A DNA stretch of 64,000 nt. Source: a virus. Below the pieces are notes generated by a model. The model saw nothing but the letters and a program-made list of their open reading frames with translations. It was not told the origin of the DNA and ran no database searches. The position numbers and the translations under genes are program-made. This document shows, piece by piece, positions 1 to 64,000 of this stretch. Positions within the stretch are counted from its first letter, which is position 1. Every line of letters starts with the position of its first letter. The DNA is taken from IMG/VR virus record IMGVR_UViG_3300038416_000738, one strand, 5' to 3'.

Positions 1-207
1 TGAGTCGTGAAGGTCATTGTTCGAGTCGGGATGGTTGGCGGGGCGTGGATCGGTCAAGTGGTGACGGAGCGGGGCCGCGTGCTCGCGCAGTCGAATCCGC
101 TCGGCGACGGCGACGCGGCTCACGGGCGCGCGCTCGAGATGGCCATGGTCCACGGGTGGCAGATCGTCGAGCCGTCCGGTCTGGAAGGACTTCGGGTGGC
201 GTCGTGA
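1..207 (+). CDS. hypothetical protein (5' partial)
   Basis: ORF runs in from the window edge; stop TGA 205-207 overlaps next GTG start (GTGA coupling). Confidence 0.3.
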
Positions 208-458
208 AGCTCTTGATGCGCGGCTTCGGCAACGCGGATTCCGTGGACGGGTGCGAGCTTGCGCTTGTGCACCTGGACGCTGATCGGGTTCGGGAGATTC
301 TTGCCCTCCGCGAGCTTTTTCAGATGGCGAAGTCCAAGGCGCCGCGGCTCTGGAAGATGGCCCTTTGGCACACGGATGCGCGCATCGAGACGGCGGAGAT
401 TCCTTACGAAGCGCTTCTCGGTGCTCTCGACGCTCTTGGCGCTTCGGGGAAGCCGTGA
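204..458 (+). CDS. hypothetical small protein (ends ...ASGKP)
   Basis: GTG start overlapping upstream stop; sub-ORF of 45..458 frame; C-terminal GKP* shared with the next ORF. Confidence 0.35.
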   Translation: MKLLMRGFGNADSVDGCELALVHLDADRVREILALRELFQMAKSKAPRLWKMALWHTDARIETAEIPYEALLGALDALGASGKP

Positions 459-700
459 ACTTCTCCGCGCCGGTGAAAGAGCTTATCTGCCACATGGCGG
501 CATGCGGTTGGACCGTTCTTCCGAACGGCGCTTTCGTCGTGACGTCAGAAGGCGTTCGACCGGAGATGGTGCGCGAAGTCTTCGGGGACGACGCCATCGT
601 GAGCGGCGGCGTGTGGATCGTCAGGGGCGAGAGCGCCCGGAACTTCATGGCGCTCTATCGCCTCGCGGCGAGGTTCGACGGGAAAGCGGGGAAGCCGTGA
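457..700 (+). CDS. hypothetical small protein (ends ...KAGKP)
   Basis: GTG start in 'gggaagccGTGAa' junction, the same junction sequence as the previous gene; non-Arg-biased portion of 365..700 frame. Confidence 0.35.
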
Positions 701-933
701 AGGCGAAGAAAGGCGTGAGGCAAGAGGCTCGTGGTGAGGCGCTCGCGCGGCGAGCCGCGATGGTGACGGCGCTCCGCCGCGAGATCGCGAGGATCGCGGA
801 CGGCGTGACGTTCGGCGCGAAGCTCGGCGGCGGGGTCGAGGTGATTTTCACGTCCTTCGCAAAGTTCCGCGAGCACGAGCGCCGGGCCGCTCTCGTGGCC
901 TTGCCGGCGCCGTGGTTCACGGAGTGGACGTGA
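700..933 (+). CDS. hypothetical small protein
   Basis: GTG start overlapping previous stop; tail of 259..933 frame; the upstream part of that ORF is Arg-rich GC artefact. Confidence 0.3.
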   Translation, partial: KAKKGVRQEARGEALARRAAMVTALRREIARIADGVTFGAKLGGGVEVIFTSFAKFREHERRAALVALPAPWFTEWT

Positions 934-1044
934 ACGGCGCTTCACGTGCGCCGGCTCGCGCGAGCGGGGATCGCGGAGTTCGAGCGGGCATGCGGTATGC
1001 ATTGGTATGTGTTAGGATGCAACGGGATTCAAAAGGAGCCATCA

Positions 1045-1487
1045 TGAGCGAGGACGCAGAGGGCGAGAGCAATAAGTTCGGCGAGAGCGGGATCGAAGAG
1101 CTTCGACAGCTCGCGGGGATCTCCGGCTACACGCGCGAGTACGCGTTCGACGGGTTCACGGCGATCGAATGCCTGAACCTCCTCCGCGCCGTTCGCGCGT
1201 GCGAATGGGATATCTACGCCGACGCGCTCACCCCGGAGGAGCGGGAGCATGCGGCCAAGACGGGTAAGCTCTCGGAAGAGTGCGTGGCACGCCTCGATAC
1301 TGAGTTCGGAGACGACAGGGGCGTGGACGAGGACGATGACACGTGCGGTTCGTGCGGCGCGTCCCTCGTGCCGATTGCGGGCTCGCTCTGGCACAAGGTC
1401 GAGGAAGATTGTCGCGCGACCCGGGAGCCGAGCGCGGAAGAGGTCAATGCTTACGAGGTGGCTTTGGACGCGGAAGGGGGCGAGTGA
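1045..1487 (+). CDS. hypothetical acidic protein
   Basis: AAAGGAG RBS 6 nt upstream of ATG 1045; AT-richer promoter-like stretch 990-1030; sub-ORF of 912..1487. Confidence 0.55.
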
Positions 1488-1978
1488 TGGGGACGCGGGC
1501 GCTCGTGAGGGTTTTCGAGGACGGCAAAGAGATCGTGGCGATCTACCGTCAGATGGACGGGTACCCCGAAGAGCCGGGCCTCGGCGCCGAGGTGCGCGAT
1601 TTCGTCGTGAGCAAATCGCTCGTGAATGGTTTCACCGGCGACGCGAAGTTCAGGTCGTTCAACGGGATGGGGTGCCTCGCGGCGCAGCTCGTGACTTTCC
1701 TGAAGCACACGGGCCGCAAGCACTCGGTTCTCGACGGCGGCAAGTGGCTCGACATTTTGAACGGGGAATCGCCCGACATCGAAGTCGGTTCGGTCTACCT
1801 CTATCCGCCGGATACGAAAGACGTCGGCGAGGAATACGAGTACCACGTCTGCGCGGACGGCAAGGGCGGCGTCGAGGTGAAGGCTTTCGAGGTGTCTGGT
1901 CACGAGGGAGAGCGGAAGCTCGGGGCCGTCGAGATCCCCGCGAAGAAGGTCGCGAAGGAAAAGAAGGGAGGCGTGTGA
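1487..1978 (+). CDS. hypothetical protein
   Basis: ATG overlapping previous TGA (TGATG); same frame as ORF 1343..1978; protein-like composition. Confidence 0.55.
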   Translation: MGTRALVRVFEDGKEIVAIYRQMDGYPEEPGLGAEVRDFVVSKSLVNGFTGDAKFRSFNGMGCLAAQLVTFLKHTGRKHSVLDGGKWLDILNGESPDIEVGSVYLYPPDTKDVGEEYEYHVCADGKGGVEVKAFEVSGHEGERKLGAVEIPAKKVAKEKKGGV

Positions 1979-1979
1979 C

Positions 1980-2849
1980 ATGGGCGACGTGATTGGTTTC
2001 CCGGTGCCCCGTCATGACGGGAAGAAGAACGACGGGAAGAAGAACGACGCGAAGAAGAACGGCGCGTGGCTCCCGTATAGCGAGACGTCCTCGGGGCAGC
2101 TCACGCTCGACGCCGCGCGCAAGACCGTGGAGTCTGCGAAATGGGGCAAGGTCATCATGCTTGGCGGTGGATCGTCCGAGGATGAAGTCGACGACGTCGC
2201 GACGGTGATCCGGTTTCCGAGTGAGCGTGTCCGCGTGAGCGAAGGCTCGTGTGAGGGCGAGGGCGGCGAAGTCATCACGCTCCGGCCGCCGAACGCGTAT
2301 CACATGGCCTACAACCTCTACGTCCGCGCGAGTCAGCTCGACGAGAATCCCGCGACGTACGACGAGGCGGAAGCGATGTACCGGCGCGCGATCCTGCTCG
2401 ACCCGGGGCTCGCCATCGCGCACACGAATCTCGGCAACATCCTTTTTCGTCGCGGTGAGGATCGCGAGGCCGAGACGCTCTATCGCGCGGCCGTTGCGAT
2501 CGACGAACGCCAGCCGGAAGCGCATTACAACCTCGGTTACGTGATGCTCGAACGCGGCGACGCGCTCGCCGCGTCGGAGCACTTCGGCAAGGCGATCGCT
2601 CGGGACGCCCGCTTCGCGGACGCGCACTTCAACCTTGCGATGGCGTTCGAGCAGATGGGTCGGGGCGCGGAGGCGCGGACAAACTGGAAAAAGTACCTGG
2701 ATCTCGAGCCGAACGGCACGTGGGCGGACATCGCCCGCGCGCACTTGGCGCCGGTGGCGGGGTCGACGGCGGGGCCGGGGTCCGCGAGGCCGAAGCGGAG
2801 GCGCGGGCGCTCGAAGCGCGCGGAATCGGGCCTTACAGGGCCTACGTAG
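1980..2849 (+). CDS. TPR-repeat protein
   Basis: C-terminal half has consecutive TPR-like repeats (AYHMAYNLY.., AHTNLGNIL.., AHYNLGYVM.., AHFNLAMAF..); N-term KKND repeats. Confidence 0.7.
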   Translation: MGDVIGFPVPRHDGKKNDGKKNDAKKNGAWLPYSETSSGQLTLDAARKTVESAKWGKVIMLGGGSSEDEVDDVATVIRFPSERVRVSEGSCEGEGGEVITLRPPNAYHMAYNLYVRASQLDENPATYDEAEAMYRRAILLDPGLAIAHTNLGNILFRRGEDREAETLYRAAVAIDERQPEAHYNLGYVMLERGDALAASEHFGKAIARDARFADAHFNLAMAFEQMGRGAEARTNWKKYLDLEPNGTWADIARAHLAPVAGSTAGPGSARPKRRRGRSKRAESGLTGPT

Positions 2850-2866
2850 ACAGAATGTCTATATAG
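2847..2866. promoter_or_regulatory. palindromic operator TAGACA-GAA-TGTCTA followed by TATATAG
   Basis: perfect 15-bp palindrome read directly; identical element (inverse spacer) at 3828-3847; lies 55 nt upstream of ku ATG. Confidence 0.5.
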
Positions 2867-2919
2867 TTGCATGGGTCGGGAGTCGGCGTTATAAGGGTCG
2901 GAAAGGTGAGGTGAGCCAC

Positions 2920-3705
2920 ATGTCTTCGTCAGCGCGCGCAATCGGTTCAGGAACGATCTCGTTCGGGCTCGTGTCGATCCCGTTCAAGGTCTACACGACG
3001 GCGTCGTCCCACGACGCGTCGTTCAACATGCTCCACGGCAAATGCGGGAGCCGCATGAAGCAGCAGTACCTCTGCCCGGTCGAGAACGTGGTTGTCGACC
3101 GCACGGAGATGGTGAAGGGCTTCGAGTACGCCAAGGATCGGTACGTCCAGTTCACGGCCGAAGAGCTGAAGAAGCTCGAACCCGCGAAGACCGATTCGCT
3201 CGAGATCGTCGAGTTCGTGCCGGAGGAGAGCGTCGATCTCGCGTACCTCGAAAAGAGCTACTACATCGGGCCGGACAAGGGCGCCGGAAAATCGTACCAG
3301 CTCCTCGCGCAGGCGATGAAGGTCGCGAAGAAGATCGCGGTCGGCCGCTACTGGACGCGCGGGCGCGTGCAGCTCGTCCTCATTCGCCCGTACCGCGGGG
3401 GCCTCCTCATGTCGTACGCGTACTACGCGAGCGAGGTGCGCGCGTTCGAGGGCATCGCGCCGAGCGAGAAGACGGAGTTCAAGGAAATCGAGCTGGATCT
3501 CGCGGCGCAGCTCATCAAGCGGCTCGAAACCCCGGCATTCAAGGCGGACAAGTACAAGGACGAGTACCAGGACCGCATCCGGGACGCGGTGGACCAGAAG
3601 ATCGCGGGCAAAGAGATCAGCCTGCCCGACGCGGCGCCTCCGGCGATCATCGTCGACCTCTTCGAGGCGCTCAAGCGCAGCATCGCGGCGGGGATGGGGA
3701 AGTGA
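2920..3705 (+). CDS. ku: Ku DNA end-binding protein (NHEJ)
   Basis: N-terminal 'ISFGLVSIPFKVYTA' Ku core motif, ~260 aa, C-terminal extension typical of bacterial/phage Ku; GGTGAGG RBS. Confidence 0.85.
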   Translation: MSSSARAIGSGTISFGLVSIPFKVYTTASSHDASFNMLHGKCGSRMKQQYLCPVENVVVDRTEMVKGFEYAKDRYVQFTAEELKKLEPAKTDSLEIVEFVPEESVDLAYLEKSYYIGPDKGAGKSYQLLAQAMKVAKKIAVGRYWTRGRVQLVLIRPYRGGLLMSYAYYASEVRAFEGIAPSEKTEFKEIELDLAAQLIKRLETPAFKADKYKDEYQDRIRDAVDQKIAGKEISLPDAAPPAIIVDLFEALKRSIAAGMGK

Positions 3706-3754
3706 ACGAGGTCGTGAACCCGGGTTCACGGCACCGCCGTGGCCTCGGGTTCAC
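3702..3754. repeat. GTGAAC/GTTCAC cluster incl. perfect 16-bp palindrome GTGAACCCGGGTTCAC
   Basis: four copies of the hexamer (2 direct, 2 inverted) within 53 bp just after the ku stop. Confidence 0.5.
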
Positions 3755-3793
3755 GTCGCGCGGCCCAGGTCAAGGATCTCGTGGGTTTGCGAC

Positions 3794-3809
3794 TGGCACG
3801 ATGGGTGCA
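3794..3809 (+). promoter_or_regulatory. sigma54-like -24/-12 element TGGCAC-N5-GTGCA
   Basis: GG-N10-GC spacing correct, TGGCAC perfect; ~80 nt upstream of ATG 3888 with the palindromic operator between. Confidence 0.35.
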
Positions 3810-3827
3810 ATGAGGCTAAGTACCTAA

Positions 3828-3847
3828 GTAGACATTCTGTCTATATA
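3828..3847. promoter_or_regulatory. palindromic operator TAGACA-TTC-TGTCTA followed by TATATAG
   Basis: second copy of the 2847 element; 40 nt upstream of ATG 3888 with GGTGAGG RBS. Confidence 0.5.
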
Positions 3848-3887
3848 GGGTTTTGGGTTGGTGGGCTCAAAAAGGTGAGGAGCTGAC

Positions 3888-4310
3888 ATGGGTGATCGGA
3901 GCAACATCGTGGTGCGGGATAGGGACGGCAAGGACGTCGTATTCTACGCACACTGGTCCGGTAGTAGCATCGCGGCCGTCGTGCGGTGCGCACTCGCGAA
4001 GGAGTGGCGCTGGACGGACGACAACTACCTCGCACGGATCATTTTCTGCGAGCTGGTGAAGGGCCACGAGGCGGACGAGACGGGCTTCGGGATCGGGCGC
4101 TCCTTGGCGGGCGACCGCGAGCACCCGGTCGTGTTCGTGGACGTCCAGGAGCAGCGCGTCTCCTTCTGCAACGACTTCACCGAGGACGCGGCCGTCGACA
4201 CGAAGGCGAAGCTTCGCCGGGCGGACTTTACCTGGAGCTTCGCCGACTACGCGAAGATGACGGACGAAGAGGTGACGGACCTTCTGGACCGGTGTGAGGT
4301 CGAGCAGTGA
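3888..4310 (+). CDS. hypothetical protein
   Basis: ORF track; RBS AAAGGTGAGG; operator-controlled. Confidence 0.55.
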   Translation: MGDRSNIVVRDRDGKDVVFYAHWSGSSIAAVVRCALAKEWRWTDDNYLARIIFCELVKGHEADETGFGIGRSLAGDREHPVVFVDVQEQRVSFCNDFTEDAAVDTKAKLRRADFTWSFADYAKMTDEEVTDLLDRCEVEQ

Positions 4311-4909
4311 GCGCCGCGATCTCGTCGGGTACCGGGTTCATCTCGCTCAAGACGCCGGATGGCCCGGTCGCGGCGCCGTGCAGGTTCGAGCGGCCGAAGC
4401 GTCGGCGTTGGGCGTATTGCCGCGTGACCGGACAGCTTGCCAAGAAGTACGACCGCGTTCTTCGCTGGATGCAGAATATCTATGCGGATCCGGGGTGCAC
4501 GGTATCGGTTTTGGTGGCGGACGAACCGGATCCGAGGGGTCGGTGGTGGCGGTCGTCGGGCGGCGCGCTGGAACGCGTGCTCACGCGGCTCGAAGCTGTG
4601 ATGCTCGTTCCGCCGCGCGCGGGCTGGGAAGTCGACGAGGGTTGGGTCGCGAGCGGGGAGTACAAGAAGGGCGCGCCCGCCCGCGCGGAGCTTCGCTCGG
4701 AGATGCTCGAGGAGGGCGAGAGGGCGCGCGCGGGCAGCGCGAGGGCTCGCGCCGCGGAGAAGATGAAGAGGCTCGAGACGCGGGTCTCGGAGGCGCGGGA
4801 GAACATCAAGAAGTACGAGCGGCGCCAGAAGCTCGCGGCGACGCTCGTCTCGAAGTGGACGCGCAAGCTCGCGCAGCGCGAGCGGGCGCTCGCGAAGGCG
4901 AAAGTTTGA
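4307..4909 (+). CDS. hypothetical protein with C-terminal coiled coil
   Basis: GTG start overlapping previous TGA; K/R/E-rich coiled-coil C-terminus. Confidence 0.45.
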   Translation: MSAAISSGTGFISLKTPDGPVAAPCRFERPKRRRWAYCRVTGQLAKKYDRVLRWMQNIYADPGCTVSVLVADEPDPRGRWWRSSGGALERVLTRLEAVMLVPPRAGWEVDEGWVASGEYKKGAPARAELRSEMLEEGERARAGSARARAAEKMKRLETRVSEARENIKKYERRQKLAATLVSKWTRKLAQRERALAKAKV

Positions 4910-4944
4910 GCGAGTTCGTGAAAGGAAAGAAGAAGGAGAAGACC

Positions 4945-5217
4945 ATGGCCGAGGACTACAAGAGGACGAAGGTGAACATCGAGGAGCGCACGCTCATGAA
5001 GCGCATCAACCGTTTCCTCGCGGAGCAGAAGGGCGGGCGCAAGCTCTGCAAGAACAAGGCGGCGCGCTCGGGCGAAGGCTTGACCGATCGCGAGAAGAAG
5101 CTCGGCAAGTTCTACATCGTGAGCGACAAGAAGGTGGTCCAGCACCACGTCAACCTCGAGAAGTTCGCGCGCCAGATCGAGGTGCTCCGCTCGAACGAGG
5201 TGCTCCAGCCGTCCTAG
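4945..5217 (+). CDS. hypothetical small basic protein
   Basis: GAAGGAGAAG RBS then ATG 4945; K-rich non-GC-biased composition; sub-ORF of 4294..5217. Confidence 0.5.
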   Translation: MAEDYKRTKVNIEERTLMKRINRFLAEQKGGRKLCKNKAARSGEGLTDREKKLGKFYIVSDKKVVQHHVNLEKFARQIEVLRSNEVLQPS

Positions 5218-5297
5218 CGCGGCGCGCGGGTGACGCTGTTCGGTTCGGTGCGCGGAAGGGACTTGCGGGGGAACCGCGAACGACTTATAATCCTAAG

Positions 5298-7316
5298 GTG
5301 ACAAAACGGTATGATTGCGAAGAGAGGCATGAAGTGAACAAGGTGAGCAGGGCGGCGACGAAAGACAAGGCGATGGCGGTGGCGGCGGGGATCTCCGCGT
5401 TCGCGGGGATGCTCTCGCTCGCGGGCCTCTTCGGCCCCTTGGGCGACGCGATCGGGCACGTGCTCTCGGCGTCGCTCGGGGTCGTCGCTTGGGCCGGCGT
5501 CTTGATGCTCGTGCTCGGAGCCGCGTCTCTCTGGCGCGGCAAGGGTTACAAGGCTTTCCGCGGCTTCACGGATGCGGGACTCGTGCTCGTCTTCGCAACG
5601 CTCGTCCGCGTCTGGGGCGGCGATGGCGGGTTCTTGGGTGCGGGCCTCGGCGATCTCGCGGAGTCTGGGCTCGGGACCGTGGGGGCGTCTCTCATGGCGC
5701 TCTTCCTTGTTTTCCTGGTCTTCGCGTCCCGCGTCGACCTCCGCAGTATCGCGGCGCGCCGTGGTCGTAGTGGCGCGGCGCCGCTTCGTCCGGTGCGTGC
5801 GGACATGCCGCACACGCAGCCGATGTCTCCCGCGCCGGGGGCTTGGGCGGCGGAGCCGGAGTCGCTCGCGCCGGTGTCGGTCGCGGACGCCTGCTCGCAG
5901 GAAGATGCGGATGCGGGGACGTCATCGCCGGTGCCTTCGTCGTCGGTGCCTTCGTCGTCGGTGGCGTCGGAGCGGGAATCGTGGGAGCCGGAGTCGTCTT
6001 TCTCTGCGACGCTTCCTTGCGTCTCCGCTCCCGACGGGATCGGGTTCAAGAGCCGCGTTGTCCGCGAGTTCGAGAAGCCGGCGACGTCGCTTCTCTTGCG
6101 CACTGAAGCGTGCGCGGGCGCGGCCGGCGATGCGCAGCTCGCCGAAGAGTCTCGCCACCTCGTTTTGACGCTCTCGTCGTTCGACGTCGAGGCGAGCGTG
6201 CTCGCGGTGGTCCCGGGTCCGGTCGTCACGACGTTCGAGTGCGGGATCGAGGCAGGCACGAAGCTCTCGAAGGTGATGGGGCTCGAGGGGGACTTGTCGC
6301 TCGCGTTCGGCCGCAAGGTCCGCGTCGTGCCGTCGCGCCTCGGGCGCGTCGGGTTTGAGGTGCAGAACGAGGAGCGTGCTGCGGTAGGCCTTCGCGAGCT
6401 TCTCGAGGACGCGCGCTGGGAAGAGGCGAAGAAGTCGGCCTCGCTCCCCGTCGTGATCGGGCGCGACGTTCGCGGCGAGGGTGTCTACGCGGACCTCGCG
6501 ACGATGCCGCACCTCATCGTGGGCGGCGCGACGGGGTCGGGTAAGAGCGTGGGCACGAACGTTCTCTTGTCGTCGCTCCTCTTCGCGCGCTCGCCGGAAG
6601 AAGTCCGCCTCGTGCTCATCGACCCGAAGGTCGTCGAGCTTCAGCCCTACGCGGGCGTGCCGCACCTGCTCTGCCCGGTCGTGACGGAAGCGGATCGAGC
6701 GATCCGCGCGCTCTCGTGGTGCTGCGAAGAGATGGATCGTCGCTACCAGCAGCTCGCTCGCGGGGGGGTCAAGAACCTCGCGTCGTTCAACGGCAAGGTC
6801 TCGCGCACCGAGCGCATGCCGTTCATCGTGGTCGTGGTCGACGAGCTTGCCGACCTGATGATGCAGGAGAAGAAGGCCGTCGAGCCGCTCCTCGTGCGGC
6901 TCGGGCAGAAGGCGCGCGCCGCGGGCATCCACGTCGTCGTCGCCACGCAGCGCCCGTCCGTCGACGTCGTGACGGGGCTCATCAAGTCGAACTTCCCTTC
7001 GCGGGTGGCTTTTCGCACGGCGCAGGCGATTGACAGCAAAGTCGTGCTCGACGAGCAGGGCGCGGAGCACCTCCTCGGCAGGGGCGACGCGCTCGTGAAG
7101 ACCGGCGACTCGGATGCGCTCGTTCGGGTCCAGGTTCCGATGGTCACGGAGGACGAAGTCGGCGCGGTTGTCGGGCACCTTCGCTCGCAGGGCTTGCCGA
7201 ACTACGACGCGAGCATCCTCGCGGAATCCGAGCCCGTGGTGCTCGGAGACGACGGCAAGAGCGGTAAGCGGGGCAGCAAGCGCGCCGCTCGTGCGCCGGG
7301 GAAGGTGTGGTCGTGA
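5298..7316 (+). CDS. FtsK/SpoIIIE-family DNA translocase
   Basis: N-terminal multi-TM region, S/P-rich linker, C-terminal motor with Walker A GGATGSGKS, 'VVVVDELADLM' Walker B, 'ATQRPSVDV'. Confidence 0.9.
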   Translation: MTKRYDCEERHEVNKVSRAATKDKAMAVAAGISAFAGMLSLAGLFGPLGDAIGHVLSASLGVVAWAGVLMLVLGAASLWRGKGYKAFRGFTDAGLVLVFATLVRVWGGDGGFLGAGLGDLAESGLGTVGASLMALFLVFLVFASRVDLRSIAARRGRSGAAPLRPVRADMPHTQPMSPAPGAWAAEPESLAPVSVADACSQEDADAGTSSPVPSSSVPSSSVASERESWEPESSFSATLPCVSAPDGIGFKSRVVREFEKPATSLLLRTEACAGAAGDAQLAEESRHLVLTLSSFDVEASVLAVVPGPVVTTFECGIEAGTKLSKVMGLEGDLSLAFGRKVRVVPSRLGRVGFEVQNEERAAVGLRELLEDARWEEAKKSASLPVVIGRDVRGEGVYADLATMPHLIVGGATGSGKSVGTNVLLSSLLFARSPEEVRLVLIDPKVVELQPYAGVPHLLCPVVTEADRAIRALSWCCEEMDRRYQQLARGGVKNLASFNGKVSRTERMPFIVVVVDELADLMMQEKKAVEPLLVRLGQKARAAGIHVVVATQRPSVDVVTGLIKSNFPSRVAFRTAQAIDSKVVLDEQGAEHLLGRGDALVKTGDSDALVRVQVPMVTEDEVGAVVGHLRSQGLPNYDASILAESEPVVLGDDGKSGKRGSKRAARAPGKVWS

Positions 7317-7543
7317 GGAAAGTTCAAGTGGGCGGCGAGACGTGGGAGTTCACGACGGGCAAGGGCAATGCCGTCATCAAGAACCCGCGCACGGGCAAGA
7401 AGACGATCGTGAATTATTTGAAGCTCACGGGTCGCGATTGGAACACCATCGAGCGCGGGCAGTGGAAGAGGACGAGCGATGGCATGGTCACGCCGGGCCA
7501 CGTGAAGGCTTACATCGCGCGTTACCTCTCGGAGAAGTCATGA
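7307..7543 (+). CDS. hypothetical small protein
   Basis: GTG start overlapping ftsK-like stop; K/T-rich composition. Confidence 0.45.
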   Translation: MVVRKVQVGGETWEFTTGKGNAVIKNPRTGKKTIVNYLKLTGRDWNTIERGQWKRTSDGMVTPGHVKAYIARYLSEKS

Positions 7544-7680
7544 TGCCGCCGCTGTACTTCTTGATGCTCCTCGCGGTGACGGGGCTTCCGCCCGCCGTGC
7601 TCGTCTTCTGCCTCGTCGCGAACGAGGTGCGGTGGAATCGATGGCGCCGGGAGAACCTTGAAGGGGGAATGGAATCATGA
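7540..7680 (+). CDS. hypothetical small membrane protein
   Basis: ATG overlapping previous TGA; one hydrophobic helix; 46 aa. Confidence 0.3.
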   Translation: MMPPLYFLMLLAVTGLPPAVLVFCLVANEVRWNRWRRENLEGGMES

Positions 7681-8273
7681 ATCGCATGGGCTGTACGGGT
7701 GTGGTGATGGTCGTGGTAGTCGCTTGCGGGCTCTTCGCATGTGGCGGAGTCTCGGGCACGGATCTCGATGGCGGTGATCCTTTGGACGGTGGCGGCGATC
7801 CCGACGTCGTGCAGGTGGACGGTGGCCAGGGGAACGATGGACAGGGTGACGGAGCGCAGGTAGATGGCGTCGCTTCCGACGGCGGTGCGGACTCGGCGAG
7901 CGACGCGGGATCAGACGGCGACGGCGGCGTCACGTCGCCCCCGTGCGACGGCGGCTGCGGGGGCGGCCTCGCATGCTGCTCGAACAAGTGCGTGGACGAG
8001 TCGAGCGATTCCAAGAATTGCAACGGCTGCGGACTTGCTTGCACGGGGAGCAAGGGCGCGTGCAGCGCGGGGGCGTGCGTCTGCTCGATTGACCTCGGGA
8101 CGTGCTCGCACTCACCGTGCACGACGGGCGCGGCGCTCCCGAAGGGCTGCGACCCCAGTTACATCGTGACGATCACGTGCAACCTCTTCCCGTCGTGTTG
8201 CACGACGGCGTGGGACGCGACGTGCGTGAGCAACGCGGAGACGTACGGCGGCCTTGTCTGCACGGGTTGTTAG
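7677..8273 (+). CDS. Cys-rich secreted lipoprotein
   Basis: signal peptide + lipobox LFAC-G; D/G-rich linker; repeated C-x-C / NCNGCG motifs (24 Cys). Confidence 0.6.
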   Translation: MNRMGCTGVVMVVVVACGLFACGGVSGTDLDGGDPLDGGGDPDVVQVDGGQGNDGQGDGAQVDGVASDGGADSASDAGSDGDGGVTSPPCDGGCGGGLACCSNKCVDESSDSKNCNGCGLACTGSKGACSAGACVCSIDLGTCSHSPCTTGAALPKGCDPSYIVTITCNLFPSCCTTAWDATCVSNAETYGGLVCTGC

Positions 8274-8338
8274 CACGGGTTGTTAGCGCAGGGCCGACTC
8301 TCTTGTGAAGAGGCCGTGGAGGATGTATAGAGGGATAC

Positions 8339-9007
8339 ATGTCAACTCATCCCACGTACCTCCCGAAGAAGGACACTCAGCCCTGGCGCATCCTCAAGCT
8401 CCTCTCTGCGCGGATGCCGCTCACCTCCGCCCAGGTCGCCGCGGAGCTTTCGCTCGGCGTGAGGGTGACGGTGCAGGCGCTCTACCTCCTCGCCCATCGC
8501 TACGGATTCGTCTACCAGGGCAAGTCGATGAGCGGCTATCTCCTCACGAAGAAGGGCCACGCCATTGCGCGGCGCCTCGGGTTCAGCGGGAAAGCGCTCG
8601 GGAAGACGGTCGTGGAGGATTCTTCTTCTCCTTCTCCCGCATCGCCCAGGCGCGGGCACGGCGCGAAAGGCGAGGGCGGTGTGAAGCGTGTGGGGCGGCG
8701 CCAGGCGAAGCGTGGCGCCGAGAGCGTCGCCGTCGTCGCAGGTGACGACGATCTCGCGCGCATCATCCGCGAGCAGCAGGACAGTAAGCGCAAGGGAATG
8801 AGGGCCAAGCGCACAGGCACGCAGGTTCCGTCCCTGCCGGTCATCACGGGGGCGGGGGCCGGTGGGGCGGGCGCGGGCGCGAGGGCTTTCGCCGAGAAGC
8901 ATCCCGATCTCGTCAAGGAGCGCGCGGCTTGTCTCGCGCGCGTCGCGGCCATCGACGCTTACGCCGAAGCTTGTGAGAAGCTCTACGCGTCGAGCTTGGG
9001 GGGTTGA
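8339..9007 (+). CDS. putative winged-helix DNA-binding protein
   Basis: N-terminal ~90 aa resemble MarR/wHTH fold (LTSAQVAAELSL...VQALYLL); basic linker; weak. Confidence 0.45.
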   Translation: MSTHPTYLPKKDTQPWRILKLLSARMPLTSAQVAAELSLGVRVTVQALYLLAHRYGFVYQGKSMSGYLLTKKGHAIARRLGFSGKALGKTVVEDSSSPSPASPRRGHGAKGEGGVKRVGRRQAKRGAESVAVVAGDDDLARIIREQQDSKRKGMRAKRTGTQVPSLPVITGAGAGGAGAGARAFAEKHPDLVKERAACLARVAAIDAYAEACEKLYASSLGG

Positions 9008-9339
9008 GCGTGAAGTCGAAGATGAAGTCGAAGTCGGGGCGCAACGTTCCGAGCGAAGTCACGCGGTCGATCAACTTCCGGGTCCCGAAGTCCTGGGTCG
9101 GCAAGGTCGACGTACTACGAAAATCGAGCCTCGTTCCTGTGGAAGTCTCGCGCACGGCGATGTTTCGTTTCGCGCTGGGTCATGGACTCGAAATGCTCAT
9201 GAAGGGGAAGGGGAAGGGGAAGGGGAAGGGGAAGGGGAAGGGGAAGGGGAAGGGGACGGGCAAGAGCGCGATTCGCCCTGCCCGCTCGAGCAGTTCGCGT
9301 ACGCGGCGAGGTACCACGCGGAAAGCAGCACGAAGATGA
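9004..9339 (+). CDS. ribbon-helix-helix protein with (KG)9 repeat
   Basis: 'SINFRVPKSWVGKVD...RTAMFRFALGHGLEML' RHH-like; hexamer repeat encodes KGKGKG...; ends in ATGA overlap. Confidence 0.5.
   Translation: MSVKSKMKSKSGRNVPSEVTRSINFRVPKSWVGKVDVLRKSSLVPVEVSRTAMFRFALGHGLEMLMKGKGKGKGKGKGKGKGKGTGKSAIRPARSSSSRTRRGTTRKAARR
9202..9255 (+). repeat. (AAGGGG)x9 perfect hexanucleotide tandem repeat inside CDS
   Basis: counted directly; in frame = (Lys-Gly)9. Confidence 0.9.
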
Positions 9340-9557
9340 CAAGTGCGCGTCGAGTCATGGAGAAAAGAGTCCCGTTCTTCGTCGACAAGATCGCAGGCGC
9401 TTTGGGTTCGCTCAAGTGGGGCGTGTATGAGAGGATGGACTTCGGTGGGCAAGGAGAAGGGAAAGGAAAGACTCAGCTCGTCGCGTCATGGAGCAAGCGA
9501 TCCGAAGCCCGCGAGGCCGTGAGGCAGTTGAACAAGGAAGAGCGTGACAGCGGGTGA
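9336..9557 (+). CDS. hypothetical protein
   Basis: ATG in ATGA overlap with previous stop; C-terminal part of 8862..9557 frame with protein-like composition. Confidence 0.4.
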   Translation: MTSARRVMEKRVPFFVDKIAGALGSLKWGVYERMDFGGQGEGKGKTQLVASWSKRSEAREAVRQLNKEERDSG

Positions 9558-9825
9558 AACGCGCGTGAGCAAGGTTACCCTCTCGCCCAGGGCGAACGCC
9601 CGATACCTGATTCTCGAGGTCGAAGGCGACGCTAGCGTGTCGGTCTCGATCTCGAAGGAAGAGGGCCACCAGATCATCGCGCTCGAGATGGACAGCCCCG
9701 AGACATCGTCGTCACTCGGCCTCGCCCTCGTCGGTTGGCTTTCGAGGACGAGCTGGGATGGGGCGAGCGGGTTCGCGGGCAGCGAGCCTGCGAAAGCGCC
9801 GGGAAAGAGAAGGAGGCGCCGGTGA
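9544..9825 (+). CDS. hypothetical protein
   Basis: ORF track; start overlaps previous gene end. Confidence 0.35.
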   Translation: MTAGETRVSKVTLSPRANARYLILEVEGDASVSVSISKEEGHQIIALEMDSPETSSSLGLALVGWLSRTSWDGASGFAGSEPAKAPGKRRRRR

Positions 9826-9853
9826 GCGTGGGGTATCCTTCGGGACAGCGGAC

Positions 9854-10177
9854 ATGACGTGGCGTCCTAACCGGAAGCTGTACCTGTTCCACGTCGAGGA
9901 GTTCGACGCGCGACGCGAGAGTTGGTTTTATTGCGGCATCGTGCTCCTTCCCGACAACGCGACGCGGGGAGAAGTCGCGCACGCGCTCAAGGTCTTCGGG
10001 ATGGCATGCCCGAGGGAATCGGACCGCGTGTCGTGGAGTTACGTCATGCTTCCTGGCCCGGACGGCAAGGGGATGCTCCCGCGGCCGAGGGCGCACGTGC
10101 AGACCGGGGCGGGGGCGCCGATATGCCGGCTCGTGGTGAAGCCGAGCGCCGCGCGCCGCGTGCGTGAGGGCGGTTGA
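9854..10177 (+). CDS. hypothetical protein
   Basis: ATG 9854 in frame with ORF 9758..10177; composition protein-like (W/Y/F-rich). Confidence 0.45.
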   Translation: MTWRPNRKLYLFHVEEFDARRESWFYCGIVLLPDNATRGEVAHALKVFGMACPRESDRVSWSYVMLPGPDGKGMLPRPRAHVQTGAGAPICRLVVKPSAARRVREGG

Positions 10178-10250
10178 GATCGATTCTGCGAGCGGCACTC
10201 TTGACAGAAGAGGTCGTCAGACGAATACCCATTGAGTGGTTCCCAATTTG

Positions 10251-10313
10251 TTTGACGAATGATGACTTGATCTGCTAAGTCATCCTCTGCGTGTGAGAGT
10301 CTGCGTGTGAGAG
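10251..10313 (+). promoter_or_regulatory. promoter/operator region: TTGACG-N18-TAAGTC with 8-bp inverted repeat GATGACTT-N8-AAGTCATC and 13-bp direct repeat x2
   Basis: read directly in 225-bp intergenic gap upstream of the histone-like gene. Confidence 0.4.
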
Positions 10314-10402
10314 GCTCGTTTCCCGGATCGAGGAAGGACCCGCGCCATAGGTGCGCGACGGGTCCTGTTCCGGGGGCGACCGCAAGCGAAAGTGATAAGT
10401 CG

Positions 10403-11212
10403 ATGGGCAGCAAGAAGGTGAAGGTGCACGGCTCGAAGAACACGAAGACCGTTGCGAAAAAGGCGAAGGCCGTTGCGAAAAAGGCGAAGACCGTCGCGAA
10501 GCCGGTCGCGGTCGCGGCGAAGCGGGCGAAGAAGGGTGGAGCGAAGGCGGCTGCAAAGGTCGCCGTGACCGTGGCGCCGGGCTTGAAGACGCCGGGCGCC
10601 GTCGCCGCGACGTTCTCAGCCGAGCGTCCCGGGTACCTGCCGCGCGAGGGATCGCTCCCCGACATGATCTTCCGCCGGCTGATGGACAAGCCCATGCCCT
10701 ACGGCGAGCTTGCCCGGCACCTCGAAGCGGACTCCAAGCTCACGGGCGACGCGCTCACGAGCCAGCTCTCCGCGGCGCTCTACGATCTCTGCAACAAGCG
10801 CGGCGTCCTCGTTCGCGTCGACTACGACACGTTTCAGCCTGTTCCGGCGAGTCGTTCGCGCGGTGCCCTCTACACGGTCGCGGATCGTGCCCGTGCGGGG
10901 TACGAAGCGCGCAGCAAGCTCAGCGCCAAAAGGGGTGCGAGCGTGCCGACTGCCGCAGGGCCTGGACAGCTCGATTTGACGAGCTTCGGGCGCCCGATGA
11001 ACGGTGCCGCGTCGGCTGCGTCGGTTGCATCGGCGGCGACTGCGCAGGTGAGCGATGCGATGCTGATCGTGCTTCCCAAGCCCGAGAAGATGAGCGACGC
11101 GATGTACGCGGAGCTTCGCGCAGCGCGGCAGGCGGCGGCCGACCAGGTCCGTCAGGCGACGGAAGCGATCACTGCGATCGATCGCCTCCTCAAGGTTCCG
11201 AGCTTCTCCTGA
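10403..11212 (+). CDS. histone H1-like lysine/alanine-rich DNA-binding protein
   Basis: N-terminal AKKAKAVAKKAKTVAKPVAVAAKRAKKGGAKAAAK repeats typical of bacterial H1/Hc1-like proteins; globular C-terminal domain. Confidence 0.65.
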   Translation: MGSKKVKVHGSKNTKTVAKKAKAVAKKAKTVAKPVAVAAKRAKKGGAKAAAKVAVTVAPGLKTPGAVAATFSAERPGYLPREGSLPDMIFRRLMDKPMPYGELARHLEADSKLTGDALTSQLSAALYDLCNKRGVLVRVDYDTFQPVPASRSRGALYTVADRARAGYEARSKLSAKRGASVPTAAGPGQLDLTSFGRPMNGAASAASVASAATAQVSDAMLIVLPKPEKMSDAMYAELRAARQAAADQVRQATEAITAIDRLLKVPSFS

Positions 11213-11223
11213 GGGGCAGTTCC

Positions 11224-12804
11224 GTGCTTCGTCCTTCCGTTGAAACCGAACGCCTCTCGACCGTGCAACGCGCCGCGCGGCACGTGCTCGACAAGGTCTC
11301 GCGAGGCGAGTCCGGTTTCGGCTCGATGGAGGTCTTCCCGTCCGACGTGCCGAGGGCGCTCTCGGGATCAACGGAGTACATCTGGCGTGCGCAGCTCGCG
11401 TGGGCCTGGTGGAAGGCGGCCTATCTCTCGTGCAGAATCCTGGGGCGCGGGGTCGGCAAGCATCGGAACTACACGCTCCTGCCTGCGGGTCGCGAAGCGC
11501 TCGAGCGAATCGCGAGCGATCCAGTCCTCGCGTCGTTCTACGTGAAGGCGAAGCGGAACACGGCTTCCGAGAGCTATCCCTCGGATTGGTTTCGGCCCGA
11601 AGCTCTCCGGGCGCCTCCTCCGAAGGAGGAGGACGCGGAAGAGCAGGACGCGGAAGAGGAGGACGCGGAAGAGGAGGACGCTGAAGACGAAACTTCTGTG
11701 GGAGGACAGGAAGAGCAAGGGCCTGCCTCCGAGGACAGGGAGAAGGATAGGAGCACGGGCATCGAGGTCGAACGCGAGCGACGTTGGGATCTCATGATCG
11801 GTGTGCTCGAGAAGGTGAGCACGCAATTCGGTGACTTGAAGACCGAGATCACTTCCCTCAAGGCCGAGGTCAAGGCGCAGTCGGATTTCGTGCTCGAGGT
11901 CGCACAAAGGATCGAGGCTTCGAGCCGGTCGAGCGTGACGAGCGTGCCGAGCGTGACGCGTGAAGATCTCGGGCGCGTCTCGGCAGAAATCGTGCAAGCG
12001 ATCGTTTCGGAGAAGACGAAGCTCCTTCACGTCGGCGCCAATTTTCTCGAATCCATTCGTTCCGTGCATTCGAAGCTCGACGAGGAGGAGCAGCGCCGGC
12101 AGGCGTGGGGCGAGAAGCTCTTGGCGTCGGTCGGCGGGATCGGATCCGAAGTTGCGGTACTCGCGAAGCGCGGAAAATCGCATGAGGAACTCGAAGTCTT
12201 CATCTCGGGACGCATTCAGCAGCTCGCGGACGACCTGAGGGGCGACCAAGAGGATCTTCTCGAGGCGGCTGCCGAGACCTTCGACAAGCGTCTCGGTGCG
12301 CTCGACAAACGTGTGGCCACGGCTGTCGCGAAGACGCCGGACTTGAGCGGCTTCAAGGAGGATCTGGCTGGCTTGAGGGAGGACTTCTCCGGCGTGAGGG
12401 AGGACTTCTCGAGCGTGCGCGAAGACGTGGAGGCGCTGCTCGAGTCGATCGACGAGTTCGATAAGGGCTTCATCTCGAGGCTCGAGGAGTACAAGAAGCA
12501 GGGCTCGGCGACGAACGAGACCTTCGTGCGCGTGACCGAGGGCGTGCAGGACATTCTGCGTGCGACGCGCGCCGTTTGCAGTGCGATGGTAGAGGTCAGC
12601 GTGCAGCGCAGCGCGGCGGCGGGTGCGTCGCCGGAGGAGATTCGCAGGAGGGCCGAGGGCGCGATCGACACCTTGGAGACTGCCTCGAAGGCGATCAAGG
12701 GGCGCGTGTCCTCGCTCGGCGCGGGCATCATCAAGAACACGGCTTTCGATGTGGACGACGGCGACAGCGACGGTGACAAGGGTGCGGAGGAAGAAGAGTC
12801 ATGA
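11224..12804 (+). CDS. large coiled-coil protein with acidic EEDAEE repeats
   Basis: 526 aa; 18-bp imperfect repeats at ~11625-11690 encode (EEDAEE)n; long heptad-like regions. Confidence 0.6.
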   Translation: MLRPSVETERLSTVQRAARHVLDKVSRGESGFGSMEVFPSDVPRALSGSTEYIWRAQLAWAWWKAAYLSCRILGRGVGKHRNYTLLPAGREALERIASDPVLASFYVKAKRNTASESYPSDWFRPEALRAPPPKEEDAEEQDAEEEDAEEEDAEDETSVGGQEEQGPASEDREKDRSTGIEVERERRWDLMIGVLEKVSTQFGDLKTEITSLKAEVKAQSDFVLEVAQRIEASSRSSVTSVPSVTREDLGRVSAEIVQAIVSEKTKLLHVGANFLESIRSVHSKLDEEEQRRQAWGEKLLASVGGIGSEVAVLAKRGKSHEELEVFISGRIQQLADDLRGDQEDLLEAAAETFDKRLGALDKRVATAVAKTPDLSGFKEDLAGLREDFSGVREDFSSVREDVEALLESIDEFDKGFISRLEEYKKQGSATNETFVRVTEGVQDILRATRAVCSAMVEVSVQRSAAAGASPEEIRRRAEGAIDTLETASKAIKGRVSSLGAGIIKNTAFDVDDGDSDGDKGAEEEES

Positions 12805-13670
12805 TGACGCCGATGAAGAAGCTCGCGCTCGCCGAGCGCAAGGAGTACGACGCGGCGAAGCCGGAGGAGCGTAAGGCGTGCGGAAAGGCGGGTATCGGGG
12901 CTTTCATCCACATGCGTCATCCGGACGTGATGGTGAACAACGTGCGGCATCGCTGCCGGCTCCTCGCAGCAGGCGATGCTGCGGACATCTTCTGGGCGCG
13001 TGTCGAGGATGGGATGCCGCTCGTGACGGCCGTCACGCTTTTCGCCGAGTGCGCGCGCGTCTGGCGTGAGAAGAACGGCAAAGGCGAAGGCGTGACCCAG
13101 GACGACGTCATCCGTGAACGGCTCATCCGGTACGACAGCGAGGGCCACATCCGGACAACGGCGGCTGGCAAGGTGTACCGGGCCTCGTCGACCTTCGGGC
13201 GCTCGAAGCGCATCGCGAGCGGCGAGGAGTCGGCCAAGAAGACCCCGTCTGGACGCCACAAGACGATCGTGCGTGAGGCCATCGCTGCTTGGATCGCCTC
13301 GCGTTTGCCGAAGAACGACGAGCGCGCTGCGGCGTGGGCCATGGAGGCGATGCGCGAGGTCGAGCTGCTCCTCACGACGTTCTCGAACCGTTTCTCGAAC
13401 CAGCCGCCCGACAAGAGCGGTCTGAGGAACGCGTGCGACTTACTCGGGATCCCGAGGCCGGTGTGGGGCAGGCCCGCGGACCAGGCCCGTGCACGGAAGA
13501 ACCAGCGCGCGGCGCTGAGGAAGATTCATCCGGACGTGATCGGCGACGACAGCGGGGTCGAAGCGTTCCAGGCCATCAACGACGCCTATGAGGCCATCGT
13601 CGCCTACAACGACAGCCTCGGTAGCAGGAACGGAAATGGGAACGGTAACGGTAACGGAGAGAAGGAGTGA
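12801..13670 (+). CDS. J-domain (DnaJ-like) protein
   Basis: C-terminal 'ARKNQRAALRKIHPDVIGDD...AFQAINDAYEAI' with the invariant HPD tripeptide; (NG)5 tail. Confidence 0.7.
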   Translation: MMTPMKKLALAERKEYDAAKPEERKACGKAGIGAFIHMRHPDVMVNNVRHRCRLLAAGDAADIFWARVEDGMPLVTAVTLFAECARVWREKNGKGEGVTQDDVIRERLIRYDSEGHIRTTAAGKVYRASSTFGRSKRIASGEESAKKTPSGRHKTIVREAIAAWIASRLPKNDERAAAWAMEAMREVELLLTTFSNRFSNQPPDKSGLRNACDLLGIPRPVWGRPADQARARKNQRAALRKIHPDVIGDDSGVEAFQAINDAYEAIVAYNDSLGSRNGNGNGNGNGEKE

Positions 13671-13675
13671 CACGC

Positions 13676-14245
13676 ATGGCTTCCAAGCACGACAAACACG
13701 ACCTCATGAGCATCCTCGAAGAGTGGGAGCCGAGTCCCGACGACACGGGGCTCGCGAGTCGCGGGGCGTCGCTCCTCAACTACGCGGCGGAGCGCAAGCC
13801 CGGCGCGCCGATCCCTTGGCCGATGATGACGAAGAAGATTCTCGGCATCGCGCGGATGCCGAGCGCCGACTCGAAGATCGTGATCGACATGCGCAAGCGC
13901 GCCTCGCAGATCCGTCTCGTGCTCGAGCGCGACTACAAGCGCGGGCTCGACAACATCGCCGGCCTCGGCGTGCGCGCGACGTTCAGCGACGACGACTTCG
14001 CGAACACGACGCTCACGCGCGCCGCCAAGCAGCACGAGCGCTCGGGCCGAAAGCTCATCGAGAAGCGCGCGCTCGTCGACCCGAAGAAGATGAAGAACAA
14101 GAAGTTGAAGACGTGGGTCGAAAATCTCTCGCCGGTGCTCACGTCGCACAACGATCGTTTGCTCAAGCTCCTCTTGCCGCCCGGCGAGGAGAAGGGCGAC
14201 GAGGAAGGCGGCAAAGAAGGCGGCAAGGATGGGTCGAAGAAGTGA
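13676..14245 (+). CDS. hypothetical protein
   Basis: ATG 13676 in ORF 13667..14245; K-rich C-terminus. Confidence 0.5.
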   Translation: MASKHDKHDLMSILEEWEPSPDDTGLASRGASLLNYAAERKPGAPIPWPMMTKKILGIARMPSADSKIVIDMRKRASQIRLVLERDYKRGLDNIAGLGVRATFSDDDFANTTLTRAAKQHERSGRKLIEKRALVDPKKMKNKKLKTWVENLSPVLTSHNDRLLKLLLPPGEEKGDEEGGKEGGKDGSKK

Positions 14246-14253
14246 GCGCGCAG

Positions 14254-14574
14254 ATGAACGCGGATTCGGGTGCGCTTTCGGAGATTGACATGCTCATGAA
14301 GGCGAGGCAGTCGGATCCCAGCCACGCTTTCAAAAGCGAGCTGCGTTCTCTCTTCGACGATTTCAAGGCGAGGGTAGGCCGCGATCCGGACGAGCGCGAG
14401 AGGCAGGCCATCGTGTTCTGGCTCGCCGGCGAGTGGATCTCCATCGCAGCTTTCGCGTGCGGGCGGGTGGATGCGAGCTTCTCGAGCGTCGCGGAGCGCG
14501 TCCGCTCGGAGTTCGAGCGCGGGCTCCGGAAGATGGTAGACGACGGGACAGCGCGAGCCGTGGAGCAGGAATGA
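14254..14574 (+). CDS. hypothetical protein
   Basis: ATG 14254 (alt GTG 14242) in tail of ORF 13588..14574; W/F-containing composition. Confidence 0.45.
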   Translation: MNADSGALSEIDMLMKARQSDPSHAFKSELRSLFDDFKARVGRDPDERERQAIVFWLAGEWISIAAFACGRVDASFSSVAERVRSEFERGLRKMVDDGTARAVEQE

Positions 14575-15392
14575 AGCCTTTTCTTAAATGGGCCGGCGGT
14601 AAGACGAAGCTCGTGCCGACCATCCTCGCGCGCGTTCCCGTGTTCGAGGGCTCGTATCACGAGCCTTTCGTTGGCGGCGGCGCCGTGTTCATGGCGCTCC
14701 ATGCGGCCGGCAAGCTCTCGCGTGCGCACCAGGTGGGCTATGCAGTCCTGAACGACGTGAACGCGGAGCTGATGAACGCGTACGCGGTGGTGCAGGACGG
14801 GGCCACGGACTTCGTGAAGAAGCTCCTCGAGATCAAGCACTCGAAGGAGACGTACTACAAGGTGAGGGCCAAGGAAGAAACGGAGCCGCTCGCGCGCGCT
14901 GTGCGTTTTTGTTACCTCAATAAAACCTGTTTTAACGGCCTCTATCGCGTGAATCGCGCCGGGCACTTCAACGTCCCCATCGGAGACTACAAGAACCCGG
15001 TCATCGTGGAGCCCGACGTCGTCGCCGCATGGCACGCGGCACTCGCGGGCGTGACGCTCCGCTCCGAGGACTTCGAGCCGCGCATCCTCGCCGCGAAGAG
15101 GGGCGACTTCATCTACGTGGACCCGCCGTACCTGCCGCGCTCGAAGACCGCCGACTTCACCTCGTACACGGCGGATCGCTTCGCGCTGAAAGAGCACGAG
15201 CGGCTCGCAGCGGCGCTCGTGACGGCAGACCGTCGCGGCGCGAAGTTCATCGCGAGCCAGGGCGACAGCGAAACGATCCGTGCACTCTACAAAGAGTTCG
15301 GGATCGAGAGCGTCTCGGTGACGCACGCGATCGCCGCGAAAAAAGCGTCGCGTGTGAAGGTCGGCGAGGTTCTGATTTCGAACGTGCGCTGA
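14571..15392 (+). CDS. dam: DNA adenine methyltransferase (Dam/D12-class, GATC-type)
   Basis: N-terminal 'KPFLKWAGGK' SAM motif, 'NKTCFNGLYR', catalytic 'DPPY'; ATG in ATGA overlap. Confidence 0.85.
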   Translation: MKPFLKWAGGKTKLVPTILARVPVFEGSYHEPFVGGGAVFMALHAAGKLSRAHQVGYAVLNDVNAELMNAYAVVQDGATDFVKKLLEIKHSKETYYKVRAKEETEPLARAVRFCYLNKTCFNGLYRVNRAGHFNVPIGDYKNPVIVEPDVVAAWHAALAGVTLRSEDFEPRILAAKRGDFIYVDPPYLPRSKTADFTSYTADRFALKEHERLAAALVTADRRGAKFIASQGDSETIRALYKEFGIESVSVTHAIAAKKASRVKVGEVLISNVR

Positions 15393-15733
15393 TCCGGGTC
15401 GCGACCGGACTGCGACGGAGAAAAATCGTACGTCGAAGTGTCACATCAACTTTCCGAGCGCAACTTTCGGCAAGTACATTTCTGATCGCGCTCATGCATC
15501 ATTGCCGCGTCATGCCGCTCGATTTTTTCGGTTGACCGTCCCGGTCGCAGCCCACTATTGCATCCCGAGTCGAGGCGACTCGACGAGCTGACGCCAGGGC
15601 TAGGTGCCTGGAAGCCGGCAACCTGAAGGAGAAGGTCGAACGAGCGTTCCCTCGTGAGACTGTCCTCCGAAGGAAGATGTCCGTCCGAACGCCGGGGTGC
15701 CGGCGGGGCGGCTCACGGGGAAAGGTGTGCCCG

Positions 15734-16246
15734 ATGGGTGAGATCAGAGAACTGACGATCGCGCAGGCGCTTCGGCGCATCAAAGACATCAAGGGCAAGA
15801 TCGCGAAGCACGCGCAGAACGCCCAGTCGAGCGTGACGCACAAGACGAAGAGCGTGCCCGCGTACGTCTTCTCCACGGAGCTGGAGCTTTCGCAGCAGTT
15901 CGTCTCGGAGATGATCGATCTCCAGACGCGCGTGGCCGTCGCGAACACGAAGGCGACCGTCGACTTTGAGGGCAAGTCGAGGCCGCTCACCTGGTGCACG
16001 AAGAGGCTCGCGGAGCTGAAGGGCGCCATCGCGTGGCACGAGGCCCTGCCCGTCCGCGCGCAGGACAAGACGGTCGAGGAGGAGAGCGTGTGGAACTCGA
16101 AGCTCGCGGACAACGTGAGCGTGGAGGTGGAGTACACGTGCCACTTGCCCGAGGCGAAGAGGGCCGAGAGGGTCGCGGCGCTCCAGGCGAAGTTCGCCGA
16201 GCTGAACGACCTCGTGGAGACGATGAATCACCGCACGCCCGTGTGA
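15734..16246 (+). CDS. hypothetical protein
   Basis: ATG 15734 with GGAAAGG RBS; flanked by two >300-bp non-coding regions. Confidence 0.5.
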   Translation: MGEIRELTIAQALRRIKDIKGKIAKHAQNAQSSVTHKTKSVPAYVFSTELELSQQFVSEMIDLQTRVAVANTKATVDFEGKSRPLTWCTKRLAELKGAIAWHEALPVRAQDKTVEEESVWNSKLADNVSVEVEYTCHLPEAKRAERVAALQAKFAELNDLVETMNHRTPV

Positions 16247-16447
16247 GGGAGGCGGTGGCAAGTTCCGGGGGCGGAAGGTGGAAGAGAGGACGGGCGATAG
16301 GAGCATCAATTCAGGACGGCGCAAGCCTTCCCTCGCCTATTCGGTACGGACACCCGCGGTCAGCGCTCAGACAGTGGCAGCGATGAGCTTCGAGGATTCA
16401 AGGGTGAAGCGTAGAGCGGTGAACAAAGCTCTCGCGCTCGTTTGATC

Positions 16448-16474
16448 GGAAGCCTTCCGCTTCCCGGATTTTTT
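16448..16474 (+). terminator. rho-independent terminator (GGAAGC-cttcc-GCTTCC + T6)
   Basis: perfect 6-bp stem followed 4 nt later by TTTTTT. Confidence 0.5.
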
Positions 16475-16515
16475 AGATTCCTAAAGTTCTGCCTTGGCAC
16501 TTTTGTGCCGGGGTG

Positions 16516-16545
16516 GGTTCGTGGTTCGTGGTTCGTGGTTCGTGG
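16516..16545 (+). repeat. (GGTTCGT)x4 tandem heptamer repeat upstream of RBS
   Basis: counted directly; preceded by GGCAC-tttt-GTGCC hairpin at 16496-16509; 24 nt before ATG 16569. Confidence 0.8.
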
Positions 16546-16568
16546 AAAAAACAACAGGAGCAATTGCT

Positions 16569-17117
16569 ATGGCCAAAGACAACGTGAAGAACGCACCGGC
16601 GCAGGCGCCGGCCGCGGAAGAAGGAATGAGCGAGTGGACGGGCAAGTTCGGCGGCAGCGTCGACGGATGGTGGAGCCCGCCCGAGGAAGCCGGCACGTAC
16701 GTGATGAAGGGCATCCTCGTGAACTTCATCAACAAGGACCGGAGCGACAAGCTCCAGTCGAACTCGCTCGTCTTCGAGCTGCTCGAGGACTGCGAGTTCG
16801 TCAAGAACGGCGGCTCGGAGAAGCTCAAGGGCGCGAAGGGCGACATCGTCAAGGCGCCCAAGGGCACGACCATCGGTGTCCCCGAGTGGAAGCAGCTCGA
16901 AGGCATGTGGCCGAACAAGGCGGGCTTCAAGGCGTACATCACCCACCCGGGTGCGCGCCGCCCGATCGGCAAGGGCCGCTCGATGCTGGAACTCAAGATC
17001 CAGATGTCGAACGGCGCGGTTCGCCACGTCGAGGTCCACGAGGAAGAGGACACGAGCGACGCGGCGGGCGGCGGCATGGCCCCCGAGGAGAAGTTCCAGG
17101 TCGAGACGGCTTCCTGA
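16569..17117 (+). CDS. hypothetical protein (probably highly expressed)
   Basis: AGGAG RBS; own upstream regulatory region and a strong terminator immediately downstream. Confidence 0.6.
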   Translation: MAKDNVKNAPAQAPAAEEGMSEWTGKFGGSVDGWWSPPEEAGTYVMKGILVNFINKDRSDKLQSNSLVFELLEDCEFVKNGGSEKLKGAKGDIVKAPKGTTIGVPEWKQLEGMWPNKAGFKAYITHPGARRPIGKGRSMLELKIQMSNGAVRHVEVHEEEDTSDAAGGGMAPEEKFQVETAS

Positions 17118-17144
17118 GAAGTCAGATCGAGGAACGATGAAGGA

Positions 17145-17183
17145 AGCGGGCGCTGGAAGGAGACTTCGGGCGCCCGCTTTTTT
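17145..17183 (+). terminator. rho-independent terminator
   Basis: perfect 9-bp stem AGCGGGCGC/GCGCCCGCT with 16-nt loop followed by TTTTTT. Confidence 0.7.
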
Positions 17184-17200
17184 CTATGAAGGAGGAGAGA

Positions 17201-17638
17201 ATGAACAAGCTTCGACTTTACATCGCCACCGCCTCGAACCCGCTCGAGGAAGCAGAGCGCAGGATCGCTGACGCGAGGGCCGCAGGGTTCGAGATCACGC
17301 ACGACTGGACCAAGGACGTTCGGAGCGCGGGGAATGCTTCGCCGGATGACCCGAGGATTCGGACGTCTGCCGCGAAGGCCGATCTTCGTGGGGTAGAGAC
17401 GGCCGACGTCGTGTGGCTCATTCAGCCCGAAAACGCGAGCACCGGGGCGTGGGTCGAACTCGGTTACGCCTTGGCGCTGAAGGAGGCCGAAAACTCGAAG
17501 CACGCCGCGAAGCGTCCGAGGATCGTGGTCTCCGGCGCTTCCACGCGCTGCATCTTCGCCGACCTCGCCGACGATCGCTTCACGGATCACGACGACGCTT
17601 TCGTCTTCATCCGCGGGATGCTCGGAGCTTCGACATGA
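17201..17638 (+). CDS. nucleoside 2-deoxyribosyltransferase-like (Rossmann) protein
   Basis: GAAGGAGGAG RBS; 'VWLIQPENASTGAWVELGYALA' matches the G-x-x-x-E-x-G-x-A motif of the NDT/DNPH1-like family. Confidence 0.55.
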   Translation: MNKLRLYIATASNPLEEAERRIADARAAGFEITHDWTKDVRSAGNASPDDPRIRTSAAKADLRGVETADVVWLIQPENASTGAWVELGYALALKEAENSKHAAKRPRIVVSGASTRCIFADLADDRFTDHDDAFVFIRGMLGAST

Positions 17639-17865
17639 GCGCGGCGACCGCGTTCCCCAAGGCGACGGAGTCGTCCGCCGCGCTCGCGAGCGAGTGGAAA
17701 GAGAAGACGGGGTGGAACCCGACGCCGGAGGAATACCAGCGTTACCTCGCTCGCGAGATCGAGATGGCAAAGGAGAACATCGCGAAGGGGTGCCCCGCGG
17801 ACGTCGTGCTCCATTCGTCGCGCACCGTCACGCTCGTGCGTGAAGAGCTGCAGAAAGGGAAATGA
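17635..17865 (+). CDS. hypothetical protein
   Basis: ATGA overlap; 76 aa. Confidence 0.45.
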   Translation: MSAATAFPKATESSAALASEWKEKTGWNPTPEEYQRYLAREIEMAKENIAKGCPADVVLHSSRTVTLVREELQKGK

Positions 17866-18356
17866 CCATGGCGAGGATTCCTGGAACGACTTTCCACGAC
17901 GCAGACCCTCCCAAGGCGGATCCGAAGAGCCTCAACACCCTGCGCGATGCGGCGTACGACAACGCTAAGGCGCACGGCTTTCACGACCAACCGCGCACGA
18001 TGGGCGACGGGATCGCTTTGCTCCACACCGAGATCTCGGAAGCGTTCGAAGCGTACCGCGAAGGCGGCGGCGTGGCCGAGATCTGGTACGAGGAGAAAGT
18101 GCCCGCGTACCACGAGAGCGGTGCGCCCATCCTCTCACGCGGCAAGCACGTCTCGGTCGTGGTGGTGCACGAGCGCCAGAACGACGACCCCGAGCGCCCG
18201 TACAAGCTCTGCGGAGTCCCGTCGGAGATCGCGGACCTCTTGATCCGCGCATTCGACTTCGCGGGCGAGCACCGGATCGACATCGAGAAGTTCGTGCTCG
18301 AGAAGATGGCCTACAACAAAACGCGATCGTTCAAGCACGGCAACAAGGTCCTGTAG
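17862..18356 (+). CDS. MazG-like nucleotide pyrophosphohydrolase
   Basis: 'LLHTEISEAFEAYRE' (E-x-x-E) and 'EIADLLIRAFDFAGEHRIDIEKFVLEKMAYNKTR' typical of the all-alpha NTP-PPase fold. Confidence 0.7.
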   Translation: MTMARIPGTTFHDADPPKADPKSLNTLRDAAYDNAKAHGFHDQPRTMGDGIALLHTEISEAFEAYREGGGVAEIWYEEKVPAYHESGAPILSRGKHVSVVVVHERQNDDPERPYKLCGVPSEIADLLIRAFDFAGEHRIDIEKFVLEKMAYNKTRSFKHGNKVL

Positions 18357-20228
18357 ATGCAGGTGCAGCTTGAGAGGTACGGCGCGCCCGGCGCGGCGGG
18401 CGCAGTGAAGTTCTCGCTCAAGAAGGGCAGCGAGGGGGACTTCCGATGCCTGCTCTCACCGTACGGGTGGCAGGCGAGCGTGCCGTCTTCGAAAGCGCCG
18501 GACGTGAAGGTCCTGTCGCAGCGCGATTTCCTCGTGCCCGTGCACGCCGCGATGCTCGCATGCGCGGCGCTCTCGAAGGCGAGGGTCGAGATCTTTGCCC
18601 CGAAGGAAGTCCAAGCGGCGGTCCGCTCCGCGGCGTGGAAGTGTAACGCGCCGAAGCTTTACGCTTACCAGAAGCAGGGCGCGGAGTTCCTCCGATCGCG
18701 GCGCCGGGCCATCCTTGCCGACGACATGGGCACCGGCAAGACGGCGCAGTCGCTTTCGGCGCTCGACGCCTCGAAGGCCGCGCTCATCGTCGTGCCTCCC
18801 GTCGTGCTCGGATCTTGGTTCGAGGAGGCGAGGCGCTGGCGACCCGATCTCACGGCGCGGATCTGGCAGCCCCCCTACGGGATCTGGGCGGAGCCGGGCG
18901 AGATCTGCATCATCGCCTATTCGAAGCTCCCCTATGAGAGCATCGAGTCGAGACTCAGGTGCCCTACGTGCGGCCGCCTCTCGGCATCCTATGTGGACGA
19001 GGCGAGCGTGCTCGTCGAGGAGTTCGTCGAGGAAGACCGCCGCGGGATCGAGAAGAAGATCCAGAGGTGGTCGTACCGATGTGACAAGGATCATGGGGGA
19101 CTCTGCGGCCAAGGTTTCACGGCGCGCGACGACGAGGCCGAGGTCGAGCACATCTGGATCGGGCCGCGGCCGAAGCACGCCGTGCAGCTCATCGTCGACG
19201 AGGCCCACTGGTGCAAGAACCGAAATGCGAAGCGCACGATCGGCGTGCGGACGGTCGCGGCGCAGTGCTGGACGACCTGGATGCTCACGGGAACGCCGCT
19301 CCTCAACGAGCCGATGGAGCTTTGGACGCTCTGCCAATCCTTCCCTGGTCAAGGAAAAGGCAGCTCGGGCGCGAGCGACGCGTTCGGGTCCTTCCCGAAG
19401 TTCGTCGAGATGTTCCACGGCAAGAGGAAGTTCTGGGGCGGCTACGACTGGGCCGTGGACGACGAGGTCGAGCCCGAAGCCCGAGCACGCTTCGCGACGC
19501 TCGCGCTCCGGCGCACGAGGCAGGAGGTGCTCCCAGAGCTGCCAGAGAAGACGCGACGTTTCCTCGAGATCGCGGTCGACGTGCGCGGCATGCCGCACTG
19601 GGGCGAGCCGGAGAACTCCGCGCTCGGCAGACTGAGCGACGATGAGGTGCTCGGGGCCTGCGCACCCGAGGGATCCCTGTCCACGGTGCGCCGCGAGCTT
19701 GCCTCGCGGAAGCTCGACTCGCTCGAGCAGCTCGTCGAGGAGTACGAGGCGACGGGCGAGCCCGTCGTGGTGTTTAGTTACCACAAGGATCCGATCAAGC
19801 AGCTCGGCGCGCGCAAGGGTTGGGCGTGGATCACGGGCGAGACGAACGATCGCGACCGGACGGCGCACGTCGCGGCTTTTCAGGCGGGAAAACTCAAGGG
19901 CCTCGCCGGGACCATCGGCGCGATGGGTGTCGGGGTCACGCTCACGCGGTCCTCGAACATGCTATTCCTCGACCGCGACTTCGTCCCGGCGAACAACCTC
20001 CAGGCGGAGGACCGCGAGATGCGGATCGGACAGAAGCGCGCCGTGCTCATCACGATCCTCGTGACGGATCACCCCGTCGACAGGCGGGTGCGCGCCGTGC
20101 TCGAGAAGAAGGAGAGGTTGCTCGAGGCGCTCGATCTCTCCGAGGGATCGAATGTGCGCGCGGAGGTTGCGTCCCACAAGGGCAGAATAAAGATGGCTGG
20201 CAAGGTCCCTGATTCGGAGGTCTCATGA
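18357..20228 (+). CDS. SNF2-family helicase with Cys-cluster insertion
   Basis: 'LADDMGTGKT' motif I, 'LIVDEAHWCKN' motif II, helicase C-terminal motifs; CPTCG...RCDKDHGGLCGQ insertion between. Confidence 0.85.
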   Translation: MQVQLERYGAPGAAGAVKFSLKKGSEGDFRCLLSPYGWQASVPSSKAPDVKVLSQRDFLVPVHAAMLACAALSKARVEIFAPKEVQAAVRSAAWKCNAPKLYAYQKQGAEFLRSRRRAILADDMGTGKTAQSLSALDASKAALIVVPPVVLGSWFEEARRWRPDLTARIWQPPYGIWAEPGEICIIAYSKLPYESIESRLRCPTCGRLSASYVDEASVLVEEFVEEDRRGIEKKIQRWSYRCDKDHGGLCGQGFTARDDEAEVEHIWIGPRPKHAVQLIVDEAHWCKNRNAKRTIGVRTVAAQCWTTWMLTGTPLLNEPMELWTLCQSFPGQGKGSSGASDAFGSFPKFVEMFHGKRKFWGGYDWAVDDEVEPEARARFATLALRRTRQEVLPELPEKTRRFLEIAVDVRGMPHWGEPENSALGRLSDDEVLGACAPEGSLSTVRRELASRKLDSLEQLVEEYEATGEPVVVFSYHKDPIKQLGARKGWAWITGETNDRDRTAHVAAFQAGKLKGLAGTIGAMGVGVTLTRSSNMLFLDRDFVPANNLQAEDREMRIGQKRAVLITILVTDHPVDRRVRAVLEKKERLLEALDLSEGSNVRAEVASHKGRIKMAGKVPDSEVS

Positions 20229-20512
20229 CGACGGACAACGTGGTGGAGATGAAGAAAAGCGAAACGAAGGACGAGGGGCCGCTCTCGCCCGAGGAGATCG
20301 TGCCGCCGTTCACGCAGATCGTGACGGCGATGACGATGGGCGACGAGGGGTTCCCTTCCGAGGCGCTCTACGGTCTCGACGGCGTGGGCCGCGTCTGGGA
20401 GTGGATTCCCGGTAACCCCGAGTTCGAGGGTTCACGCGATGGATGGGAGCTTCTCCCGAACGTGACCTTCAAGGAGGGCGTCGAGCCGCCCGCGAAACGC
20501 AAACCGAGGTGA
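20225..20512 (+). CDS. hypothetical protein
   Basis: ATGA overlap; 95 aa. Confidence 0.45.
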   Translation: MTTDNVVEMKKSETKDEGPLSPEEIVPPFTQIVTAMTMGDEGFPSEALYGLDGVGRVWEWIPGNPEFEGSRDGWELLPNVTFKEGVEPPAKRKPR

Positions 20513-20520
20513 GGTGAGTC

Positions 20521-20808
20521 ATGACGAAGGCAAAGAAGAAGGCTGCGAAGAAGGCTCAGAAAGTCAAGTCGAAGGCTGCACCGAAGAAGGCGTTGAAGAA
20601 GTCGGTGAAGAAGTCGGCGAAGAAGATGACAAAGAAATCGTCGAAATCGTCGAAAACGTCGGCGGTGAAACAAACGACCGAGAAGGTGCTCGTTTCATCG
20701 GACGGCATGGGTGGTGAGGGGTATCCCGAGAGCGATTCTCATGAGGATGCCAATGACGTCGGAGGCTTGGCCTCGTATGACGAGATCGACCCAGGGTTTG
20801 GCGGATGA
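20521..20808 (+). CDS. lysine-rich histone H1-like protein
   Basis: N-terminal KAKKKAAKKAQKVKSKAAPKKALKKSVKKSAKK...; acidic C-terminus. Confidence 0.55.
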   Translation: MTKAKKKAAKKAQKVKSKAAPKKALKKSVKKSAKKMTKKSSKSSKTSAVKQTTEKVLVSSDGMGGEGYPESDSHEDANDVGGLASYDEIDPGFGG

Positions 20809-21077
20809 CTCGTTCGCGGAAGATGTCTTTCAAGATGGTGACGAACGAGGTCAAGACGGTGGCGGACGAGGTGCTCTGGCTCGCGCGCCACCGCAAAGAG
20901 GACGCGTGGTCCTTGGTGCGTGACTTCAAACGACTCACGCGCGGCCGTCGCGGCGAGCTTGGGCCGCTCGCTGCGACGTTGATCTCGAATCTCGAGTTCG
21001 CCTTGAAGGATGAGCAGAAAAGACTCAGGGCCGAGGCTAGAAAGAAGAAAGCGAAGAACGGAAGGGCGGTCCGATGA
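20805..21077 (+). CDS. hypothetical protein
   Basis: ATGA overlap; 90 aa. Confidence 0.45.
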   Translation: MTRSRKMSFKMVTNEVKTVADEVLWLARHRKEDAWSLVRDFKRLTRGRRGELGPLAATLISNLEFALKDEQKRLRAEARKKKAKNGRAVR

Positions 21078-21691
21078 AGAGCCTTACGCTCATCGCCGCG
21101 ATGACTCCGGACGGCGTCATCGCCGAGGACGGCAAGATCCCGTGGCACGTCCGCTCGGACATGCTTCGGTTCAAGCGCCTCACGACGGGCCACGCGATCA
21201 TCATGGGACGAAAGACGTACGAGTCGATCGGCAAGGTTTTGCCGAATCGCCACAGCCTCGTCGTGTCGCGATCCCCGCACGTGGCGTCGCTCGCGGGTCT
21301 CATCGAGCCGAAGGCGGTCGATGCCTCGGCCGCCTCGTCGCTGTCGTGGTGGACGACGTTCGATCGCGCCCTCGAGCGCGCGTACGCGCATGACCCGTCA
21401 CCGTTCGTCATTGGCGGCGGCGAGATCTACAAGCTCGCGCTGCCGCTCGCGACCACGCTGGAGATCACGTACATCGCGCGGGCCGAGGAGCGCGGCAAGC
21501 GCGACCGACGGATTGGGATGGAGAAGGTGACGCGCTTCCCGATCATTCGCCCGGATCCGTGGGACTGGCGATGCGTCCGTGCGGAGCCCGCGGCGGAGTC
21601 CGTGAGGGGCGAGGACGGGAGCGAGACGCTTTCGGAAGTAGAGGGCGTCGAGTTCCTCACCTTCGAGAGGAGGACGCGTCATGGAGACTGA
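21074..21691 (+). CDS. folA: dihydrofolate reductase
   Basis: 'LIAAMTPDGVIAEDGKIPWHVRSDMLRFKRLTTGHAIIMGRKTYESIG' canonical DHFR N-terminus; '...FVIGGGEIY'. Confidence 0.9.
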   Translation: MKSLTLIAAMTPDGVIAEDGKIPWHVRSDMLRFKRLTTGHAIIMGRKTYESIGKVLPNRHSLVVSRSPHVASLAGLIEPKAVDASAASSLSWWTTFDRALERAYAHDPSPFVIGGGEIYKLALPLATTLEITYIARAEERGKRDRRIGMEKVTRFPIIRPDPWDWRCVRAEPAAESVRGEDGSETLSEVEGVEFLTFERRTRHGD

Positions 21692-21908
21692 GGAATGGGA
21701 ACGCGGCGAGGAGCCGTTCAACGTCGGCAAGTGCAAGTGCGTCGGCGAGACGAAGATGGCGATCCGGGTCGAGGGGAAATTCCGCGACGGCGCGCAGGGT
21801 TCGATGTGGTGCCCGAAGAGCGTGCTTCACAAGAAGAGCAAGGTCCGCAAGAAGGGCGACGAGGGCGCCTGGATCGTGAAGACGTGGTGGGGAGAGAAGA
21901 ACCTGTGA
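21681..21908 (+). CDS. hypothetical Cys-containing small protein
   Basis: ORF track; overlaps DHFR end. Confidence 0.4.
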   Translation: METEEWERGEEPFNVGKCKCVGETKMAIRVEGKFRDGAQGSMWCPKSVLHKKSKVRKKGDEGAWIVKTWWGEKNL

Positions 21909-22156
21909 CGCCCGCGGTCTGTTGTCATGGGACCCGAGAATGCGACGGCCAGGGCGACAAGCACTGGTGTCGCGTCTCGGGACAACCGAGTCGCGAGGGT
22001 CTGACGGTGCAGCTCGAGATCTTGACGAAGGAGAACGAGGCGCTCCGAAGCGCACTCGCGCGGAGCGAGCGCGAGCGGGCCGCGTACCTCGAAGCCCTGA
22101 CCGAGACACAAGCGCGGTGCACGGAGCTTCGCGAAGAGCTGAGGAAGCGCACGTGA
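21905..22156 (+). CDS. hypothetical coiled-coil protein
   Basis: GTG overlap start; leucine-zipper-like C-terminus. Confidence 0.35.
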   Translation: MTPAVCCHGTRECDGQGDKHWCRVSGQPSREGLTVQLEILTKENEALRSALARSERERAAYLEALTETQARCTELREELRKRT

Positions 22157-22332
22157 CGCCGAAGAGCGTGAGCCCTTCGATTCGTCGTGGTCACTGCGAG
22201 CGGCGCGATGCGGAGCTGGCGTGGGGGAGGCTTCGCACGGAGGGAGTACCGATCGTCTTGGCCGTTTTCTTGGCCGTCTTGATCGTCTGGCTTATCGTTC
22301 ATGCACCAACAACCATGGCGGTGAGGCGGTGA
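22153..22332 (+). CDS. hypothetical small membrane protein
   Basis: GTG overlap; one TM helix; stop lies within the 8-bp repeat. Confidence 0.3.
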   Translation: MTPKSVSPSIRRGHCERRDAELAWGRLRTEGVPIVLAVFLAVLIVWLIVHAPTTMAVRR

Positions 22333-22344
22333 GGCGGTGAGGCG
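22317..22344 (+). repeat. (GTGAGGCG)x3 tandem octamer repeat at gene junction
   Basis: counted directly; contains the stop of the upstream ORF and abuts ATG 22345. Confidence 0.8.
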
Positions 22345-22545
22345 ATGATGAAATTCCGGGTGACGTTCGATGATGGGAAAGAGGTCGTGGACGAGGAAGC
22401 CTCGTTCCCGAGCGGCGCGGCGATCCTGGCCGCTGCGCGCTTGAAGCTCACGGGCGCCCGCGGTTGCGTGGTCGTGGATGCAGATGGTTCGCGCACGCGT
22501 TGGCGCGTGCAGCAGACCTGGTACGCGCGGCCGGAGGAATCGTGA
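22345..22545 (+). CDS. hypothetical protein
   Basis: ORF track. Confidence 0.4.
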   Translation: MMKFRVTFDDGKEVVDEEASFPSGAAILAAARLKLTGARGCVVVDADGSRTRWRVQQTWYARPEES

Positions 22546-22739
22546 TCGAGATTACGTCGAGGTGCCCGCACTGCAAGGACGCTTTCAAGGGGATCGTGAT
22601 GCGCGTGATCTTGGGCGAGCTTCGACCGAACATGGCGATTGTGTGCCCATGCAACCGCATCGCTTTTTTCATCCACGAATTTTCTGAAGAGCAAGAGGAG
22701 CCCTACATGATGACGAACAAAATCCGGAGCGTCCGATGA
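22542..22739 (+). CDS. hypothetical Zn-ribbon protein
   Basis: CPHC...CPC; GTG overlap start. Confidence 0.35.
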   Translation: MIEITSRCPHCKDAFKGIVMRVILGELRPNMAIVCPCNRIAFFIHEFSEEQEEPYMMTNKIRSVR

Positions 22740-23329
22740 GGGCGGTCCTCGCCGCCGCGTCCGCGGTCACCCTGACCTTCGGCTGCGACACGCTCGCGAC
22801 GCTCGCCGCGCCGGACTTTGCCAAGCTCGCGGCGCGCGGCATCTCGTGGCGCGCGGGATACATTGACCACGTCACGCCGGACGAACTTGCGGCGCAGCTC
22901 GCTGCTGGGATCGCGTTCGCGCCGGTCACGTACGCGCTCGAAGTGGATCCGTCGCACACGCTCTCGAGGCTCGCTGCGCTCGGCATCCCGAAGGGCGTGA
23001 CGGTGTGGCTCGATATCGAGGGATCGAATCTCGATGCTGCGAGCATTACGACGCAGATTAATGCTTGGTCGAAGGCCGTCGTCGGCGCGGGCTACCAAGC
23101 TGGGCTTTACGTCGGCGCGGGATGCCCGCTCAGCGACGCGCAGCTCTTCGCGCTTCCGTACATCTCGCGGTACTGGCATTCATGTTCGGATGTCTCGAAC
23201 GTCCGCGCCCGAGGCTATTGTCTCATCCAGCTCACTCCGAATGACGTTACGGTCGAGGGCGAGGACGTCGATATTGACGTCGTCCAGCGCGACTACAAGG
23301 GTGGCTACCCGACGTTCGCGGCGGCATAG
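22736..23329 (+). CDS. putative glycoside-hydrolase-like (DUF1906/GH25-like) protein
   Basis: 'VWLDIEG', 'GLYVGAG', 'ISRYWH' reminiscent of the Rv2525c/GH25-like TIM-barrel family; weak. Confidence 0.45.
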   Translation: MRAVLAAASAVTLTFGCDTLATLAAPDFAKLAARGISWRAGYIDHVTPDELAAQLAAGIAFAPVTYALEVDPSHTLSRLAALGIPKGVTVWLDIEGSNLDAASITTQINAWSKAVVGAGYQAGLYVGAGCPLSDAQLFALPYISRYWHSCSDVSNVRARGYCLIQLTPNDVTVEGEDVDIDVVQRDYKGGYPTFAAA

Positions 23330-23338
23330 GAGGCGGGT

Positions 23339-23653
23339 ATGTCCAAGAGCGATGGAACAAAAAATCCTGCAGCAGCAGCGCCCGCGGCGACTCCCAAACC
23401 GGTCATCGTTTTGCCGGTGGAGGGGCGTCCGGATGGCAAGCTCGCTTACGAGACGTGGGTAAGGAAGGTCGGTCACGCCGACGTGGCGGTGGCGTGGGAG
23501 AAGCTCGGGGCGGGCGTCCAAGCGATCTGGACGGCTGTTGCGGAGGCATGCGATCGCCAGACGATGGCCTTCCTGGCCTCGGAGAAGAGACGTCTCGAAG
23601 CTTTCCGGGCGAGGACGGCGCCGGCTCCGGTGGTGACGAGACAAAAGCCATAG
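23339..23653 (+). CDS. hypothetical protein
   Basis: ORF track. Confidence 0.45.
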   Translation: MSKSDGTKNPAAAAPAATPKPVIVLPVEGRPDGKLAYETWVRKVGHADVAVAWEKLGAGVQAIWTAVAEACDRQTMAFLASEKRRLEAFRARTAPAPVVTRQKP

Positions 23654-23755
23654 GTGATCGCCATTTGCAGCATCGCTGCGTAGCGTGGTAGAAGAGCGGG
23701 AGAGCGAGAACGTGTCGCAGGGTGTGACGCGCCATCGCCTACGAGGCTCGGAACG

Positions 23756-24124
23756 ATGGCGAAGGCGAAGAAGCGCAAGAGCGTGAGATCGAGGTCGAAG
23801 ATCCGATCGAGGGCCAGCGGTGCCCGCGCGAGCAAAGTCAACGGAAACGGAAGTGGAAACGGAAACGGAAACGGAAACGGATTGGGCGTCGATGCGTCTC
23901 ATGAGAAGAGGACGAGGGCGCGCCACGGCAACGTGATGACCGTGACGTTCCGCATCCCGGTGAACCTGAAGAAGGGCATCGAGGAGGACGCCAAGCACCT
24001 CGGGATGACGACGACGCGGTGGATGGTCGAGGCGGCGGAGGACAAGCTCGAGGGCAAGCCGCCGCGATGGTGGAAGGGTGCGCCGCCGCCCGAGTGGATC
24101 GAAGCGCGCGATCGCTCTTCGTAG
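23756..24124 (+). CDS. ribbon-helix-helix (CopG/Arc-like) protein with (GN)n repeat
   Basis: 'MTVTFRIPVNLKKGIEEDAKHLGMTTTRWMVEAAEDKL' classic RHH; basic N-terminus; own upstream 100-bp gap. Confidence 0.6.
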   Translation: MAKAKKRKSVRSRSKIRSRASGARASKVNGNGSGNGNGNGNGLGVDASHEKRTRARHGNVMTVTFRIPVNLKKGIEEDAKHLGMTTTRWMVEAAEDKLEGKPPRWWKGAPPPEWIEARDRSS

Positions 24125-24136
24125 CTCGCGAGGGAC

Positions 24137-24397
24137 ATGAGCGTTTACAGGACGTCGTCCAGGTGTGTGAACGACGACTTCAAGGAGGCGTTCGCTTTCT
24201 GGTGTGACGTGCGCGGTAAGAGCGGCGACTTCGGGGATTTGGTGACGTTCGTCGAGGCATGGCCTGCGATCCAGCGCGAACAGTCTCGCGCGATCGTTGT
24301 CGTGATGTCGTTCGCGTGTTCGCGTGTCGCGCGTACTGCATTTATACTTGCACCTCGCGCGAGCGTCTGCGAACGTGATTGCGGCGTCGCCGATTAG
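24137..24397 (+). CDS. hypothetical protein
   Basis: ORF track; weak. Confidence 0.3.
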   Translation: MSVYRTSSRCVNDDFKEAFAFWCDVRGKSGDFGDLVTFVEAWPAIQREQSRAIVVVMSFACSRVARTAFILAPRASVCERDCGVAD

Positions 24398-24413
24398 GTG
24401 AAGCGGCGCGGAG

Positions 24414-25124
24414 GTGAGGACGATGACGGCTGTTGTCAGTGGCGTGCCGCTCGCGACGCAGATCGCGCAGATCGCGGCTTTGGATCAGGACAGAGCGAGA
24501 GCATCGGCAGAGGCGAGCGCGCTTGGTCCACGCGAGGTCCCGAAGGCGCTCATCCGCGCGGTGCGCGCGGAGCTTCGCGCGCTCCTCGACGGCGACCTCG
24601 AAGACAACCTCGAGCAGATCGGCGCCGTGACGATGCGCGCCCGCGAACTCTTCATGACGATCCGCGGGCCGGGGGCGAAGTACACGCGCGGGCTCGGTGC
24701 TTCGGGTCCGCAACCGCTTGCCACGATGGCGAGCAGCACGGGCGTGTACATGGGCTCCAGCCTGCAGCAGGTTGGGGGATATGCCAATCCGGAGCAGTTC
24801 GGCGCGCAGGCGATCCGCCAGCTCGTGAGCCTCGTGCCCGAGATCCTCGCAGCGAAATCGAACTCGCCCGACAAGCTCATGAAAGCGATCGCCATCGCGA
24901 AGAAGGAAGGGCAGGAAGACATCGTTCGCGCGCTTCGCAAGAAGCTTCTCGGGGACGATGGTGAGGAGAACGGAGCGGCGCCGCAGCTCGAAGCACACGA
25001 GCATCACGAGCACGGCGCGAACGGCGTGAACGGTGTGAACGGCGCCGCGAACGGCGTCGTCTTGGACGCGAGTAACCTCTCGCCCGATGTGGCCGAGGAG
25101 CTGGGACTCGCGGTGCCGTCGTGA
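24414..25124 (+). CDS. hypothetical protein with (NGV)n tail
   Basis: ORF track; 9-bp GTGAACGGY repeats at 25018-25060. Confidence 0.5.
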   Translation: MRTMTAVVSGVPLATQIAQIAALDQDRARASAEASALGPREVPKALIRAVRAELRALLDGDLEDNLEQIGAVTMRARELFMTIRGPGAKYTRGLGASGPQPLATMASSTGVYMGSSLQQVGGYANPEQFGAQAIRQLVSLVPEILAAKSNSPDKLMKAIAIAKKEGQEDIVRALRKKLLGDDGEENGAAPQLEAHEHHEHGANGVNGVNGAANGVVLDASNLSPDVAEELGLAVPS

Positions 25125-26221
25125 TGGATGCTTGGTACATCCCGGCGTGGAACGGCGACTGGCGTCTCGAGCCGCACCCGAAGTCGCCCGAGAAGCTCAC
25201 GAGACTCGTGATTAAGCGACCGACTTCCGATGAGAAGCGCGTGCTGAAGAAGCTTCGCGCGGCGTTCATCGAGAAAGGTTGGGTCTCGACCGAGGGTGCG
25301 GGCGGCATGCAGAACCCGTCGCGTTTTCTCGAGCGGCGCGTCCTCGTCTCTGCGCCGCTCGCGGAGGTCGGACCGATCGTCGCGTCGATCGTGAAGCCCG
25401 GCCCGAACGTGCTAACCGCGGTGCGCTCGAAGGACGGCCGTATCGAGGTTTGCGAGACGTCGGCGCCCTCGCGTGCGAAGCTCGACGAGGACGCGCCCGC
25501 ATCGAAAGATCCTTACCGCACGTCCGCGAGCGGCGACGCACCGAAGAAAGAGAAGAAAGAAGAAAAGGAAGAGCCCTTCTCGACGCCGAGTGAAGCGAGC
25601 AAGGCGCTCGCGAAGAAAGAAGACGCGGCAGCGGCGGCGACCGTGAAGCGCCCGACCCCGTGCTGTCCCGATTGCTTCGTCGACAAGAGCGAGCTGAACA
25701 AACCGGCGACGGAGGTCCTCCTCGCGTTCATGAACGAGCAAGAGCATGCGTCCTGGGCGAAGAACAGGTTCGTTGTCGTGCGCGGCGGAATCACGGGACA
25801 CCGCTACTTGATCGCTCATAGGAATTCCCTCATCGCGCAGCAGAATCGCCGGATGGCGTTTGACCTCGATGACGATCAAGTGATGCACTTTCACGATTGG
25901 GTCGTACCTCCCGAAGAAGAAGTGCTCGCCGCGATGCTCATCCTCAAGTTCCGCGAGCCATGGCTCAGGAATGAGGCGACCGCGCTCGGTCGTCACAGGT
26001 ACGTGTTCAAGAATCCGTTCGGCGACGGCGGCGATGGCGTGCGCGATTCGATGTGGACGTATGGGATCGGCGCCACGCTTCTCGATTGGATTGGGACGTC
26101 GAAGCGTTCGAGGCCGCCGCTGGCGGTCTTGACGGATGGGTCCGGCAACCCGACGTTGGTGGACCAGAATCCCGAGGTTTGGACGTTGCCCGCGTTGCCG
26201 GGCGTGCCTCCCGAAATGTGA
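25121..26221 (+). CDS. hypothetical protein
   Basis: ORF track; 366 aa; W-rich N-terminus, K/E linker, CCPDC motif. Confidence 0.55.
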   Translation: MMDAWYIPAWNGDWRLEPHPKSPEKLTRLVIKRPTSDEKRVLKKLRAAFIEKGWVSTEGAGGMQNPSRFLERRVLVSAPLAEVGPIVASIVKPGPNVLTAVRSKDGRIEVCETSAPSRAKLDEDAPASKDPYRTSASGDAPKKEKKEEKEEPFSTPSEASKALAKKEDAAAAATVKRPTPCCPDCFVDKSELNKPATEVLLAFMNEQEHASWAKNRFVVVRGGITGHRYLIAHRNSLIAQQNRRMAFDLDDDQVMHFHDWVVPPEEEVLAAMLILKFREPWLRNEATALGRHRYVFKNPFGDGGDGVRDSMWTYGIGATLLDWIGTSKRSRPPLAVLTDGSGNPTLVDQNPEVWTLPALPGVPPEM

Positions 26222-26248
26222 CGACGACGACAAGAAAGAAAAAGGACC

Positions 26249-26911
26249 ATGAGCGAGACGATGATCTTCCAATGTGATTTCTGCGGAGCGAAGTCCGAAG
26301 AGGAGTCAGCCGCGTGGCCGAGACGCGAGCGGTGTCGCGTGGAACTCGTGCTTCGCGGGCACCGCTTTGCGGTGGCTCCGCCGCCGCCCTCCGCTTTCTA
26401 CCCGCCCTTTCCGATGCAGGCGGGTCCTCCGATGCCGCCTCCGATGGATCCGTGGCAAGCGGCCGTAGCGGCAATGGGGCTCCCCATGCCGCCGCCGCCG
26501 GCGGCCTTCGCGCCGGGGGCGACGTTTGCGGCCTCTCCTCCGGAGGACGAAGACGCCCGCATGGGCCTCGTGCTCTGCGACGATTGCACGTCGCGCATCG
26601 CGGCCCTCCTCGGCTTCAAGATCGAGACGCACGAAGAGATCTCGCTTCGCCAAGAGATGATCGCGCGCGAGATCGCTTCGGCGGTGAACTCGATGCCCCG
26701 CGGCTCGGGCTTCGGTGGTTCGTGGAAGGCGGAGATGGTCGACCAGTTCCCGACGGGCGAACGCGGCTCGCACGTGACGACGGGTTTCGTCAAGCAGTGG
26801 CCGAACCCGAACCCGCCAGTCTCTGGGGTCGAGAAGGCGGAGAAGTCTTCGGAGTCGAAGGACGATAAGGACAAGGGCGAGTTCAAGCCCATGGTGCCGG
26901 ACGCTTCGTAG
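26249..26911 (+). CDS. hypothetical proline-rich protein with N-terminal CxxC
   Basis: ORF track. Confidence 0.5.
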   Translation: MSETMIFQCDFCGAKSEEESAAWPRRERCRVELVLRGHRFAVAPPPPSAFYPPFPMQAGPPMPPPMDPWQAAVAAMGLPMPPPPAAFAPGATFAASPPEDEDARMGLVLCDDCTSRIAALLGFKIETHEEISLRQEMIAREIASAVNSMPRGSGFGGSWKAEMVDQFPTGERGSHVTTGFVKQWPNPNPPVSGVEKAEKSSESKDDKDKGEFKPMVPDAS

Positions 26912-26943
26912 ATCTCATCCTCGCGCGAGCGACAACGACACGG

Positions 26944-27216
26944 GTGTGGGGTAACTTGAATCTCGCGATGCGCAAGACGAAGCACGCGCCGACTTTCTTG
27001 CCCGCGGTGAGGCCTCCGTTCCGCGCGGAGGCCCCCAAAGACCGCGTCGGCGAATGGCGTAAGCACATCGAAGAAGCGATGCAGGATGCGCGCAGCATGG
27101 GGATCGGCGCGCGGGTGGTCTCTCAGGACGGAATTCTTTTGGCTCGTTTCGAAAACGCTGTGCGATTCATGACACCGCAGTCGCGAGACTACGGGATGAA
27201 ACCCAAGAAGCCATGA
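26944..27216 (+). CDS. hypothetical protein
   Basis: ORF track. Confidence 0.4.
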   Translation: MWGNLNLAMRKTKHAPTFLPAVRPPFRAEAPKDRVGEWRKHIEEAMQDARSMGIGARVVSQDGILLARFENAVRFMTPQSRDYGMKPKKP

Positions 27217-27992
27217 TGACGAGGCGCGCGTTCTCCTCGTGGATGGAGCCGAACCAAGTTTCCATCTATGACGGAACCAAGTGGGTCGTCGGGAGCACGT
27301 CTGCACCGAGCGTGCTTGCGGGTGATGTCACAGGTCCGCCAACAAGATTCCGGACGCTCCGTGATCCCAAGGTTCTTCGTCCCTTCGTCTTGAAGTGTCC
27401 TTCGTGCTCGGCCCCCGTAGAGAGCGGCCGAACCCATTGTCGGTACTGCTGCGTGCCGCTCGCGTGGGAGCCCGTGGAGTCCCTCTCGAAAGACGATCGT
27501 TTCTACGAGATGATCGAAGAGGTTCTGGACGACGGCGAGCCCGTCGGCGCGACGCTCGGGTTCGGCCCGACCGAAGTCTCGTGCATGTCGGAAGTGCACC
27601 TGCAGACGCAGGCATCGATCGTGCTGCGCCCTTCCCACCTCTACGTTCCGCCGAACATCGCCGACGATTTCTCGATCGTGGACCTCCGCATCGGGTCCCG
27701 CTCGCAATTCGTTTCCGTGGGTGCGCTCCCAGCATCCGTGTTCTCGGTGGGGCGGGGCTCGCCCATCGCGTGCGGGGACACCGTGACGCCCGGGTTGATC
27801 GTCAAGCTCGTCGTGCGAAACGAGAGCCTTCGGGATCTGAAGTTTCGCGCGATGCTCCGGTGTAAGACGCTGGAGGGGGTTGGTCGGTCGCTGTCGCGCA
27901 TACCTGGTCCACTCGAGCAGATCGAGCAGATCGAGCAACTCTGTTATTCCGCTACGTTGCTAAATTCCCATACAGTCGGGAAAGGGCGATGA
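27213..27992 (+). CDS. hypothetical protein
   Basis: ORF track; CPSC...CRYCC motif; (EQI)3 from 9-bp repeats at ~27918. Confidence 0.5.
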   Translation: MMTRRAFSSWMEPNQVSIYDGTKWVVGSTSAPSVLAGDVTGPPTRFRTLRDPKVLRPFVLKCPSCSAPVESGRTHCRYCCVPLAWEPVESLSKDDRFYEMIEEVLDDGEPVGATLGFGPTEVSCMSEVHLQTQASIVLRPSHLYVPPNIADDFSIVDLRIGSRSQFVSVGALPASVFSVGRGSPIACGDTVTPGLIVKLVVRNESLRDLKFRAMLRCKTLEGVGRSLSRIPGPLEQIEQIEQLCYSATLLNSHTVGKGR

Positions 27993-28564
27993 AGATTATT
28001 TTTCTCGACTTCGACGGCGTCTTGAACTCGCACATCTTCATGATGAAGGAGCGTCTTCGAGATTCGTTGAAATCCGGCGGCGTCGCGGGGATCGATCCCG
28101 AGGCGGTCGCGCGCCTCAACGCGATCTGCGTGCGAACCGGCGCCGTCGCTGTGGTGTCCTCGTCGTGGCGCTACGGGCACCCGCTCGTCGAGCTTCGGGA
28201 GATCCTTGGCGCTGCGGGTTTCGTCGGCGAGGTGATCGACACGACGCCGCTCCCGAAAGAGTTGATCGGCGAGCAGATCGAGAACGTCTTCGATAAGCAC
28301 GGCGCGAATGCACCGCTCGACGTGGTCACGAAAGAGATCGCGTCGATTGCCGTCTCCCACGCGCGCGGCGCAGAGATCGACAGGTGGCTTGCGTCGAACG
28401 CCGGGGCTCGTGAAGTGGGCGCGTTCGTCATCTTGGATGACGACTCTGACACCGATCCGCACAAGGACCGTCACGTGAAGACGAGCTTCTCGGTCGGCCT
28501 ACGCGACGAACACGTCGAGCTTGCCGTAGAGATTTTGGGCCGGCCATGGAAGAGGACCCGATGA
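27989..28564 (+). CDS. HAD-superfamily hydrolase/phosphatase
   Basis: motif I 'IIFLDFDGVL' (DxDG[VT]); Rossmann-like remainder; 'ILDDD' motif IV-like. Confidence 0.7.
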   Translation: MKIIFLDFDGVLNSHIFMMKERLRDSLKSGGVAGIDPEAVARLNAICVRTGAVAVVSSSWRYGHPLVELREILGAAGFVGEVIDTTPLPKELIGEQIENVFDKHGANAPLDVVTKEIASIAVSHARGAEIDRWLASNAGAREVGAFVILDDDSDTDPHKDRHVKTSFSVGLRDEHVELAVEILGRPWKRTR

Positions 28565-28743
28565 GCCGGGAGCTGAGCGATGATCGCTTGAAGCAGCTCT
28601 TGAAGTGCGTGAGCGAGGTGGACGGCCGGAAGATTCCGCCGAACACGCCGTGCTTTTGGGATGAGCACGATCGAGTCGCGGCGACGTACACGGATCTTCA
28701 GGACATGATCAAGGAGTTGCTCCAGCTCCGCGGCGCCTCGTGA
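28546..28743 (+). CDS. hypothetical protein
   Basis: ORF track. Confidence 0.35.
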   Translation: MEEDPMSRELSDDRLKQLLKCVSEVDGRKIPPNTPCFWDEHDRVAATYTDLQDMIKELLQLRGAS

Positions 28744-28793
28744 GCCTGTGAGTCTGGGCTGAAAGAGCTTGGTGGTGGTCGTACGTTTGCAGT

Positions 28794-29090
28794 ATGCTCG
28801 CGACCTCCATGAAAAATGCAGCGGCAGAGACGGGCGAGAAGAACCGGGTGACATGTGAGTGCGGCAGTCCGCTTCCGGTTCATTTTCTCGAGCTTGCGGA
28901 CGAGCGCTTCAGTCACATTTGTCAGTGCGAGCGGAAGTACAAAGTCGAAGGCGGCGCCTTCGTGCGCGACGGTTTCGAGGTGAACCCGTTTGCGCGCTTC
29001 GACGATGCGCTGGCCAAGGCGAAGAAGACGAAGAAGGCGCGGGCAAAAAAGACGAAGAAGGTGGAGACGGCGACGCGAAAGGAAGGGTGA
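28794..29090 (+). CDS. hypothetical Cys-containing protein
   Basis: ATG inside conserved GTTTGCAGTATG 12-mer; CxC...CQC. Confidence 0.4.
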   Translation: MLATSMKNAAAETGEKNRVTCECGSPLPVHFLELADERFSHICQCERKYKVEGGAFVRDGFEVNPFARFDDALAKAKKTKKARAKKTKKVETATRKEG

Positions 29091-29094
29091 GCCT

Positions 29095-29604
29095 ATGCAG
29101 TCGAGCGGGAGCGTGAGCATTGCGGAGGGCGTGCGCTGGGACGGGATCGACAAGACGCCGGAGGTCCATCCGACGGCAGTCGCTGAATACGTCAAGAACG
29201 GTTGGATTATCTTGATGGCGTACAACGTTCGCGACGACGTCCACGAGCAGACGTGGGCGCGTGGCTACCAGGAGAGCACTGTGCGGAGCGAATACCGTCC
29301 CGTCGTTCTCATGGGCCAGACGAACCTCGACGCGATTCACGAGGAGAACGCGCGCCTCGTGGCCGTGAATGCGAAGCTCGCGGAGAGCGACCGACAGCAC
29401 CAGGAGCTGAAGAAGAACCACGAAGGACTCTCGAGGTCCCTCGCCGATGTCTCGCGACGCCTCGCTGAGGCTGAGGGGCATTCTTCGGACTGGCTCCGGC
29501 GCGCGACGGAGCACGACGCGCAGAAGCGCAAACTCGAGACAGACATCGGCAAGATCCGCACAGCGATCGGCGAGATCCGGATGAAGGAGATTCTCGGTGG
29601 CTAA
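29095..29604 (+). CDS. hypothetical protein with C-terminal coiled coil
   Basis: ATG 29095 in frame with ORF 28990..29604. Confidence 0.5.
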   Translation: MQSSGSVSIAEGVRWDGIDKTPEVHPTAVAEYVKNGWIILMAYNVRDDVHEQTWARGYQESTVRSEYRPVVLMGQTNLDAIHEENARLVAVNAKLAESDRQHQELKKNHEGLSRSLADVSRRLAEAEGHSSDWLRRATEHDAQKRKLETDIGKIRTAIGEIRMKEILGG

Positions 29605-30001
29605 CATCGAACCCCCCATGCAGATGGGTGCCGAGCGCATCGCGAAAGAACGTGCGCGGCAGATCTCGGAAGAGAACTACGACGAGTGGCATGATGACGA
29701 GCACGATGGTGCCGAGATCGCGATGGCGGCAGCGTGTTACGCAGCCTCGGCGGCCAGCAGTCGCATTTACGTAATGAAGGAGTTCGCGGCGGGCGTGACT
29801 TTCGACGACCCGTGGCCGTGGGACGACTGCTACGACAAACGGCCTTACGACGGAAACGTGCTCCGGGAGCCCGTATCGGATGCGCAGCGGATCCGGATGC
29901 TCGAGAAGGCGGGCGCACTTGTCGCGGCCGAGATCGATCGCTTGCTCCGTAAGCCTTCCCGTCCCAAACGCTCTTCATCGAAGAGGAAGAAGGGCGCGTG
30001 A
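29597..30001 (+). CDS. hypothetical protein
   Basis: GTG start; ORF track. Confidence 0.45.
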   Translation: MANIEPPMQMGAERIAKERARQISEENYDEWHDDEHDGAEIAMAAACYAASAASSRIYVMKEFAAGVTFDDPWPWDDCYDKRPYDGNVLREPVSDAQRIRMLEKAGALVAAEIDRLLRKPSRPKRSSSKRKKGA

Positions 30002-30150
30002 CCTGGGCGGAGAAGGACGTCGAGACGTGGGAAGAGCCTTGCAAGAAATGCGGGTCCCATCGTGTCGGAGAAATCGAGTGCAACACGGACAACCCCGACG
30101 CGCTCGAGCACGCGTACTGGGTCTGCGTCGATTGCGGCGAGGAGCGATGA
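29998..30150 (+). CDS. hypothetical Zn-finger miniprotein
   Basis: GTGA overlap; CxxC...CxxC; 50 aa, below ORF-track cutoff. Confidence 0.3.
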   Translation: MTWAEKDVETWEEPCKKCGSHRVGEIECNTDNPDALEHAYWVCVDCGEER

Positions 30151-30344
30151 CGATGGGATGCGGAGCGCGCGTCTGGGACAACGGCGACATGATCGATTGC
30201 GGCGAGAAAGTGCTGCGGGGAAACCGGTGCGCGAGGCACGTGCACGACGAGGTGTGCTCGCTGCTCCTCGAGATCAAGAAAAAGAAAGCGGCGGTTGCAA
30301 GGTTGGAGAAGAGGCTCGCGGAGCTTCAGACGGAGTCAGGATGA
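30147..30344 (+). CDS. hypothetical small protein
   Basis: ATGA overlap; Cys-containing. Confidence 0.35.
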   Translation: MTMGCGARVWDNGDMIDCGEKVLRGNRCARHVHDEVCSLLLEIKKKKAAVARLEKRLAELQTESG

Positions 30345-30532
30345 AAGAGCCGGACGAGAACTCGAGCGCCGAGGAGTGGAGGGCGTGGGCTCACGATCAC
30401 GTGGACATGTATGAGCGGACCGTCGTTGTTCCCGCGAAGGTGCTCCTCGCGCTCGTCGCGGCGCGTGACGCGGCGCGCGAGCAGGCGGTCGCGATCCGCG
30501 GCGCCTGGGACGCTGAGAGGGAAAGGCTCTGA
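30341..30532 (+). CDS. hypothetical small protein
   Basis: ATGA overlap. Confidence 0.35.
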   Translation: MKEPDENSSAEEWRAWAHDHVDMYERTVVVPAKVLLALVAARDAAREQAVAIRGAWDAERERL

Positions 30533-30840
30533 TGAAGAAGGATCGGAAACCTCCCAAGGTCGTCGGGCTCGACAGGGCGATCGAGAAGATGCCCGAAGAA
30601 GAGCGGGCCGGGGCGCGTGAAGCGGTGCTCGAGATGCTCAAGAATTTCGACCCGGACAAATGCAAGCCCGTGCGACCGCTCCCGGACGGCGCAAAGGACT
30701 GTCCCGACTGCGGGAAGAAGCTTCGCGTCAAGAAAGGCGCGTCGGAAATCCCTGCCGTCATGGGACGCGCAGCGAGGCTTGTGCACTTCGCCGAGTGCCG
30801 CGCGTGTGGGGAGTTTTTCATGCTCGAGGCGAAGTCGTGA
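30532..30840 (+). CDS. hypothetical Zn-ribbon protein
   Basis: CPDCG...CRACG. Confidence 0.45.
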   Translation: MKKDRKPPKVVGLDRAIEKMPEEERAGAREAVLEMLKNFDPDKCKPVRPLPDGAKDCPDCGKKLRVKKGASEIPAVMGRAARLVHFAECRACGEFFMLEAKS

Positions 30841-31349
30841 GCCGCGATCGAGATAGTCGGTCAAACGAGAGCGTCGAGGCGTTGAAGAAAGAGAACGCGG
30901 ATCTTCGCGCACGGTTGTCGAATGAATCGGTGGGACCGGCGGAACGCTTCGCGCTCGGGAACGTCGAAATTGAGCGGCTCCGGAAAGAGAACGATGAGCT
31001 TCGGGAGAGGACGACGTTTCTCTCCATCTGCGGTCCGCATGAACTCGTCGGCTTCGAGATCGGCAGCGGGTGTACCCGCATGTGGAACAATGGCGAGAAG
31101 ATCACGAACGATGACCTCGGGCGACTCGTTGCCGTGTTTAACGAAAAGTTCCATTACGGCCTCTTTGTCCAGTACCACATGGCGAACAACGACCGCGGCC
31201 AGTACAGGCTCTTCGCGATCTACCGTCACACGGACGTCGGCGCCGACCCGGAGCGCAAAAGGCAGCTCCCGCGCGAGGACGAGACCGCGATGAAGAACTT
31301 CGTTCGCGGGTTCATCGCGGCCGTGGAGAGCGAGAGGAAGGACGGATGA
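30837..31349 (+). CDS. hypothetical protein with N-terminal coiled coil
   Basis: GTGA overlap; composition protein-like (FHYGLFVQYHMANND). Confidence 0.5.
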   Translation: MSRDRDSRSNESVEALKKENADLRARLSNESVGPAERFALGNVEIERLRKENDELRERTTFLSICGPHELVGFEIGSGCTRMWNNGEKITNDDLGRLVAVFNEKFHYGLFVQYHMANNDRGQYRLFAIYRHTDVGADPERKRQLPREDETAMKNFVRGFIAAVESERKDG

Positions 31350-31612
31350 GCGCGAACCACGATGGTTACGAACAGGCGATGCGTGACGTGATTGGCGTGC
31401 TCGATGCGGCGGACGCGCTCGGCGGTAGTGGCCCGCGAGCCGTTCGGGTCGCGATCGAGCGCCTTCGGGAGAACAACCTCCGGTATAGGGCGGAGCGTGA
31501 AGTCGCCGATCATCTTGTGGAGCATGCGGAGGGTTGCGCATCACTCCATGATGCTGGTGAACCTGGTGCGCGCGGCCTTCCGTGCGACTGTGGAGCGGAG
31601 GGATTGAAGTAA
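31346..31612 (+). CDS. hypothetical protein
   Basis: ORF track. Confidence 0.4.
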   Translation: MSANHDGYEQAMRDVIGVLDAADALGGSGPRAVRVAIERLRENNLRYRAEREVADHLVEHAEGCASLHDAGEPGARGLPCDCGAEGLK

Positions 31613-31613
31613 G

Positions 31614-31832
31614 ATGGGTGCGATGCCTTCCCCGAAGCCTCACACCTGCTCGCCGCTCCTCGCGCAAAAGGCGAAGAACGCGTCGTGCGAAGAATGCGAG
31701 CGGCAGTCGTACATCGTGTGCGACTGCCCCGAAGGATGGTTCCCGCCGCACCGGCGCGTCGAACTCCGGAAGCTCGCGCATGGGTTCGGCGGCGTGCTCG
31801 CGCACCATCCGACGTGCGCGAAATGTCGATGA
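31614..31832 (+). CDS. hypothetical Cys-rich protein
   Basis: ORF track; 8 Cys. Confidence 0.4.
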   Translation: MGAMPSPKPHTCSPLLAQKAKNASCEECERQSYIVCDCPEGWFPPHRRVELRKLAHGFGGVLAHHPTCAKCR

Positions 31833-31857
31833 CCCGGACTCGTTGTATTCTTGGACG

Positions 31858-32166
31858 ATGTCTCGAGTCTCTTGGCCAGCGGCGCTCCTCCTCTCGGTGC
31901 TCCTCGTCTGCATGACGTACCTCGTCTCGAAGGGGACGATCCCGAGCCACGCGCTCTTCGCGATCGCGGGCATCGTGGTCGGTTACGTGATCCCGAAAGC
32001 GCGGGCCGACGCCGCCGGCATCGGCGCCCTCGCGTCCCGGGCACACGTACGCAGTTCAGAGGATTTCTCGCCGGAAGAGATCCCGACGAAGAAGGATCTT
32101 CGTTCCGAGGCCGTGACAGCGGTGATGCCGGCGGCGAAGCGGCCTGAACCAAAGTCTGAAGATTGA
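31858..32166 (+). CDS. hypothetical membrane protein
   Basis: two hydrophobic helices. Confidence 0.4.
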   Translation: MSRVSWPAALLLSVLLVCMTYLVSKGTIPSHALFAIAGIVVGYVIPKARADAAGIGALASRAHVRSSEDFSPEEIPTKKDLRSEAVTAVMPAAKRPEPKSED

Positions 32167-32201
32167 TCGCGAAGGTCGCGAAGAACGAAGGAGAGGGAAA
32201 G

Positions 32202-32453
32202 ATGGACGACAAGGACGAGGCTCAGGAGAAGCTCAGGGCGAAGAATTTCCGGCTCGGATTCTACAAACACCACAAGGGGCCCCTATACGAAGCGACAGGC
32301 GTCTCGATCGACGAGGCGACGCTTGCGCCGCTCGTCCATTACACGTCGGTCTCGCACGGCACTCGATGGACGCGCACGCTGGAGAACTTCACTGAGGAAG
32401 TCGACGTGGGTGGCGAGAAGAAGCCGCGCTTCCGATACTGCGACGGTTCGTGA
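32202..32453 (+). CDS. hypothetical protein (DUF1653-like?)
   Basis: 'YKHHKGPLYE' resembles DUF1653 core; alt start 32163. Confidence 0.4.
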   Translation: MDDKDEAQEKLRAKNFRLGFYKHHKGPLYEATGVSIDEATLAPLVHYTSVSHGTRWTRTLENFTEEVDVGGEKKPRFRYCDGS

Positions 32454-32503
32454 TAGCTGCGCTACGTGTTCGTGATATCTTTCCTGAGGGACGGGTTTGA
32501 TCC

Positions 32504-32770
32504 GTGGCAGCGAGACCAGAAACGTTCGACGCGCTCGTCGCGAAGCTCTCGAAGCAGAACTCTATCCTCGTCAAGAGACAGATGGCGGGCGTCGACTACG
32601 TCACGCTCGACGACGGCGTCGTGTCGCTGCGCAAGAATGATGGGCGCATCGTCCTCGAGATGGCCTACGAGACTTGGCAGAAGCTCGAGGAGGCCGCCGA
32701 GAAGGCGAAGAGCGAAGAGTCCGCGTGTGAAGTGAGGAGCGAATGCATCCAAGGAGGAAACGAACCATGA
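32504..32770 (+). CDS. hypothetical protein
   Basis: ORF track. Confidence 0.35.
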   Translation: MAARPETFDALVAKLSKQNSILVKRQMAGVDYVTLDDGVVSLRKNDGRIVLEMAYETWQKLEEAAEKAKSEESACEVRSECIQGGNEP

Positions 32771-33447
32771 CGACTTACGCGTTCGTGAATCAGTCGAAAG
32801 CGGCCGAGCTTGCCCCAGTCGCGGTGCTCGGGCAGATGGTTTCCGACATCCAGGAAGCGTACGACCTCGTCTTCGCGCCAGCCCTCGGCACGCTCACGGT
32901 GACCGTCGAAGTCGGGCCGGCGAAAGAGAGCACGGATCGCGTGCTCGTCTTGAAGGACATGCTTCCCGAGGCGCCCGGTGCGCTCGCGTACCATTCTGTC
33001 GACGACAAGGGCAGGCCAGTGCTTTTCCTCGGCGTCGAGACGATCCGTTCCGACGGCAACTTCTCGGGGCAAGCGCTGCTCGACCAGATCAGCATCGCGG
33101 CATCGCACGAGATTTTCGAGACAGCGGCCGACCCGTTCTGCGTCCTCTACTGCTTCGTGGACGGCAAGAACGTGATGCTCTCCTACGAGGTCTGTGATCC
33201 GGTACAGGGCGGCAGCTTTAAGCAGGGCAAAACCGCGATCTCGAATTTCGTCCTCACGGATTACTGGGACGCGGGCGCCCAAGGTCCGTACGACTACTGC
33301 CACCAGCTCTCGACGCCGCTCTCATGCGACGCCGCGGGCTACCAGGCTTGGTCGGATGGGACGCAGACGTTCGGGTCCAAGATGTCCGAGATGAAGAAGC
33401 ACACGGTCAAGAACTACGGGCGCAAGACGATGCAGAAGGCGGCCTGA
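32767..33447 (+). CDS. hypothetical protein
   Basis: ATG 32767 in ORF 32743..33447. Confidence 0.5.
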   Translation: MTTYAFVNQSKAAELAPVAVLGQMVSDIQEAYDLVFAPALGTLTVTVEVGPAKESTDRVLVLKDMLPEAPGALAYHSVDDKGRPVLFLGVETIRSDGNFSGQALLDQISIAASHEIFETAADPFCVLYCFVDGKNVMLSYEVCDPVQGGSFKQGKTAISNFVLTDYWDAGAQGPYDYCHQLSTPLSCDAAGYQAWSDGTQTFGSKMSEMKKHTVKNYGRKTMQKAA

Positions 33448-33453
33448 AGGATC

Positions 33454-33714
33454 ATGGCGCTCCGAATCACGATCGAGTCGGTCCCCGTTCAGAACCCGCA
33501 GAAGAAGCGAACGATCCGTGTGCTCGAGATCTCGCACGCGAGTGAACTCGAGGATGTCCCGCTCGAGGGCACCTCGGACTACTTCGTCGTCTCGCTCGGC
33601 GACAGCGCAGGCAAGAAGAAAGAGGGCACCATTCGCGGGCACCAGCGCATGATGTGGGGCCCGTGGAAGCTCGTCTCGAAGGCCATCCACGCGCTCAAGC
33701 TCGACCTGGAGTGA
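33454..33714 (+). CDS. hypothetical protein
   Basis: ORF track. Confidence 0.45.
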   Translation: MALRITIESVPVQNPQKKRTIRVLEISHASELEDVPLEGTSDYFVVSLGDSAGKKKEGTIRGHQRMMWGPWKLVSKAIHALKLDLE

Positions 33715-33715
33715 T

Positions 33716-33979
33716 ATGCGCGGAGTGGAAAGGATGGTTCGAGCTGTTCGTTCGATCCGGTGCGACACGTGCGGGCGCGAGCAGTTTCTCTTGAGCGAGG
33801 TGTTTCCCATGGGTCTTTCCGAGGACGAGGCGAAGATTATCGGGTGGACGGAGGTGAACGCGGGGTCGCGCGGTTCGCTCGTCGATTTCGGCGGCAAGTG
33901 TGCGTGGCTCTGCCCGCTTCATGCTGAAGGCGGCATCTCGAAGCTCCGAGCGGTGGCGAAAGAGGCGGGCGTTAAATGA
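33716..33979 (+). CDS. hypothetical Cys-containing protein
   Basis: ORF track. Confidence 0.45.
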   Translation: MRGVERMVRAVRSIRCDTCGREQFLLSEVFPMGLSEDEAKIIGWTEVNAGSRGSLVDFGGKCAWLCPLHAEGGISKLRAVAKEAGVK

Positions 33980-34245
33980 ACGATGTTGTTGCCCCTCGTG
34001 TGGAGGAGGAGAAGATTTGCACCTCGTGCAAGGAGCCGCTGCCTCCGGAGATGTTCGACGAGTCAGACTCATCGAAGGACGGCCTGTCGCTGAGGTGTCG
34101 ATCGTGTGAGACGCGTCTCGCGCGCCTCGAAGAGGATCGCGAATCTGCCCGAAGGAAAGCGGCGGAGGAGGCGCGGGGAGCTGAGACGAAGCGCGAGTAC
34201 GTCGGGATTCGCGGCGGTCTTCTCATCGCAGGTTACGTCAAGTAA
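33976..34245 (+). CDS. hypothetical Zn-ribbon protein
   Basis: CTSC...CRSC. Confidence 0.45.
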   Translation: MNDVVAPRVEEEKICTSCKEPLPPEMFDESDSSKDGLSLRCRSCETRLARLEEDRESARRKAAEEARGAETKREYVGIRGGLLIAGYVK

Positions 34246-34271
34246 AGGATAGGGAATGGCTTGGTTGAGGA

Positions 34272-34562
34272 GTGCGGGGAAAGGCAAAGGCGATCGTGAC
34301 GACGCTCCATGACGTCTGCAAGGCGCTCCACGCGCGTTGCGAGTTCGCGTTCCAGGAGGACCCGGATACGGAAGTCGGGAAAGTCCGGCGCAATAAGACC
34401 GATCCGGAGTGCTGGCTCTTCTACGTCTACGTCTTTCACGAGAGTCCCGCGGGCCGCTCTGTTCAGCGATCGAACGTCGTCTCCGTTTCGGCCGCGGGCA
34501 TCGGCGTGCACGGGCTCGACGAGCAGGCCATCGCGACGATCTTGAAGGAACCCATTCTGTGA
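34272..34562 (+). CDS. hypothetical protein (upstream partner of DUF433)
   Basis: ORF track; stop overlaps the DUF433 start. Confidence 0.4.
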   Translation: MRGKAKAIVTTLHDVCKALHARCEFAFQEDPDTEVGKVRRNKTDPECWLFYVYVFHESPAGRSVQRSNVVSVSAAGIGVHGLDEQAIATILKEPIL

Positions 34563-34831
34563 TGTTTGTTCATGAGGATGCGCGCTTCGAGGTGAAGGTG
34601 CATCCGCACGTCGAGCTTCGAGACGGCAGTCCGCTCATCGAGGGCTCGCGCGTCCCGGTGCGCCGTCTTTGGGACTTTCACAAGCGTGGCGTGCCGATCG
34701 CGACGCTCATCGCGCGCTACCCGCTCCTTGGGCCCGCGCGCGTCCTCAGCGCGCTCGCGTTCGCCTATGACAACGAAGCCTTGATCGCATGGGACTTGGA
34801 GCGGTTGGCCGAGGAAGAAAAGCGAGGATGA
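34562..34831 (+). CDS. DUF433-family protein
   Basis: 'IEGSRVPVRRLWDFHKRGVPIATLIARYP...LSALAFAYDN' matches DUF433 (antitoxin-like HTH) core. Confidence 0.55.
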   Translation: MFVHEDARFEVKVHPHVELRDGSPLIEGSRVPVRRLWDFHKRGVPIATLIARYPLLGPARVLSALAFAYDNEALIAWDLERLAEEEKRG

Positions 34832-35130
34832 AGATGGACATCTTGAGCGCGCAGCTCTCCGCCGCGACGGACAAGGCGATGGTCGAGCTTCATGGCAAGA
34901 CGATCGAGAGGGTGCAGCGTGAGACGGCCATCACGTGGGCGGGTAGAGCCCTCGCTTCGTACGCGCTTTTGGCACAGACAGGCGAACTCCAGCGTTTGCT
35001 CGACGCGGAGGAGTATGGGCACGAGGCGCTCGAGCACGCCGCCCTCGCGGACCCGAGCCTCTGTGGCGCGATTGCACTTCACCTTGCAGACGCGAAAGAG
35101 CGCGCAATGAGAGCGACAAATCCGCTGTAA
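34828..35130 (+). CDS. hypothetical protein (downstream partner of DUF433)
   Basis: ATGA overlap. Confidence 0.4.
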   Translation: MKMDILSAQLSAATDKAMVELHGKTIERVQRETAITWAGRALASYALLAQTGELQRLLDAEEYGHEALEHAALADPSLCGAIALHLADAKERAMRATNPL

Positions 35131-35187
35131 GGTGCCCTAGCCCGGGACAGTTGGCGACGAAGGGCAGATGGGCGTAGGCTTAGGTCC

Positions 35188-35400
35188 ATGGCAATCGTCG
35201 GCATTCTCACCCTTGTGATCGCTGTGCTCGGTTGGATCTTGTGGGCGGCGCTTTCCGGTTTCACGCGAGGGACGTTCGCGGAGACCGGCAAGATCGCTTT
35301 CGCAGCGGGCCTCCTCGCTTTCTGCATCGCATCGGGCTCACAGAGCTGCTCGGTGGGCACAGGCGGCGGCGGCAGCGGCGGCTCAGCGCAGCACCACTGA
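35188..35400 (+). CDS. small membrane protein
   Basis: two TM helices then G/S tail. Confidence 0.35.
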   Translation: MAIVGILTLVIAVLGWILWAALSGFTRGTFAETGKIAFAAGLLAFCIASGSQSCSVGTGGGGSGGSAQHH

Positions 35401-35410
35401 CGCATTCCTG

Positions 35411-36085
35411 ATGAAAGCTCGCCTCGTGATGGGCGCCCTGGGCGCGGCCGTGGTGGTGGCTTGGTGGAAGCGAAAGCGGCCGAGCACGAACGTGATGAGC
35501 GTTGCGGAAGATCATCGGGTTGGGCTCGTCTTCTACGATCCCGATCTCGCGAAGTTCGGCAATGCGATGAGTCCGTTCGTGGAGATGCCGTCGTTCAGAG
35601 ACGCTCACCTCGCGATGCAGAGGCCCTTCGAGGATCGGTACAACCCGCGCTACGAATCGCAGGATTATTTTTCGCCCATGATGCTGCCTCCGTCGCCAGC
35701 GCGTCCCGAGGTGCCGGACGAAGTTCACCGCGCGTACGATTACCTCGTCTCGTTCGTCGCGGATCATCCGGCGATCGCGGAGACCCTCATGATCAGCTAC
35801 GCGGGAGCGCGGCTGCCGGACGGGAGTTACGTCGACACGCGGCCGCCGGGCCGGGGAATCATTTCGGTGGAGGAGTCGCGACAGCAGCCTGCTCTGAACG
35901 CCGTCTCGTTCGGGATCGAGACGCGCGCGGAAGCAAACCGCTTGAGGGCTGTCTTCGGCGATGAGGTCCTCGGCGTGCCGATCGTTTACTCCGTCCGCGA
36001 GGAGTGGCGAAAGCAGATGCCCCGCATCGGTCGTCCGCTGCGCGACGACCTCATCCGGTCGACACCCGCGAAGGAGACAAGATGA
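35411..36085 (+). CDS. hypothetical membrane-anchored protein
   Basis: N-terminal TM/signal anchor. Confidence 0.5.
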   Translation: MKARLVMGALGAAVVVAWWKRKRPSTNVMSVAEDHRVGLVFYDPDLAKFGNAMSPFVEMPSFRDAHLAMQRPFEDRYNPRYESQDYFSPMMLPPSPARPEVPDEVHRAYDYLVSFVADHPAIAETLMISYAGARLPDGSYVDTRPPGRGIISVEESRQQPALNAVSFGIETRAEANRLRAVFGDEVLGVPIVYSVREEWRKQMPRIGRPLRDDLIRSTPAKETR

Positions 36086-36276
36086 AACAGAACCAGAACT
36101 TTGGTTTGTGGCTCAAGGGCTTCGGCTGGCTCAAGACAGTCGGTCTGCGCATCATCGGAACACGGGCGCAAATTCTCGACACGCTGACGTGGATGCGCAC
36201 GTACGGGGTGCGTGGGTTTCCAACAGCGCCCGACCCTAACGATGCGCCGTGGGTTATTCGTCGTATTGGGAGCTAA
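36082..36276 (+). CDS. hypothetical small protein
   Basis: ATGA overlap. Confidence 0.35.
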   Translation: MKQNQNFGLWLKGFGWLKTVGLRIIGTRAQILDTLTWMRTYGVRGFPTAPDPNDAPWVIRRIGS

Positions 36277-36298
36277 CCGGACGAGCACGGGATGATCC

Positions 36299-36613
36299 AT
36301 GGGCATCGAATTTCCTGTCAGCGTGGAGTGCGACAAGTGTTCGAAGCGAACGACGTTTCGCGTCGTCATCACCAAGCTCAAGCCGAATGCCGAGATGCAT
36401 CTCAAGATGGTTCATGGGTGGTTGGCGACGTCGTTACCTGAGAGCGGTGAGCTTCTCGTTACGTGTCCCGACTGTAATCCGATGCTCGTGAGCATTGCGC
36501 CACCACCGCTGTCGCCATCGTCGCTCGCAGATCTCGAAGAGGTCGTTGAAGTGGTTGGCGATCCAGCTACGGATCCCACCATGCTTGCTGGTGAAGTGCG
36601 TTCGAAAAAGTGA
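36299..36613 (+). CDS. hypothetical Zn-ribbon protein
   Basis: CDKC...CPDC. Confidence 0.4.
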   Translation: MGIEFPVSVECDKCSKRTTFRVVITKLKPNAEMHLKMVHGWLATSLPESGELLVTCPDCNPMLVSIAPPPLSPSSLADLEEVVEVVGDPATDPTMLAGEVRSKK

Positions 36614-36662
36614 AATGATCGTCGTGAAGCGGGTGACGGGTGCTTCCATTCGCGCGTGAGCC

Positions 36663-36845
36663 CTAATCTTTCGCGAGCGGCATGTACCAGTAGGTGAAGT
36701 GCGAGCGCTGGATCTCTTCCCACGGAGCCTTGGGGATCTCGACGCGCATCACGCGCTTCCAAACCTCGTACGGATCGAGGTAGCGGTGGCTATCTTGCGG
36801 ATGCTTCATCGTTTTCGCTGCACGCTTCTTCATCGGCCTCTTCAC
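36663..36845 (-). CDS. hypothetical small basic protein (only minus-strand candidate)
   Basis: non-GC-biased K/W/Y-rich composition; divergent from + gene at 36940 across an AT-richer spacer. Confidence 0.35.
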   Translation of the reverse strand: MKRPMKKRAAKTMKHPQDSHRYLDPYEVWKRVMRVEIPKAPWEEIQRSHFTYWYMPLAKD

Positions 36846-36939
36846 CCGGGACGTGGTACCACAAAATGTCGTACGCTCTCCTCGTGGTCCGTCCCTTGCA
36901 TTCAGTTGGTATGAGATGTATACCTGTGGGAGTCAAGTG

Positions 36940-37107
36940 ATGAACGATGATTCGAAGAAGGCGGACGCGGGTGAGATGGATGCAGGCGAGATGGACGCGA
37001 ACGATCGCGTGACCTTGGCGATCCTGAAGGCAGAGGCCGTCCTCGGCGACGCCATCCGTGGGAAGAGGTCGAGCGTGCCGAGGCGGCGGTGGCTAAGGAA
37101 GAACTGA
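36940..37107 (+). CDS. hypothetical small acidic protein
   Basis: weak. Confidence 0.25.
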   Translation: MNDDSKKADAGEMDAGEMDANDRVTLAILKAEAVLGDAIRGKRSSVPRRRWLRKN

Positions 37108-37249
37108 GCGCTGTTTTTCGGCGACGCCGGTCTCGAGTCCCGGGAGGTCCCGATGAGAACGACTTCCTTGCGTTTTCTTTCGCGCAGCGTGGTGTCGGTT
37201 CGGCGGGCGTGGTGCTCAGGGTGCTCCGAACACTGCGGGGGCGTAAGCC

Positions 37250-37630
37250 GTGACCAAGGCGACCAAGAACAAGCGAAAGCGGACCGAGATGCTCCGAGAA
37301 GTCGCGAGGATCTCTGAAGCGTCGAGCAAGTTGCTGGGCAAGACGCGCGACAACGCGGATCAGATTGTCCGGCTGCTCAAGGCGGGCTTGGACGATGCAG
37401 ACGATGCCGGCGACGCTGACGATGTTTCTGTCAGTAAAGAAGCGCTTCTGCGTCAACTCGTCGTCGAGATCTGCGGGCACTACGATCCGATGTTCGGGCA
37501 CATCAATCTTCATCGACTCGATGACCAACTCTGGATGTCGAGGGCGCGGGAGGCGCTAGGCGAAGAGACGTGGCTCGAGATGTTTCCCTGGTGGGTCAGT
37601 TTCCGGGAGGAAGCAGGAAAGAAGAAGTGA
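37250..37630 (+). CDS. hypothetical protein
   Basis: GTG start; ORF track. Confidence 0.45.
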   Translation: MTKATKNKRKRTEMLREVARISEASSKLLGKTRDNADQIVRLLKAGLDDADDAGDADDVSVSKEALLRQLVVEICGHYDPMFGHINLHRLDDQLWMSRAREALGEETWLEMFPWWVSFREEAGKKK

Positions 37631-38031
37631 TGCTCGAGTTGAAGGACGGGCGCTACATCGCTGCCGTTTGGTTCGTTCCGCTCCGGAACGCCGTCGACAG
37701 GAGCGGGACCTTTTTCCAGCGCGCGGACTGGCTCGCCACGCTCTACCGGGACGAGGGTGACGAGACGTTCAAGCTCCATTATCGCTTCCGGTATTACGTC
37801 GATGACAAGATCCAAGGCTCGAAGGATGGGCGCAGCGGGTACCTCGTGGATCTCGTGGGCAAGACCGAATGCGAGGCGACGGCGATCGTCTCCTCCGCGG
37901 CGAGCGTGATCGCCAAGACGTGCAAGGGTGCGGACATTCACAAGATCGTCCTCCGCTCGAGCGACGCGCGCTTCGTCGCCTCGCGCCTCGAGAAAGAAGA
38001 CTTCGTGCATTTCGAGCGCAATCGTGGCTGA
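37630..38031 (+). CDS. hypothetical protein
   Basis: TGATG overlap. Confidence 0.5.
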   Translation: MLELKDGRYIAAVWFVPLRNAVDRSGTFFQRADWLATLYRDEGDETFKLHYRFRYYVDDKIQGSKDGRSGYLVDLVGKTECEATAIVSSAASVIAKTCKGADIHKIVLRSSDARFVASRLEKEDFVHFERNRG

Positions 38032-40264
38032 CGCCCTCGTCTCCAAGAAAGCGGAACGTGGTAAGCCTGCCGAGGAAGTCTCGAACGAGGATCCGGCGGC
38101 GCCGAAGATCGGGCGCTGGTATTGGGTGTCGGACGACGACGGTGAGGGCGGCACGAAGAAGTGGTTTGGCTGCGTCACGCGCGTGGGATCGAACTACGTC
38201 GAGATCACGGCGCCGAGCCGCGGCTACGACCGCGTCCACGAAGACGAGTTTTGGAAGCGCTGCGAGCACGAGCCCGATCCCGAGCGCGTCATTCGCGACG
38301 AGATCGCCTCGCGCCAGGCCGAGGTCCGCGGGCTCATGGACAAGGTGAAGGAGATCACCGCGCGCCTCGCCATCACCACGGGACCGGTGCTCCCCTCGGC
38401 GGGCTCCGAGACCCAGGCGCTCGCGCTCCGCGGAGCGGGCGACAAGGACATGGGCAAGTACAAGAAGGCGCTCGTCCTCGCGAAGGAGAAGACGCTCCCG
38501 GAGCTTTTCAAGGAGATCAGGGACGTGAACGAGGGGCTCGGGCGATGGCTCGCCGCGGAATTGATCCCGATGGAGGCCCAGGCCGAGGCGATGGAGCCAG
38601 CGATTGAGGCCATCCAAGATCGCATCTTCTCGGTCGAACTTTACGCGGGTCTCGTCGAAGAGATCATCCAGATCCGGCAGGGTGAGCCCGCCCCCGTCGG
38701 CGAGAAGATCCGACTGATGCAGCGTCGCTGTTATTGTGATGAGGAGTGTTTGGCGCGCTACGAAGTCGGCGGCATGGAATTCAAGGACATGCACGCCTTC
38801 GATCGCTGGCTCGCGAAGAAGGAAAATATGGAACGGATCCTCCCGTTCCCACGCTGCGTCGCTGCGTTCCAAGTGCGGCGCGCCAAGAAGGAGCGCGAGT
38901 GGGGGAACTTGGCCGAGTTTCTCAACATCATTAACGAGGAGAAGACGGACAAGTTCACGTACCTCTATCTCCGCAACGGCGCGCAGCTCTTCTGCCTCGG
39001 GACGGGCATCGAGTTCGGCGAGCAACTTTTCCCGGACATGGCTTCCTGGAAAGTGTCGAAAGGTGGCCCGCTCTACGCGAAAATGTTCTCGGATCGCGTC
39101 GACAAGATCATCACGAAGGACGAGTACGACGCGATGGTCGAGGAAGAGGAGAAAGAAATCGCGGAAGAAGAAGCGGAGGCGAAGAAGCACCCGGAGAAGG
39201 ATCGCTGGAGGTCCAGGAGTTACTTCCGCGAATCACGCGACTACAAGCCCTTCGATCGCTCGAACGTTCACTACGACGAGATGGTCAAGCACGTGCAGGA
39301 CGAGATGAAGAGGCACAACCGCCTCGTGCTCGTGCTCCAGGGACTGCTCGATCGGTCGCCCGTCTTCCACCCACACCCGCCTTGGGCCGTGTGGACGGAC
39401 GCAGGTTTCGGGCAGGCCCTCGAACTCGTCTACGACGACACGCGCGCGCTCGCGCCTGGCGAGCGCCCCGACTTCGAGGCGTACCGCGCGCGCCTGAACG
39501 CGTCCCTGAAGGCCGGTTCGATCACCATCGGTCAAGAGATCCAGTGGGAGAAGGAGGAAGCGATCAAGGAGAACGCCCGGATGGATCGCGACTACCGCCA
39601 CAAGCGGAGCGACTACCGCCCGACGCGCTACCGTCCCTACGGAAACCCCGGTCCCGGCAAGCTCGCGCGCGTCTTCGAGTGGAAACCCAAGTCGAAAAAG
39701 TGCGTCTACGAGTGGAAGCGGGAGCGCCAGACGCAGACGTGGAAGGACGACGGTAGCTCCATCCGCTGCACGTTCATGGTCGATGCTTCGAAAGTCTTCC
39801 ACGTCGATGCCTACAAGCCCGGAGACTTCCACCAATTCTTCGATGACCCGCGGACGCGCGCCGACTACCTCGAGTGGGCGCCCTTCCTCCTCGCGGCCGA
39901 GGAGTACCACGCGGGAAACCGCAAGGCGCCGAAGCCGCTCGAACCGATCCCGCGGCGCAAGACCGAGGACGGCGCGTGGAAGTACAGGAAGAAAAAGCAG
40001 CGGAAAGCTTGGCTCGGGAAAGCGATCCGTTTGAAACAGGCCGTGACGACGCAAGGCGGGGCGGCCCATGAGAAGGGGACGCTCTGGCGGGTGATCGATG
40101 GTCGCGGCGACCACTTCTCCATCGCGGGCATCGACGACGAGGGACGCCGCCTTCTTGGTGAGGACAAGCGCTTCGTCATGAACGTCCACATGGGCAAGTT
40201 CGAGCTGGACAACGCGGTGCCGCCCGAGCCGCCCGAGCCGGAGGAGGAAGAGGAAGAAAAATGA
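38024..40264 (+). CDS. large hypothetical protein (747 aa)
   Basis: GTG start overlapping previous stop; long uninterrupted ORF with balanced W/Y/F/K/E-rich composition; no recognisable motif. Confidence 0.7.
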   Translation: MADALVSKKAERGKPAEEVSNEDPAAPKIGRWYWVSDDDGEGGTKKWFGCVTRVGSNYVEITAPSRGYDRVHEDEFWKRCEHEPDPERVIRDEIASRQAEVRGLMDKVKEITARLAITTGPVLPSAGSETQALALRGAGDKDMGKYKKALVLAKEKTLPELFKEIRDVNEGLGRWLAAELIPMEAQAEAMEPAIEAIQDRIFSVELYAGLVEEIIQIRQGEPAPVGEKIRLMQRRCYCDEECLARYEVGGMEFKDMHAFDRWLAKKENMERILPFPRCVAAFQVRRAKKEREWGNLAEFLNIINEEKTDKFTYLYLRNGAQLFCLGTGIEFGEQLFPDMASWKVSKGGPLYAKMFSDRVDKIITKDEYDAMVEEEEKEIAEEEAEAKKHPEKDRWRSRSYFRESRDYKPFDRSNVHYDEMVKHVQDEMKRHNRLVLVLQGLLDRSPVFHPHPPWAVWTDAGFGQALELVYDDTRALAPGERPDFEAYRARLNASLKAGSITIGQEIQWEKEEAIKENARMDRDYRHKRSDYRPTRYRPYGNPGPGKLARVFEWKPKSKKCVYEWKRERQTQTWKDDGSSIRCTFMVDASKVFHVDAYKPGDFHQFFDDPRTRADYLEWAPFLLAAEEYHAGNRKAPKPLEPIPRRKTEDGAWKYRKKKQRKAWLGKAIRLKQAVTTQGGAAHEKGTLWRVIDGRGDHFSIAGIDDEGRRLLGEDKRFVMNVHMGKFELDNAVPPEPPEPEEEEEEK

Positions 40265-40377
40265 TGACGGCCGCCGCGTCAGGCCTTGCCGAGCCCGGCG
40301 TCCGTGAGCATACAAGTTGCATGTGATGCTGCAGAGAGGACTTGTGAGGAATGCAAGTCAGTGTTATGCAGTGGTAG

Positions 40378-40698
40378 TTGTTGGTATCTCAACCTGCGAG
40401 GAGGACGGCGATGTGCGAGGCGTGCGACAAGATGGCCGAGTTGGGGAAGATCGCGGGCGCGGCCCGCGACCATGAGGAGGCCGTAGCCGACGTGGCGGAC
40501 GCGGCGATGGCGCTCGCGGGGTCCGACGACGTCGAGATGGGGCCGGAGACGACGAGGGTCCCGACCGCGCTCTTCGAGAAGCTCCTCGAGGTCTGCGCGG
40601 AGCTGGATGTGGCGCAGGAGATCGCGCTCGAGACGCTCGACGCGGCCGTGGCGCGGCTCGGCGAGGCTGGGATCGAGACTGGAGGTCTGTCGTCATGA
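40378..40698 (+). CDS. hypothetical acidic protein
   Basis: ORF track; alt start ATG 40411. Confidence 0.4.
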   Translation: MLVSQPARRTAMCEACDKMAELGKIAGAARDHEEAVADVADAAMALAGSDDVEMGPETTRVPTALFEKLLEVCAELDVAQEIALETLDAAVARLGEAGIETGGLSS

Positions 40699-41060
40699 AA
40701 CCCGGCCGGTTCTTGGTCGCCGCTGTTTTCACGGCATCGTTTTTCGCGTCTTCCTCTTCGGGAGCGCTCGCGCTGCCGGCGGCTCATGCCGGTGATGAGT
40801 CCTTCGGGAGTACCGTCCTCGGCTGTTATCACCCGGGAGCCACGTTCACCTCCGCGACGTACGCGCGCGGACGGGACCGGCATGCTTGGACGGGCTGGAT
40901 CAAGTTCCGCGAGGGTCGTCACGAAGGCTTCGCGATGTCTTTCCAGATGGACATGAAGACGACGCGGGGAGAGACCTTCTATCGCGTCCTGCCGGTCACG
41001 GACGACGGGACGATGCAGGCTGCGTCCGGTTGCTACCTCCGCGAATGGCAGCGGTATTGA
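40695..41060 (+). CDS. secreted hypothetical protein
   Basis: cleavable signal peptide (…ALALPAAHA). Confidence 0.5.
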   Translation: MKPGRFLVAAVFTASFFASSSSGALALPAAHAGDESFGSTVLGCYHPGATFTSATYARGRDRHAWTGWIKFREGRHEGFAMSFQMDMKTTRGETFYRVLPVTDDGTMQAASGCYLREWQRY

Positions 41061-41070
41061 GGAGGATGCT

Positions 41071-41397
41071 ATGACGCCGAAGTCGAGTCGTTTTTGGCAG
41101 AAGCGCGAGAAGCGCTCTTTGGTCGACGCGAAGATGGAGGCCGAGCGCCTCCTTCGGAAGCTCGGTGAGAACAATTTGTCGCCGTCTGCGCGAAGCCTCC
41201 ACGAGCGGCGGCTCAGCGCGGCGCTTCGCGAGTGTGGCCCCTGCCGCGCGACGTGGTTCGAGGGTCGCGCGTTCATCGAGATCGCGCATCGGATGGTCCG
41301 CAAGGCTGCGGCGGTCGTCGGAATCGCTGCTCCGTCGCCCGTCGCGACGCCTCCGAACGCGCGCAGGACGGTCGGTTACTCGCGGAGGATCGCGTGA
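41071..41397 (+). CDS. hypothetical protein
   Basis: ORF track. Confidence 0.4.
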   Translation: MTPKSSRFWQKREKRSLVDAKMEAERLLRKLGENNLSPSARSLHERRLSAALRECGPCRATWFEGRAFIEIAHRMVRKAAAVVGIAAPSPVATPPNARRTVGYSRRIA

Positions 41398-41753
41398 CGC
41401 GCCCCATTCTGGACGACATCAAGCAGCTCCTCCTTGCGCGCGGTTGGAAGATCGACGGTGACGTTCGCGCGAATGCGCAGGGCGAGCTTCACGAGTTCAT
41501 TCATCCTGAAACGAGTCGTCGCCGCGCATGGCTCGACGCCGTCCTCGACGAGGGCGCGCGCGAGATTGCTGGGCCGGGAACCCTGCGCCCTGCCTCCTCG
41601 GCATCGCTTTCGTCGGACCCCGGGCCGAGGATCATGTGCGCGGTCGTGAGGGGCAAGCATACGAATCCCAAATGTTCCTATGCTCAATCGAACACGCTCG
41701 AGCCGAATCCGTGGAGCGGCGAGCACGAACTCAAGGAGGACCTTGGGCCATGA
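41394..41753 (+). CDS. hypothetical protein
   Basis: GTGA overlap. Confidence 0.4.
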   Translation: MTRPILDDIKQLLLARGWKIDGDVRANAQGELHEFIHPETSRRRAWLDAVLDEGAREIAGPGTLRPASSASLSSDPGPRIMCAVVRGKHTNPKCSYAQSNTLEPNPWSGEHELKEDLGP

Positions 41754-41810
41754 AATTCGAGAACGAGAGCACGACACGCCGCGATCTCCCGCCGCGCTGC
41801 CGGCGAGTGG

Positions 41811-42401
41811 ATGCAGCCGATGACGAACGACCCGTGGATCGTCTCGATGCTCATCCAGTCGATCAACGACCACAAGCAGATCGTGGAGAGTCATCCGGCG
41901 TCGCTTTCGTCGCGCATGGCTCGGAAAGACGCTTCGAAGCGTCGCGAGGAACTCTTGCCGCTGCCCGCGCCTTTTTACGTCGTGGACTTGAAGGACGAGT
42001 TCGTCTCGCGCCCGCCGTCTGGAGCCGCGCGTCGTGTTTCGGGTCGCGCGATCGAATGGTCGCATCGCTGGGACGTGCGTGGTCACGAATGTATCCGCAT
42101 TGAACGTGGAGCGGCACCTGCCGATCCGAAGGAGATCACGAAGCTGAAGAAGCGTGGCTATCGCGTCTACGAAGCGGGAGAGATCTCCGCGGACGACGCT
42201 GCGAGGCTCATGAAGCGCGGCGTGCGCGCGCCGGGTCCGCAGGAGTGGATCGCGGTGCTCTCGTACTGGCGCGACGCGTTCGTGAAGGGTCCGGAGTCGC
42301 GGCCGTGCCCGCTGCGCGGGCGGAGGCGCCTTGACGATGCCGACCGGAACACCGATCTCGATCAAGTGCCCGAAATGCAAACGCGGCAAGTGGGGTCGTG
42401 A
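41811..42401 (+). CDS. hypothetical protein
   Basis: ORF track; overlaps next ORF by ~65 nt. Confidence 0.45.
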   Translation: MQPMTNDPWIVSMLIQSINDHKQIVESHPASLSSRMARKDASKRREELLPLPAPFYVVDLKDEFVSRPPSGAARRVSGRAIEWSHRWDVRGHECIRIERGAAPADPKEITKLKKRGYRVYEAGEISADDAARLMKRGVRAPGPQEWIAVLSYWRDAFVKGPESRPCPLRGRRRLDDADRNTDLDQVPEMQTRQVGS

Positions 42402-42627
42402 TCGTAATCGCAAAGGCATCCAAGCTGTCGGTTGCGAAGTGAGGCCGACGCGCTCGCAGCACTCGGGTCACGGTGGCGGCGGTTCCGCGTTTTACGGTCA
42501 TCGTTCGATCGTGTGCTGTCTTGATTGCGGGCATGTATGGCCGACGACGCTCTACACATGGGCACGCATCGACTGGACTCATTGCGCGCGTCCCCATTGT
42601 GACTGCAGGCCGTTTGTGAGAGCTTGA
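42337..42627 (+). CDS. hypothetical Zn-ribbon protein
   Basis: CPKC...CLDCG; start uncertain (TTG 42331 / ATG 42337). Confidence 0.4.
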   Translation: MPTGTPISIKCPKCKRGKWGRDRNRKGIQAVGCEVRPTRSQHSGHGGGGSAFYGHRSIVCCLDCGHVWPTTLYTWARIDWTHCARPHCDCRPFVRA

Positions 42628-42652
42628 CATACCACTTTGCATCTGTTACAGT
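42624..42652 (+). promoter_or_regulatory. sigma70-like promoter TTGACA-N17-TACAGT
   Basis: AT-rich 70-bp island in GC-rich DNA; AAGGAG RBS then ATG 42695. Confidence 0.45.
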
Positions 42653-42694
42653 CATGTGAAGCTGATTGAAGTTGTTTGACTAAAGGAGCACCCC

Positions 42695-42988
42695 ATGAAG
42701 AAGAAGCGGTTCTGCAAGGTCGCGCTCGAGAAGGTCTCGCGCACCGATCTCATCTGCATTGGTTGCGGTAACTTTAGGACGGAATGGGCCATCGTTCCCA
42801 TCGGTGGCGCGGAGCCGGTCGCCGGACTTCACACGAAATGCATTCCCGGGATGCACGTGCGCCACGCGCGGAAACCCAAGACCGAGCAGGCTGTCGCGAA
42901 GGATGCTGCGGGCAGCGTGACGAAGGTGCCCGAAGAGCGGCGATACACGCGTGGGTACGACAAGGACCACGACGGATACACGGGCTGA
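42695..42988 (+). CDS. hypothetical Cys-containing protein
   Basis: ORF track. Confidence 0.45.
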   Translation: MKKKRFCKVALEKVSRTDLICIGCGNFRTEWAIVPIGGAEPVAGLHTKCIPGMHVRHARKPKTEQAVAKDAAGSVTKVPEERRYTRGYDKDHDGYTG

Positions 42989-42996
42989 GCCGGTCC

Positions 42997-43287
42997 ATGG
43001 GAACCTCGAAGGCGGAAATCGGCCACTGGTTCGACAGCGGCAAGCAGCGCGGCGCGACGCACATGATCGTCGTCTGCGACACGTGGGATTGGCAAGACGA
43101 GCCCATCTACATCATGCCCGGCGAGGACGTGGCGGCGAAGTGCGGGACCATCGCGGAGCGCTACAAGCGCGGCGAGAGCATGCTCAAGGTGATGGAGGTC
43201 TACGCGATGCACCTGCCGAAGGAAGACCAGTTGAACGAGTACCGCGCGAAGCACTTCGAGTCCCCGCATCCCGGAGGTTATAAGTGA
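42997..43287 (+). CDS. hypothetical protein
   Basis: ATG 42997 in ORF 42784..43287. Confidence 0.45.
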   Translation: MGTSKAEIGHWFDSGKQRGATHMIVVCDTWDWQDEPIYIMPGEDVAAKCGTIAERYKRGESMLKVMEVYAMHLPKEDQLNEYRAKHFESPHPGGYK

Positions 43288-43748
43288 CGAGCTATTTCGA
43301 CGATGCGGCGCGCGCCGTTCGTGAGGTCCCGAAGACGCTTGGCGACGAGGACTACCTCGCCGCGGTCGCGGAGATCGAGAAGGACGTCATCCGGGACGTG
43401 ATCCTTTGCACGGGCGACCGGGAGTTTCCGGACGAGCTTCGCGAGAAGATCATGACCGTCATCGCGTGCAAAGGCGTCTACGTGCTTTCGGGTCTTCCTC
43501 CGACCGAAGACGCGCGCGTCCAGGCGCTCGTGATGCGCTACTCCGAGTTGATCGAGGATCTCCACTCGGCGTTCCACGCGCTCGCGAGCCGGCGCACTAG
43601 GGCGCGCTGGGGTTTTTGGTCGGACTCGCCGCGCCAGAACATCGTGTCCCGGAAATGTCATGACGAGCCCGAAGACGAGCCGACGCCGTCGGAGCGGGAG
43701 GACTGGGCCGCAGAAGAGAAGCACGACTTCATCAAGGAGGGGCGATGA
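43284..43748 (+). CDS. hypothetical protein
   Basis: GTGA overlap. Confidence 0.5.
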   Translation: MTSYFDDAARAVREVPKTLGDEDYLAAVAEIEKDVIRDVILCTGDREFPDELREKIMTVIACKGVYVLSGLPPTEDARVQALVMRYSELIEDLHSAFHALASRRTRARWGFWSDSPRQNIVSRKCHDEPEDEPTPSEREDWAAEEKHDFIKEGR

Positions 43749-43954
43749 AGAAGCGGGCGAAGAAAGAGCGACTGTGCAACGCAGAGATCTCTGGATTCAC
43801 GCTTCGGTGCTGCCTGCCGAAGAATCACAAGGGACAGAGGCACCGCATCGCCACTTGGGACAACTTCGGAGAAGGCTTGGAGGTGTTGTGCGGCGATCCG
43901 AAATGCGACTGCCAGAATCACGCGTGCCGGCCGCGACGCGAGGCGATGTTATGA
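43745..43954 (+). CDS. hypothetical Cys-rich protein
   Basis: ORF track. Confidence 0.4.
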   Translation: MKKRAKKERLCNAEISGFTLRCCLPKNHKGQRHRIATWDNFGEGLEVLCGDPKCDCQNHACRPRREAML

Positions 43955-44622
43955 AACCCGACGAGTTGACGCTCGCGCACTGCGAAGAGGCGCTTGGCGA
44001 GAAGGCTCTCGCGTGGGCGGGACGCTGCTACGAGATCGCGTGCGCGATCGTGGACGCGAAGCTCGTTCGCGGCGTCGCGGTCTACGGACATTGGCTCGGA
44101 CCCGTGGACGAGAAGTCCACGTTCTGGCGCGGGGGAACGTTGCCGTTCGTGCAGCATGGATGGATCGTCCTTCACGATGACGAGCGCATCCTCGATCCGA
44201 CTCGGTGGGCTTTCGAGGCGCGCGCACCGTACCTCTTTCTCGGTCTGCCGACGAAGCTGGACGGGCGCGCCTGCTACGACGAGGGCGGCAACAGTTTCCG
44301 GGGCGCGATGCGCGAGGCGCCGCCGGACTTCGATCCGGATGACAGGATGTTCGACATCACGAAGAGCGTGATGGACAGCGCGACGTGGAGGTTTGTCGAG
44401 GAATATCTCCGGCTCGACGTCACCGAGCAAGAGCCGGGAATCCTCACCCTGCACCAGCTCATGTGGCTCGCGAACTCGCCGCTCGCGCAGCTCGGCGAGC
44501 ACGCTTCGAAGGTCTACGCAGCGATCAAGAAGCTCGATCTCGAAGCGTTCATCCCGATCGACAACGCGCGGCGCGTCGAAGAGGGTCGATGGAACCCGAA
44601 GCGCCGCATGGCAGGACGGTAA
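43951..44622 (+). CDS. hypothetical protein, possible papain-like (Cys-His-Asp) fold
   Basis: ordered C(…RCYEIAC), H(…QHGWIVLH), D(…HDDERILD) spacing resembles NlpC/P60-transglutaminase-like peptidases; speculative. Confidence 0.45.
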   Translation: MKPDELTLAHCEEALGEKALAWAGRCYEIACAIVDAKLVRGVAVYGHWLGPVDEKSTFWRGGTLPFVQHGWIVLHDDERILDPTRWAFEARAPYLFLGLPTKLDGRACYDEGGNSFRGAMREAPPDFDPDDRMFDITKSVMDSATWRFVEEYLRLDVTEQEPGILTLHQLMWLANSPLAQLGEHASKVYAAIKKLDLEAFIPIDNARRVEEGRWNPKRRMAGR

Positions 44623-44625
44623 CTC

Positions 44626-45861
44626 ATGATGTTGAAGATGGTTCAGGAAGGACGAACGGACATGCCCGCGATCGAAGACAACTTGCAAGCCGGTGTCGAG
44701 GCCAAGGTGACCGTGGAGATGGGGCCCTTGCTCGAGAAATGCGACAGCCTGCGTGCGGCGCTCGCGGTTCACGCGGAAGCCGCGAGACGGGATTGCGAAC
44801 GCCGGGTGCGCAACGCCATCTTTGCCGTGCTCGGGATGCCCGAGGTTCCCGAGGCTTCTGTTTTTGCGGAGTCGAAGGTGCGACTCGTCGAGCAGCTCAC
44901 CTCTTTCGCACGGCACATGGGTCTCGAGCTTGCGCTACCGCTTGTGCCAGGTTCGCTCGTCGAACCTCTGTCGTCTTCTGTGGAGCCCACCCCTTCGTCG
45001 TCGATCGCGGATCCCGTCAAGGCTCCACCTCGGCTCGAGCGGCGCGCCGCGCGGCCTGAGGACGTCGAGGCCGCGTGGAAGCTCGTGGAGGAGATCGAGG
45101 TCTTGCGGAGCGACGTCACCGCGGAGAAATACCACCACACGCGCCTCGGGCCTTTGCTCCAGGCCGTCGTCGCGGAGGTGCGCATCTTTCAAGATCGCTT
45201 GCCTCCCCATCACGAGGCGAGCGAGAGGCTCGGTAGCTACCTGCCCGTGCTCGGCGCGCTCAAGACCGAGGGGGGTGTCACCGGTTTCATCCGGGGTCTC
45301 GCGTTTGGCTCGACCGGCGACTGGGAGAACATCGCGCGGAAATGCCGGCGCAAGGTGGCCGATTATGATCGCGACGCTGAGAAGCCGGTCACGCCGTCGC
45401 GTCGCCCGTCCCAGAAGGAACCGGTCACCGCGCTTGGCGCGGCCCTCGCGAAGGCGAAGCTGGTCGAAGACAAGAAGGCTCCTGCGGCGGCGCACTCGTG
45501 GCCGAAGCTCCCGCTCTTGCGCGCGCTCGAGGGCCCGATCCTTCTCGCGGGAGGTATGCTCGTCCCGGAGAAGATCGTGTCGATCAAGGAGCGCTTTGGC
45601 TTCGACGTCGAGTGGCATGTGATCGATCACGACAGCCCGCGCGGCGAGAACACGCTCGAGAAGCGCGTGCGCGCGGGGAAGGTCGGGGCCGTGATCCTGC
45701 TCGAAGGCGTCATGCGGCACTCGACGTGGAAGAGCATCGTCGACGCGTGCGACAACGCGAGCGTCGCGTATGCGATGGGCGATAAGGCCGGTACGGCGAG
45801 CCTCGAAGCTGCGTTCAACGATCTCGAGCGCAAGCTCGGCGCGGGAGCGGAGAAGAAATGA
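44626..45861 (+). CDS. hypothetical protein (411 aa)
   Basis: ORF track. Confidence 0.55.
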   Translation: MMLKMVQEGRTDMPAIEDNLQAGVEAKVTVEMGPLLEKCDSLRAALAVHAEAARRDCERRVRNAIFAVLGMPEVPEASVFAESKVRLVEQLTSFARHMGLELALPLVPGSLVEPLSSSVEPTPSSSIADPVKAPPRLERRAARPEDVEAAWKLVEEIEVLRSDVTAEKYHHTRLGPLLQAVVAEVRIFQDRLPPHHEASERLGSYLPVLGALKTEGGVTGFIRGLAFGSTGDWENIARKCRRKVADYDRDAEKPVTPSRRPSQKEPVTALGAALAKAKLVEDKKAPAAAHSWPKLPLLRALEGPILLAGGMLVPEKIVSIKERFGFDVEWHVIDHDSPRGENTLEKRVRAGKVGAVILLEGVMRHSTWKSIVDACDNASVAYAMGDKAGTASLEAAFNDLERKLGAGAEKK

Positions 45862-46079
45862 AAAAGGTGAGCGTTTCTTTCCAGACGATTGTCAACGTCG
45901 AGGGCGTCGGTTTCGAAGGGGAGAAACCCTCCGAGGAACGGATCGCGGCGCACATCCAACGTTATTTCGAAAAACGATTGGCGGACGACGTTGGTCGCGA
46001 CACTTGGGACCCGACGGCGGGCGTGTTCATCGTCTCGGTCTCGAAGATCGAGACAGAGATCAAGGAGAAGCGGAAATGA
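45858..46079 (+). CDS. hypothetical protein
   Basis: ATGA overlap. Confidence 0.4.
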   Translation: MKKVSVSFQTIVNVEGVGFEGEKPSEERIAAHIQRYFEKRLADDVGRDTWDPTAGVFIVSVSKIETEIKEKRK

Positions 46080-46423
46080 CGATCACGGAATACCTGCAGT
46101 CGCTCGGCAAGACGCCGGACGAAGTCGCCATGAGCTTGCGGGCCCAAGGCATCAAGGGCGAGAAGCTCTCCTACACGATGTGTCCGATCCTCAACGGGAT
46201 CTACAAGGCGTGTCCGGATTATTGGTCAGGCCTCCGCATCGTGAACGGCACGAAGGGTGACGACGGTCACTGGTACTACAGGGCGACGCTTCACGACGCG
46301 CAGATCATGGATCCGAGTCTGCCGGAGCCCGTGATGGACTTCATTGGCGCGTTTGATCACGGTACGTACCCGGATCTCGAAGCGAAGAGCGTCAAAGAGG
46401 TGACGATGAGAGTCTGGGAGTGA
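46076..46423 (+). CDS. hypothetical protein
   Basis: ATGA overlap. Confidence 0.45.
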   Translation: MTITEYLQSLGKTPDEVAMSLRAQGIKGEKLSYTMCPILNGIYKACPDYWSGLRIVNGTKGDDGHWYYRATLHDAQIMDPSLPEPVMDFIGAFDHGTYPDLEAKSVKEVTMRVWE

Positions 46424-46605
46424 GGATCGCGATGAACGATGAAGAACTCGCGAAGTACATCTTCGCATGGCTGGAGACTCGAAACCGCGCGGCGCTGCGA
46501 GACGTTTTGGAGAGCATGACGATTGCGGATCGCAGGCTTGCTTTGGAGGAGCTGGCATTTATTCTGCTCCATAAGGGTCGTCCGCCCAACTGGGTCGCTC
46601 CGTAG
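46420..46605 (+). CDS. hypothetical protein
   Basis: ORF track. Confidence 0.35.
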   Translation: MRIAMNDEELAKYIFAWLETRNRAALRDVLESMTIADRRLALEELAFILLHKGRPPNWVAP

Positions 46606-46703
46606 ATTGATCGGGTCGATCTGGGGAGTGATTTGCACTCAAGTTTGCAGTATGACGGAGGACCGATGAATCTGAACACGAACGACGTGAAGAAACGCGC
46701 GCG

Positions 46704-47054
46704 GTGAGCATGTCGCCCTTCTCGTTCTTCATCTCGCTCGGCGTGAGCATGGCGATGAACGTCGGGCTCGTTTTGTTCCTTCGCTGGGGAACGAAGCGTT
46801 TCCAGATTTGGATCAAACACATGGAGGGCGTTCTCGAGAGGAACAAAGAGCAGCAGATCGAGATCTTCTGCTTGCAGACGAAGCTCTCGGAGGTGCAGAT
46901 CAGGCTCGCGCTCAGGGAGAAACAGAAAGGCGTTCAGCTCGACGAACAGACGAAGGGACTCATTCGCCTCGCGGTCTCGAACCCGTCGCCGAGCGAGGCA
47001 TCGGCCGCGGCGTTTATCGTCTGCAAACGATTGAAGGAGAGGATCGATCGATGA
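46704..47054 (+). CDS. hypothetical membrane + coiled-coil protein
   Basis: N-terminal TM helix. Confidence 0.45.
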   Translation: MSMSPFSFFISLGVSMAMNVGLVLFLRWGTKRFQIWIKHMEGVLERNKEQQIEIFCLQTKLSEVQIRLALREKQKGVQLDEQTKGLIRLAVSNPSPSEASAAAFIVCKRLKERIDR

Positions 47055-47184
47055 ATCCGAAAACGAGAAGGCTTCGTAGGCACCGACGCAGCGTGCGCAA
47101 ATTCGTGGTGAAGCTCGTGCAGTCGAAGCACGGTTTCCGGATGCGGCGTGTCTCGCCCATCCCGGACGACTTCGGGAATTATCC

Positions 47185-47415
47185 GTGAGCACCGTCACGA
47201 AGGGGATCCGCGATCGTGAAGCCTGGTGGGCTTGGCGCTGGGATCGCACCGACGCGAAGGACCTCGAGATCCCGTTCACGAGCATCACGCGATGGCGACG
47301 CGGATCTTTCTTGACCGTGTACCGCATGGAGACGCCCGGCGACGTGAAGTACTGGTTCTACTTTCCCTTCAACGTTGGCATCGGTTTCTCGGTGCCCGTT
47401 CGCGTGAAGTCATGA
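47185..47415 (+). CDS. hypothetical protein
   Basis: GTG start. Confidence 0.35.
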   Translation: MSTVTKGIRDREAWWAWRWDRTDAKDLEIPFTSITRWRRGSFLTVYRMETPGDVKYWFYFPFNVGIGFSVPVRVKS

Positions 47416-48341
47416 GAGCCGAATCGAAGATGGACGCGATGGAGGCGTTCAAAGCGGCAAGGCTCGACGACGAATTCGTGGATCTCGTGGTGAAGAAGTC
47501 GGACTCGGAAGGCGCTGGCTGTCGTCACGTCATCTTCATGGACGGAAACGGTTTCCACATCTACGACGAATTCGGACACGCTGCGGCGGCGCAAGCGGGT
47601 GACGTACTCCGCGTCTTCGGAGATCTGAGGAACATCCGCGGCGTCGGGCGCCTCGTCGGCGGCAAGCTCGTGGAGCTTTATCGATACTGGCCGAAGCGGA
47701 GCGCTGGCCTCTCGCCGGCGGAGCGCGAGCGATGGGCCGAGCTTCGCGAAAAAGAGAAGAAGGAAGGCAAGCTTTCTGAGAGCGAGGAATACGAGTTCAG
47801 GATGCTTTGGGACATGCGCGCCGGCGAGGCTGCCGCGATGCTTCCCGTGCCTGCGTGCTGCGAGGCCGCGCGAAGCGATCCAGCGATCGTGTTCTACGTC
47901 AACGTGTACGGCGAAGATTCGAGCGAGGTGGAGGGGCACTGGGAACTGAAGACGCACGAGAAGCTCGTCCGGTTGAGGGAAGGCGCAGGTCGTGCTCGGA
48001 TGGCACTCGAAGGGCGCCACGTCGATCGCATTTTTACTTCGCCGCCCGAGCCGAAGTTCTGTCCCTATTGCGGAGCGCCGCTCCCGAAGATGCGTCGCAA
48101 GAATCCCGCTCCAGAAAACGTGTGCCGTGTCGAGGACGGCGGCTACCACTGCTCGACGTGCAAAGAGAGGCTCCACGCCTGTCTCTGCGATCCGCCGGAA
48201 ACTGCTTTCGAGTTCGAGGATGGTCCCGTTCGTCATGCAAATGCGAACACACTTCGCACGGCGGCTGACGTCGCGGTCCATCCTCCGCGTCTACCGGCGT
48301 TCGAATCCGTGACCCGACCAACCAAATCAGGTGTGAAATGA
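47412..48341 (+). CDS. hypothetical protein with C-terminal Zn ribbon
   Basis: ATGA overlap; CPYCG...CSTC. Confidence 0.55.
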   Translation: MRAESKMDAMEAFKAARLDDEFVDLVVKKSDSEGAGCRHVIFMDGNGFHIYDEFGHAAAAQAGDVLRVFGDLRNIRGVGRLVGGKLVELYRYWPKRSAGLSPAERERWAELREKEKKEGKLSESEEYEFRMLWDMRAGEAAAMLPVPACCEAARSDPAIVFYVNVYGEDSSEVEGHWELKTHEKLVRLREGAGRARMALEGRHVDRIFTSPPEPKFCPYCGAPLPKMRRKNPAPENVCRVEDGGYHCSTCKERLHACLCDPPETAFEFEDGPVRHANANTLRTAADVAVHPPRLPAFESVTRPTKSGVK

Positions 48342-48688
48342 AGTGGCTCGTGTCGTGGTTCATCTCCGTCGCGGTGGGCCTCTCGTGCGCGTACTTCGCC
48401 ACGATCGAGTGGCGCTGGTTCGCGGTCCCGCTCGGCGCGCCGCGCGTGACCTTCCTCCACATGTGTGGCCTCCTCTGCCTGCTCCGCGCGATGCGCGGCG
48501 TGAAGATGACGGACCTCACCATCGTCGACCTCGCGAGAAAGGCGGGCATTTCTGGCCCGGACGGCGAAGGCGACGTGGCCGACTTCGCGCGGGCGATGAA
48601 GTCGTCCCTCGCGAACTTGGTCATCGGGGTGCTGCTCCTCGTCATGTCCGCGATCATCCACAACGACTTCATGGTGTGGTGGCCGTGA
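48338..48688 (+). CDS. hypothetical membrane protein
   Basis: 3 predicted TM helices. Confidence 0.45.
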   Translation: MKWLVSWFISVAVGLSCAYFATIEWRWFAVPLGAPRVTFLHMCGLLCLLRAMRGVKMTDLTIVDLARKAGISGPDGEGDVADFARAMKSSLANLVIGVLLLVMSAIIHNDFMVWWP

Positions 48689-48864
48689 TGACGCTCGAAG
48701 ACCTGGACGACCTTCGCCAGAAGATTCGCGACCGCGTGAAGCTCTACACGAGGGACGGGGAGGGCCGTGCGAAGATGGACCCGATCGCCGTGGAAGAACT
48801 CCTTAACGAATGTGCGGAAGCCATAGACGAACTTCGCGGCATCAAGGCCGAAGCGAGGATGTGA
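48688..48864 (+). CDS. hypothetical small protein
   Basis: TGATG overlap. Confidence 0.3.
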   Translation: MTLEDLDDLRQKIRDRVKLYTRDGEGRAKMDPIAVEELLNECAEAIDELRGIKAEARM

Positions 48865-48868
48865 CGCG

Positions 48869-49018
48869 ATGGACCCGGGGACGTTCTTCGCCGTGTTCGT
48901 CGGGGGCGGCTTTCTTCTCGTCGTCTTCCTCTTCGCCCTCTCTGTGGTCGTCGACTGGCGGATGAAGAAGCTCCCGCCTCCAAGCCAAAAGGAGACGAAG
49001 AGGGAGATTAAGAAATGA
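48869..49018 (+). CDS. hypothetical small membrane protein
   Basis: 49 aa with one TM helix; below ORF-track cutoff. Confidence 0.25.
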   Translation: MDPGTFFAVFVGGGFLLVVFLFALSVVVDWRMKKLPPPSQKETKREIKK

Positions 49019-49260
49019 GCACGTGTCACGAACTCCGCCGTTCGGACGGGACCATGATCGCGTGGCTCCAGGAGCGCCCGGCGTACTGCGACCGCGGTCG
49101 GTGGCACCAGGGCATCGAGGTCCCCATCTGGAAGAGCGATATGGACCCGAACCCTCGCTACTACTTCGATCTCGAGCGCGGAAAGGCCGAGACGATCGCG
49201 TACCTGGTGGCGAAGAAAGTCGACGTCGAAGGCGCGGCATGGGTGGAGGCGAGTTACTGA
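49015..49260 (+). CDS. hypothetical protein
   Basis: ATGA overlap. Confidence 0.4.
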   Translation: MSTCHELRRSDGTMIAWLQERPAYCDRGRWHQGIEVPIWKSDMDPNPRYYFDLERGKAETIAYLVAKKVDVEGAAWVEASY

Positions 49261-49268
49261 AGAATTGT

Positions 49269-49296
49269 TTGCATCCCAGATTGATTCAAGTAAAGT
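49269..49296 (+). promoter_or_regulatory. sigma70-like promoter TTGCAT-N16-TAAAGT
   Basis: AT-rich island between genes; same architecture as 42624 and 50651. Confidence 0.4.
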
Positions 49297-49299
49297 CAC

Positions 49300-49677
49300 G
49301 TGACCATGAATCGCTTGAAGCCGGCCCTACCGCCTGGCACGCACTACGCGGACAGCAAGAACATCGTCGTGAGGTCGATCGTCGGTACGGACTCGAACAC
49401 CACGTGGCGCGACAACATTCGGAACCTCTTGAAGACGGCGCGCGGCGGAGCCGACAGCGAGTGGCGGCGATTCGGTTACGGTCTCCTTTATGACGTGGTG
49501 GGCTGGACACCGGGCCAATACGCGCTCGGGATGTACGCGGCGCTCCACGACTGCGGGGTGATCCTCTCCAAGAAAAAGTTTGGCGAGAAGGACCTCTCCC
49601 GGATCCGGGAGAAACTCGAGCAAGCAGGTTTCAATCTCGTCCCCGAATGGAAAGCGGCGAGTGGTGGAGCGAAATGA
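49300..49677 (+). CDS. hypothetical protein (partner of nucleotidyltransferase)
   Basis: ORF track; stop overlaps NTase start. Confidence 0.45.
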   Translation: MTMNRLKPALPPGTHYADSKNIVVRSIVGTDSNTTWRDNIRNLLKTARGGADSEWRRFGYGLLYDVVGWTPGQYALGMYAALHDCGVILSKKKFGEKDLSRIREKLEQAGFNLVPEWKAASGGAK

Positions 49678-50624
49678 ATTTCGACGTCGCGTCCCGCACG
49701 ATCCTCCTCGTCCGCCACGGCTCGCACGCCTACGGCATGAATACACCTACGTCGGACTTGGATTCGAAGGGCGTGTGCATCGAGCCGAAGGCATTTCATT
49801 TCGGGTTCCTTCACACGTTCGAGCAAGAGACGCGCGAGGCGAAGAAAGGCGCCGCGGAGGACCGCGTCGTTTACTCGCTCAAGAAGTTCGCGGGGCTCGC
49901 GGCCGAGTGCAACCCGAACATCATTGAGGTGCTCCACGTGGCGGACGAGCACGTGCTCGCTATCGACGCGTTCGGCGAGGAGCTTCGCGCGATGCGGCAC
50001 GCTTTCGTCTCCGCGAAGGCGCGCTGGACATTTGCGGGTTACGCGCACTCGCAATTGAAGCGCATCAAGACGCACCGCAAGTGGCTCGTCGACCCGCCGA
50101 AGGCGCCGCCGACCCGCAAGGAGTTCGGCCTCTCCGAGGTGAGCAAGATCTCGAAGGCCGAGTTGGGCGCGTTCGACGCCGCCGTGGATCAGTCCCTCGA
50201 GATCGAACTCTCGCGCGAGCTGATGACGGTCTTCACGCGCGAGAAGCAGTACCAAGCGGCCAAGAGGCACTACGACCAGTTCGAGAACTGGAAGAAGACG
50301 CGCAACGCCGCGCGCGCCGAACTCGAGGCGAAGTTCGGGCTCGACACGAAGCACGCCGCGCACCTCGTGAGGCTCCTCCGCATGTGCAAGGAGATCATGA
50401 CGACTGGCGAGGTCGTCGTGAAGAGGCCCGACGCCGCGGAGTTTCTCTCCATCCGGGCCGGGGCATGGACCTACGACCAGATCGTCGAGTACGCCGAGAG
50501 GACCGAGGCCGAGTGCGCCGCACTTTACGATGCAGGCGCGACCGTCCGCCACGAACCCGACCGCATCGCCATCGACGCCGCGATCGTGGGCATGACTGAA
50601 CGTTACCTCGCCGCATACGGTTGA
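49674..50624 (+). CDS. Pol-beta-superfamily nucleotidyltransferase
   Basis: 'HGSHAYGMNTPTSDLDSKG' = GS-X10-D-x-D active-site signature of MNT/CD-NTase-type nucleotidyltransferases; 317 aa. Confidence 0.6.
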   Translation: MNFDVASRTILLVRHGSHAYGMNTPTSDLDSKGVCIEPKAFHFGFLHTFEQETREAKKGAAEDRVVYSLKKFAGLAAECNPNIIEVLHVADEHVLAIDAFGEELRAMRHAFVSAKARWTFAGYAHSQLKRIKTHRKWLVDPPKAPPTRKEFGLSEVSKISKAELGAFDAAVDQSLEIELSRELMTVFTREKQYQAAKRHYDQFENWKKTRNAARAELEAKFGLDTKHAAHLVRLLRMCKEIMTTGEVVVKRPDAAEFLSIRAGAWTYDQIVEYAERTEAECAALYDAGATVRHEPDRIAIDAAIVGMTERYLAAYG

Positions 50625-50650
50625 TGGTGGTCAGCCGTGAACGAAGTCAC

Positions 50651-50678
50651 TTGCATACCGGCATGGTTCATGTACAGT
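50651..50678 (+). promoter_or_regulatory. sigma70-like promoter TTGCAT-N16-TACAGT
   Basis: in 175-bp AT-richer gap before gene 50801. Confidence 0.4.
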
Positions 50679-50800
50679 CACTTGACGCGACGATGATTGA
50701 TTCTTACTTCTCTCGTACTGCGGTTTGACGTACGGGTCGGGGCATGCGAACTTGCGGCCCCCAACGTAACGACGGCTAGAGTGATGGCAAGGAGGACCGG

Positions 50801-51478
50801 GTGAGCGAGTCCGTGCAGAAGAAAAGTGGTGGGTTTCTCGATAAGTTGAAGGGTCTCGTCGCGGAAGAAGTTCCCGACCGCCCCACACGCCAGACGCCGG
50901 TGCCGGCGGCGCCGGCACACGCCGTGCAACACGTGGGACAGGATCATTACGATCCCGCGCCGGGGAGCGCCCTCGTGGGTGCTGATCCTGCGGCGCTCGC
51001 GAAGCTCGAGGCGCGTCTCCAGGCCGCGTGTCCCGCTCCGTACGCCAAGTTCATGGAGCAGTACGATTCGCTCAAGGAAGACATCTCCGACGAGCGCACG
51101 CGCTTCAAGGTCGCCTTGAAGACGACGCACACGACCGGGGTCGAGATCTCCGGAGCCCTCGAGACGCTCCTGTCGGCGATGGACTCCGCGAAGCACGAGT
51201 TCGAGCACTCGTGGGACGAGAACCGGAAGAAGCGCGTCGCCGAGTCCGACCAATCGATCTCGTCCTCCGACGAACTCATCAAGTCGAGCGAGGAGCAGAT
51301 CAAAGCCATCCAGGAGAAGATCGCCGCGCTCCGCACGAAGCGCGACTCGGACGTCGCGAACGCGAAGGAGGAGATCCGTAGGCTCGACGGAATTCGCGGC
51401 GGTTTCGAAGCTGCGCACCACCAGGTGACCTCGCGCCTCTCGAACCTCAAGGAGCGCCTCGCGGCGCTGGGGACCTGA
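50801..51478 (+). CDS. hypothetical coiled-coil protein
   Basis: GTG start; S/E/K-rich heptads. Confidence 0.5.
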   Translation: MSESVQKKSGGFLDKLKGLVAEEVPDRPTRQTPVPAAPAHAVQHVGQDHYDPAPGSALVGADPAALAKLEARLQAACPAPYAKFMEQYDSLKEDISDERTRFKVALKTTHTTGVEISGALETLLSAMDSAKHEFEHSWDENRKKRVAESDQSISSSDELIKSSEEQIKAIQEKIAALRTKRDSDVANAKEEIRRLDGIRGGFEAAHHQVTSRLSNLKERLAALGT

Positions 51479-51479
51479 C

Positions 51480-52523
51480 ATGGCTGAATCGACGATCTCG
51501 AAGCTGCAGAAGAAGGAACTCTTCGGCCAGAACCTCATCACGCTGATCCTCGTGGGTGCGCTCGCGGCCGCAGGGATCTACTGGTGGGGATCGATCGTGC
51601 CGTTCCTCGTTGACGCGGCGACGAACACCCTGAAGCTCATCGGCCTATGCGCCGCGATTGGACTCGTGGGCTACGCTGTCCTCGACAAGCGCATCCGGAC
51701 GCTCTTCCTCTACGGATACCGTTCGCTGACGCGCTGGCTCACGGGGCAGTTCGTCGAGATCGACCCGATCGGTATCCTGAACACGTACGTGTCGCGGCTC
51801 GAGGAGCGACTCGCCGAGATGGACAAGTCCATCGGGAGCCTTCGCGGCCAGCGCGACAAGCTCAAGGCCACGATCGAGAAAAACGAGAGCGATCGAATCC
51901 ACAACCTTCAGCTCGCGCAGCAGGCGCAGAAGCACTCGAAAGACAACGAAGCCGAGATGAAGCAGGAGCTTGCGCTCCGCGCGCGGCAGGCGGGACGTCT
52001 TCAGAAGTCGAACATGACACTCGGCAATCTCCTCGAGCGCATGGAAGTGCTCTTGAAGGCGCTCCAGAAGATGCGTGCGGCTTCGGCGCTCCTTTGCGAA
52101 GACATCAAGGGCGAGGTCGAGGTGAAGACCGCCGAGCGAAAGGCGCTTCTCGCTGGTTACGGTGCCTTCACGAAGGCGCAGGCGATCATGGAGGGCGGGG
52201 GCGCGGAGCGCGAGATGTTCGATCTCACGATGGAGAAGCTCACCGACGATTACGCGAACAAGATGGGCGAGATCGAGACGTTCCTCGACATGTCGAAGGG
52301 CTTCATCAACGGTATGGATCTCGACCAGGGCATCTACGAGGAGGACGCGCTCGCGCAGCTCAAGGCTTGGGAGGAGAAGGGCAGCGCCCTCCTCAACACG
52401 AAGCCGAACGTCCGCGTGGACGCGGCCCCCGGCGTCCGCATCACCGAGGTTGCGGGCGAAGCGGAAGAAGCGGCGCCCGACAGCTTCTCCGAGCTTTTCA
52501 AGAACAACGACGCGAAACGGTAA
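51480..52523 (+). CDS. membrane-anchored coiled-coil protein
   Basis: two N-terminal TM helices then ~250 aa coiled coil. Confidence 0.6.
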   Translation: MAESTISKLQKKELFGQNLITLILVGALAAAGIYWWGSIVPFLVDAATNTLKLIGLCAAIGLVGYAVLDKRIRTLFLYGYRSLTRWLTGQFVEIDPIGILNTYVSRLEERLAEMDKSIGSLRGQRDKLKATIEKNESDRIHNLQLAQQAQKHSKDNEAEMKQELALRARQAGRLQKSNMTLGNLLERMEVLLKALQKMRAASALLCEDIKGEVEVKTAERKALLAGYGAFTKAQAIMEGGGAEREMFDLTMEKLTDDYANKMGEIETFLDMSKGFINGMDLDQGIYEEDALAQLKAWEEKGSALLNTKPNVRVDAAPGVRITEVAGEAEEAAPDSFSELFKNNDAKR

Positions 52524-52539
52524 CGACGCGAAACGGTAA
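52508..52539 (+). repeat. 16-bp tandem duplication CGACGCGAAACGGTAA x2 spanning the stop codon
   Basis: counted directly. Confidence 0.85.
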
Positions 52540-52550
52540 GGACATCCATC

Positions 52551-54329
52551 ATGGCGACTCGAATCAAACCCCTGCCCAAGATCATCGCGGCCGTGGCCAT
52601 CGCTGCGGGCCTTTTCTTCGGGATCCGGTTCCTCGTGAACGCGCAGCCCGGCCACGAAGCTTCCGTGCCGAAGACGGCCGCGCTCCCGACGCTCGACGAG
52701 CATGTCTCGAAGGCCGCTGTGCCCGAAACGCCGCTGCCGGGCGCCGCGCTCGCGGGCAAAGGCACGGACGTGCGCATGATGGTGTGGGCGTGGAACGCGC
52801 AGATGGGACTCCTGTACGCGAACGGCGGCGCCGACACGACGCAGGGCTCGCTCATGGCCGGCCACAACGTGAACCTCCACTTCACCCGCGAGAACGACAC
52901 GAGCAAGATGGCGGCGCAGCTCATGGCCCTCGCGACCGATGTCGCGAAAGGTGGCGAGTCGAAGAACGGCGTCCACTTCATCACGCTCATGGGTGACGGC
53001 ACGCCGAGCTGGTTCGCCGGACTCAACGCGGACCTGAAGAAGATCTGCGCGGACTGCACCGCCGAGACCGTCGGCGTCCTCGGCTACTCGCGCGGCGAAG
53101 ACAAGTTCATGGGACCCGCGGAGTGGAAGTCGAATCCGAAGAAAGCCCAGGGCGCGCTCATCGCGGGCGTCATCCGCGACGGGGACTGGAACGCCGCGAT
53201 GAAATGGGCTGGTGACAACGGGATCCCGAACAACCCGGACGAGAAGACGTACGACCCGGACGCGCTCAACTGGGTGAGTGTGGACGACTACCTCGAGGCC
53301 CCGAAGAAATACATCCTCGGCGTCTGCGAAGACCGTCCCGTCGTGCACGCCGGCCACAAGACCGGGCAGACGAAGAACGTGTGCGTGAACGGCGTCGTCA
53401 CGTGGACCCCCGGCGACGTGAACGTCGCGCAGCAGAAGGGCGGCCTCGCGAGCATCGTCTCGACGAAGGAGTACCGGAGCCAGATGCCGTGCGCGCTCAT
53501 CGGAATCCGGAAGTGGGATCGCGCGCACAAGGACGTCGTCGAGGGGATCCTCCAGGCGGCCTTTGACGGCGGCGACCAGGTGCGGAGCTACCCGCGCGCG
53601 CTCGACCGCGGCGGCGAGATCAGCGCGGCGGTCTACAAGGAGGAGAGCGGCGCGTACTGGGTCAAGTACTTCAAGGGCGTCACCGAGAACGACAAGACGG
53701 GCCTGCCGGTGCCGCTCGGCGGATCGTCGGTCTCCGATCTCGCCGACGACATGCAGGTCTTCGGTCTCACGGCAGGCTCCACAAACCTTTTCGCCGCGAC
53801 GTACACGACGTTCGGCGACATCGCCGTCCAGCAGTACCCGAAGCTCGTGCCGAACTACCCGCCTGTCGCGGACGTGCTCGACACGTCCTATGTCGAGGAT
53901 CTCGCGAAGAAGGCCCCAGTGATGACGACGTCCGCGGACGTGGCCGTCTACAAGAAGGATGCGGCGATCACGGAAGTCGTCTCGAAGAAGAGCTGGTCGA
54001 TCACGTTTCAGACGGGGAGCGCGGCCTTCACGCCGGAAGCGCAGAAGACGCTCGACGCACTTGAGAAGGACCTCGTCATCACGGACCTCATGGTGGAGAT
54101 CGACGGTCACACGGACAACACCGGCGACGCCACGGGGAACAAGACGCTTTCCGAGGCGCGTGCCCAGGCGGTGAAGGCGTGGCTCATGAAGCAGTCGACG
54201 ACGAACTTTCCCGCCGACCGCTTCAGCGTCAAATCGTTCGGGCAGGACAAGCCCGTCGCGTCGAACGACACGGAGACGGGTCGCGCGAAGAACCGCCGCG
54301 TCGACGTCATCATGGGGTCGGGGAACTGA
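52551..54329 (+). CDS. membrane-anchored protein with C-terminal OmpA-like domain
   Basis: N-terminal TM; C-terminal '[18 protein letters not shown]...[10 protein letters not shown]' OmpA/MotB signature; central ~400 aa domain unassigned (possibly SBP-like). Confidence 0.75.
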
Positions 54330-54721
54330 TGGCGATCGAGCCGCACGTCCTCTCCGTGTCGACGGCCGTGTCGAGCCGTGCTCGCGAGCTTCGGAGCTAC
54401 GGCAAGTGGCTCGAGGACGCAAGCATCGGGGGTCAAACGGAAGCTGTCGCGCGCGACGTCGCTCCCGTGCTTCTCGCGGCGGCGGACGTGATCGACGCGG
54501 CGCTGGGAGCGGCGCTGGCTAAGCATCGTGAACCCGCAGCGCGCCGCGAAGTGAAGCTCGTCGGCGTGGCGGACATCCCGACTCAGGACATGCGCTACGA
54601 CCTCCGCGCGCTCGGCATCGACGTCGGGAAGTTGACCGACGTGGAAGTCCGTCGCGAATTCGAAGACCGTTTCGGTTCGATCTTTCCCAAGAACCCCAAT
54701 ATTCCTCATCCGGATCGGTGA
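54329..54721 (+). CDS. hypothetical protein
   Basis: TGATG overlap. Confidence 0.45.
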   Translation: MAIEPHVLSVSTAVSSRARELRSYGKWLEDASIGGQTEAVARDVAPVLLAAADVIDAALGAALAKHREPAARREVKLVGVADIPTQDMRYDLRALGIDVGKLTDVEVRREFEDRFGSIFPKNPNIPHPDR

Positions 54722-54725
54722 AACG

Positions 54726-55013
54726 ATGAAGAATCCCATCGAGAGGCTCGAGGAGAGCGTTGCAATCTTGCTTCCGGGCGCGAAAGCGTCGCTCGATCGT
54801 CCGAAGAATCTCGAGAGCGGCCATTGGTGGCTCGACATCTCCGAGAGCGGGCGCCACGCTGTCGTGGAGTGGCGCCCGGGCAAAGGCTTTGGCGTCAGTC
54901 TTCTTGGTAAGAACGACGGTTACGGTGAGGGGCCCGACGAGGCGTTCACCGAGAGCCAAGAGGATGACGTTCTCAAGAGAATCTTCGCGCTCCTCACCCG
55001 GAAGGAGGCGTGA
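54726..55013 (+). CDS. hypothetical protein
   Basis: ORF track. Confidence 0.4.
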   Translation: MKNPIERLEESVAILLPGAKASLDRPKNLESGHWWLDISESGRHAVVEWRPGKGFGVSLLGKNDGYGEGPDEAFTESQEDDVLKRIFALLTRKEA

Positions 55014-55298
55014 ATGAAGACCGCGAAGCTCTTTGAGCGGATGAACGCAGGCACGGAGGAGTCACGCCTACTCCGTGAGGCCTACGAGGCCGGCGCCGTT
55101 GCAGCAGCCGACCACGCTGACCAGTACAACGGATCAACGACACACGAATACTGCCTTGGCGACTGCATCCTCAGCAAGATGAACATCCGGAAACGTCGTC
55201 CGAGGAAGAACGAGCGCAAGATCCTCTCCCACAAAGAGCTTCTCGAAGTCCTCGGTCCGCGGCGTCGGGGCAAAGTGATCGTGTACCTCCCGAGGTGA
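55014..55298 (+). CDS. hypothetical protein
   Basis: ORF track. Confidence 0.4.
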   Translation: MKTAKLFERMNAGTEESRLLREAYEAGAVAAADHADQYNGSTTHEYCLGDCILSKMNIRKRRPRKNERKILSHKELLEVLGPRRRGKVIVYLPR

Positions 55299-55525
55299 AT
55301 GCGATGAGCGAATCGAACGAAAGCCGGACGCATGAACTCGAGAAGGACGCCCTCACGGGAGACCGTCAAGCCGTGATGAGGCTCGTGTCGGACTACCGAC
55401 TCGTCCGCGCGAAGATCGAATGGGTGAAGAATCTCCAGTATCGCGACGGCACGATCGACGGCGTGAACGCGCATCAGTTCTTCAGCGAGGTAGAGGACAT
55501 CTTGGTCGGGGAGGACGACGAGTGA
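55295..55525 (+). CDS. hypothetical protein
   Basis: ORF track. Confidence 0.4.
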   Translation: MNAMSESNESRTHELEKDALTGDRQAVMRLVSDYRLVRAKIEWVKNLQYRDGTIDGVNAHQFFSEVEDILVGEDDE

Positions 55526-55698
55526 AGCTCACGGCTCGAGAGAAGCGCGCGATCTCGGAACTCGAGAAGCTCGCGAAGCGATGGCCGAAGAAGCTCGTTC
55601 TTTTCTCCTGGTCGGGAACCCTTCATGTTCTCAAGCCGGGAAAATCTCGCACGATGGGACAGGCCATCGTTGCCACTTTCGGCAGCATATCCTCATGA
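55522..55698 (+). CDS. hypothetical small protein
   Basis: GTGA overlap. Confidence 0.3.
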   Translation: MKLTAREKRAISELEKLAKRWPKKLVLFSWSGTLHVLKPGKSRTMGQAIVATFGSISS

Positions 55699-55958
55699 CA
55701 CTCTATGAACCTCAGGGCTATACGCCCGAAGAGCTAAAGCGACACGGCGAGATGATTGCAGACCGCCTCGCGCTGACACCCGAGCAGGTCAAATGCCTCG
55801 TGCCCGAGCTTCGCAACGCGCTCGCCCCCGCAGTGATGGGCATGGGGACGGATGGTCCGCGCACGGAGGAAGACGTTCTCGACATCCGGCGCGCCTTCGC
55901 CCGCATCGTCGCGCTCGCGAACGCGCTCGCAGTGAGATGTTCTTCGGGGGAGCGATAG
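55695..55958 (+). CDS. hypothetical protein
   Basis: ATGA overlap. Confidence 0.4.
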   Translation: MTLYEPQGYTPEELKRHGEMIADRLALTPEQVKCLVPELRNALAPAVMGMGTDGPRTEEDVLDIRRAFARIVALANALAVRCSSGER

Positions 55959-56200
55959 TGGTGAAGACGTACCAAGCCGGGAAGCTGTCGCCCGAAGAGG
56001 CGCGCATGAAGACGAACGAGTACTTCGTCCTCGGCCTTTATGAATGCTTCGCGCTCGGTAACCCCGCCGGCGCGGAGGTCTTCTGGCGTGCCGCGCTGGA
56101 TGTTTGGGAGCACCGTGGCTTTGCCGCGTCGAGACGACGGTACCTGCAGTGGTTCGAGAACGCCCTTGCGAGAGGAGGGTGGGATGACTGCTGCGATTGA
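55937..56200 (+). CDS. hypothetical protein
   Basis: alt GTG 55958. Confidence 0.4.
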   Translation: MFFGGAIVVKTYQAGKLSPEEARMKTNEYFVLGLYECFALGNPAGAEVFWRAALDVWEHRGFAASRRRYLQWFENALARGGWDDCCD

Positions 56201-56600
56201 AAAGCCTTCGTGGCCGTGGTGGGCCGTCGCTGGTGGGCTCGGGGTTTACTATTTCAGCAAATATTTTGGAGTGAAGCAGATGCAAGAGATTCTCAAGGAG
56301 TTGGAGGAGACGCGCTCGGCTCGTGACGCAGCGGTCGCGACCGCGGGGCAAGCGATGGTGCTCGTCGCGAGCCTCACGGCGCTCGAGAAGCTCTTGCGCG
56401 GCAAGCTCAAGGCCGTAGAGGACGCGCTGAAGAAAGAGCGCGAGGACTCTATGGAGGCGCACCACAAGAACTTCGAGGCGCGCCAGAACCTCGAGAAGGC
56501 GAACGAGGATTGGAAACGCAAGCATGCCGACCTCGAAGCGCGCTGCGCCGAACTCGAAGCGAAGCTCAAGGAGAAGAAAGTCAAAGTTCCTGCCCGATGA
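56184..56600 (+). CDS. membrane-anchored coiled-coil protein
   Basis: N-terminal TM then coiled coil. Confidence 0.5.
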   Translation: MTAAIEKPSWPWWAVAGGLGVYYFSKYFGVKQMQEILKELEETRSARDAAVATAGQAMVLVASLTALEKLLRGKLKAVEDALKKEREDSMEAHHKNFEARQNLEKANEDWKRKHADLEARCAELEAKLKEKKVKVPAR

Positions 56601-56821
56601 AAGAAGAGATGTTCGAGGCTTTCCACGTGATCGAGCTGGCGCCCGGTACCTATTTCTGCGGTTCGCAGGACGCGGACAAGAAAGTCCGGTGGGCTTCCGT
56701 CGGCACTCCTCTGCTCGCTAAACGCGCGGATCCCGCACGCGGCGATCTGACGGAAATCCAGAAGGTCTTTCCCCAAGCACGATTCGTTTACGTCCGCACC
56801 ACCTGGAGCCTCGGTTCATGA
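56597..56821 (+). CDS. hypothetical protein
   Basis: ATGA overlap. Confidence 0.4.
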   Translation: MKEEMFEAFHVIELAPGTYFCGSQDADKKVRWASVGTPLLAKRADPARGDLTEIQKVFPQARFVYVRTTWSLGS

Positions 56822-57597
56822 GCTTCCGCGACGCGTGGATCCCGAATGGTCGCGTTTCGAAACGCGTTCACCTGATTTTCGGGGCAGCGACCGTCGTTCT
56901 GCTCATCGCGGCTTGGGCGATGCGCCCGGCTTTCTTGCCCGGTCCTCTGGACGTCGTGCATGCGTTTCCGAACCTTGTCGACCAAGGTCTCTTGCCGCAG
57001 CTCTTCGTCTCGCTCTCGACGAACTTCCAGGCCATCGGTCTGTCGTGCCTCCTCACGCTGCCGCTCGCGTACCTCACGGTGCTGCCGGCGGTGCGCCCGT
57101 TCGTCCGCGCGCTCTCGAAGATGCGTTTCCTCGGCCTCACGGGCTTCGTCGTTCTTTTCACGATCCTCTTTGGCGGGGGCCACGGACTGAAGGTTGCGCT
57201 CCTCGTCTTCGGCATGGGCGTCTTCCTCGTCACGAGCCTCTACGATGTCGTCGAGGCGATCCCGCGCGAGGAGTTCGACCACGCGCGGACGCTCCGGATG
57301 GGGCCGTGGGGGAGCGTCGTCGAGGTCGTCGTGCTCGGCCACCTCGACGCCGTGATCGACGCGGTTCGCCAGAACGCGGCGATGGGTTGGGTGATGCTCA
57401 CGCTCGTCGAGGGGCTCGTGCGGTTCGAGGGCGGCCTCGGGTCGATGATGCTCGCTGAGGACAAGCACATCCGCCTCGACTCGGTCTTCGCGATCCAGAT
57501 CGTCGTCCTCGGCGTCGGCGTCGCGCAGGACTTCGCCTTCGTGTGGCTCAAGAAGATCCTCTGCCCGTACGCGAGCCTTACCTTGGAGAGGCAATGA
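56818..57597 (+). CDS. ABC transporter permease (TauC/SsuC-like, BPD_transp_1)
   Basis: 6 TM helices; 'EAIPREEFDHARTLRMGPW' EAA-loop motif characteristic of binding-protein-dependent permeases. Confidence 0.8.
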   Translation: MSFRDAWIPNGRVSKRVHLIFGAATVVLLIAAWAMRPAFLPGPLDVVHAFPNLVDQGLLPQLFVSLSTNFQAIGLSCLLTLPLAYLTVLPAVRPFVRALSKMRFLGLTGFVVLFTILFGGGHGLKVALLVFGMGVFLVTSLYDVVEAIPREEFDHARTLRMGPWGSVVEVVVLGHLDAVIDAVRQNAAMGWVMLTLVEGLVRFEGGLGSMMLAEDKHIRLDSVFAIQIVVLGVGVAQDFAFVWLKKILCPYASLTLERQ

Positions 57598-57929
57598 CGC
57601 CCGAGCATGAATTGTTCTTCGGCTGCCTTGGCGTGCTCGTCGTCAGCGCGGGCCTCTTCGCCGGTATCGTTGTCTGGGCGCTGAAGGGCGGCGGCAAACC
57701 CATCAAGGGTCTGCCGCGAGCGCCGAGCTACGCGTTCACGTGCGTCTTCGGCGCGCTCTGGAACGCGATCATCGTGAGGTCGCTGCCGGGCACCATTTTC
57801 TGCTTGGCGCTCGCGGGACTATTCCAATTGGGAAGTGGGTGGTCGTACCGGCGCCAGACGTGGACCGTGGCATCGGTCATCGCGGGAGTTGCGATCGTGT
57901 TCGACATCTGGCTCGTGAGGTCCCTGTGA
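57594..57929 (+). CDS. hypothetical membrane protein
   Basis: 3 TM helices. Confidence 0.45.
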   Translation: MTPEHELFFGCLGVLVVSAGLFAGIVVWALKGGGKPIKGLPRAPSYAFTCVFGALWNAIIVRSLPGTIFCLALAGLFQLGSGWSYRRQTWTVASVIAGVAIVFDIWLVRSL

Positions 57930-58180
57930 CGTTTGTCGACGAGCTTGCCCAGGCCGCGCTGCGCGGGTTCTTCGGCGACGCCGAGGGCTTCAAGAACATG
58001 GATCAGGACGCCTCGCGCAAGGCCGCTGCGCGCGAGGTGCGGAAGGTCCTCACCCGGTACTTCTCGTGGTGGGCGCCGCAACCAGAAGTCACGAAGAAGT
58101 CAGAAGTCCATCGTCCCATCATCGCTAAACAGATATCCGCCCACACGAACGGCGTGGGCGGGAAGAAGGAGCACTCATGA
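57926..58180 (+). CDS. hypothetical protein
   Basis: GTGA overlap. Confidence 0.35.
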   Translation: MTFVDELAQAALRGFFGDAEGFKNMDQDASRKAAAREVRKVLTRYFSWWAPQPEVTKKSEVHRPIIAKQISAHTNGVGGKKEHS

Positions 58181-58545
58181 TCAAGCACCAAGTCCACTCG
58201 AAGTTCAAAGTCTTCATCTCTGACGCGGAGAGTGAGGACGCCGTGGAACAACTCTTCCGTCAAGCGGACGTCTTCACCAAGGACAACAGCGTCGCGCCGA
58301 AGAGCATCGGTGTCGAATACCTCGAAGGACAGAAGCGCCTCATCCTCAGCATCGGGTATCGCGACGACGAGCCGGGGTACCCCGTGAACCTGAAGTCCGT
58401 GCTCCTCGGCAAGCTCGCGATGAACTCGTCCACGATCGAGGCAGCGTTGGAAAAGGCGGCGGACGAGACGGACAACGTCATCTGCCACGAGTTCTTCGTC
58501 ACCGAGGGCGGCGACTTCGTGATGGTGCTCCTCTCGCACGGGTGA
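58177..58545 (+). CDS. hypothetical protein
   Basis: ORF track. Confidence 0.45.
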   Translation: MIKHQVHSKFKVFISDAESEDAVEQLFRQADVFTKDNSVAPKSIGVEYLEGQKRLILSIGYRDDEPGYPVNLKSVLLGKLAMNSSTIEAALEKAADETDNVICHEFFVTEGGDFVMVLLSHG

Positions 58546-58546
58546 C

Positions 58547-58864
58547 ATGAAACTGCGGAAAGAAAAAGACTTCGTTCCGACGTTGCTTCTCGTGTTTGGA
58601 CCACCCCGCGTCGTCTTCTCCATGGACGAGTGGGAGGAGGAAGTGGATCGGCAGAAGCTCCTCGCCGCTGTCGGCCTGCTTCGCCGTTGGGACGGCCGGA
58701 CATGGGGCTGGTCGATGGCCGTGAGGGCGAAGGAAGACGGGCGCGAGGGCAAGCAGGTGTGGCACTGGTCGAGCAGCGGCAATTTCATGGAATCGAAACA
58801 CGTTGGTGTTGAAGATTTCGAGCGCGCGTGGGCGGAAGTCACAGGCAAGAGGCGCGCGTCATGA
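58547..58864 (+). CDS. hypothetical protein
   Basis: ORF track. Confidence 0.4.
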   Translation: MKLRKEKDFVPTLLLVFGPPRVVFSMDEWEEEVDRQKLLAAVGLLRRWDGRTWGWSMAVRAKEDGREGKQVWHWSSSGNFMESKHVGVEDFERAWAEVTGKRRAS

Positions 58865-59118
58865 AATGTCCGCGATGCGATATCGAATTGGTGACGAAGT
58901 ATGGCCGTGAGGTGCACTGGGATGATCGGGATTGCGTCGAACATCTCCAGCGACACCTCCGCGCCCTTCGCGCTGAAGTCGCACGCAAGGACGCGGCGCT
59001 CGAGAAGCTCCTGGACTTGATGGACAAATGGAGCCCCGATACGGCGATTCACATTCTGCACGCAGCCCTCGCCCCGGCTGCGGAGTCGGAGTTCAAAGGG
59101 GTGCCGGTGACGCCGTGA
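58861..59118 (+). CDS. hypothetical protein with N-terminal CxxC
   Basis: ATGA overlap. Confidence 0.4.
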   Translation: MKCPRCDIELVTKYGREVHWDDRDCVEHLQRHLRALRAEVARKDAALEKLLDLMDKWSPDTAIHILHAALAPAAESEFKGVPVTP

Positions 59119-59924
59119 ATCACGAGTACAAGGACGTCCTCATCAGCATCCAAAACGTGGGCCTGTCGTACGGCGGCAAGCCGATCCTCGAGGATCTGTC
59201 CGCGGAGGTGCGCGACATCGTTCGGCCTGATGTCGTGACGGGGCAGGTCATCGGCGTGCTCGGGCCGAGCGGGATCGGTAAGACGCAGCTCTCGCGGATT
59301 ATGACGGGGCTTCAAGAGCCGACGTCGGGCGAGATCCTCGTGGGCGGCAAGAAGGTCGCGGCCGGCGTCGTCGGTTACGTCGCGCAGAATTACCCGCTCC
59401 TTCGCCACAAGACCGTCCTCGGCAACCTGAAGGTGGCGGCGCGCCGCGCCGGCGCGTCGGGCGAGGGGGCGGCGCAGAAATCGAACGACATGCTCTCGAA
59501 GTTCGGGCTCGCGGACAAGGCGCTCGATTTCCCCGCGGAGCTTTCCGGCGGCCAGCGGCAACGCGTCGCCATCGCGCAGCAGCTCCTCTGCTCCGAACAC
59601 TTCCTCATCCTCGACGAGCCGACGACGGGTCTCGATCCCATCATGAAGGACAAGGTGTGCGAACTCATCAAGCAGGTTGCATCGCTCTCAGAAGAGAACA
59701 CGATCTTCGTCGTGACGCACGACATCGCCGCGATCCTCACCATCGCCGATCACCTCTGGCTCCTCGGGCGAACGCGCGACGGCGAGGGACGCTCGCTCGG
59801 CGCGAAGATCCTCCACACGTACGATCTCATCGAGCGCGGCCTGGCGTGGCAGGAGCGCCCGCAAGACCTGCCCGCGTTTGCGGAGATGCAAAGGGAAGTG
59901 CGCGAGCGCTTCGCGACGCTATGA
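59115..59924 (+). CDS. ABC transporter ATP-binding protein (TauB/SsuB-like)
   Basis: Walker A 'GPSGIGKT', signature 'LSGGQRQR', Walker B 'LILDEPT', H-loop 'VTHD'. Confidence 0.85.
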   Translation: MNHEYKDVLISIQNVGLSYGGKPILEDLSAEVRDIVRPDVVTGQVIGVLGPSGIGKTQLSRIMTGLQEPTSGEILVGGKKVAAGVVGYVAQNYPLLRHKTVLGNLKVAARRAGASGEGAAQKSNDMLSKFGLADKALDFPAELSGGQRQRVAIAQQLLCSEHFLILDEPTTGLDPIMKDKVCELIKQVASLSEENTIFVVTHDIAAILTIADHLWLLGRTRDGEGRSLGAKILHTYDLIERGLAWQERPQDLPAFAEMQREVRERFATL

Positions 59925-60217
59925 GCGCCGAAGACGGTCTTCCGACGCCGCGACCTTCGCGCGAGCGTGCCGCGTGGCTCGTTCACCCGGTGAGCAGCGT
60001 CGGACGCCTCACGATTGCCTCCTCGCAATACGAGGAGCTTCGCGCTGAGGCGCTCGCGTTGAAGGGCGAGAAGGACAGCGTCCTCGCCGCGGGCGAGGAA
60101 CTTCTCCGGTCGCTCGGAGAGTTCACGCGTCAGAGCATGCATGCGAACCCGGAATGGAAGAGTGGAATCGAGGCGATGGAGAAAGCCCTTTTCGAAGCCA
60201 AGAAAGTGAAGCCGTAA
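59921..60217 (+). CDS. hypothetical protein
   Basis: ATGA overlap. Confidence 0.4.
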   Translation: MSAEDGLPTPRPSRERAAWLVHPVSSVGRLTIASSQYEELRAEALALKGEKDSVLAAGEELLRSLGEFTRQSMHANPEWKSGIEAMEKALFEAKKVKP

Positions 60218-60549
60218 TGCTCGACATCGAGGTCATCCGGAAACGCATCTCGAAACCCACACCCGCGATCATCTCGTCGGACGAGGACGACACGCCGGAG
60301 CAGGCGCGTGACCTCGAGATCCGTAACCAGAACATCCTGGCGTGGGCCGAAGATCGCCGTGACCTTGCTCGCGCACTCGCGGAGATCGAGCGCCTCGAAG
60401 ACGAGAACGCGCTCCTCAAGAAATCGGCGGAGCCGGAGATGCTCGCGCTCCTCGAGCGCTTCTTCGCATGCCTCGATCAAAAGCAAGAGATCGAAGGAGA
60501 GATGCGCGCCCTCGTGACCGTGGCGAAGGTTACCAAGGTCTTGCCTTGA
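60217..60549 (+). CDS. hypothetical coiled-coil protein
   Basis: TAATG overlap. Confidence 0.4.
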   Translation: MLDIEVIRKRISKPTPAIISSDEDDTPEQARDLEIRNQNILAWAEDRRDLARALAEIERLEDENALLKKSAEPEMLALLERFFACLDQKQEIEGEMRALVTVAKVTKVLP

Positions 60550-61217
60550 TCACGTTCGCGATCCTCCTCGGCGTTTTCGTGGGCCTCATGATGTTCGCGA
60601 TTCCGGTGCTCGCCGGCAGGCGCGCGCCACCGAGGTCGATCGCGCCCATCGAGACGCCCTACATCCGGGCCGCGGTTCACGAGGCGGGCCACGTCGTCGC
60701 CGCGTGGAGCTGCACGTTCGTGCGCAACATGCCCGAGGTCCTCGTCCGCATGGAGGGGTCGGGGCACGTGCAGATCGCGTACTTCAACATCGGCAAGCCC
60801 GACGAGCGATGGTGTTACCTCGCGATCCTCCTCGCGGGCGCCGCGGCCGAGGCGACGATCTTCAAGAAAGGGCGGAGCGCTCAAGCGGCGTCCGACCTCC
60901 GCGCAGCCCTCGCGGAAGCCAAAGCGATCGGCGACGCATCGCCGCCTTGGAAGCCGATCGAGACGGGCGCGTCGATCGACTTCGTTCGGCTCTTTCAAGA
61001 GCCGCTTGATCCGAAGGTGCTCGGGGTCCTCGTGCAGGGTTACCGCATGAGCAAGCGCCTCGTCCTGCGCAAGCGAGCGAGGCCGTTCCACCAGACGGTC
61101 TCGATGCTCATCGCCTCGGGGCGGGCGTCCGAGGCCCAGCTCGAGAAGATCCTCGGCTCGCGTTTCGTGGCGCGCTCGGTCGCGCCGCTCGGCGCCCGGT
61201 TCGTGGGGCTCGGATGA
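60546..61217 (+). CDS. membrane-anchored HExxH metallopeptidase (FtsH/M41-like peptidase domain)
   Basis: N-terminal TM; 'AVHEAGHVVAAW' then '~75 aa' then 'LAILLAGAAAEATIF' parallels FtsH 'YHEAGHA...LLGGRAAEE'; start uncertain (TTG 60546 / ATG 60588). Confidence 0.55.
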   Translation: MITFAILLGVFVGLMMFAIPVLAGRRAPPRSIAPIETPYIRAAVHEAGHVVAAWSCTFVRNMPEVLVRMEGSGHVQIAYFNIGKPDERWCYLAILLAGAAAEATIFKKGRSAQAASDLRAALAEAKAIGDASPPWKPIETGASIDFVRLFQEPLDPKVLGVLVQGYRMSKRLVLRKRARPFHQTVSMLIASGRASEAQLEKILGSRFVARSVAPLGARFVGLG

Positions 61218-61417
61218 CAGGCCGCCAGCTCGCGCTGCTGATGCTGGACGTCGTCTCGGGCGACACGGCGAGCCTCTCGAAAGAGAGTGACGACGTGACC
61301 ATGGCGCGCATGTCGACGTGGGCGCGAAATCGCGCGGCGTTCGTGCGGCTCGCGATCAAAATTCCAGAAGCGCTTCCGTCCGTTTTCGCGTCGCGCCTCC
61401 AACCGGGAGAACGATGA
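61214..61417 (+). CDS. hypothetical protein
   Basis: ATGA overlap. Confidence 0.35.
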   Translation: MTGRQLALLMLDVVSGDTASLSKESDDVTMARMSTWARNRAAFVRLAIKIPEALPSVFASRLQPGER

Positions 61418-61476
61418 AAAAGGAAAAAGGACGGTATCGATGATCCGAAAAGCAGTACAGTAAGGAACCACTGACC

Positions 61477-61620
61477 ATGAGCGGAATTCGAAGGTGCGAG
61501 GCGTGCGGGAACTTGTTCAAGATCAAGAACGACGGTCCCGAACCGAGGACCGATGCGAGCCGACGGGACGTTCCCGAAGCACGTCTGTTCCAAGTGCAAG
61601 GAGCCAAAGAAGGAGCATGA
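61477..61620 (+). pseudogene. possible frameshifted Zn-ribbon miniprotein
   Basis: CEAC in this frame; matching CSKC...* half lies in +1 frame (61553-61636). Confidence 0.25.
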
Positions 61621-61814
61621 GCAAAAGCAAGGATGACATCTGCCGGCGCCCGGGCTGCGGCAAGCGTCGGTGCTGGCACATGGGTCAAGGTGGATTGGGG
61701 ATGTGTGGACCCGGCAAAAACGGTTTCACTGGAGATTCGACCTTTGAGCAAGCGTTGAGGGACGGCGGCTTCGTGGAGAGCGAAGTTCTCTTAGAGGAGG
61801 AAGGGCGACGATGA
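61617..61814 (+). CDS. hypothetical Cys-rich small protein
   Basis: ATGA overlap; CxxxGCGKRRC. Confidence 0.35.
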   Translation: MSKSKDDICRRPGCGKRRCWHMGQGGLGMCGPGKNGFTGDSTFEQALRDGGFVESEVLLEEEGRR

Positions 61815-62059
61815 AGCGGATCATCCAAGAAGGCATCACCCAGTACAAGGCGTCGTGCTCCGAGTGCGGCGCTCGGTTCACCTACGAGCGCGAAGACGTG
61901 CACCACAACTACGTTCACGGCGGCGACTACGTCTCGTGCCCGAGCTGTGGACACTCGTGCAGGCATCACGGTGCATCCGGAACATCGTGGCCGGGATGCG
62001 GAGGTGGCTTGCGCCTGCCGAATTCGTGGCGAAACGATTGGAGCTGTCAGCGATCATGA
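61811..62059 (+). CDS. hypothetical Zn-ribbon protein
   Basis: CSECG...CPSCGHSC. Confidence 0.4.
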   Translation: MKRIIQEGITQYKASCSECGARFTYEREDVHHNYVHGGDYVSCPSCGHSCRHHGASGTSWPGCGGGLRLPNSWRNDWSCQRS

Positions 62060-62490
62060 GCAACGGCGACGACAAGCAGACGTTCCACATGGCCGCTGTC
62101 GCGGGGATGATGACCGGCTACGTGCTCGGCGAGGACGACGAGACCGGTTTCGACGCGCAGCATCGCCTCACGGAGCACGTCCTCGGACACCCAGTCTGGA
62201 CTCACGAGTTCGCAGAAGAAGCGCTCTGGCAGCGCGTGCGGGACGCGCTCCTCGCGCAGCACCCCGAACTCAGTTCGCTTCCACCGTACGACAGGGAGAA
62301 AGCGAAGAGGGCCAAAGCGGCCGACAACGTCATGACGTACGTGCATGCCTACGTGAGGGCAGCGACCGTGGCATGCGGGGAGACCATGACTTTTTTCAAG
62401 GGGATCGCCGAACGGACGGAGAATCCTTTCGAGAGTCTCCGGAGAATTGCGCCGGACAAACCGATTCTCGGCGTCGTCGTGAAGGAGTGA
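62056..62490 (+). CDS. hypothetical protein
   Basis: ATGA overlap. Confidence 0.45.
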   Translation: MSNGDDKQTFHMAAVAGMMTGYVLGEDDETGFDAQHRLTEHVLGHPVWTHEFAEEALWQRVRDALLAQHPELSSLPPYDREKAKRAKAADNVMTYVHAYVRAATVACGETMTFFKGIAERTENPFESLRRIAPDKPILGVVVKE

Positions 62491-62491
62491 C

Positions 62492-62713
62492 ATGATGCCG
62501 ACGTTCAAGCTCGCAAAGGACGAGACGGTACTCGAGGACGACTACCCGATCGTTCCTCGCTACGTGTACATCTGCGACAAGCGGTTCACCCGTTATGAGG
62601 GGTTCGTTGAAACGACGGTCGCGAAATGGAAAGCGTTGAACGGCTTCACCGAGATCCGTCGATGCGATTTATTCGATCACAAAGACGCGAAGCTCGGCGA
62701 CGCGGTGGAATGA
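62492..62713 (+). CDS. hypothetical protein
   Basis: ORF track. Confidence 0.4.
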   Translation: MMPTFKLAKDETVLEDDYPIVPRYVYICDKRFTRYEGFVETTVAKWKALNGFTEIRRCDLFDHKDAKLGDAVE

Positions 62714-62916
62714 GGAAGAGAATGTCGTTCAAGGGACATCGTGAAGTTGAGAGCGCTCTCGGTCGCCTCGCGCCAGGCGATCGTCGTGAGCTTGAACTCT
62801 TCCTCCGGTACAGGCGACTCGTGGGCGAAGCTGTGCGTGCGGGTTGCACGATCCGGGAAGCCGAGCGCGCGATCTATCCCGACGTCTATCTCGGGTCGAG
62901 CGAGGAGCGGCCGTGA
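62710..62916 (+). CDS. hypothetical protein
   Basis: ATGA overlap. Confidence 0.4.
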   Translation: MRKRMSFKGHREVESALGRLAPGDRRELELFLRYRRLVGEAVRAGCTIREAERAIYPDVYLGSSEERP

Positions 62917-64000
62917 AATCGATCCCCGTCTTCTACACGCCCAAGATGGTCGTCAGCTCCGAGCGCGCCTCGCCGAGCGCGGGCAAACCGGCCGCCGTCG
63001 TCGCGTCATGGAAAGAAAAATTCCCGATCGAGATCGTCGAACCCATACCCGTCACCGTGGTCGAACTCGCGCGGGCACACGATCGCAAATTCGTGGAGGA
63101 CGTGCTCGCTTGCCGCGCGCCGAACGGCTTCGGCAATCGATCGCGTGAGGTCGCGGACTCGCTCCCCTACACGTCGGGCGCGATGCTCTCGGCGGCGCGC
63201 CGCGCGCTCGAGACGAAGAGCGTGGCAGCGGCGCCGTGTTCGGGTTTCCATCACGCGGGCCACGCGCGGGCGGAAGGGTTCTGCACGTTCAACGGGCTCA
63301 TGGTGACGGCGCTTGCCCTGAAAGAGGAGAAGCTCGCTGAGAGCGTAGGCATTCTCGACCTCGACATGCATTACGGCAACGGCACCGACAACATCATCCA
63401 GAAGCTCGGAATCGATTGGGTCCATCACTTCACCGCGGGCATGAACTGGACGCGGCCCGACCAGGCGAAGGTGTTCCTGGAAGAGGGGCTCGAGGAGAAT
63501 CTCGACCGGATAGTGGTCAACAACGTCGACATCGTCCTCTACCAAGCCGGCGCTGACCCACACATCCACGACCCGTACGGCGGGTGGCTGACGACCGAGC
63601 AGCTCCGCGAGCGTGACAGGATCGTCTTCCAGACGTTCTTCGATTACGGGATCCCCGTCGCGTGGAACCTCGCGGGCGGCTACCAGGTGGAGGAAGACGG
63701 GAGCATCCCGAAGGTGCTCGAGATCCACGACCACACGATGTTCGAGTGCATGAATTGTGACGGATACGAGGACGTCGAGCAGTTTCGGCAGGAGCGAGAA
63801 CAGCCGACCGGTTTCCAGATCGTGGACATCACTGTCGGGTCCACGTGGCTCTACGTTTCGCTCGCGCGCGCATCCAGTGAATATGTTCTTCTCGTGCAGC
63901 GCGATCGTTTCGAACGGATTCGCAAGGCGACGACGGAGCAGCTCCAGCGTTACGAGCTTCTCGCGGACGGAAGCGCGGTCCACTGGCCAGCGATCGACGA
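62913..64000 (+). CDS. histone-deacetylase-family (HDAC/acetylpolyamine amidohydrolase-like) protein, 3' partial
   Basis: GTGA overlap start; 'CSGFHHAGHARAEGFCTFNG' and 'ILDLDMHYGNGTDNI' match the HDAC-fold catalytic HH and D-x-H...D metal-binding motifs; runs off window end. Confidence 0.7.
   Translation, partial: MKSIPVFYTPKMVVSSERASPSAGKPAAVVASWKEKFPIEIVEPIPVTVVELARAHDRKFVEDVLACRAPNGFGNRSREVADSLPYTSGAMLSAARRALETKSVAAAPCSGFHHAGHARAEGFCTFNGLMVTALALKEEKLAESVGILDLDMHYGNGTDNIIQKLGIDWVHHFTAGMNWTRPDQAKVFLEEGLEENLDRIVVNNVDIVLYQAGADPHIHDPYGGWLTTEQLRERDRIVFQTFFDYGIPVAWNLAGGYQVEEDGSIPKVLEIHDHTMFECMNCDGYEDVEQFRQEREQPTGFQIVDITVGSTWLYVSLARASSEYVLLVQRDRFERIRKATTEQLQRYELLADGSAVHWPAID

Follow-up and report, generated by a model that had tools for sequence, protein, structure and literature searches.

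In a 64,000-nucleotide stretch of DNA from the virus record IMGVR_UViG_3300038416_000738 (hereafter, the window), the permease and ATPase genes of an ABC importer lie apart from each other and from the gene of an OmpA-fused protein, with small open reading frames (ORFs) in between, which raises the question of whether these genes still constitute one system and how they came to be scattered. The layout reported at 52551-59924 was confirmed, with the three components at the positions in Table 1. According to the source gene calls, the binding protein and permease genes were separated by a gap of 2488 bp containing eight ORFs, and the permease and ATPase genes by a gap of 1517 bp containing five, so that the ABC module was split by 13 small lineage-specific genes in total. 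Two upstream partner genes (50801-52523), missed by the original prediction, were also part of the module.

Table 1. Features of the module in the window (positions counted from the first nucleotide of the window)
Feature	Position	Strand	Basis
225-aa coiled-coil protein, first module gene	50801..51478	+	conserved position, hhalign
347-aa membrane-anchored PspA/Vipp1-like protein (ESCRT-III superfamily; putative)	51480..52523	+	hhalign, Foldseek, homologues
592-aa binding component	52551..54329	+	Pfam OmpA, AlphaFold model, Foldseek
Insert A, eight small co-directional ORFs	54329..56821	+	source gene calls
259-aa ABC permease, NitT/TauT family, type I importer membrane domain	56818..57597	+	NCBIfam, PHROG, homologues
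Insert B, five small co-directional ORFs	57594..59118	+	source gene calls
122-aa ORF, in insert B	58177..58545	+	homologue at the same place in locus L089
269-aa ABC ATPase, nucleotide-binding subunit	59115..59924	+	Pfam ABC_tran, phrog_293, motifs

The layout was not produced by an assembly artefact; the binding protein gene was present on 19 contigs, the neighbourhood of the window was common to 12 places, and the loci from samples ERZ27250144 and ERZ27249777, which were read directly, agreed with the window. The premise that ABC operons are normally contiguous held for cellular-type loci, in which permease and ATPase were adjacent in 70 of 70 cases with a median gap of approximately 10 bp (maximum, 304 bp; n=70), and the gap between binding protein and permease had a median of 32 bp (maximum, 2321 bp; n=53). 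Compared with these loci, the layout of the window is exceptional. Among phage-type loci, the corresponding gaps were 6 to 1517 bp (permease-ATPase) and 22 to 3131 bp (binding protein-permease). No promoter-like sites were found in the region, terminator-like sites occurred at chance level, and no flanking repeats, promoters or terminators that would mark a mobile cassette were found around the inserts. A search for a riboswitch or other regulatory clue likewise found none. Judging from the co-directional packing of the genes and their 4-nt overlaps, the whole stretch is probably one transcription unit.

The 592-aa protein consisted of an N-terminal signal/anchor helix, a disordered linker, a solute-binding domain of the NMT1/NrtA/TauA type (approximately residues 65-455) and a C-terminal OmpA-like peptidoglycan-binding domain (residues 485-582; 73.6 bits against a Pfam cut-off of 27.2), and its N-terminal region of approximately 400 aa gave no Pfam or NCBIfam match. 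In the AlphaFold model (pLDDT, 84.5), Foldseek matched the N-terminal region to NrtA (2g29), TauA (6ssy), CmpA and SsuA with target-normalised TM-scores of 0.64-0.77, and further matches were obtained to OmpA-like domains. Residues D522 and R537, which we take to be the diaminopimelate-binding positions of OmpA-like domains, were invariant in 37 homologues. More than 2700 homologues of the protein were detected, its synteny with permease and ATPase was conserved in approximately 80 loci, and its homologue in Lak megaphages matched Pfam NMT1_2/NMT1 as well as OmpA. On the basis of the fold, the conserved synteny and these NMT1_2/NMT1 matches, the OmpA-fused protein is assigned as the binding component, as had been suspected.

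The permease, which had at least five hydrophobic segments, gave no Pfam match at E <= 0.01 but was matched by NCBIfam SaoP (4.9e-12), SsuC (1.7e-3) and TauC (0.018), all far under the curated cut-offs, and by phrog_6743 (2.3e-13); its close homologues bear the JGI name 'NitT/TauT family permease', and some of them match PF00528. The ATPase matched Pfam ABC_tran (E, 1.6e-26; 93.9 bits; cut-off, 25) and phrog_293 'ABC transporter' (4.3e-53), and retained Walker A (GPSGIGKT), the signature (LSGGQRQR), Walker B (FLILDEP) and the H-loop (VTHD). Of the TauC/SsuC-like and TauB/SsuB-like labels in the original prediction, the placement of the permease in the NitT/TauT family and the identity of its partner as an ABC ATPase stand, whereas orthology to TauABC/SsuABC was rejected: the curated cut-offs lie at 342-395 bits, and the permease reached 14-18 bits and the ATPase 108-115 bits. 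Nor did the two proteins separate into different transporter families; their distance matrices co-varied (Mantel r, 0.81; p=0.001), those of binding protein, permease and ATPase together gave r of 0.76-0.82 (p=0.001), and the five nearest relatives were identical for all three. Together with the adjacency of the genes in cellular-type loci, these comparisons identify the three proteins as one cognate set.

The 225-aa coiled-coil protein gave no Pfam family above its cut-off, and its counterparts were found by profile in the cultured Ralstonia jumbo phage RsoM2USA (gp55; 98.8%, E 5.7e-17), in Lak megaphages (a 231-aa protein; 97.1%) and in a bacterial partner family, F4 (87.5%, E 3.5e-6 by hhalign). 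Its gene was kept directly upstream in the loci L003, L005, L072, L077, L081, L089, L090 and L091. The 347-aa protein had two N-terminal transmembrane helices (beginning at residues 14 and 50) and, after them, a long helical hairpin, and gave no direct Pfam match; by hhalign it matched the Lak 354-aa protein (99.8%), the dyad partner in RsoM2USA (99.9%) and the bacterial PspA family F5 (91.8%, E 7.4e-7), although long helical proteins can yield spurious profile matches of this kind. Family F5 itself matches Pfam PspA_IM30 at 56.7 bits, 10 of 41 homologues of the 347-aa protein match PF04012, and some homologues carry the JGI name 'phage shock protein A'. The best ten PDB structures retrieved by Foldseek with the AlphaFold model (pLDDT, 76.7) were all of Vipp1, PspA structures ranking lower, and 8qhx gave a target-normalised TM-score of 0.78 at a marginal E-value (2.5e-3). 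Profile and predicted model thus point to membership in the PspA/Vipp1 (IM30) group, with which the protein would have the long helical hairpin fold in common; it differs in that two transmembrane helices replace the N-terminal amphipathic helix and in that PspBCF partners are absent.

The ORFs of insert A (130, 95, 94, 73, 87, 80, 138 and 74 aa) each showed the coding-type pattern GC1>GC2<GC3, with GC3 of 0.68-0.81 compared with 0.84-0.91 in the core genes, and a search of the 90 other loci and of the rest of the window found no homologue of any of them; the same junction in other lineages holds different ORFs. Insert B comprised ORFs of 111 (a multi-pass membrane protein), 84, 122, 105 and 85 aa, with 4-nt stop/start overlaps at four of five junctions between neighbouring ORFs, where the insert meets the permease gene and where it meets the ATPase gene. 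Only the 122-aa ORF had detectable relatives among the inserted genes (162 cluster representatives at E <= 1e-3 in a set of 1.84 billion proteins, most of them stand-alone and approximately 120 aa long), with no Pfam or PHROG match, and it was the sole member of insert B in common with a related locus, being 57% identical (dN/dS, 0.40) to a 124-aa ORF directly upstream of the ATPase gene in L089. Insert content was unrelated between phage-type lineages. In T4-like large phages, small, fast-turnover, lineage-specific ORFs accrete between conserved genes in hyperplastic regions ('morons'); the window differs in that the insertions interrupt an operon encoding proteins that have to assemble in fixed stoichiometry, and the marks of a cassette were not found.

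The same binding protein-OmpA fusion, permease and ATPase families with approximately 50-55% identity, and PspA-family and F4-like neighbours occur in the PspA-associated ABC operon with a PBPb+OmpA protein (example, OGG56892.1) described by comparative genomics (Ravi et al. 2024, mSystems, PMC11237479, section 18). Bacterial loci are ordered F4-PspA-binding protein-permease-ATPase-F3-AAA+, in agreement with the published operon; in soil bacteria and in giant phages, the importer genes form a compact operon next to a membrane-repair gene of the PspA type. In the window, the PspA variant is membrane-anchored, neither the F3 protein (TM plus helical) nor the AAA+ ATPase with its two domains is present, and the operon is on a phage-like element and split by the small ORFs. 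The gene order of the module was common to 15 of 15 Lak megaphage records (Lak-A1, 231-354-109-529-150-278-314 aa), with identity to the window of only 23-29%, a Bacteroidota host, GC of 27%, one small ORF between binding protein and permease and none between permease and ATPase; the 2018 Lak paper annotated the ABC genes as a "three subunit NitT/TauT system" and made no mention of the fusion to OmpA or of the neighbouring PspA-like genes. The order was also kept in the huge phage LR756500.1 (253-368-604-91-256-274 aa) and in soil contigs of 150-620 kb, relatives were present among IMG/VR viral contigs of 479-529 kb, and no full-length homologue was found in 72,556 plasmids. In RsoM2USA (MG752970.1), genes all annotated as hypothetical are arranged gp55-gp54-(gp53)-gp52, in which the coiled-coil and TM-PspA dyad is followed by an NMT1-superfamily binding protein of the TAXI/NMT1_3 type (gp52) that is without an OmpA domain; no permease or ATPase gene was found within 5 kb on either side, and a TROVE/Ro60 gene lies in the vicinity, as one is present on the contig of the window. 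No phage hallmark gene was found within the window, and the phage nature of its contig is judged from these relatives because terminase, capsid and tRNA genes were found neither in the window nor in its 10-kb flanks; the neighbouring genes for ArdC-like and FtsK proteins would fit a conjugative element as well.

Gaps as wide as these (2.5 kb and 1.5 kb) are without precedent among the loci examined and might indicate a decaying operon, whose three genes survive by chance amid unrelated cargo and no longer work together. This is hardly credible, since reading frames and catalytic motifs are intact, all core genes retain the highest GC3 of the region, the proteins are 77-82% identical to those of L089 despite different inserts, and dN/dS of 0.20-0.28 (permease, 0.20; ATPase, 0.28, against L089) points to purifying selection, although the strong GC3 bias may distort the underlying dS. 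The original prediction had proposed gene capture followed by accretion of small element genes; the alternative raised there, a repurposed transporter-like machine, is conceivable on the present evidence. Accretion into a formerly compact operon is supported, the related loci L003, L006, L088 and L090 being near-contiguous operons and the small ORFs being clearly inserted. Recent capture of a host tau/ssu-type operon is very improbable: the ABC proteins share approximately 50-55% identity with chromosomal counterparts in Acidobacteriota, Armatimonadota and Myxococcota, but the genes are not tau/ssu orthologues, the phage-type form with its TM-PspA dyad order is common to Lak and LR756500.1, and in the concatenated tree the bacterial loci form a single clade ordered by phylum, with the clade of the window outside it.

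A plain nutrient-uptake gene set, in which the importer, of NitT/TauT type, raises the uptake of nitrate, bicarbonate, sulfonate, taurine or a similar solute by the host without any functional tie to the PspA-like gene, would suit the fold closest to NrtA, TauA, CmpA and SsuA, the NitT/TauT annotations by JGI and in the Lak paper, and the fact that phrog_293, a family of phage ABC ATPases, is classed among the auxiliary metabolic genes. As in TauABC/SsuABC and NrtABCD/CmpABCD, the binding-domain fold and permease family are the same and the ATPase is a generic ABC protein; the module differs in that the binding protein is peptidoglycan-tethered instead of free or a lipoprotein, and in that tauD/ssuDE or nitrate-assimilation neighbours are absent. 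Matches to all characterised subfamilies are, however, far under curated cut-offs, and neither Pfam nor NCBIfam has a family for the binding domain. The anchor fusion and the adjacency of PspA-like and F4-like genes persist across three bacterial phyla and across phages of 25% to 63% GC, which is hard to account for without functional coupling, and uptake alone is therefore considered unlikely. It overlaps in part with the explanation favoured below, as import may still be the biochemical activity. Less probable still is a mechanical device other than a transporter, in which an ABC complex tethered to peptidoglycan at one end and coupled at the other to an ESCRT-III-like polymer would spend ATP on passing force or a signal through the envelope, in the manner of FtsEX/LolCDE, and not on solute import. 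The peptidoglycan anchor is unusual for an importer, the association with PspA is constant, and RsoM2USA keeps dyad and binding protein with no dedicated permease or ATPase nearby; on the other hand, the permease belongs to the type I importers, a family that operates with a cognate binding protein, the binding domain keeps, at high model confidence, the two-lobe fold of true solute receptors, and FtsEX- and Lol-type systems have a membrane-domain fold unlike that of type I importer permeases.

It is rather likely that 50801-59924 is one functional module on a huge-phage-like element, namely the phage-type form of the PspA-associated ABC system. Its core is five genes, F4-like, PspA/Vipp1-like, solute- and peptidoglycan-binding protein, permease and ATPase, which are intact, under purifying selection and kept in order across very different huge phages. 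The binding protein would be exported through its N-terminal helix and held on peptidoglycan by the OmpA-like domain, and the NrtA/TauA-like domain would capture a small solute and hand it on to a dimer of the permease, driven by a dimer of the ATPase. On the cytoplasmic side of this membrane, the PspA-like protein would act together with the coiled-coil protein, and the dyad may stabilise or remodel the membrane during long infection; because F3 and AAA+ are absent from the window, any coupling to PspA may take another form here or be missing altogether. The scattered layout would be secondary, two junctions of an ancestrally compact operon having repeatedly taken up unrelated small genes in separate lineages, and reflects the usual plasticity of phage genomes, here affecting a module that was previously noted (Lak 2018; Ravi et al. 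2024) but is poorly understood. As RsoM2USA is cultured, it provides an experimental handle on this module.

The putative ATPase matched Pfam ABC_tran with 93.9 bits (cut-off, 25; E = 1.6e-26), and the Walker A motif, Q-loop, LSGGQ signature, Walker B motif and H-loop were all found, each catalytic motif being visible in the translation; the gene encodes a standard ABC nucleotide-binding subunit. The putative permease (259 aa) gave no Pfam match at 0.01 and no match in a sequence search of the PDB, and its NCBIfam matches were all sub-threshold (SaoP, 4.9e-12; SsuC, 1.7e-3; TauC, 0.018). Homologues of 72-75% identity are named NitT/TauT permease and some of them match PF00528; the permease of L091, a locus closely related to the window, matched BPD_transp_1 weakly. 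The two proteins had originally been labelled as TauC/SsuC-like and TauB/SsuB-like, and this family label was wrong, since TauABC/SsuABC orthology requires NCBIfam equivalog scores far above those obtained for the permease (TauC, 14.5 versus 342 bits; SsuC, 17.8 versus 347 bits) and the ATPase (TauB, 114.6 versus 357 bits; SsuB, 108.3 versus 395 bits).

The third protein (592 aa) matched Pfam OmpA at its C-terminus (73.6 bits; cut-off, 27.2), which is thus a predicted peptidoglycan-binding, OmpA-like domain. Residues D522 and R537 of this domain were invariant in 37 homologues, and are taken, from OmpA-like structures, to be the Asp and Arg contacting diaminopimelate. The N-terminal 400 residues had no family match in Pfam or NCBIfam. 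An AlphaFold model built from the 37 homologues (pLDDT, 84.5) had a two-lobe binding-protein fold, and Foldseek matched it to the solved structures of NrtA (2g29), TauA (6ssy), CmpA and SsuA with a probability of 1.0 and target-normalised TM-scores of 0.61-0.77. Because the model fold matches these proteins, the proposal that the OmpA-fused protein is the binding component was upheld. BFVD contained no viral protein corresponding to the fusion protein over its full length. The coordinates of these and other features are listed in the table.

Coordinates of the module, its surroundings and compared loci
Feature	Sequence	Coordinates	Strand
Ku	Window	2920-3705	
FtsK/SpoIIIE	Window	5334-7316	
Dam-type methylase	Window	14433-15392	
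SNF2 helicase	Window	18357-20228	
DHFR	Window	21074-21691	
RlaP nucleotidyltransferase	Window	49647-50624	
225-aa coiled-coil protein	Window	50801-51478	+
347-aa PspA/Vipp1-like protein	Window	51480-52523	+
OmpA-fused binding protein	Window	52551-54329	+
Permease	Window	56818-57597	+
122-aa inserted ORF	Window	58177-58545	
ATPase	Window	59115-59924	+
223-aa protein, HEAGH motif	Window	60546-61217	
Histone-deacetylase-family gene, runs off end	Window	62913-64000	
ArdC-like antirestriction gene, contig start	L093	1-323	
Ro60/TROVE-vWA protein and RNA ligase	L092, just past window end	13288-16669	
Histone-deacetylase-family gene	L003	15725-16609	
Interrupted cellular-type locus	L042, Chthonomonadales MAG	9704-12041	
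gp52-gp55	RsoM2USA, MG752970.1	40202-43079	
TM-PspA-like homologue	NC_022995.1	306785-307558	

More than 2700 full-length homologues of the binding protein were obtained, and scanning a single genome for each bacterial species yielded 409 loci, mostly from Acidobacteriota, Armatimonadota and Myxococcota, some of which lie on 1.7-4.9 Mb contigs beside housekeeping genes such as that for catalase. Among 80 fetched loci, about 70 carried permease and ATPase genes and most carried all three, the remainder being mainly short contigs; the gene order was either binding protein-permease-ATPase or permease-ATPase-X-binding protein. In 70 cellular-type loci, permease and ATPase were separated by about 10 bp (median) and by no more than 304 bp. 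The distance matrices calculated pairwise for the three proteins from 71 loci were strongly correlated (Mantel r, 0.76-0.82; p = 0.001), and the five loci nearest to the window were the same set for each protein. The binding protein, permease and ATPase, which in the window are co-directional without being contiguous, are one co-inherited unit. Permease and ATPase do not come from different transporter families, an outcome against which the original prediction was to be judged, because the genes are adjacent, their distances correlate and their nearest loci coincide.

Clustering of the neighbours of bacterial loci revealed a larger conserved cluster, composed of a coiled-coil partner (F4), PspA (F5; Pfam, 56.7 bits), the binding protein, permease and ATPase, a transmembrane and helical protein (F3) and a two-domain AAA+ ATPase (F6). 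This cluster is an operon known from comparative genomics (Ravi et al. 2024, PMC11237479); a literature search found no experimental work on the PspA-associated ABC operon. In the closest relatives of the window, two genes upstream of the binding protein (together 50801-52523), which the original prediction overlooked, are kept with the three ABC genes. Profile comparison by hhalign related the 225-aa protein to F4 (87.5%) and the 347-aa protein to PspA (91.8%). The 347-aa protein itself had no Pfam match at E ≤ 0.01 and did not reach the PF04012 gathering score, and PF04012 matches were present in 10 of its 41 homologues. Its model is an all-helical hairpin following two transmembrane helices, and the ten best Foldseek matches in the PDB were all Vipp1 assemblies, PspA structures ranking below them; from profiles and model, it would belong to PspA/IM30 at the superfamily level only. 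Comparison of the 347-aa protein with F3 gave no meaningful match, and the bacterial F3 and F4 profiles retrieved only coiled-coil noise from the PDB.

Two features of the operon of Ravi et al. 2024 recur in the window, namely a binder joining solute-binding and OmpA domains and, if the 347-aa protein is placed correctly, an adjoining gene of the PspA/Snf7 family. The operon differs in having a linked two-domain AAA+ ATPase, for which the window has no equivalent: tblastn of the 64-kb window detected neither an F6 nor an F3 homologue, and both were also missing from the other phage-type loci. The arrangement of the two upstream genes (dyad) and the three ABC genes (trio) without F3 and the AAA+ ATPase is referred to as the phage-type (P-type) module. 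The bacterial counterpart is already known, though uncharacterised, and the P-type form is a variant of that system.

In the window, eight called ORFs occupy the 2488 bp between binding protein and permease, and five occupy the 1517 bp between permease and ATPase, which confirms the interleaving noted originally. A chimeric assembly was ruled out as the source of this layout, because matching loci occur in the assemblies of other samples: the binding-protein gene was found on 19 contigs, the neighbourhood was common to 12 places, the loci from ERZ27250144 and ERZ27249777 match the window, and several independent assemblies show the same layout. Decay of the genes into pseudogenes was likewise ruled out by the intact motifs and the low dN/dS of the three ABC genes against those of the relative L089 (0.20-0.28). 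Neighbouring genes from 55958 to 61417 are either flush or overlapping, in most cases by 4 nt, and this region therefore suggests a single translationally coupled unit; a promoter scan detected nothing promoter-like, and terminator-like sites were as frequent as expected from shuffling. Across P-type loci, the junction gaps ranged from 22 to 3131 bp (binding protein-permease) and from 6 to 1517 bp (permease-ATPase). The permease directly follows the binding protein in the relative L090, where one ORF precedes the ATPase, and the two junctions hold four and two ORFs in L091 and five and three in L089. The inserted ORFs were unrelated across lineages, and a search of all 13 against the window and 90 loci returned a paralogue or homologue only for the 122-aa ORF, found with 57% identity at the same place in L089; with about 160 representative clusters, this ORF belongs to a genuine protein family. 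A search of 50.5-61.5 kb for repeats marking cassette boundaries or duplicated junctions gave only short, chance-level matches. GC3 was 0.84-0.91 in the core genes versus 0.68-0.81 in most inserted ORFs (54329-59118), which would fit later arrival or weaker expression of the latter.

Given the intact motifs, low dN/dS and overlaps, the module is intact and being maintained; its genes became scattered secondarily, by accretion at two permissive junctions. Accretion of small element genes, one half of the original explanation for the interleaving, was correct, the number and content of inserts varying by lineage around a conserved core. The other half was gene capture, and a recent capture from a host chromosome is unsupported: in a neighbour-joining tree of concatenated proteins, rooted by midpoint only, all bacterial-type loci formed one clade grouped by phylum, and the P-type loci (LR756500.1, L007, the window clade and L072/L077/L081) lay outside it.

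Interruption is possible outside phages too, as seen in the cellular-type locus L042, which has a 2.3-kb insertion at the binding protein/permease junction. The virus record L004 (IMGVR_UViG_3300035182_002586, 528,957 bp) terminates precisely at the permease stop codon, and the ATPase follows on its parent contig L003 (Ga0373636_0000001, 620,031 bp); automated IMG/VR trimming appears to have cut through a cellular-looking operon.

The window (63% GC) has nearly all of its credible genes on the plus strand and encodes FtsK, Ku, a Dam-type methylase, an SNF2 helicase, DHFR and an RlaP nucleotidyltransferase, the large majority of genes being small ORFs without a family match; a tRNA scan and an Rfam search of the window gave no match. 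The DNA-handling genes among these (Ku, FtsK, methylase, helicase and DHFR), together with the ArdC-like antirestriction gene at the contig start and a gene for a Mg-chelatase/ComM-like ATPase upstream of the window, would suit a huge phage as well as a giant conjugative element. Terminase, portal and major capsid genes were found neither among about 30 scanned window proteins nor in the 10-kb flanks of the window on the 261.5-kb contig, and the 10 kb walked beyond each window end contained RNA-repair and DNA-metabolism genes and no virion genes; the phage nature of the contig is therefore inferred from its relatives, and the contig, with its ArdC-like and FtsK genes, may instead be another type of giant element.

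Megablast of 50-62 kb against GenBank phages gave no match. The huge phage LR756500.1 (GenBank, 462 kb, 25% GC) encodes proteins of 253, 368, 604, 91, 256 and 274 aa in the module order of the window. A homologue of the 347-aa protein was present in all 15 Lak megaphage records (15/15); the Lak-A1 module consists of 231, 354, 109, 529, 150, 278 and 314 aa, its binding protein scoring above the Pfam NMT1_2, NMT1 and OmpA cut-offs. In the cultured Ralstonia jumbo phage RsoM2USA, the dyad was recognised in gp55 (98.8%) and gp54 (99.9%), followed by an NMT1_3 binding protein, and relatives at 70% identity are among the viral contigs of IMG/VR. The P-type module thus occurs in bona fide phages. A full-length homologue of the fusion protein was not found among PLSDB plasmids, and the jumbo-phage papers PMC7824862 and PMC11748809 do not mention the module.

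In RsoM2USA, a small Pro-rich membrane protein lies between the dyad and the NMT1_3/TAXI-type gp52, all four genes (gp52-gp55) are annotated as hypothetical, and neither permease nor ATPase was found within 5 kb. The 582-kb plasmid of Burkholderia sp. M701 is the only PLSDB plasmid with a TM-PspA-like homologue (26% identity; E = 7e-13). The contigs L072, L077 and L081, assigned to Acidobacteria MAGs by binning, carry a compact P-type dyad and trio whose gaps are about 100 and 33 bp, and the surrounding ORFs are small and lack annotation; these contigs could be phage DNA that was mis-binned, or could point to Acidobacteriota as the hosts.

Several other genes lie near the module. The 223-aa protein has an N-terminal transmembrane helix, a HEAGH zinc-protease motif and only faint similarity to the protease domain of FtsH (E = 0.017); overlaps of 4 nt link its gene in a chain with those downstream of the ATPase. 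An RNA-repair-like set surrounds the module, with the RlaP gene upstream and the Ro60/TROVE-vWA protein and RNA ligase about 4-7 kb downstream; the TROVE protein of RsoM2USA (gp57) is also close to the dyad. A histone-deacetylase-family gene, fused to DUF2442 in the window, follows a few kb downstream in the window and L003.

In a module whose component identities, co-inheritance, conservation and intactness are established, the binding protein would be exported via its N-terminal helix, anchored to peptidoglycan by the OmpA-like domain with its two invariant residues, and capture a small solute, which a permease dimer would import, driven by the ATPase; a PspA-like polymer on the cytoplasmic face may be functionally tied to the transporter. 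As to the substrate, no riboswitch was detected by an Rfam search of the whole window and eight bacterial loci, and no metabolic neighbour gene giving a hint was found. Lak megaphages, LR756500.1 and soil elements of 150-620 kb share the five-gene set, part of which RsoM2USA also has. It is conceivable, though rather improbable, that these genes specify a conserved machine for envelope maintenance in jumbo and huge phages. The ABC complex would then form a physical link between peptidoglycan, the inner membrane and a phage-made PspA polymer, so keeping the membrane of the host intact and energised while a long infection proceeds, and nutrient uptake would not be the main purpose.

The interleaving is ordinary phage plasticity, unsurprising in phage genomes; it indicates that the operon of a multi-subunit complex can tolerate repeated junction insertions of unrelated small genes, and is a caution for operon-based annotation and automated provirus trimming. 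A more interesting lead is that the module recurs more widely in huge phages. The 'NitT/TauT transporter' of Lak megaphages and the bacterial ABC operon that is linked to PspA and encodes a solute receptor binding peptidoglycan, noted separately in the literature, are the same system, and part of it would be experimentally accessible in the cultured RsoM2USA. Since huge phages that are very distant from each other share the P-type form, and the plasmid database searched lacks it, this form is a candidate for a shared large-phage function touching the host envelope.

What the first reader, a model, noticed from the sequence alone, without database searches (positions are those of the whole stretch)
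60546..61217. Membrane-anchored HExxH peptidase resembling the FtsH M41 protease domain without an AAA module
'AVHEAGHVVA' followed ~75 residues later by 'LLAGAAAEA' mirrors FtsH 'HEAGHA…LLGGRAAEE'. The protein has only an N-terminal TM and no ATPase. A stand-alone M41-like protease on an MGE could process element proteins or attack host factors.
Basis: partly seen in the sequence, partly recalled or inferred. Interest (0 to 1): 0.5.

Follow-up and report, generated by a model that had tools for sequence, protein, structure and literature searches.

The report
AAA-less FtsH-type protease in a phage
This gene encodes a small membrane-anchored zinc protease that is a complete copy of the cutting domain of the bacterial quality-control protease FtsH without FtsH's ATP-driven motor. 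It belongs to a large, unstudied family found mostly in very large phage genomes.

Summary
ORF 60546..61217 (+) encodes a 223-aa protein with one N-terminal transmembrane helix (residues 2-23), a linker of about 14 residues, and a complete M41 (FtsH-type) metalloprotease domain (about residues 38-217). There is no AAA+ module.

On its own the sequence is only marginal against Pfam M41 (E=0.041). An exhaustive profile search found a family of at least 150, and up to 444, 50%-identity clusters. The 150 best hits listed are all 139-278 aa. A 133-member alignment has five invariant columns: H45, E46, H49, G98 and D117. These are the HExxH motif plus the Asp that aligns with T. maritima FtsH Asp500, the third zinc ligand.

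Charge bias predicts a cytoplasmic protease domain. dN/dS is 0.13. Sampled relatives lie mostly in long one-directional arrays of small genes typical of large phages, with no conserved neighbour. One bacterial genome carries two copies next to ftsH.

Best reading: an ATP-independent, membrane-tethered endopeptidase used during infection. Substrates are unknown. It is a new variant of a known kind, of moderate interest.

The parts
60546..61217 (+). Gene for the 223-aa AAA-less M41-type metalloprotease (TTG start, TGA stop)
   Evidence: ORF list and sequence. An identical 223-aa gene call appears on JGI contigs up to 261,519 bp. Codon-position GC is 0.67/0.51/0.83, like the neighbouring genes. 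dN/dS is 0.13 against the 87%-identical homologue. The start is supported by comparison with L071 and L070.
60549..60614 (+). N-terminal transmembrane anchor (residues 2-23, ITFAILLGVFVGLMMFAIPVLA), followed by RRAPPR
   Evidence: The AF2 model has a helix at residues 2-23. Kyte-Doolittle mean over 19 residues is 2.64. Across the family, 85 of 133 members have such a segment, starting at median residue 2. In 81 of those 85, K/R residues are concentrated on the C-terminal flank.
60660..61196 (+). Complete M41 (FtsH-type) protease domain, about residues 39-217
60678..60692 (+). HEAGH zinc-binding and catalytic motif (H45, E46, H49)
   Evidence: Read directly from the sequence. H45, E46 and H49 are invariant in 133 of 133 family members. 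They align with T. maritima FtsH H423/E424/H427 (residue numbers checked against PMC12067869).
60828..60851 (+). LLAGAAAE helix motif (residues 95-102; G98 invariant, E102 in 129/133), the counterpart of FtsH 'LGGRAAE'
60894..60896 (+). D117, the predicted third zinc ligand
   Evidence: Invariant in 133 of 133 members. It aligns with index 355 of chain 2ce7, which is T. maritima FtsH Asp500. The +145 offset was verified on H423/H427. Asp500's role as a zinc ligand comes from my knowledge of Bieniossek et al. 2006, which the library does not hold.
60942..60950 (+). Family-specific PPW motif (residues 133-135), absent from FtsH
   Evidence: P133 in 91/133, P134 in 119/133 and W135 in 113/133. 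Together with W54, C56, W89, C90 and R206 it forms a signature that separates this family from FtsH proper.

Best explanation
The gene encodes a single-pass inner-membrane protein that is a catalytically competent M41 zinc metalloprotease lacking the AAA+ unfoldase.

**Architecture.** The N-terminus faces outward, and a short linker of about 14 residues leads to a cytoplasmic domain. That domain is a complete FtsH-type protease domain.

**Shown here:**
- homology and fold identity with the FtsH protease domain;
- intact, invariant H-E-x-x-H plus Asp metal and catalytic residues;
- absence of any ATPase or periplasmic domain;
- purifying selection;
- membership of a large family of similarly short proteins that occur mainly in large phage-like genomes and have no conserved neighbouring gene.

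**Inferred:**
- It acts without ATP as a membrane-tethered endopeptidase.
- It probably forms an oligomeric ring, as the isolated FtsH protease domain is reported to do.
- The face that in FtsH receives substrate from the AAA ring would here look straight at the inner leaflet.
- It could therefore cut only unfolded or flexible cytoplasmic segments, such as tails or loops of membrane proteins and nascent or unstructured polypeptides.
- In the phage it would be an accessory host-takeover or self-processing function expressed during infection.

The substrates are unknown.
For: **Identity**
- 131 of 133 family members hit Pfam PF01434 and 129 of 133 hit TIGR01241 FtsH.
- The family profile matches PDB FtsH protease domains at E=4e-22 over the whole domain.
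- The AF2 model has pLDDT 94.2.
- The Foldseek top 48 are all M41 proteins.

**Catalytic competence**
- H45, E46, H49 and D117 are invariant in 133 sequences that are only 25-40% identical overall.
- D117 aligns with T. maritima Asp500.
- dN/dS is 0.13.

**No motor**
- The 150 best family hits listed are all 139-278 aa.
- The HExxH motif sits about 45-50 residues from the N-terminus.

**Topology**
- K/R count averages 3.4 on the C-flank against 0.18 on the N-flank, with the C-flank higher in 81 of 85 members.
- The short N-terminus is confirmed by comparison with homologues.

**Acts alone**
- Neighbours are conserved only in the 87%-identical relative. They are not conserved in eight other contexts.

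**Ring-forming potential**
- Review PMC9020784 states that the heterologously expressed protease domain alone still forms hexamers.

**Phage setting**
- Supported.
Against: - No biochemical data exist for any member.
- In FtsH, proteolysis is coupled to ATP-driven unfolding, so an isolated M41 domain may have little activity on folded proteins.
- Oligomeric state was not modelled; no multimer prediction was available.
- About a third of family members (48 of 133) lack a strongly hydrophobic N-terminus, so membrane anchoring is not universal.
- The one chromosomal example sits directly downstream of a full-length ftsH. That hints at a functional link with FtsH rather than full autonomy.
- Phage identity of the window rests on gene organisation and a few phage-like proteins. 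No capsid or terminase gene was found among the 25 window ORFs scanned, and the contig is not in IMG/VR.
Confidence: 0.55

Rival explanations
1. FtsH hijacker or poison. The protein inserts into the host's FtsH hexamer through the protease-ring interface. The resulting mixed rings have fewer AAA modules, which either inhibits host FtsH or redirects its specificity. FtsH controls phage-relevant substrates such as lambda CII.
For: - In FtsH complexes the protease domain governs which protomers pair, and it forms the symmetric ring (review PMC9020784; PMC8943139).
- In the only bacterial chromosomal locus recovered, two AAA-less copies lie immediately downstream of a full-length ftsH.
- Both the phage protein and FtsH are predicted to sit at the cytoplasmic face of the inner membrane.
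Against: - Identity to FtsH protease domains is only about 20%, and the family has its own conserved signature of W54, C56, W89, C90, PPW and R206. Interface compatibility with diverse host FtsH proteins is therefore doubtful.
- Hosts appear very diverse: GC content of the contexts ranges from 34% to 70%.
- A pure poison would not need an invariant catalytic site.
- In FtsH the protease ring is separated from the membrane by the AAA ring. A linker of about 14 residues may be too short to reach it.
Confidence: 0.2
2. Split protease. It works with a separately encoded ATPase or unfoldase supplied in trans by the phage or the host. One candidate is the orphan ABC-type ATPase three genes upstream in the same translationally coupled run.
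For: - The ABC ATPase (59115-59924) has no permease partner. It is linked to the protease gene through two small genes with overlapping start and stop codons.
Against: - The ATPase and the two small genes were not found next to the protease in the other contexts examined. The short 87%-identical contig L071 retains the two small genes but ends before the ATPase position.
- ABC ATPases are not known unfoldases.
- No AAA+ gene was found beside any sampled family member except the chromosomal ftsH.
Confidence: 0.07
3. Exported protease. The hydrophobic N-terminus is a signal peptide or an N-in/C-out anchor, and the M41 domain acts in the periplasm or cell envelope, for example on envelope proteins or in lysis.
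For: - The segment ends in V-L-A|G, which resembles an AxA signal-peptidase site.
- Two cysteines (C56, C90) are conserved in most members and could form a disulfide.
- If translation began at ATG 60468, the N-terminus would be strongly basic.
Against: - The extended start is broken by a stop codon in the closest homologue and is absent in others.
- There is no basic n-region. The hydrophobic stretch is 22 residues, which is transmembrane length.
- Arg-Arg lies immediately after the segment.
- The family-wide charge bias of 81 of 85 favours a cytoplasmic C-terminal domain.
Confidence: 0.06
4. Non-catalytic pseudo-protease or scaffold, analogous to plant FtsHi, or a decaying gene remnant.
For: - FtsHi proteins show that the M41 fold can be kept for non-proteolytic roles; they appear among the structural matches.
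- Some phage copies are disrupted. One carries an IS605-type tnpB insertion in L051/L027, and one appears split across two reading frames in L022, L025 and L026.
Against: - All four metal and catalytic residues are invariant across 133 divergent members.
- dN/dS is 0.13.
- The window copy is intact.
Confidence: 0.04

Closest known systems
FtsH / AFG3L2 / YME1 (MEROPS M41, Pfam PF01434 protease domain; e.g. T. maritima FtsH 2CE7/3KDS, A. aeolicus protease domain 2DI4)
   Same: - Same HExxH helix.
- Same Gly/Glu helix ('LAGxAAE' against 'LGGRAAE').
- Same third-ligand Asp.
- Same predicted location at the cytoplasmic face of the inner membrane.
   Different: - No AAA+ ATPase, no AAA lid and no FtsH_ext periplasmic domain.
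- One transmembrane helix instead of two.
- The protease domain is tethered directly to the membrane by about 14 residues instead of hanging below an AAA ring.
- Only about 20% identity.
- It has its own conserved residues: W54, C56, W89, C90, PPW 133-135 and R206.
- It therefore cannot be an ATP-dependent protease on its own.
Plant and algal FtsHi / Ycf2-FtsHi motor subunits (8XKV, 8XQW, 8XKS)
   Same: They are divergent M41-fold domains and rank among the top structural matches.
   Different: FtsHi proteins keep the AAA module and have lost the zinc site. This family is the reverse: it has lost the AAA module and kept the zinc site (review PMC9020784).
Automatically annotated short 'Peptidase M41 domain-containing protein' of uncultured Caudovirales phage (UniProt A0A6J5RJ76, 214 aa; BFVD)
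   Same: It is a stand-alone M41-fold protein of similar length from an uncultured phage (Foldseek E=1.4e-4). Database pipelines have therefore already seen this architecture.
   Different: - Only 15% identity in the structural alignment.
- It carries a computer-assigned name only.
- Full-text searches found no functional study of it.
Full-length FtsH-like genes of jumbo phages and giant viruses (Pseudomonas phage MIJ3 gp107 / PA5oct gp342; Yasminevirus, Terrestrivirus)
   Same: These are viral genomes that encode M41-family proteins (PMC6892783).
   Different: - The giant-virus BFVD hits are 444-892 aa, and MIJ3 gp107 is described as an ATP-dependent zinc metalloprotease homologue.
- They are not detectable with this protein or the family consensus by tblastn in 50,697 phage records.
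Vibrio cholerae protein of unknown function, PDB 5IQJ (131 aa)
   Different: It is much shorter and was not found by the sequence profile. Its function is unknown, and I did not examine whether it has the zinc site.
Site-2 proteases (M50: RseP, SpoIVFB)
   Same: They are membrane-associated HExxH metalloproteases. 20 of 133 family members give weak Peptidase_M50B hits.
   Different: - In M50 the active site is buried within the membrane among several transmembrane helices.
- This protein is not a member of that family.

Membership tests
M41 protease-domain superfamily (Pfam PF01434) | HExxH zinc-binding and catalytic motif on the active-site helix | tested here: met
   H45-E46-A-G-H49 is present. 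H45, E46 and H49 are invariant in 133 of 133 family members and align with T. maritima H423/E424/H427.
M41 protease-domain superfamily (Pfam PF01434) | Third zinc ligand: an Asp on the following helix (T. maritima Asp500 position) | tested here: met
   D117 is invariant in 133 of 133 members and aligns to index 355 of 2ce7, which is residue 500. Actual metal binding was not testable.
M41 protease-domain superfamily (Pfam PF01434) | M41 three-dimensional fold over the whole domain | tested here: met
   [not shown]
M41 protease-domain superfamily (Pfam PF01434) | Sequence score above Pfam's gathering threshold | tested here: inconclusive
   The window protein alone scores 14.2 bits against a cut-off of 29.9, E=0.041. 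However, 131 of 133 relatives match at E<=0.01, and the family profile hits PDB FtsH at E=4e-22.
FtsH proper (ATP-dependent zinc metalloprotease, TIGR01241) | AAA+ ATPase module N-terminal to the protease domain | tested here: not met
   The protein is 223 aa and HExxH starts at residue 45. There is no AAA hit in Pfam. The 150 best family hits listed are all 139-278 aa.
FtsH proper (ATP-dependent zinc metalloprotease, TIGR01241) | Two transmembrane helices flanking a periplasmic FtsH_ext domain | tested here: not met
   There is a single N-terminal helix at residues 2-23 and no FtsH_ext match.
FtsH proper (ATP-dependent zinc metalloprotease, TIGR01241) | Hexameric ring assembly through the protease domains | not testable with these tools
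   No multimer prediction was available. The only support is the literature statement that the isolated protease domain can hexamerise (PMC9020784).
Site-2 protease / M50 | HExxH embedded in a polytopic membrane core, with an LDG-type Asp on another transmembrane helix | tested here: not met
   [not shown]
Known anti-phage defence proteins (PADLOC-DB) | Match to a defence-system protein model | tested here: not met
   No consistent hit was found. Three unrelated models each matched one of the 133 members at E>5e-4.

The most novel reading that the evidence does not exclude
Large phages of many host lineages carry a dedicated, ATP-independent M41 protease ring that docks directly on the inner membrane. 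It would rewire host membrane proteostasis in one of two ways: by cutting specific host or defence membrane proteins, or by plugging into host FtsH. This would be the first functional class of M41 proteases that works without an AAA+ motor. It would show that the FtsH protease domain is an autonomous evolutionary and functional module.
Probability: 0.2. Interest if true: 0.7.

Novelty: new variant of a known kind. Interest (0 to 1): 0.5.

Why it matters
M41 proteases are textbook examples of obligate coupling between an AAA+ unfoldase and a protease chamber.

This family is large and under purifying selection. It keeps every catalytic residue but has discarded the motor and sits directly on the membrane. 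That implies the M41 domain can be useful on its own.

Its concentration in large phage genomes points to an unstudied way for phages to manipulate the host membrane proteome, or possibly host FtsH. FtsH already controls lysis-lysogeny decisions in phage lambda.

The family also offers a minimal, about 200-residue system for studying M41 catalysis and ring assembly without the ATPase.

Practically, these genes are currently labelled 'hypothetical' or mislabelled 'ATP-dependent' by domain transfer.

Tried and rejected
**Searches and predictions that led nowhere**
- Single-sequence searches were uninformative: Pfam marginal, PDB none, PHROGs none.
- AlphaFold with only 4 sequences failed, with pLDDT 40. 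It succeeded only with the 133-sequence alignment.
- The word-indexed homologue search returned few members even with profiles, because FtsH swamps the candidate list.
With 18 sequences it recovered mostly genuine full-length FtsH genes.
- tblastn of the protein and of a family consensus found no member in 50,697 phage records. It found only true ftsH genes in plasmids.
- The window contig is not in IMG/VR by an exact 42-mer.
- The afdb50 fold library was unavailable.
- No tRNA or Rfam family was found in the window or in L001.
- Literature searches for AAA-less or stand-alone M41 proteases in phages found nothing specific. Bieniossek 2006 could not be opened.

**Hypotheses rejected**
- A conserved partner gene or operon was looked for and rejected. 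The neighbours (98-aa, 110-aa coiled-coil, 67-aa and the ABC ATPase) have no homologues next to other family members.
- A defence-system role was checked against PADLOC, with no support.
- The longer ATG 60468 start and periplasmic export were considered and judged unlikely.
- M50/S2P membership was rejected on fold scores.

Full report
**1. The observation**

The region 60546..61217 on the + strand is an open reading frame. It starts at a TTG that overlaps the TGA stop of the upstream gene (TTGA) and encodes 223 residues. JGI's gene caller gave exactly the same product on independent peat-metagenome contigs, the longest 261,519 bp.

A longer version starting at ATG 60468 is possible in this window but is not conserved. 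In the 87%-identical homologue L071 that frame contains a stop codon right after the equivalent ATG. In the 44%-identical homologue L070 an ATG lies directly before the hydrophobic segment.

Codon-position GC (0.67/0.51/0.83) matches the neighbouring genes. dN/dS against the 87% homologue is 0.13, so this is a real gene under purifying selection.

They are 52 residues apart, not about 75.

**2. Is it an M41 domain?**

On its own the sequence is only suggestive. Pfam Peptidase_M41 gives E=0.041 and 14.2 bits against a gathering score of 29.9. There is no PDB hit and no PHROG hit.

The word-indexed homologue search gave four close relatives. An exhaustive HMMER search with their alignment against 1.84 billion cluster representatives gave 444 hits at E<=1e-3 and 265 at E<=1e-10. 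The 150 best hits listed are all 139-278 residues long. Nearly all of them carry HE[A/S]GH about 45-50 residues from the N-terminus.

In a 133-sequence alignment, members are mostly 25-40% identical to the window protein. The only invariant columns are H45, E46, H49, G98 and D117. Nearly invariant columns are G48, G73, W89, L96, A100, E102, A121 and R206.

Evidence from that alignment:
- 131 of the 133 members individually match PF01434, and 129 match TIGR01241 FtsH.
- The alignment's profile hits FtsH protease domains in the PDB at E=4e-22.
- The match covers profile positions 39-217 against chain positions 261-457 of T. maritima FtsH.
- With the +145 offset that reproduces the published H423/H427 numbering (PMC12067869), this is residues about 406-602. 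That is the entire protease domain, which is 404-603 according to PMC8943139.
- In that alignment D117 falls on residue 500. From my knowledge of the T. maritima crystal structure (Bieniossek et al. 2006, not held in the library), this is the third zinc ligand.

That criterion is not met.

**3. Fold**

AlphaFold with four sequences failed, with pLDDT 40. With the 133-sequence alignment it gave pLDDT 94.2 and pTM 0.84.

The model's elements in order are:
- helix 2-23;
- a coil linker;
- the HExxH helix at 38-54;
- a beta hairpin at 59-79;
- helix 85-106 carrying G98 and E102;
- helix 112-128 carrying D117;
- a C-terminal helical bundle.

Structural searches agree:
- The 48 best Foldseek matches in the PDB are all FtsH, AFG3L2, YME1 or FtsHi protease domains.

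Weak M50B Pfam hits in 20 members therefore reflect the shared HExxH helix, not membership.

**4. What is missing, and topology**

There is no AAA, AAA-lid or FtsH_ext domain. The protein is simply too short, and this is true of the whole family.

The N-terminal 22 hydrophobic residues have no preceding basic residues and are followed by RRAPPR. Across the family, 85 of 133 members have a clear transmembrane-like segment starting at median residue 2. In 81 of those 85 the C-terminal flank carries more K/R than the N-terminal flank (mean 3.4 against 0.18).

By the positive-inside rule, which makes this an inference, the protease domain is cytoplasmic. It is held about 14 residues from the membrane in the window protein. 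Across the family the median distance from the hydrophobic segment to the HExxH motif is 25-28 residues.

In FtsH the AAA ring lies between the membrane and the protease ring. Here the face of the protease domain that would receive substrate from the AAA ring is predicted to face the membrane directly.

**5. Genomic setting**

The 64-kb window has about 63% GC and a uniformly positive GC skew. Its likely genes are almost all on the + strand, small and often overlapping by 4 bases.

Recognisable products are:
- Ku;
- FtsK/SpoIIIE;
- an SNF2-type helicase;
- a DNA methyltransferase;
- an RlaP-like nucleotidyltransferase;
- an OmpA-domain protein;
- an orphan ABC ATPase.

Just beyond the window the same contig encodes a histone-deacetylase-like protein, Ro60/TROVE, an RNA ligase and a NUDIX protein.

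No capsid or terminase gene was found among the 25 window ORFs scanned, and the contig is not in IMG/VR. Two other results support a large phage:
- The 778-aa ORF at 37928-40264 is 43-44% identical to hypothetical proteins of Mesorhizobium phage Cp1R7A-A1 and Erythrobacter phage vB_EliS-L02.
- The nucleotidyltransferase's best match is a 485-kb uncultured phage.

I therefore regard the element as most likely a jumbo phage. That is an inference.

**6. Where relatives live**

I could inspect nine independent contexts:
- the window and L071 group;
- L070;
- L072 (34% GC, with FtsK and HNH);
- L015/L016, on a 411-kb contig with VapE, SET and an astacin-like peptidase;
- the IMG/VR group L017, L051/L027 and L022-L026;
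- L035, on a 140-kb IMG/VR contig;
- L065-L068, with NAD synthase, a transglycosylase, a PP2C phosphatase, a kinase, an ADP-ribosylglycohydrolase, NAD ligase, Thg1 and a LAGLIDADG endonuclease;
- L069 (70% GC);
- one bacterial chromosome, L008.

Seven of the nine are one-directional arrays of small genes typical of large phages; L069 has genes on both strands. GC content ranges from 34% to 70%, so hosts are diverse.

The window's immediate neighbours are the ABC ATPase, 98-aa and 110-aa coiled-coil proteins, and a 67-aa protein. Only the 98-aa and 110-aa proteins recur, and only in the 87% relative, whose short contig does not extend to the ATPase. None has a Pfam identity. There is thus no conserved partner gene.

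The exception is instructive. In the groundwater MAG nzgw370 the gene order is alr, ddl, an unidentified gene, full-length ftsH (595 aa with FtsH_ext, AAA and M41), two tandem AAA-less M41 genes, an M23 peptidase and gltX. Both AAA-less copies keep HEAGH, LAGLAAE and the Asp.

No member was detectable in 50,697 deposited phage genomes or 72,556 plasmids. No PADLOC defence model matches.

**7. How it most likely works**

Shown: a complete, catalytically equipped M41 domain without a motor, under selection, probably membrane-tethered on the cytoplasmic side, with no obligate neighbour.

Inferred: it is an ATP-independent endopeptidase. It probably assembles into a ring, because the isolated FtsH protease domain is reported to hexamerise and to dictate protomer pairing (PMC9020784).

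Lacking an unfoldase, it should be limited to unstructured or flexible cytoplasmic segments near the membrane. For a phage, plausible uses are removing host membrane proteins or membrane-bound defence and exclusion factors, or processing phage membrane proteins. I cannot distinguish among these.

I put about 0.55 on this autonomous-protease model.

The main rival, at about 0.2, is co-assembly with host FtsH through the protease ring to poison or retarget it. The ftsH-adjacent chromosomal copies favour it. Three things weigh against it: the roughly 20% identity, the family-specific signature (W54, C56, W89, C90, PPW, R206) and the very short linker.

Less likely rivals are:
- a trans-acting ATPase partner, since none is conserved;
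- periplasmic export, which the charge bias and start-codon evidence argue against;
- a pseudo-protease, which the invariant active site and low dN/dS argue against.

**8. Comparison with what is known, and novelty**

It works like the protease half of FtsH and belongs to the M41 protease-domain superfamily. The motif, third ligand and fold were all tested and met.

It is not an FtsH. The AAA+ module and the two-helix periplasmic N-terminal region were tested and are absent.

It is the mirror image of plant FtsHi, which keeps the motor and has lost the zinc site.

Database pipelines have already seen the architecture. Precomputed PF01434 tags sit on several relatives. BFVD holds a 214-aa 'Peptidase M41 domain-containing protein' from an uncultured Caudovirales phage.

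Full-text searches found no description or experiment on AAA-less M41 proteases in phages. The only phage FtsH report concerns the 'FtsH-like' gp107 of jumbo phage MIJ3, described there as an FtsH (ATP-dependent zinc metalloprotease) homologue (PMC6892783).

I classify it as a new variant of a known kind, with moderate interest of 0.5. It is a solid and fairly large uncharacterised family that challenges the assumption that M41 proteolysis is obligately motor-coupled. At present it has no known substrate or phenotype.

Noticed in passing
L051 6208-8613 (+) and L027 6475-8880 (-); insertion about L051 6760-8013 (-): In one IMG/VR phage (60.8-kb contig) the M41-like gene is interrupted. Its N-terminal about 190 residues and C-terminal about 55 residues flank an insert of about 560 codons. 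The insert encodes an IS605-type TnpB on the opposite strand (OrfB_IS605, Cas12f1-like TNB and HTH domains). The interrupted frame still stays open for 801 codons.
   Followed up: partly
L022 8734-10004, L025 9113-10383, L026 5923-7193: In a related IMG/VR phage group the M41-like gene appears split across two overlapping reading frames. Each frame matches part of the family profile. This is either a frameshifted pseudogene or a sequencing error.
   Followed up: no
L008 3453-7347 (MAG 'bacterium isolate nzgw370', JAHFIV010000002.1): A bacterial chromosome carries full-length ftsH followed immediately by two tandem AAA-less M41 genes (255 and 215 aa). Both have intact HEAGH, LAGLAAE and Asp motifs but only weakly hydrophobic N-termini. 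Flanking genes are alr, ddl, an M23 peptidase and gltX.
   Followed up: partly
window 59115-59924 (+): An orphan ABC-type ATPase (269 aa, PF00005 E=2e-26, phrog_293) has no adjacent permease. It is translationally coupled through two small ORFan genes to the M41 gene. This linkage was not seen in other family contexts.
   Followed up: partly
window 2635-3705, 5298-7316, 14433-15392, 18357-20228, 49647-50624, 52551-54329 (all +): The window encodes Ku, FtsK/SpoIIIE (with the FtsK alpha domain), a DNA methyltransferase, an SNF2-type helicase, an RlaP-like nucleotidyltransferase and a 592-aa protein with a C-terminal OmpA domain. No structural phage genes were found among the 25 ORFs scanned.
   Followed up: partly
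window 37928-40264 (+): A 778-aa ORF with no Pfam or PHROG match is 43-44% identical over about 80% of its length to hypothetical proteins of Mesorhizobium phage Cp1R7A-A1 and Erythrobacter phage vB_EliS-L02. It is a conserved large-phage protein of unknown function.
   Followed up: no
L001 7834-14084 (same contig, downstream of the window end): Just past the window the contig encodes a histone-deacetylase-like protein fused to DUF2442, a Ro60/TROVE-vWA protein, an RNA ligase and a NUDIX hydrolase. This looks like an RNA-repair or RNA quality-control cluster. Rfam at gathering thresholds found no Y-RNA or any other family there.
   Followed up: partly
whole window 1-64000: GC skew is positive in every 2-kb bin and nearly all plausible genes are on the + strand, many with 4-base start/stop overlaps. 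There are no tRNA genes.
   Followed up: yes
L065-L068, around the M41 gene at 7001-7678: In a low-GC (34-35%) phage group the M41-like gene sits next to a PP2C phosphatase, a protein-kinase-like gene, an ADP-ribosylglycohydrolase and a peptidoglycan transglycosylase. One genome has a LAGLIDADG homing endonuclease inserted nearby. This may be a host-signalling takeover module.
   Followed up: no
[not shown]
   Followed up: no

Follow-up and report, generated by a model that had tools for sequence, protein, structure and literature searches.

The gene that begins at position 62,913 of the analysed DNA (a 64,000-nucleotide stretch of IMG/VR virus record IMGVR_UViG_3300038416_000738, here called the window) encodes an enzyme of the histone deacetylase (HDAC) fold whose 3' end, in a single phage lineage, has been joined in frame to an antitoxin-type DUF2442 domain. 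The enzyme type is known; the HDAC-DUF2442 architecture is new. The account that we favor, with a probability of roughly 55%, is that the product is a Zn2+-dependent N-acyl deacylase close to class IV, encoded by a phage accessory gene, which would act on acyl-lysine substrates and carry the fused DUF2442 domain as a binding module. The gene, its catalytic domain, and the small gene before it lie as follows.

62722..62916, + strand: upstream 64-aa ORF without a Pfam match; its stop overlaps the HDAC start by 4 nt (GTGA)
62913..64000, + strand: HDAC-DUF2442 fusion gene (product P0001); 5' 1088 nt of a 1179-nt gene that ends at ~64091, beyond the window
62913..63767, + strand: predicted Zn-dependent deacylase (histone-deacetylase fold) catalytic domain, class IV-like, residues 1-285 (PF00850, AF2, Foldseek)

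The reading frame starts with GTG at 62913, which is position 10001 of locus L001, and runs through 362 codons to position 64000 without a stop. It had been described as cut by the window edge, and indeed the complete gene, with ~91 nt past that edge, specifies a protein of 392 aa plus a stop. Because the identical 392-aa product is found on 15 contigs from several samples, the fusion is no assembly artefact. The 64-aa ORF is kept in syntenic relatives, and the GTGA overlap makes it likely that this ORF and the HDAC gene are translationally coupled.

The HDAC-fold amidohydrolase of the original prediction is confirmed far above chance. Pfam PF00850 (Hist_deacetyl) matches the window copy at E = 1.4e-29 (103.9 bits, cutoff 27.9) and gives the same result with the full-length protein, and phmmer against the PDB matched 138 HDAC-family chains. 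Foldseek of the AF2 model against the PDB returned 468 matches at E <= 1e-3, the best 50 of which are all HDAC-fold chains; the matches to VcHdaH (9gky/9gkv) and Leptospira interrogans HDAC11 (9gz5) have a probability of 1.00 and target-normalised TM scores of 0.74 to 0.79. Mean pLDDT of the model is 84.9, and most residues of the HDAC core exceed 90. The residues that bear on catalysis and substrate binding are these.

62970..62990, + strand: S20-P21-S22-A23-G-K25-P26, family-specific N-terminal loop motif (52-sequence alignment)
63135..63137, + strand: N75 in the NGFGN motif, at the position of the clade B substrate-backbone-binding Glu (alignment to 9gz5)
63246..63254, + strand: F112-H113-H114 (ttc cat cac), putative gatekeeper Phe and catalytic His-His dyad, HH at 63249-63254; invariant
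63357..63371, + strand: D149-L-D151-M-H153 metal-site motif, with gac at 63363-65 for D151 and cat at 63369-71 for H153; invariant
63555..63557, + strand: D215 (gac), predicted third Zn ligand, motif QAGADPH; invariant
63681..63683, + strand: Y257 (tac), predicted catalytic Tyr and transition-state stabiliser, motif AGGY; invariant

The HH dyad and the D-x-H...D metal site noted earlier can thus be read directly in the DNA. Conservation was judged in a family alignment of 52 sequences, in which H113, H114, D149, D151, H153, D215, and Y257 are all invariant; the metal ligands, on whose conservation the HDAC assignment had been staked, are among them, and the assignment stands. The Zn-binding and catalytic residues align with those of L. 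interrogans HDAC11 in the phmmer alignment (residue roles and numbering from PMC13325672), F112/H113/H114 with F122/H123/H124 and D151 with D161. D151 and H153 are accordingly listed here as predicted Zn ligands, and D149 is probably a residue of the K+ site. By analogy with the family, D151, H153, and D215 would coordinate Zn2+, the H113-H114 dyad would activate water and protonate the leaving amine, and Y257 would polarise the scissile carbonyl, with a carboxylate (acetate or a longer acyl) being released from an N-acylated amine.

The C-terminal region, which had been left unassigned after ~270 aa, can be assigned to DUF2442, and it owes its presence to a lineage-specific fusion.

63765..64000, continuing to ~64094, + strand: lineage-specific inserted segment of ~330 bp (tblastx synteny)
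63813..64000, + strand: DUF2442 (antitoxin-type) domain, residues ~301-373; residues 363-373 and the C-terminal tail lie outside the window

On the full-length protein, PF10387 (DUF2442) scores 41.9 bits (cutoff 23.9, E = 1.2e-10) over residues 323-373, and on the window-truncated protein it still gives E = 3.7e-4. Near residue 285 the HDAC core gives way to a linker of ~15 aa with lower pLDDT, and then comes the DUF2442 domain, which keeps the HWPxIDEDxS signature and is modelled with moderate confidence (AF2 pLDDT ~65-78, <50 for residues 342-365). An exhaustive homolog search with the C-terminal 107 aa gave six weak-to-moderate relatives only, and a word-indexed search with the same segment gave no match. 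The closest DUF2442 relative (P0121) is a standalone protein of 87 aa, 60% identical, on a phage-like contig.

Synteny supplies the origin of the fusion. By tblastx, the homology of two related loci (L165, 87% identity; L167, 77% identity, on a 258.9-kb contig) to L001 stops at position 10852 and resumes at ~11185 in the next gene; both lack the ~330-bp segment, which in L001 stands in for the final few codons and the stop of the HDAC gene and contributes the linker and DUF2442 in frame. DUF2442 is absent near the HDAC gene in the other related loci and is missing in 119 of the 120 best homologs of the protein. In this phage lineage alone, the HDAC gene has acquired at its 3' end, in frame, what was a small standalone phage gene for DUF2442. 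Two further fusions suggested by tblastn coverage (L082 and L022) were rejected, as the ORFs there stop behind the HDAC domain and the loci show no similarity to DUF2442.

In DUF4160/DUF2442 toxin-antitoxin pairs, DUF2442 supplies the antitoxin (PMC8198452; PMC12065111). The domain would most plausibly bind a DUF4160-type host protein, either as a decoy antitoxin or as a tether for the enzyme, and would take no part in catalysis. A search for a DUF4160 toxin gene in the flanking ORFs, the 105 window ORFs, the 10 kb downstream, and the Pfam annotation of the flanks found none. Functionally, the fusion could be neutral. It is possible, and we hold this tentatively as the best of the alternatives, that the two parts have no joint function: DUF2442 would be idle or would work alone (e.g., by serving as a decoy antitoxin for host DUF4160 toxins), and the enzyme would act as it does in its unfused relatives. 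The confinement of the fusion to one lineage, with the domain lacking from the syntenic relatives and nearly all of the best homologs, is what such a history predicts, and the standalone state of the nearest DUF2442 relative on another phage-like contig and the linker of lower pLDDT between the domains are consistent with it. Against this, the frame is intact, the product is the same wherever it occurs, and the HWPxIDEDxS signature has been preserved; these points are tempered by the fact that, in one lineage without sequence divergence, a neutral and a functional fusion look alike.

With regard to the enzyme itself, the motifs had been ascribed to class I/II HDACs. The motifs hold, but the class does not, as the closest matches in sequence and in fold are class IV (HDAC11-like) enzymes. 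The best phmmer matches in the PDB are 9rje (Chlamydomonas reinhardtii HDAC11, clade A) at 1e-18, 9gkv (Vibrio cholerae HdaH) at 1e-14, and 9gz5 (L. interrogans HDAC11, clade B) at 3.6e-12, while class I/II enzymes and the acetylpolyamine amidohydrolase (APAH) stand at 1e-10 or weaker; the best three sequence matches in the PDB and the best five Foldseek matches are all class IV. Judged by these best sequence and structure matches, the enzyme would be nearest to class IV.

Within class IV, its signatures are mixed. The metal-site motif is DLDMHYGNG, with a GNG end where the clade A enzyme 9rje has GDG. The gatekeeper Phe is clade B-like, the Asn at human position 94 belongs to neither clade, and the loop 1 motif SPSA belongs to neither, though its Pro is kept. 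S20, P21, S22, K25, and P26 are invariant and N75 is nearly so in the 52-sequence alignment. SPSA would occupy the position of HPFD/HRFD in class IV loop 1, a placement that leans in part on the human HDAC11 sequence. In the published clades, loop 1 reads HPFD (B) or HRFD (A), human position 94 is Glu (B) or Gly (A), and the gatekeeper is Phe/Tyr (B) or Thr/Ser (A) (PMC13325672). The Glu of clade B, which binds the substrate backbone, is E84 in Leptospira and E94 in human HDAC11 (PMC13325672; the 9gz5 chain numbering is that of the paper plus 3). Because loop 1, position 94, and NGFGN all differ, the protein fits neither published class IV clade cleanly, and the pattern points to the SPSA/NGFGN enzymes forming a lineage of their own near class IV, outside clades A and B.

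The favored candidate substrate is acyl-lysine, of short to medium chain length, on proteins of the host or the phage during infection. Acyl-lysine is preferred here because F112 is a bulky gatekeeper of the clade B type and because a conserved N75 stands where clade B enzymes grip the peptide backbone with Glu. In clade B, a gatekeeper Phe-to-Thr change abolishes activity, and basal clade B enzymes prefer acetyl over octanoyl lysine (PMC13325672). On the other side, because SPSA replaces HPFD and Asn replaces the backbone-binding Glu, peptide recognition may have been lost. It also counts against a peptide substrate that, among solved structures, the nearest in sequence belongs to clade A, that clade having shown no activity on 17 acyl-lysine peptides and non-peptide substrates having been proposed for it (PMC13325672); VcHdaH is merely a weak de-decanoylase (PMC13325672; PMC11532494).

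We regard it as rather unlikely, but worth weighing, that the protein is a non-peptide amidohydrolase acting on a small molecule or lipid (an acetylpolyamine, an N-acetyl amino acid or sugar, an antibiotic-like amide, or an acylated nucleotide or cofactor) instead of protein lysines. In addition to the points just given, chromosomal homologs sit amid metabolic and housekeeping genes, with an amine oxidase three genes off in Archangium, and giant viruses encode functional acetylspermidine amidohydrolases of the HDAC fold (PMC9992855), although the virus APAHs reported there are all from Imitervirales and none from a phage. Bona fide APAHs are also distant in sequence: their phmmer matches in the PDB (E = 4.6e-8 to 7.4e-8) are partial and cover query residues 89-166 only, so that the protein shows no close whole-domain homology to a characterised APAH in that comparison. 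The polyamine role suggested originally is disfavored by the same numbers, 4.6e-8 for the best APAH match against 1e-18 for 9rje. The gatekeeper, moreover, is the Phe of peptide-active clade B and not the Thr/Ser of clade A, and no gene of a polyamine or small-molecule pathway is linked to the HDAC gene across 160 related loci.

The original placement of the gene on a mobile element was sound, and the gene organisation and phage homologs make the element look like a large tailed phage of ~260 kb in which the HDAC gene is accessory. A predicted set of 100 ORFs has 88 in one direction, most of them small and without a Pfam match, and many window ORFs match phage protein families (PHROGs). A 778-aa ORF is 43 to 44% identical to proteins of two cultured Caudoviricetes phages (E = 1e-162), and in the one phage examined, Cp1R7A-A1, its homolog heads a comparable operon of small genes; no relatives of this ORF were found in IMG/VR. 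The window and its flanks carry genes for FtsK-like, SNF2 helicase, Dam methylase, Ku, DHFR, RlaP, HAD_SAK_2, Ro60/TROVE, RNA ligase, and NUDIX proteins, of which Ro60, RNA ligase, RlaP, and HAD_SAK_2 make up a repertoire typical of jumbo phages (PMC7824862). Contigs of 186 to 262 kb recur across samples with conserved synteny. The longest contig that encodes the fusion protein measures 261,538 bp, as does the contig of a homolog (P0009) that is 68% identical to it.

Neither capsid, portal, nor terminase genes were found in the 74 kb examined; the assignment to a phage is thus based on how the genes are organised and on homologs. This lack of a virion hallmark gene, which holds for the window itself, would suit a bacterial chromosome or plasmid in which the HDAC gene is ordinary cellular housekeeping, as would the occurrence of the compact HDAC subfamily (~283 aa) on bacterial contigs of 9.4, 1.9, and 1.4 Mb, among others, where housekeeping genes adjoin it. 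The subfamily is equally found in many large viral contigs, and the co-directional small genes, the Caudoviricetes homologs, the jumbo-phage repertoire, and the large syntenic contigs described above make a cellular origin very unlikely.

The dN/dS of the HDAC domain against its syntenic phage orthologs is 0.21 to 0.23, and the domain is under purifying selection. Together with the invariant catalytic residues, this value indicates that the protein is apparently catalytically competent. That it is a catalytically dead scaffold kept for binding is barely credible: clade A relatives without measurable activity provide a precedent (PMC13325672), but all seven catalytic and metal residues are invariant in the 52 relatives and dN/dS is ~0.2. 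Purifying selection on a phage copy suggests, in turn, that removing acyl groups from some target of host or phage is of importance to infection.

The genomic neighborhood was surveyed by clustering 7,166 ORFs from 160 related loci (76 from IMG/VR, 79 from GTDB, and others), and no conserved partner gene common to the groups emerged. The apparent top neighbors of HDAC genes were set aside as antisense shadow ORFs or as genes of single phage clades, the latter comprising an HD-domain YfbR-like protein, a 419-aa unknown, tail sheath and tube, and an HNH protein; on IMG/VR contigs, HDAC homologs lie 2 to 5 kb from tail sheath and tail tube genes. A link to RNA repair was likewise dropped: Ro60, RNA ligase, and NUDIX genes lie 2 to 7 kb downstream of the fusion gene, but by tblastn they recur only in close syntenic relatives and not at other HDAC homologs. 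WYL regulators occur within 3 kb of the HDAC gene in 16 of 79 bacterial loci, and two Methylobacter loci share an arrangement of an ADP-ribosylglycohydrolase gene, a 79-aa ORF, and the HDAC gene; both associations are too sparse to generalise.

It had also been proposed that the enzyme may reverse acetyltransferase-based defences and that neighboring acetyltransferase targets be sought. No acetyltransferase was found among the 105 window ORFs, the 64-aa and 73-aa neighbors included, or among the products predicted over the next 10 kb; with no match of P0001 or P0009 to the PADLOC-DB defence models and no partner in the 160 loci, that proposal found no support. A distinctly unlikely but more specific variant is a two-part counter-defence effector, in which DUF2442 would dock onto DUF4160 toxins or effectors (for example, those of toxin-antitoxin pairs or of Menshen NsnC) and the deacylase would inactivate the effector or remove an acyl mark that the defence needs, the SPSA/NGFGN lineage then being host-takeover deacylases with a substrate of their own.

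The charting of bacterial Zn-dependent HDAC-fold enzymes has just begun, and an entire branch of class IV lacks known substrates. The ~283-aa enzymes would add a large uncharacterised sister lineage with its own loop motifs, repeatedly acquired by large phages and nearly missing from collections of phage protein families: the protein has no match among the PHROG families, BFVD holds only one Caudovirales fragment of the compact lineage, and we found no functional study of phage HDACs in the literature. A functional fusion would connect the deacylation of proteins or metabolites with toxin-antitoxin or Menshen-type defence; should the enzyme prove a generic deacetylase and the fusion neutral, this is an ordinary accessory gene.

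Among known systems, the closest to the C-terminal domain is the type II DUF4160/DUF2442 pair dhiTA of Dickeya dadantii 3937; the domain keeps the HWP-x-x-DED-x-S signature of the DUF2442 family. Antitoxins of the dhiTA type are free proteins of ~70-100 aa, whereas the DUF2442 domain described here is phage-borne and fused to an enzyme; in Menshen NsnC, DUF4160 is found as an effector domain. In the papers searched that mention DUF2442, and among the 120 best homologs, we came across no account of an enzyme joined to the antitoxin domain of a toxin-antitoxin pair.

HDAC-fold genes are known from other large viral genomes. Rhodococcus phage E3 gp202 ("putative histone deacetylase") and unannotated ORFs of the huge phages LR756511 and LR756504 are 27 to 40% identical to the present enzyme, and none has a known function or a DUF2442 fusion. 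The Imitervirales acetylpolyamine amidohydrolases also place the fold in large viruses, but they are APAH or class II-like and act on polyamines (PMC9992855). Bacterial APAH and HDAH/AcuC-type deacetylases share the superfamily and the catalytic chemistry, yet only ~55-75 residues around the active site align, at E = 1e-6 to 5e-8.

The fullest likeness is to the class IV HDACs (9RJE; VcHdaH of cluster 5b, 9GKV/9GKY; L. interrogans HDAC11/B, 9GZ5/9RJD; and human HDAC11), with which the protein has in common the arginase/deacetylase fold, the HH dyad, the D-x-H...D Zn site, and the GGY Tyr. The Leptospira clade B enzyme further shares the GNG-ending metal motif and the Phe before HH. Identity to class IV enzymes is nevertheless only ~20-22% over the Foldseek structural alignments, and the core is shorter (~283 aa, compared to 300-350). 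In loop 1, SPSAxKP takes the place of HPFD (clade B) or HRFD (clade A), and the backbone-binding position is an Asn inside the family-specific NGFGN instead of Glu (B) or Gly (A). None of the named class IV HDACs carries DUF2442 and none is encoded by a phage.

The gene under study begins with GTG, and this codon overlaps, as GTGA, the TGA that ends a 64-aa ORF upstream. The original prediction, an HDAC-fold gene cut by the window edge whose full length ought to be obtained, was borne out: the histone deacetylase domain PF00850 spans residues 1 to ~285 (Pfam E value of 1.4e-29), and a database search returned the identical 392-aa full product (P0001), which places the gene end ~91 nt past the window. 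Several ENA and SRA samples contain P0001, on a total of 15 contigs that are up to 261,538 bp long. The locus L001, taken from a 186.6-kb contig, matches the last 2,000 bases of the window exactly and extends it by ~10 kb.

Features of the gene and its surroundings (window coordinates)
5298-7316, + strand: FtsK/SpoIIIE-like translocase, 672 aa (PF01580, E value of 1e-58)
37928-40264, + strand: 778-aa ORF with no Pfam or PHROG hit
52551-54329, + strand: 592-aa protein with a C-terminal OmpA peptidoglycan-binding domain, also conserved in the syntenic locus L167
62913-64000, + strand: HDAC-DUF2442 ORF, read in the window DNA from the GTG at 62913 through 362 codons to 64000 without a stop
63249-54, + strand: codons of H113/H114, equivalent to H123/H124 of Leptospira interrogans HDAC11
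63357-71, + strand: codons of D149, D151 (D161 of L. interrogans HDAC11), and H153 (the His of the D-x-H motif)
63555-57, + strand: codon of D215 (D237 of L. interrogans HDAC11)
63681-83, + strand: codon of Y257 (Y281 of L. interrogans HDAC11)
~63765 to ~64094, + strand: lineage-specific segment of ~330 bp, present in the window lineage and missing from the syntenic loci L165 and L167

Catalytic residues were mapped by alignment to 9gz5 (chain numbering equals paper numbering plus 3) and from the residue list of PMC13325672, section 11. H113, H114, D149, D151, H153, D215, and Y257 show no variation in a 52-sequence alignment, and their codons were confirmed in the window DNA; the predicted metal site is thus intact, its ligands D151, H153, and D215 being invariant. 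The enzyme domain has a dN/dS of 0.21 to 0.23 against two syntenic phage orthologs. These data show that the active site of this HDAC-fold protein, carried by a phage-like element, is intact and evolves under purifying selection; the protein looks catalytically competent. An AlphaFold2 model built from 52 relatives has a mean pLDDT of 84.9, with most of the catalytic core above 90.

The C-terminal region after ~270 aa, originally left unassigned, is a bona fide DUF2442 domain fused by a lineage-specific insertion. In the window-truncated copy the match is subthreshold (E value of 3.7e-4); on full-length P0001 it covers residues 323 to 373 at 41.9 bits versus a cutoff of 23.9 (E value of 1.2e-10), and AlphaFold2 places a helix and three strands there with moderate confidence. 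Among the 120 best homologs, P0001 is the only one to carry the domain. The window, L165 (P0002, 87% identity), and L167 (P0003, 77% identity, on a 258.9-kb contig) have a common gene order of DUF7736, a 72-aa ORF, a small ORF, and HDAC, onward to Ro60; in L165 and L167, the HDAC stops directly after a conserved HDxTMxEC motif and homology picks up again in the next gene. In the remaining HDAC loci, the vicinity of the HDAC gene is free of DUF2442. Two further fusions suggested by tblastn coverage, in the HDAC-homolog loci L082 and L022, were artifacts.

An exhaustive profile-free search with the in-window part of the domain found six DUF2442 relatives. The best, P0121, is a standalone 87-aa protein with 60% identity, alignable to the very C terminus, on a 4.2-kb contig (L169) of codirectional, small, overlapping ORFs that has one further small gene in common with the window. 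These comparisons point to a fusion that is recent and private to the window lineage, and in the simplest history a small mobile phage gene would have landed just after the HDAC gene, displacing the HDAC stop codon. L169, a short phage-like contig, has the P0121 gene and a homolog of window ORF 34646-34786 (L169 1707-1970 and 2604-2861); because both occur there, an exchange of small genes among phages of these types is suggested.

The original placement of the gene on a mobile element holds, given the codirectional small ORFs and the phage homologs of the 778-aa ORF. The plus strand holds 88 of 100 predicted ORFs, GC skew is positive throughout, and the majority of window ORFs are small and without a Pfam hit. 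Recognizable genes encode FtsK/SpoIIIE-like, SNF2 helicase, Dam methylase, Ku, DHFR, RlaP, HAD_SAK_2, ABC-type ATPase, OmpA-domain, DnaJ, and nucleoside deoxyribosyltransferase proteins, and Ro60/TROVE-vWA, RNA ligase, and NUDIX genes lie just downstream of the window; such a repertoire has been described in jumbo phages (PMC7824862). The 778-aa ORF is a conserved large-phage protein, with 43 to 44% identity (E values of 1e-162 and 2e-144) to hypothetical proteins of the cultured Caudoviricetes phages Mesorhizobium phage Cp1R7A-A1 and Erythrobacter phage vB_EliS-L02; in Cp1R7A-A1, the one of the two whose locus was examined, the homolog also heads an operon of small unknown genes. That the element is a large phage is well supported but not proven, because no capsid, portal, terminase, or tail gene occurs in the 74 kb read.

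Two parts of this element merit separate description. Ku, the Dam-type methyltransferase, DHFR, RlaP, HAD_SAK_2 ("Swiss army knife" RNA repair), a nucleoside 2-deoxyribosyltransferase-like protein, and a DnaJ-domain protein (found among 49 window ORFs scanned together) form an accessory region of RNA repair, end protection, and nucleotide metabolism. At L001 12870-15278, ~2.8 to 5.2 kb beyond the window 3' end, 760 bp of noncoding sequence come after a Ro60/TROVE-vWA gene (555 aa; phrog_850). This noncoding stretch has three subthreshold Y-RNA-type Rfam matches (YrlA at 14656-14723 and ceN72-3/ceN74-2 at 14975-15045 and 15209-15278), giving the appearance of a phage Ro60 accompanied by Y-RNA-like genes of its own.

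Pattern-limited scans found the HDAC lineage at 76 IMG/VR loci, including contigs of 260 to 370 kb and a group in which genes for the tail sheath and tube lie 2 to 5 kb upstream, and in 358 stretches of GTDB genomes, mainly Myxococcota, Burkholderiales, Xanthomonadales, and Nitrosomonadales. The GTDB matches include chromosomal contigs of 1 to 9 Mb, and their neighbors are housekeeping genes (peptide deformylase, HemN-like radical SAM, YicC, and RelA/SpoT). Just seven records of cultured or deposited phages match, at 27 to 40% identity, among them the huge phages LR756511 and LR756504 and Rhodococcus phage E3 gp202, annotated "putative histone deacetylase." Cellular in origin, the lineage has repeatedly been captured by large phages. 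It is essentially unstudied there, and we found no functional study of phage HDACs in the literature. No PHROG family matches the window HDAC, NCBIfam has no model for its enzyme domain, and BFVD holds giant-virus HDACs and one Caudovirales fragment and no others.

A second HDAC of the lineage, P0009 (L161 8001-8894; 297 aa, 68% identity, without DUF2442), lies on contig ERZ27250124:k141_837401, whose length of 261,538 bp is also that of the longest P0001 contig; its surroundings are wholly different (resolvase, DUF7227, and an RNA ligase 3 kb upstream). One phage genome may carry two HDAC paralogs, one of them fused. Two paralogs (309 and 332 aa) also occur on the same strand, ~800 bp apart with a 148-aa ORF between them, in a Polyangiales MAG (L085 7938-10635, on a 792-kb contig).

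Genomic context gives few clues to function. Clustering of 7,166 ORFs from related loci revealed no partner gene conserved across groups, the Ro60/RNA ligase/NUDIX neighborhood is confined to close relatives, and no PADLOC model matches the window protein. Action against acetyltransferase-based defenses or regulators, as first proposed, is unsupported: a search for neighboring acetyltransferase targets found none in the 105 window ORFs or flanks, which also hold no DUF4160 gene. Of 79 bacterial loci, 16 have a WYL regulator no more than 3 kb from the HDAC homolog. In Methylobacter (L133 1078-5032 and L114 6009-8837), the order is WYL, ADP-ribosylglycohydrolase, a 79-aa ORF, and the HDAC homolog; in the bacterial loci L086 and L131, AAA+ and DUF2779 proteins flank it. 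The WYL and WYL/ADP-ribosylglycohydrolase loci hint at conflict or stress islands and are too sparse for argument.

DUF4160 toxins are paired with DUF2442 as their antitoxin, as in dhiTA of Dickeya dadantii (PMC8198452); the pairing is also noted in PMC12065111, where DUF4160 is an effector domain in Menshen NsnC. Solved DUF2442 structures are structural-genomics entries without annotation. Most plausibly, the domain would bind a DUF4160-type host protein, acting as an orphan decoy antitoxin or as a tether. That the fusion is functionally neutral is a real, if minority, possibility. If the antitoxin-like domain directs the deacylase to a defense effector, the finding would matter considerably more.

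The enzyme step would be Zn-dependent hydrolysis of an N-acyl amide. The motifs originally read as class I/II are indeed HDAC motifs but are better called class IV-like, because the best PDB sequence and Foldseek matches are class IV enzymes: 9rje (Chlamydomonas reinhardtii HDAC11 clade A, 1e-18), 9gkv (Vibrio cholerae HdaH, 1e-14), and 9gz5 (L. interrogans HDAC11 clade B, 3.6e-12), as identified in PMC11532494 and PMC13325672. HDAC6, APAH, HDAC7, HDAH, and HDAC8 rank below these chains (1e-10 to 1e-5), and at the top of the Foldseek ranking stand, again, these class IV structures (TM up to 0.79 on target). Overall, the predicted fold, metal site, and mobile context stood, while the class and C-terminal domain were corrected and the proposed targets found no support.

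Two clades are described in PMC13325672 (sections 10, 13, and 14). Members of clade B actively remove fatty-acyl or short-acyl groups from lysine and are marked by loop-1 HPFD, a Glu that binds the backbone (E94 of the human enzyme, E84 of the Leptospira one), and a foot pocket gated by a bulky Phe/Tyr; those of clade A have HRFD, Gly, and Thr/Ser at these positions, turned over no acyl-lysine peptide, and are suggested to act on nonpeptide substrates. Two points would favor an acyl-lysine of short to medium chain here: the gatekeeper is Phe, and basal enzymes of clade B act better on acetyl than on octanoyl groups (PMC13325672). A nonpeptide amide is a less likely but serious rival, given that the nearest relative by sequence belongs to clade A and is inactive on peptides, and that both the backbone-binding Glu and HPFD are gone.

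Compared with the two clades, the window protein is mixed. Its gatekeeper, F112, is an invariant, clade B-like Phe, and its metal-site motif DLDMHYGNG ends in GNG as in clade B 9gz5, unlike the GDG of clade A 9rje. In contrast, the nearly invariant N75, inside the family-specific motif NGFGN, stands at the Glu (B) or Gly (A) position, and what we take to be loop 1, partly on the basis of the human HDAC11 sequence, reads as an invariant S-P-S-A-x-K-P rather than HPFD (B) or HRFD (A). Because of this combination, the protein appears to fit neither clade; its probable place is in a distinct, compact lineage (~283 aa) adjacent to class IV. The enzyme is of a known kind; its architecture is new, and the phage-borne lineage to which it belongs is underdescribed.
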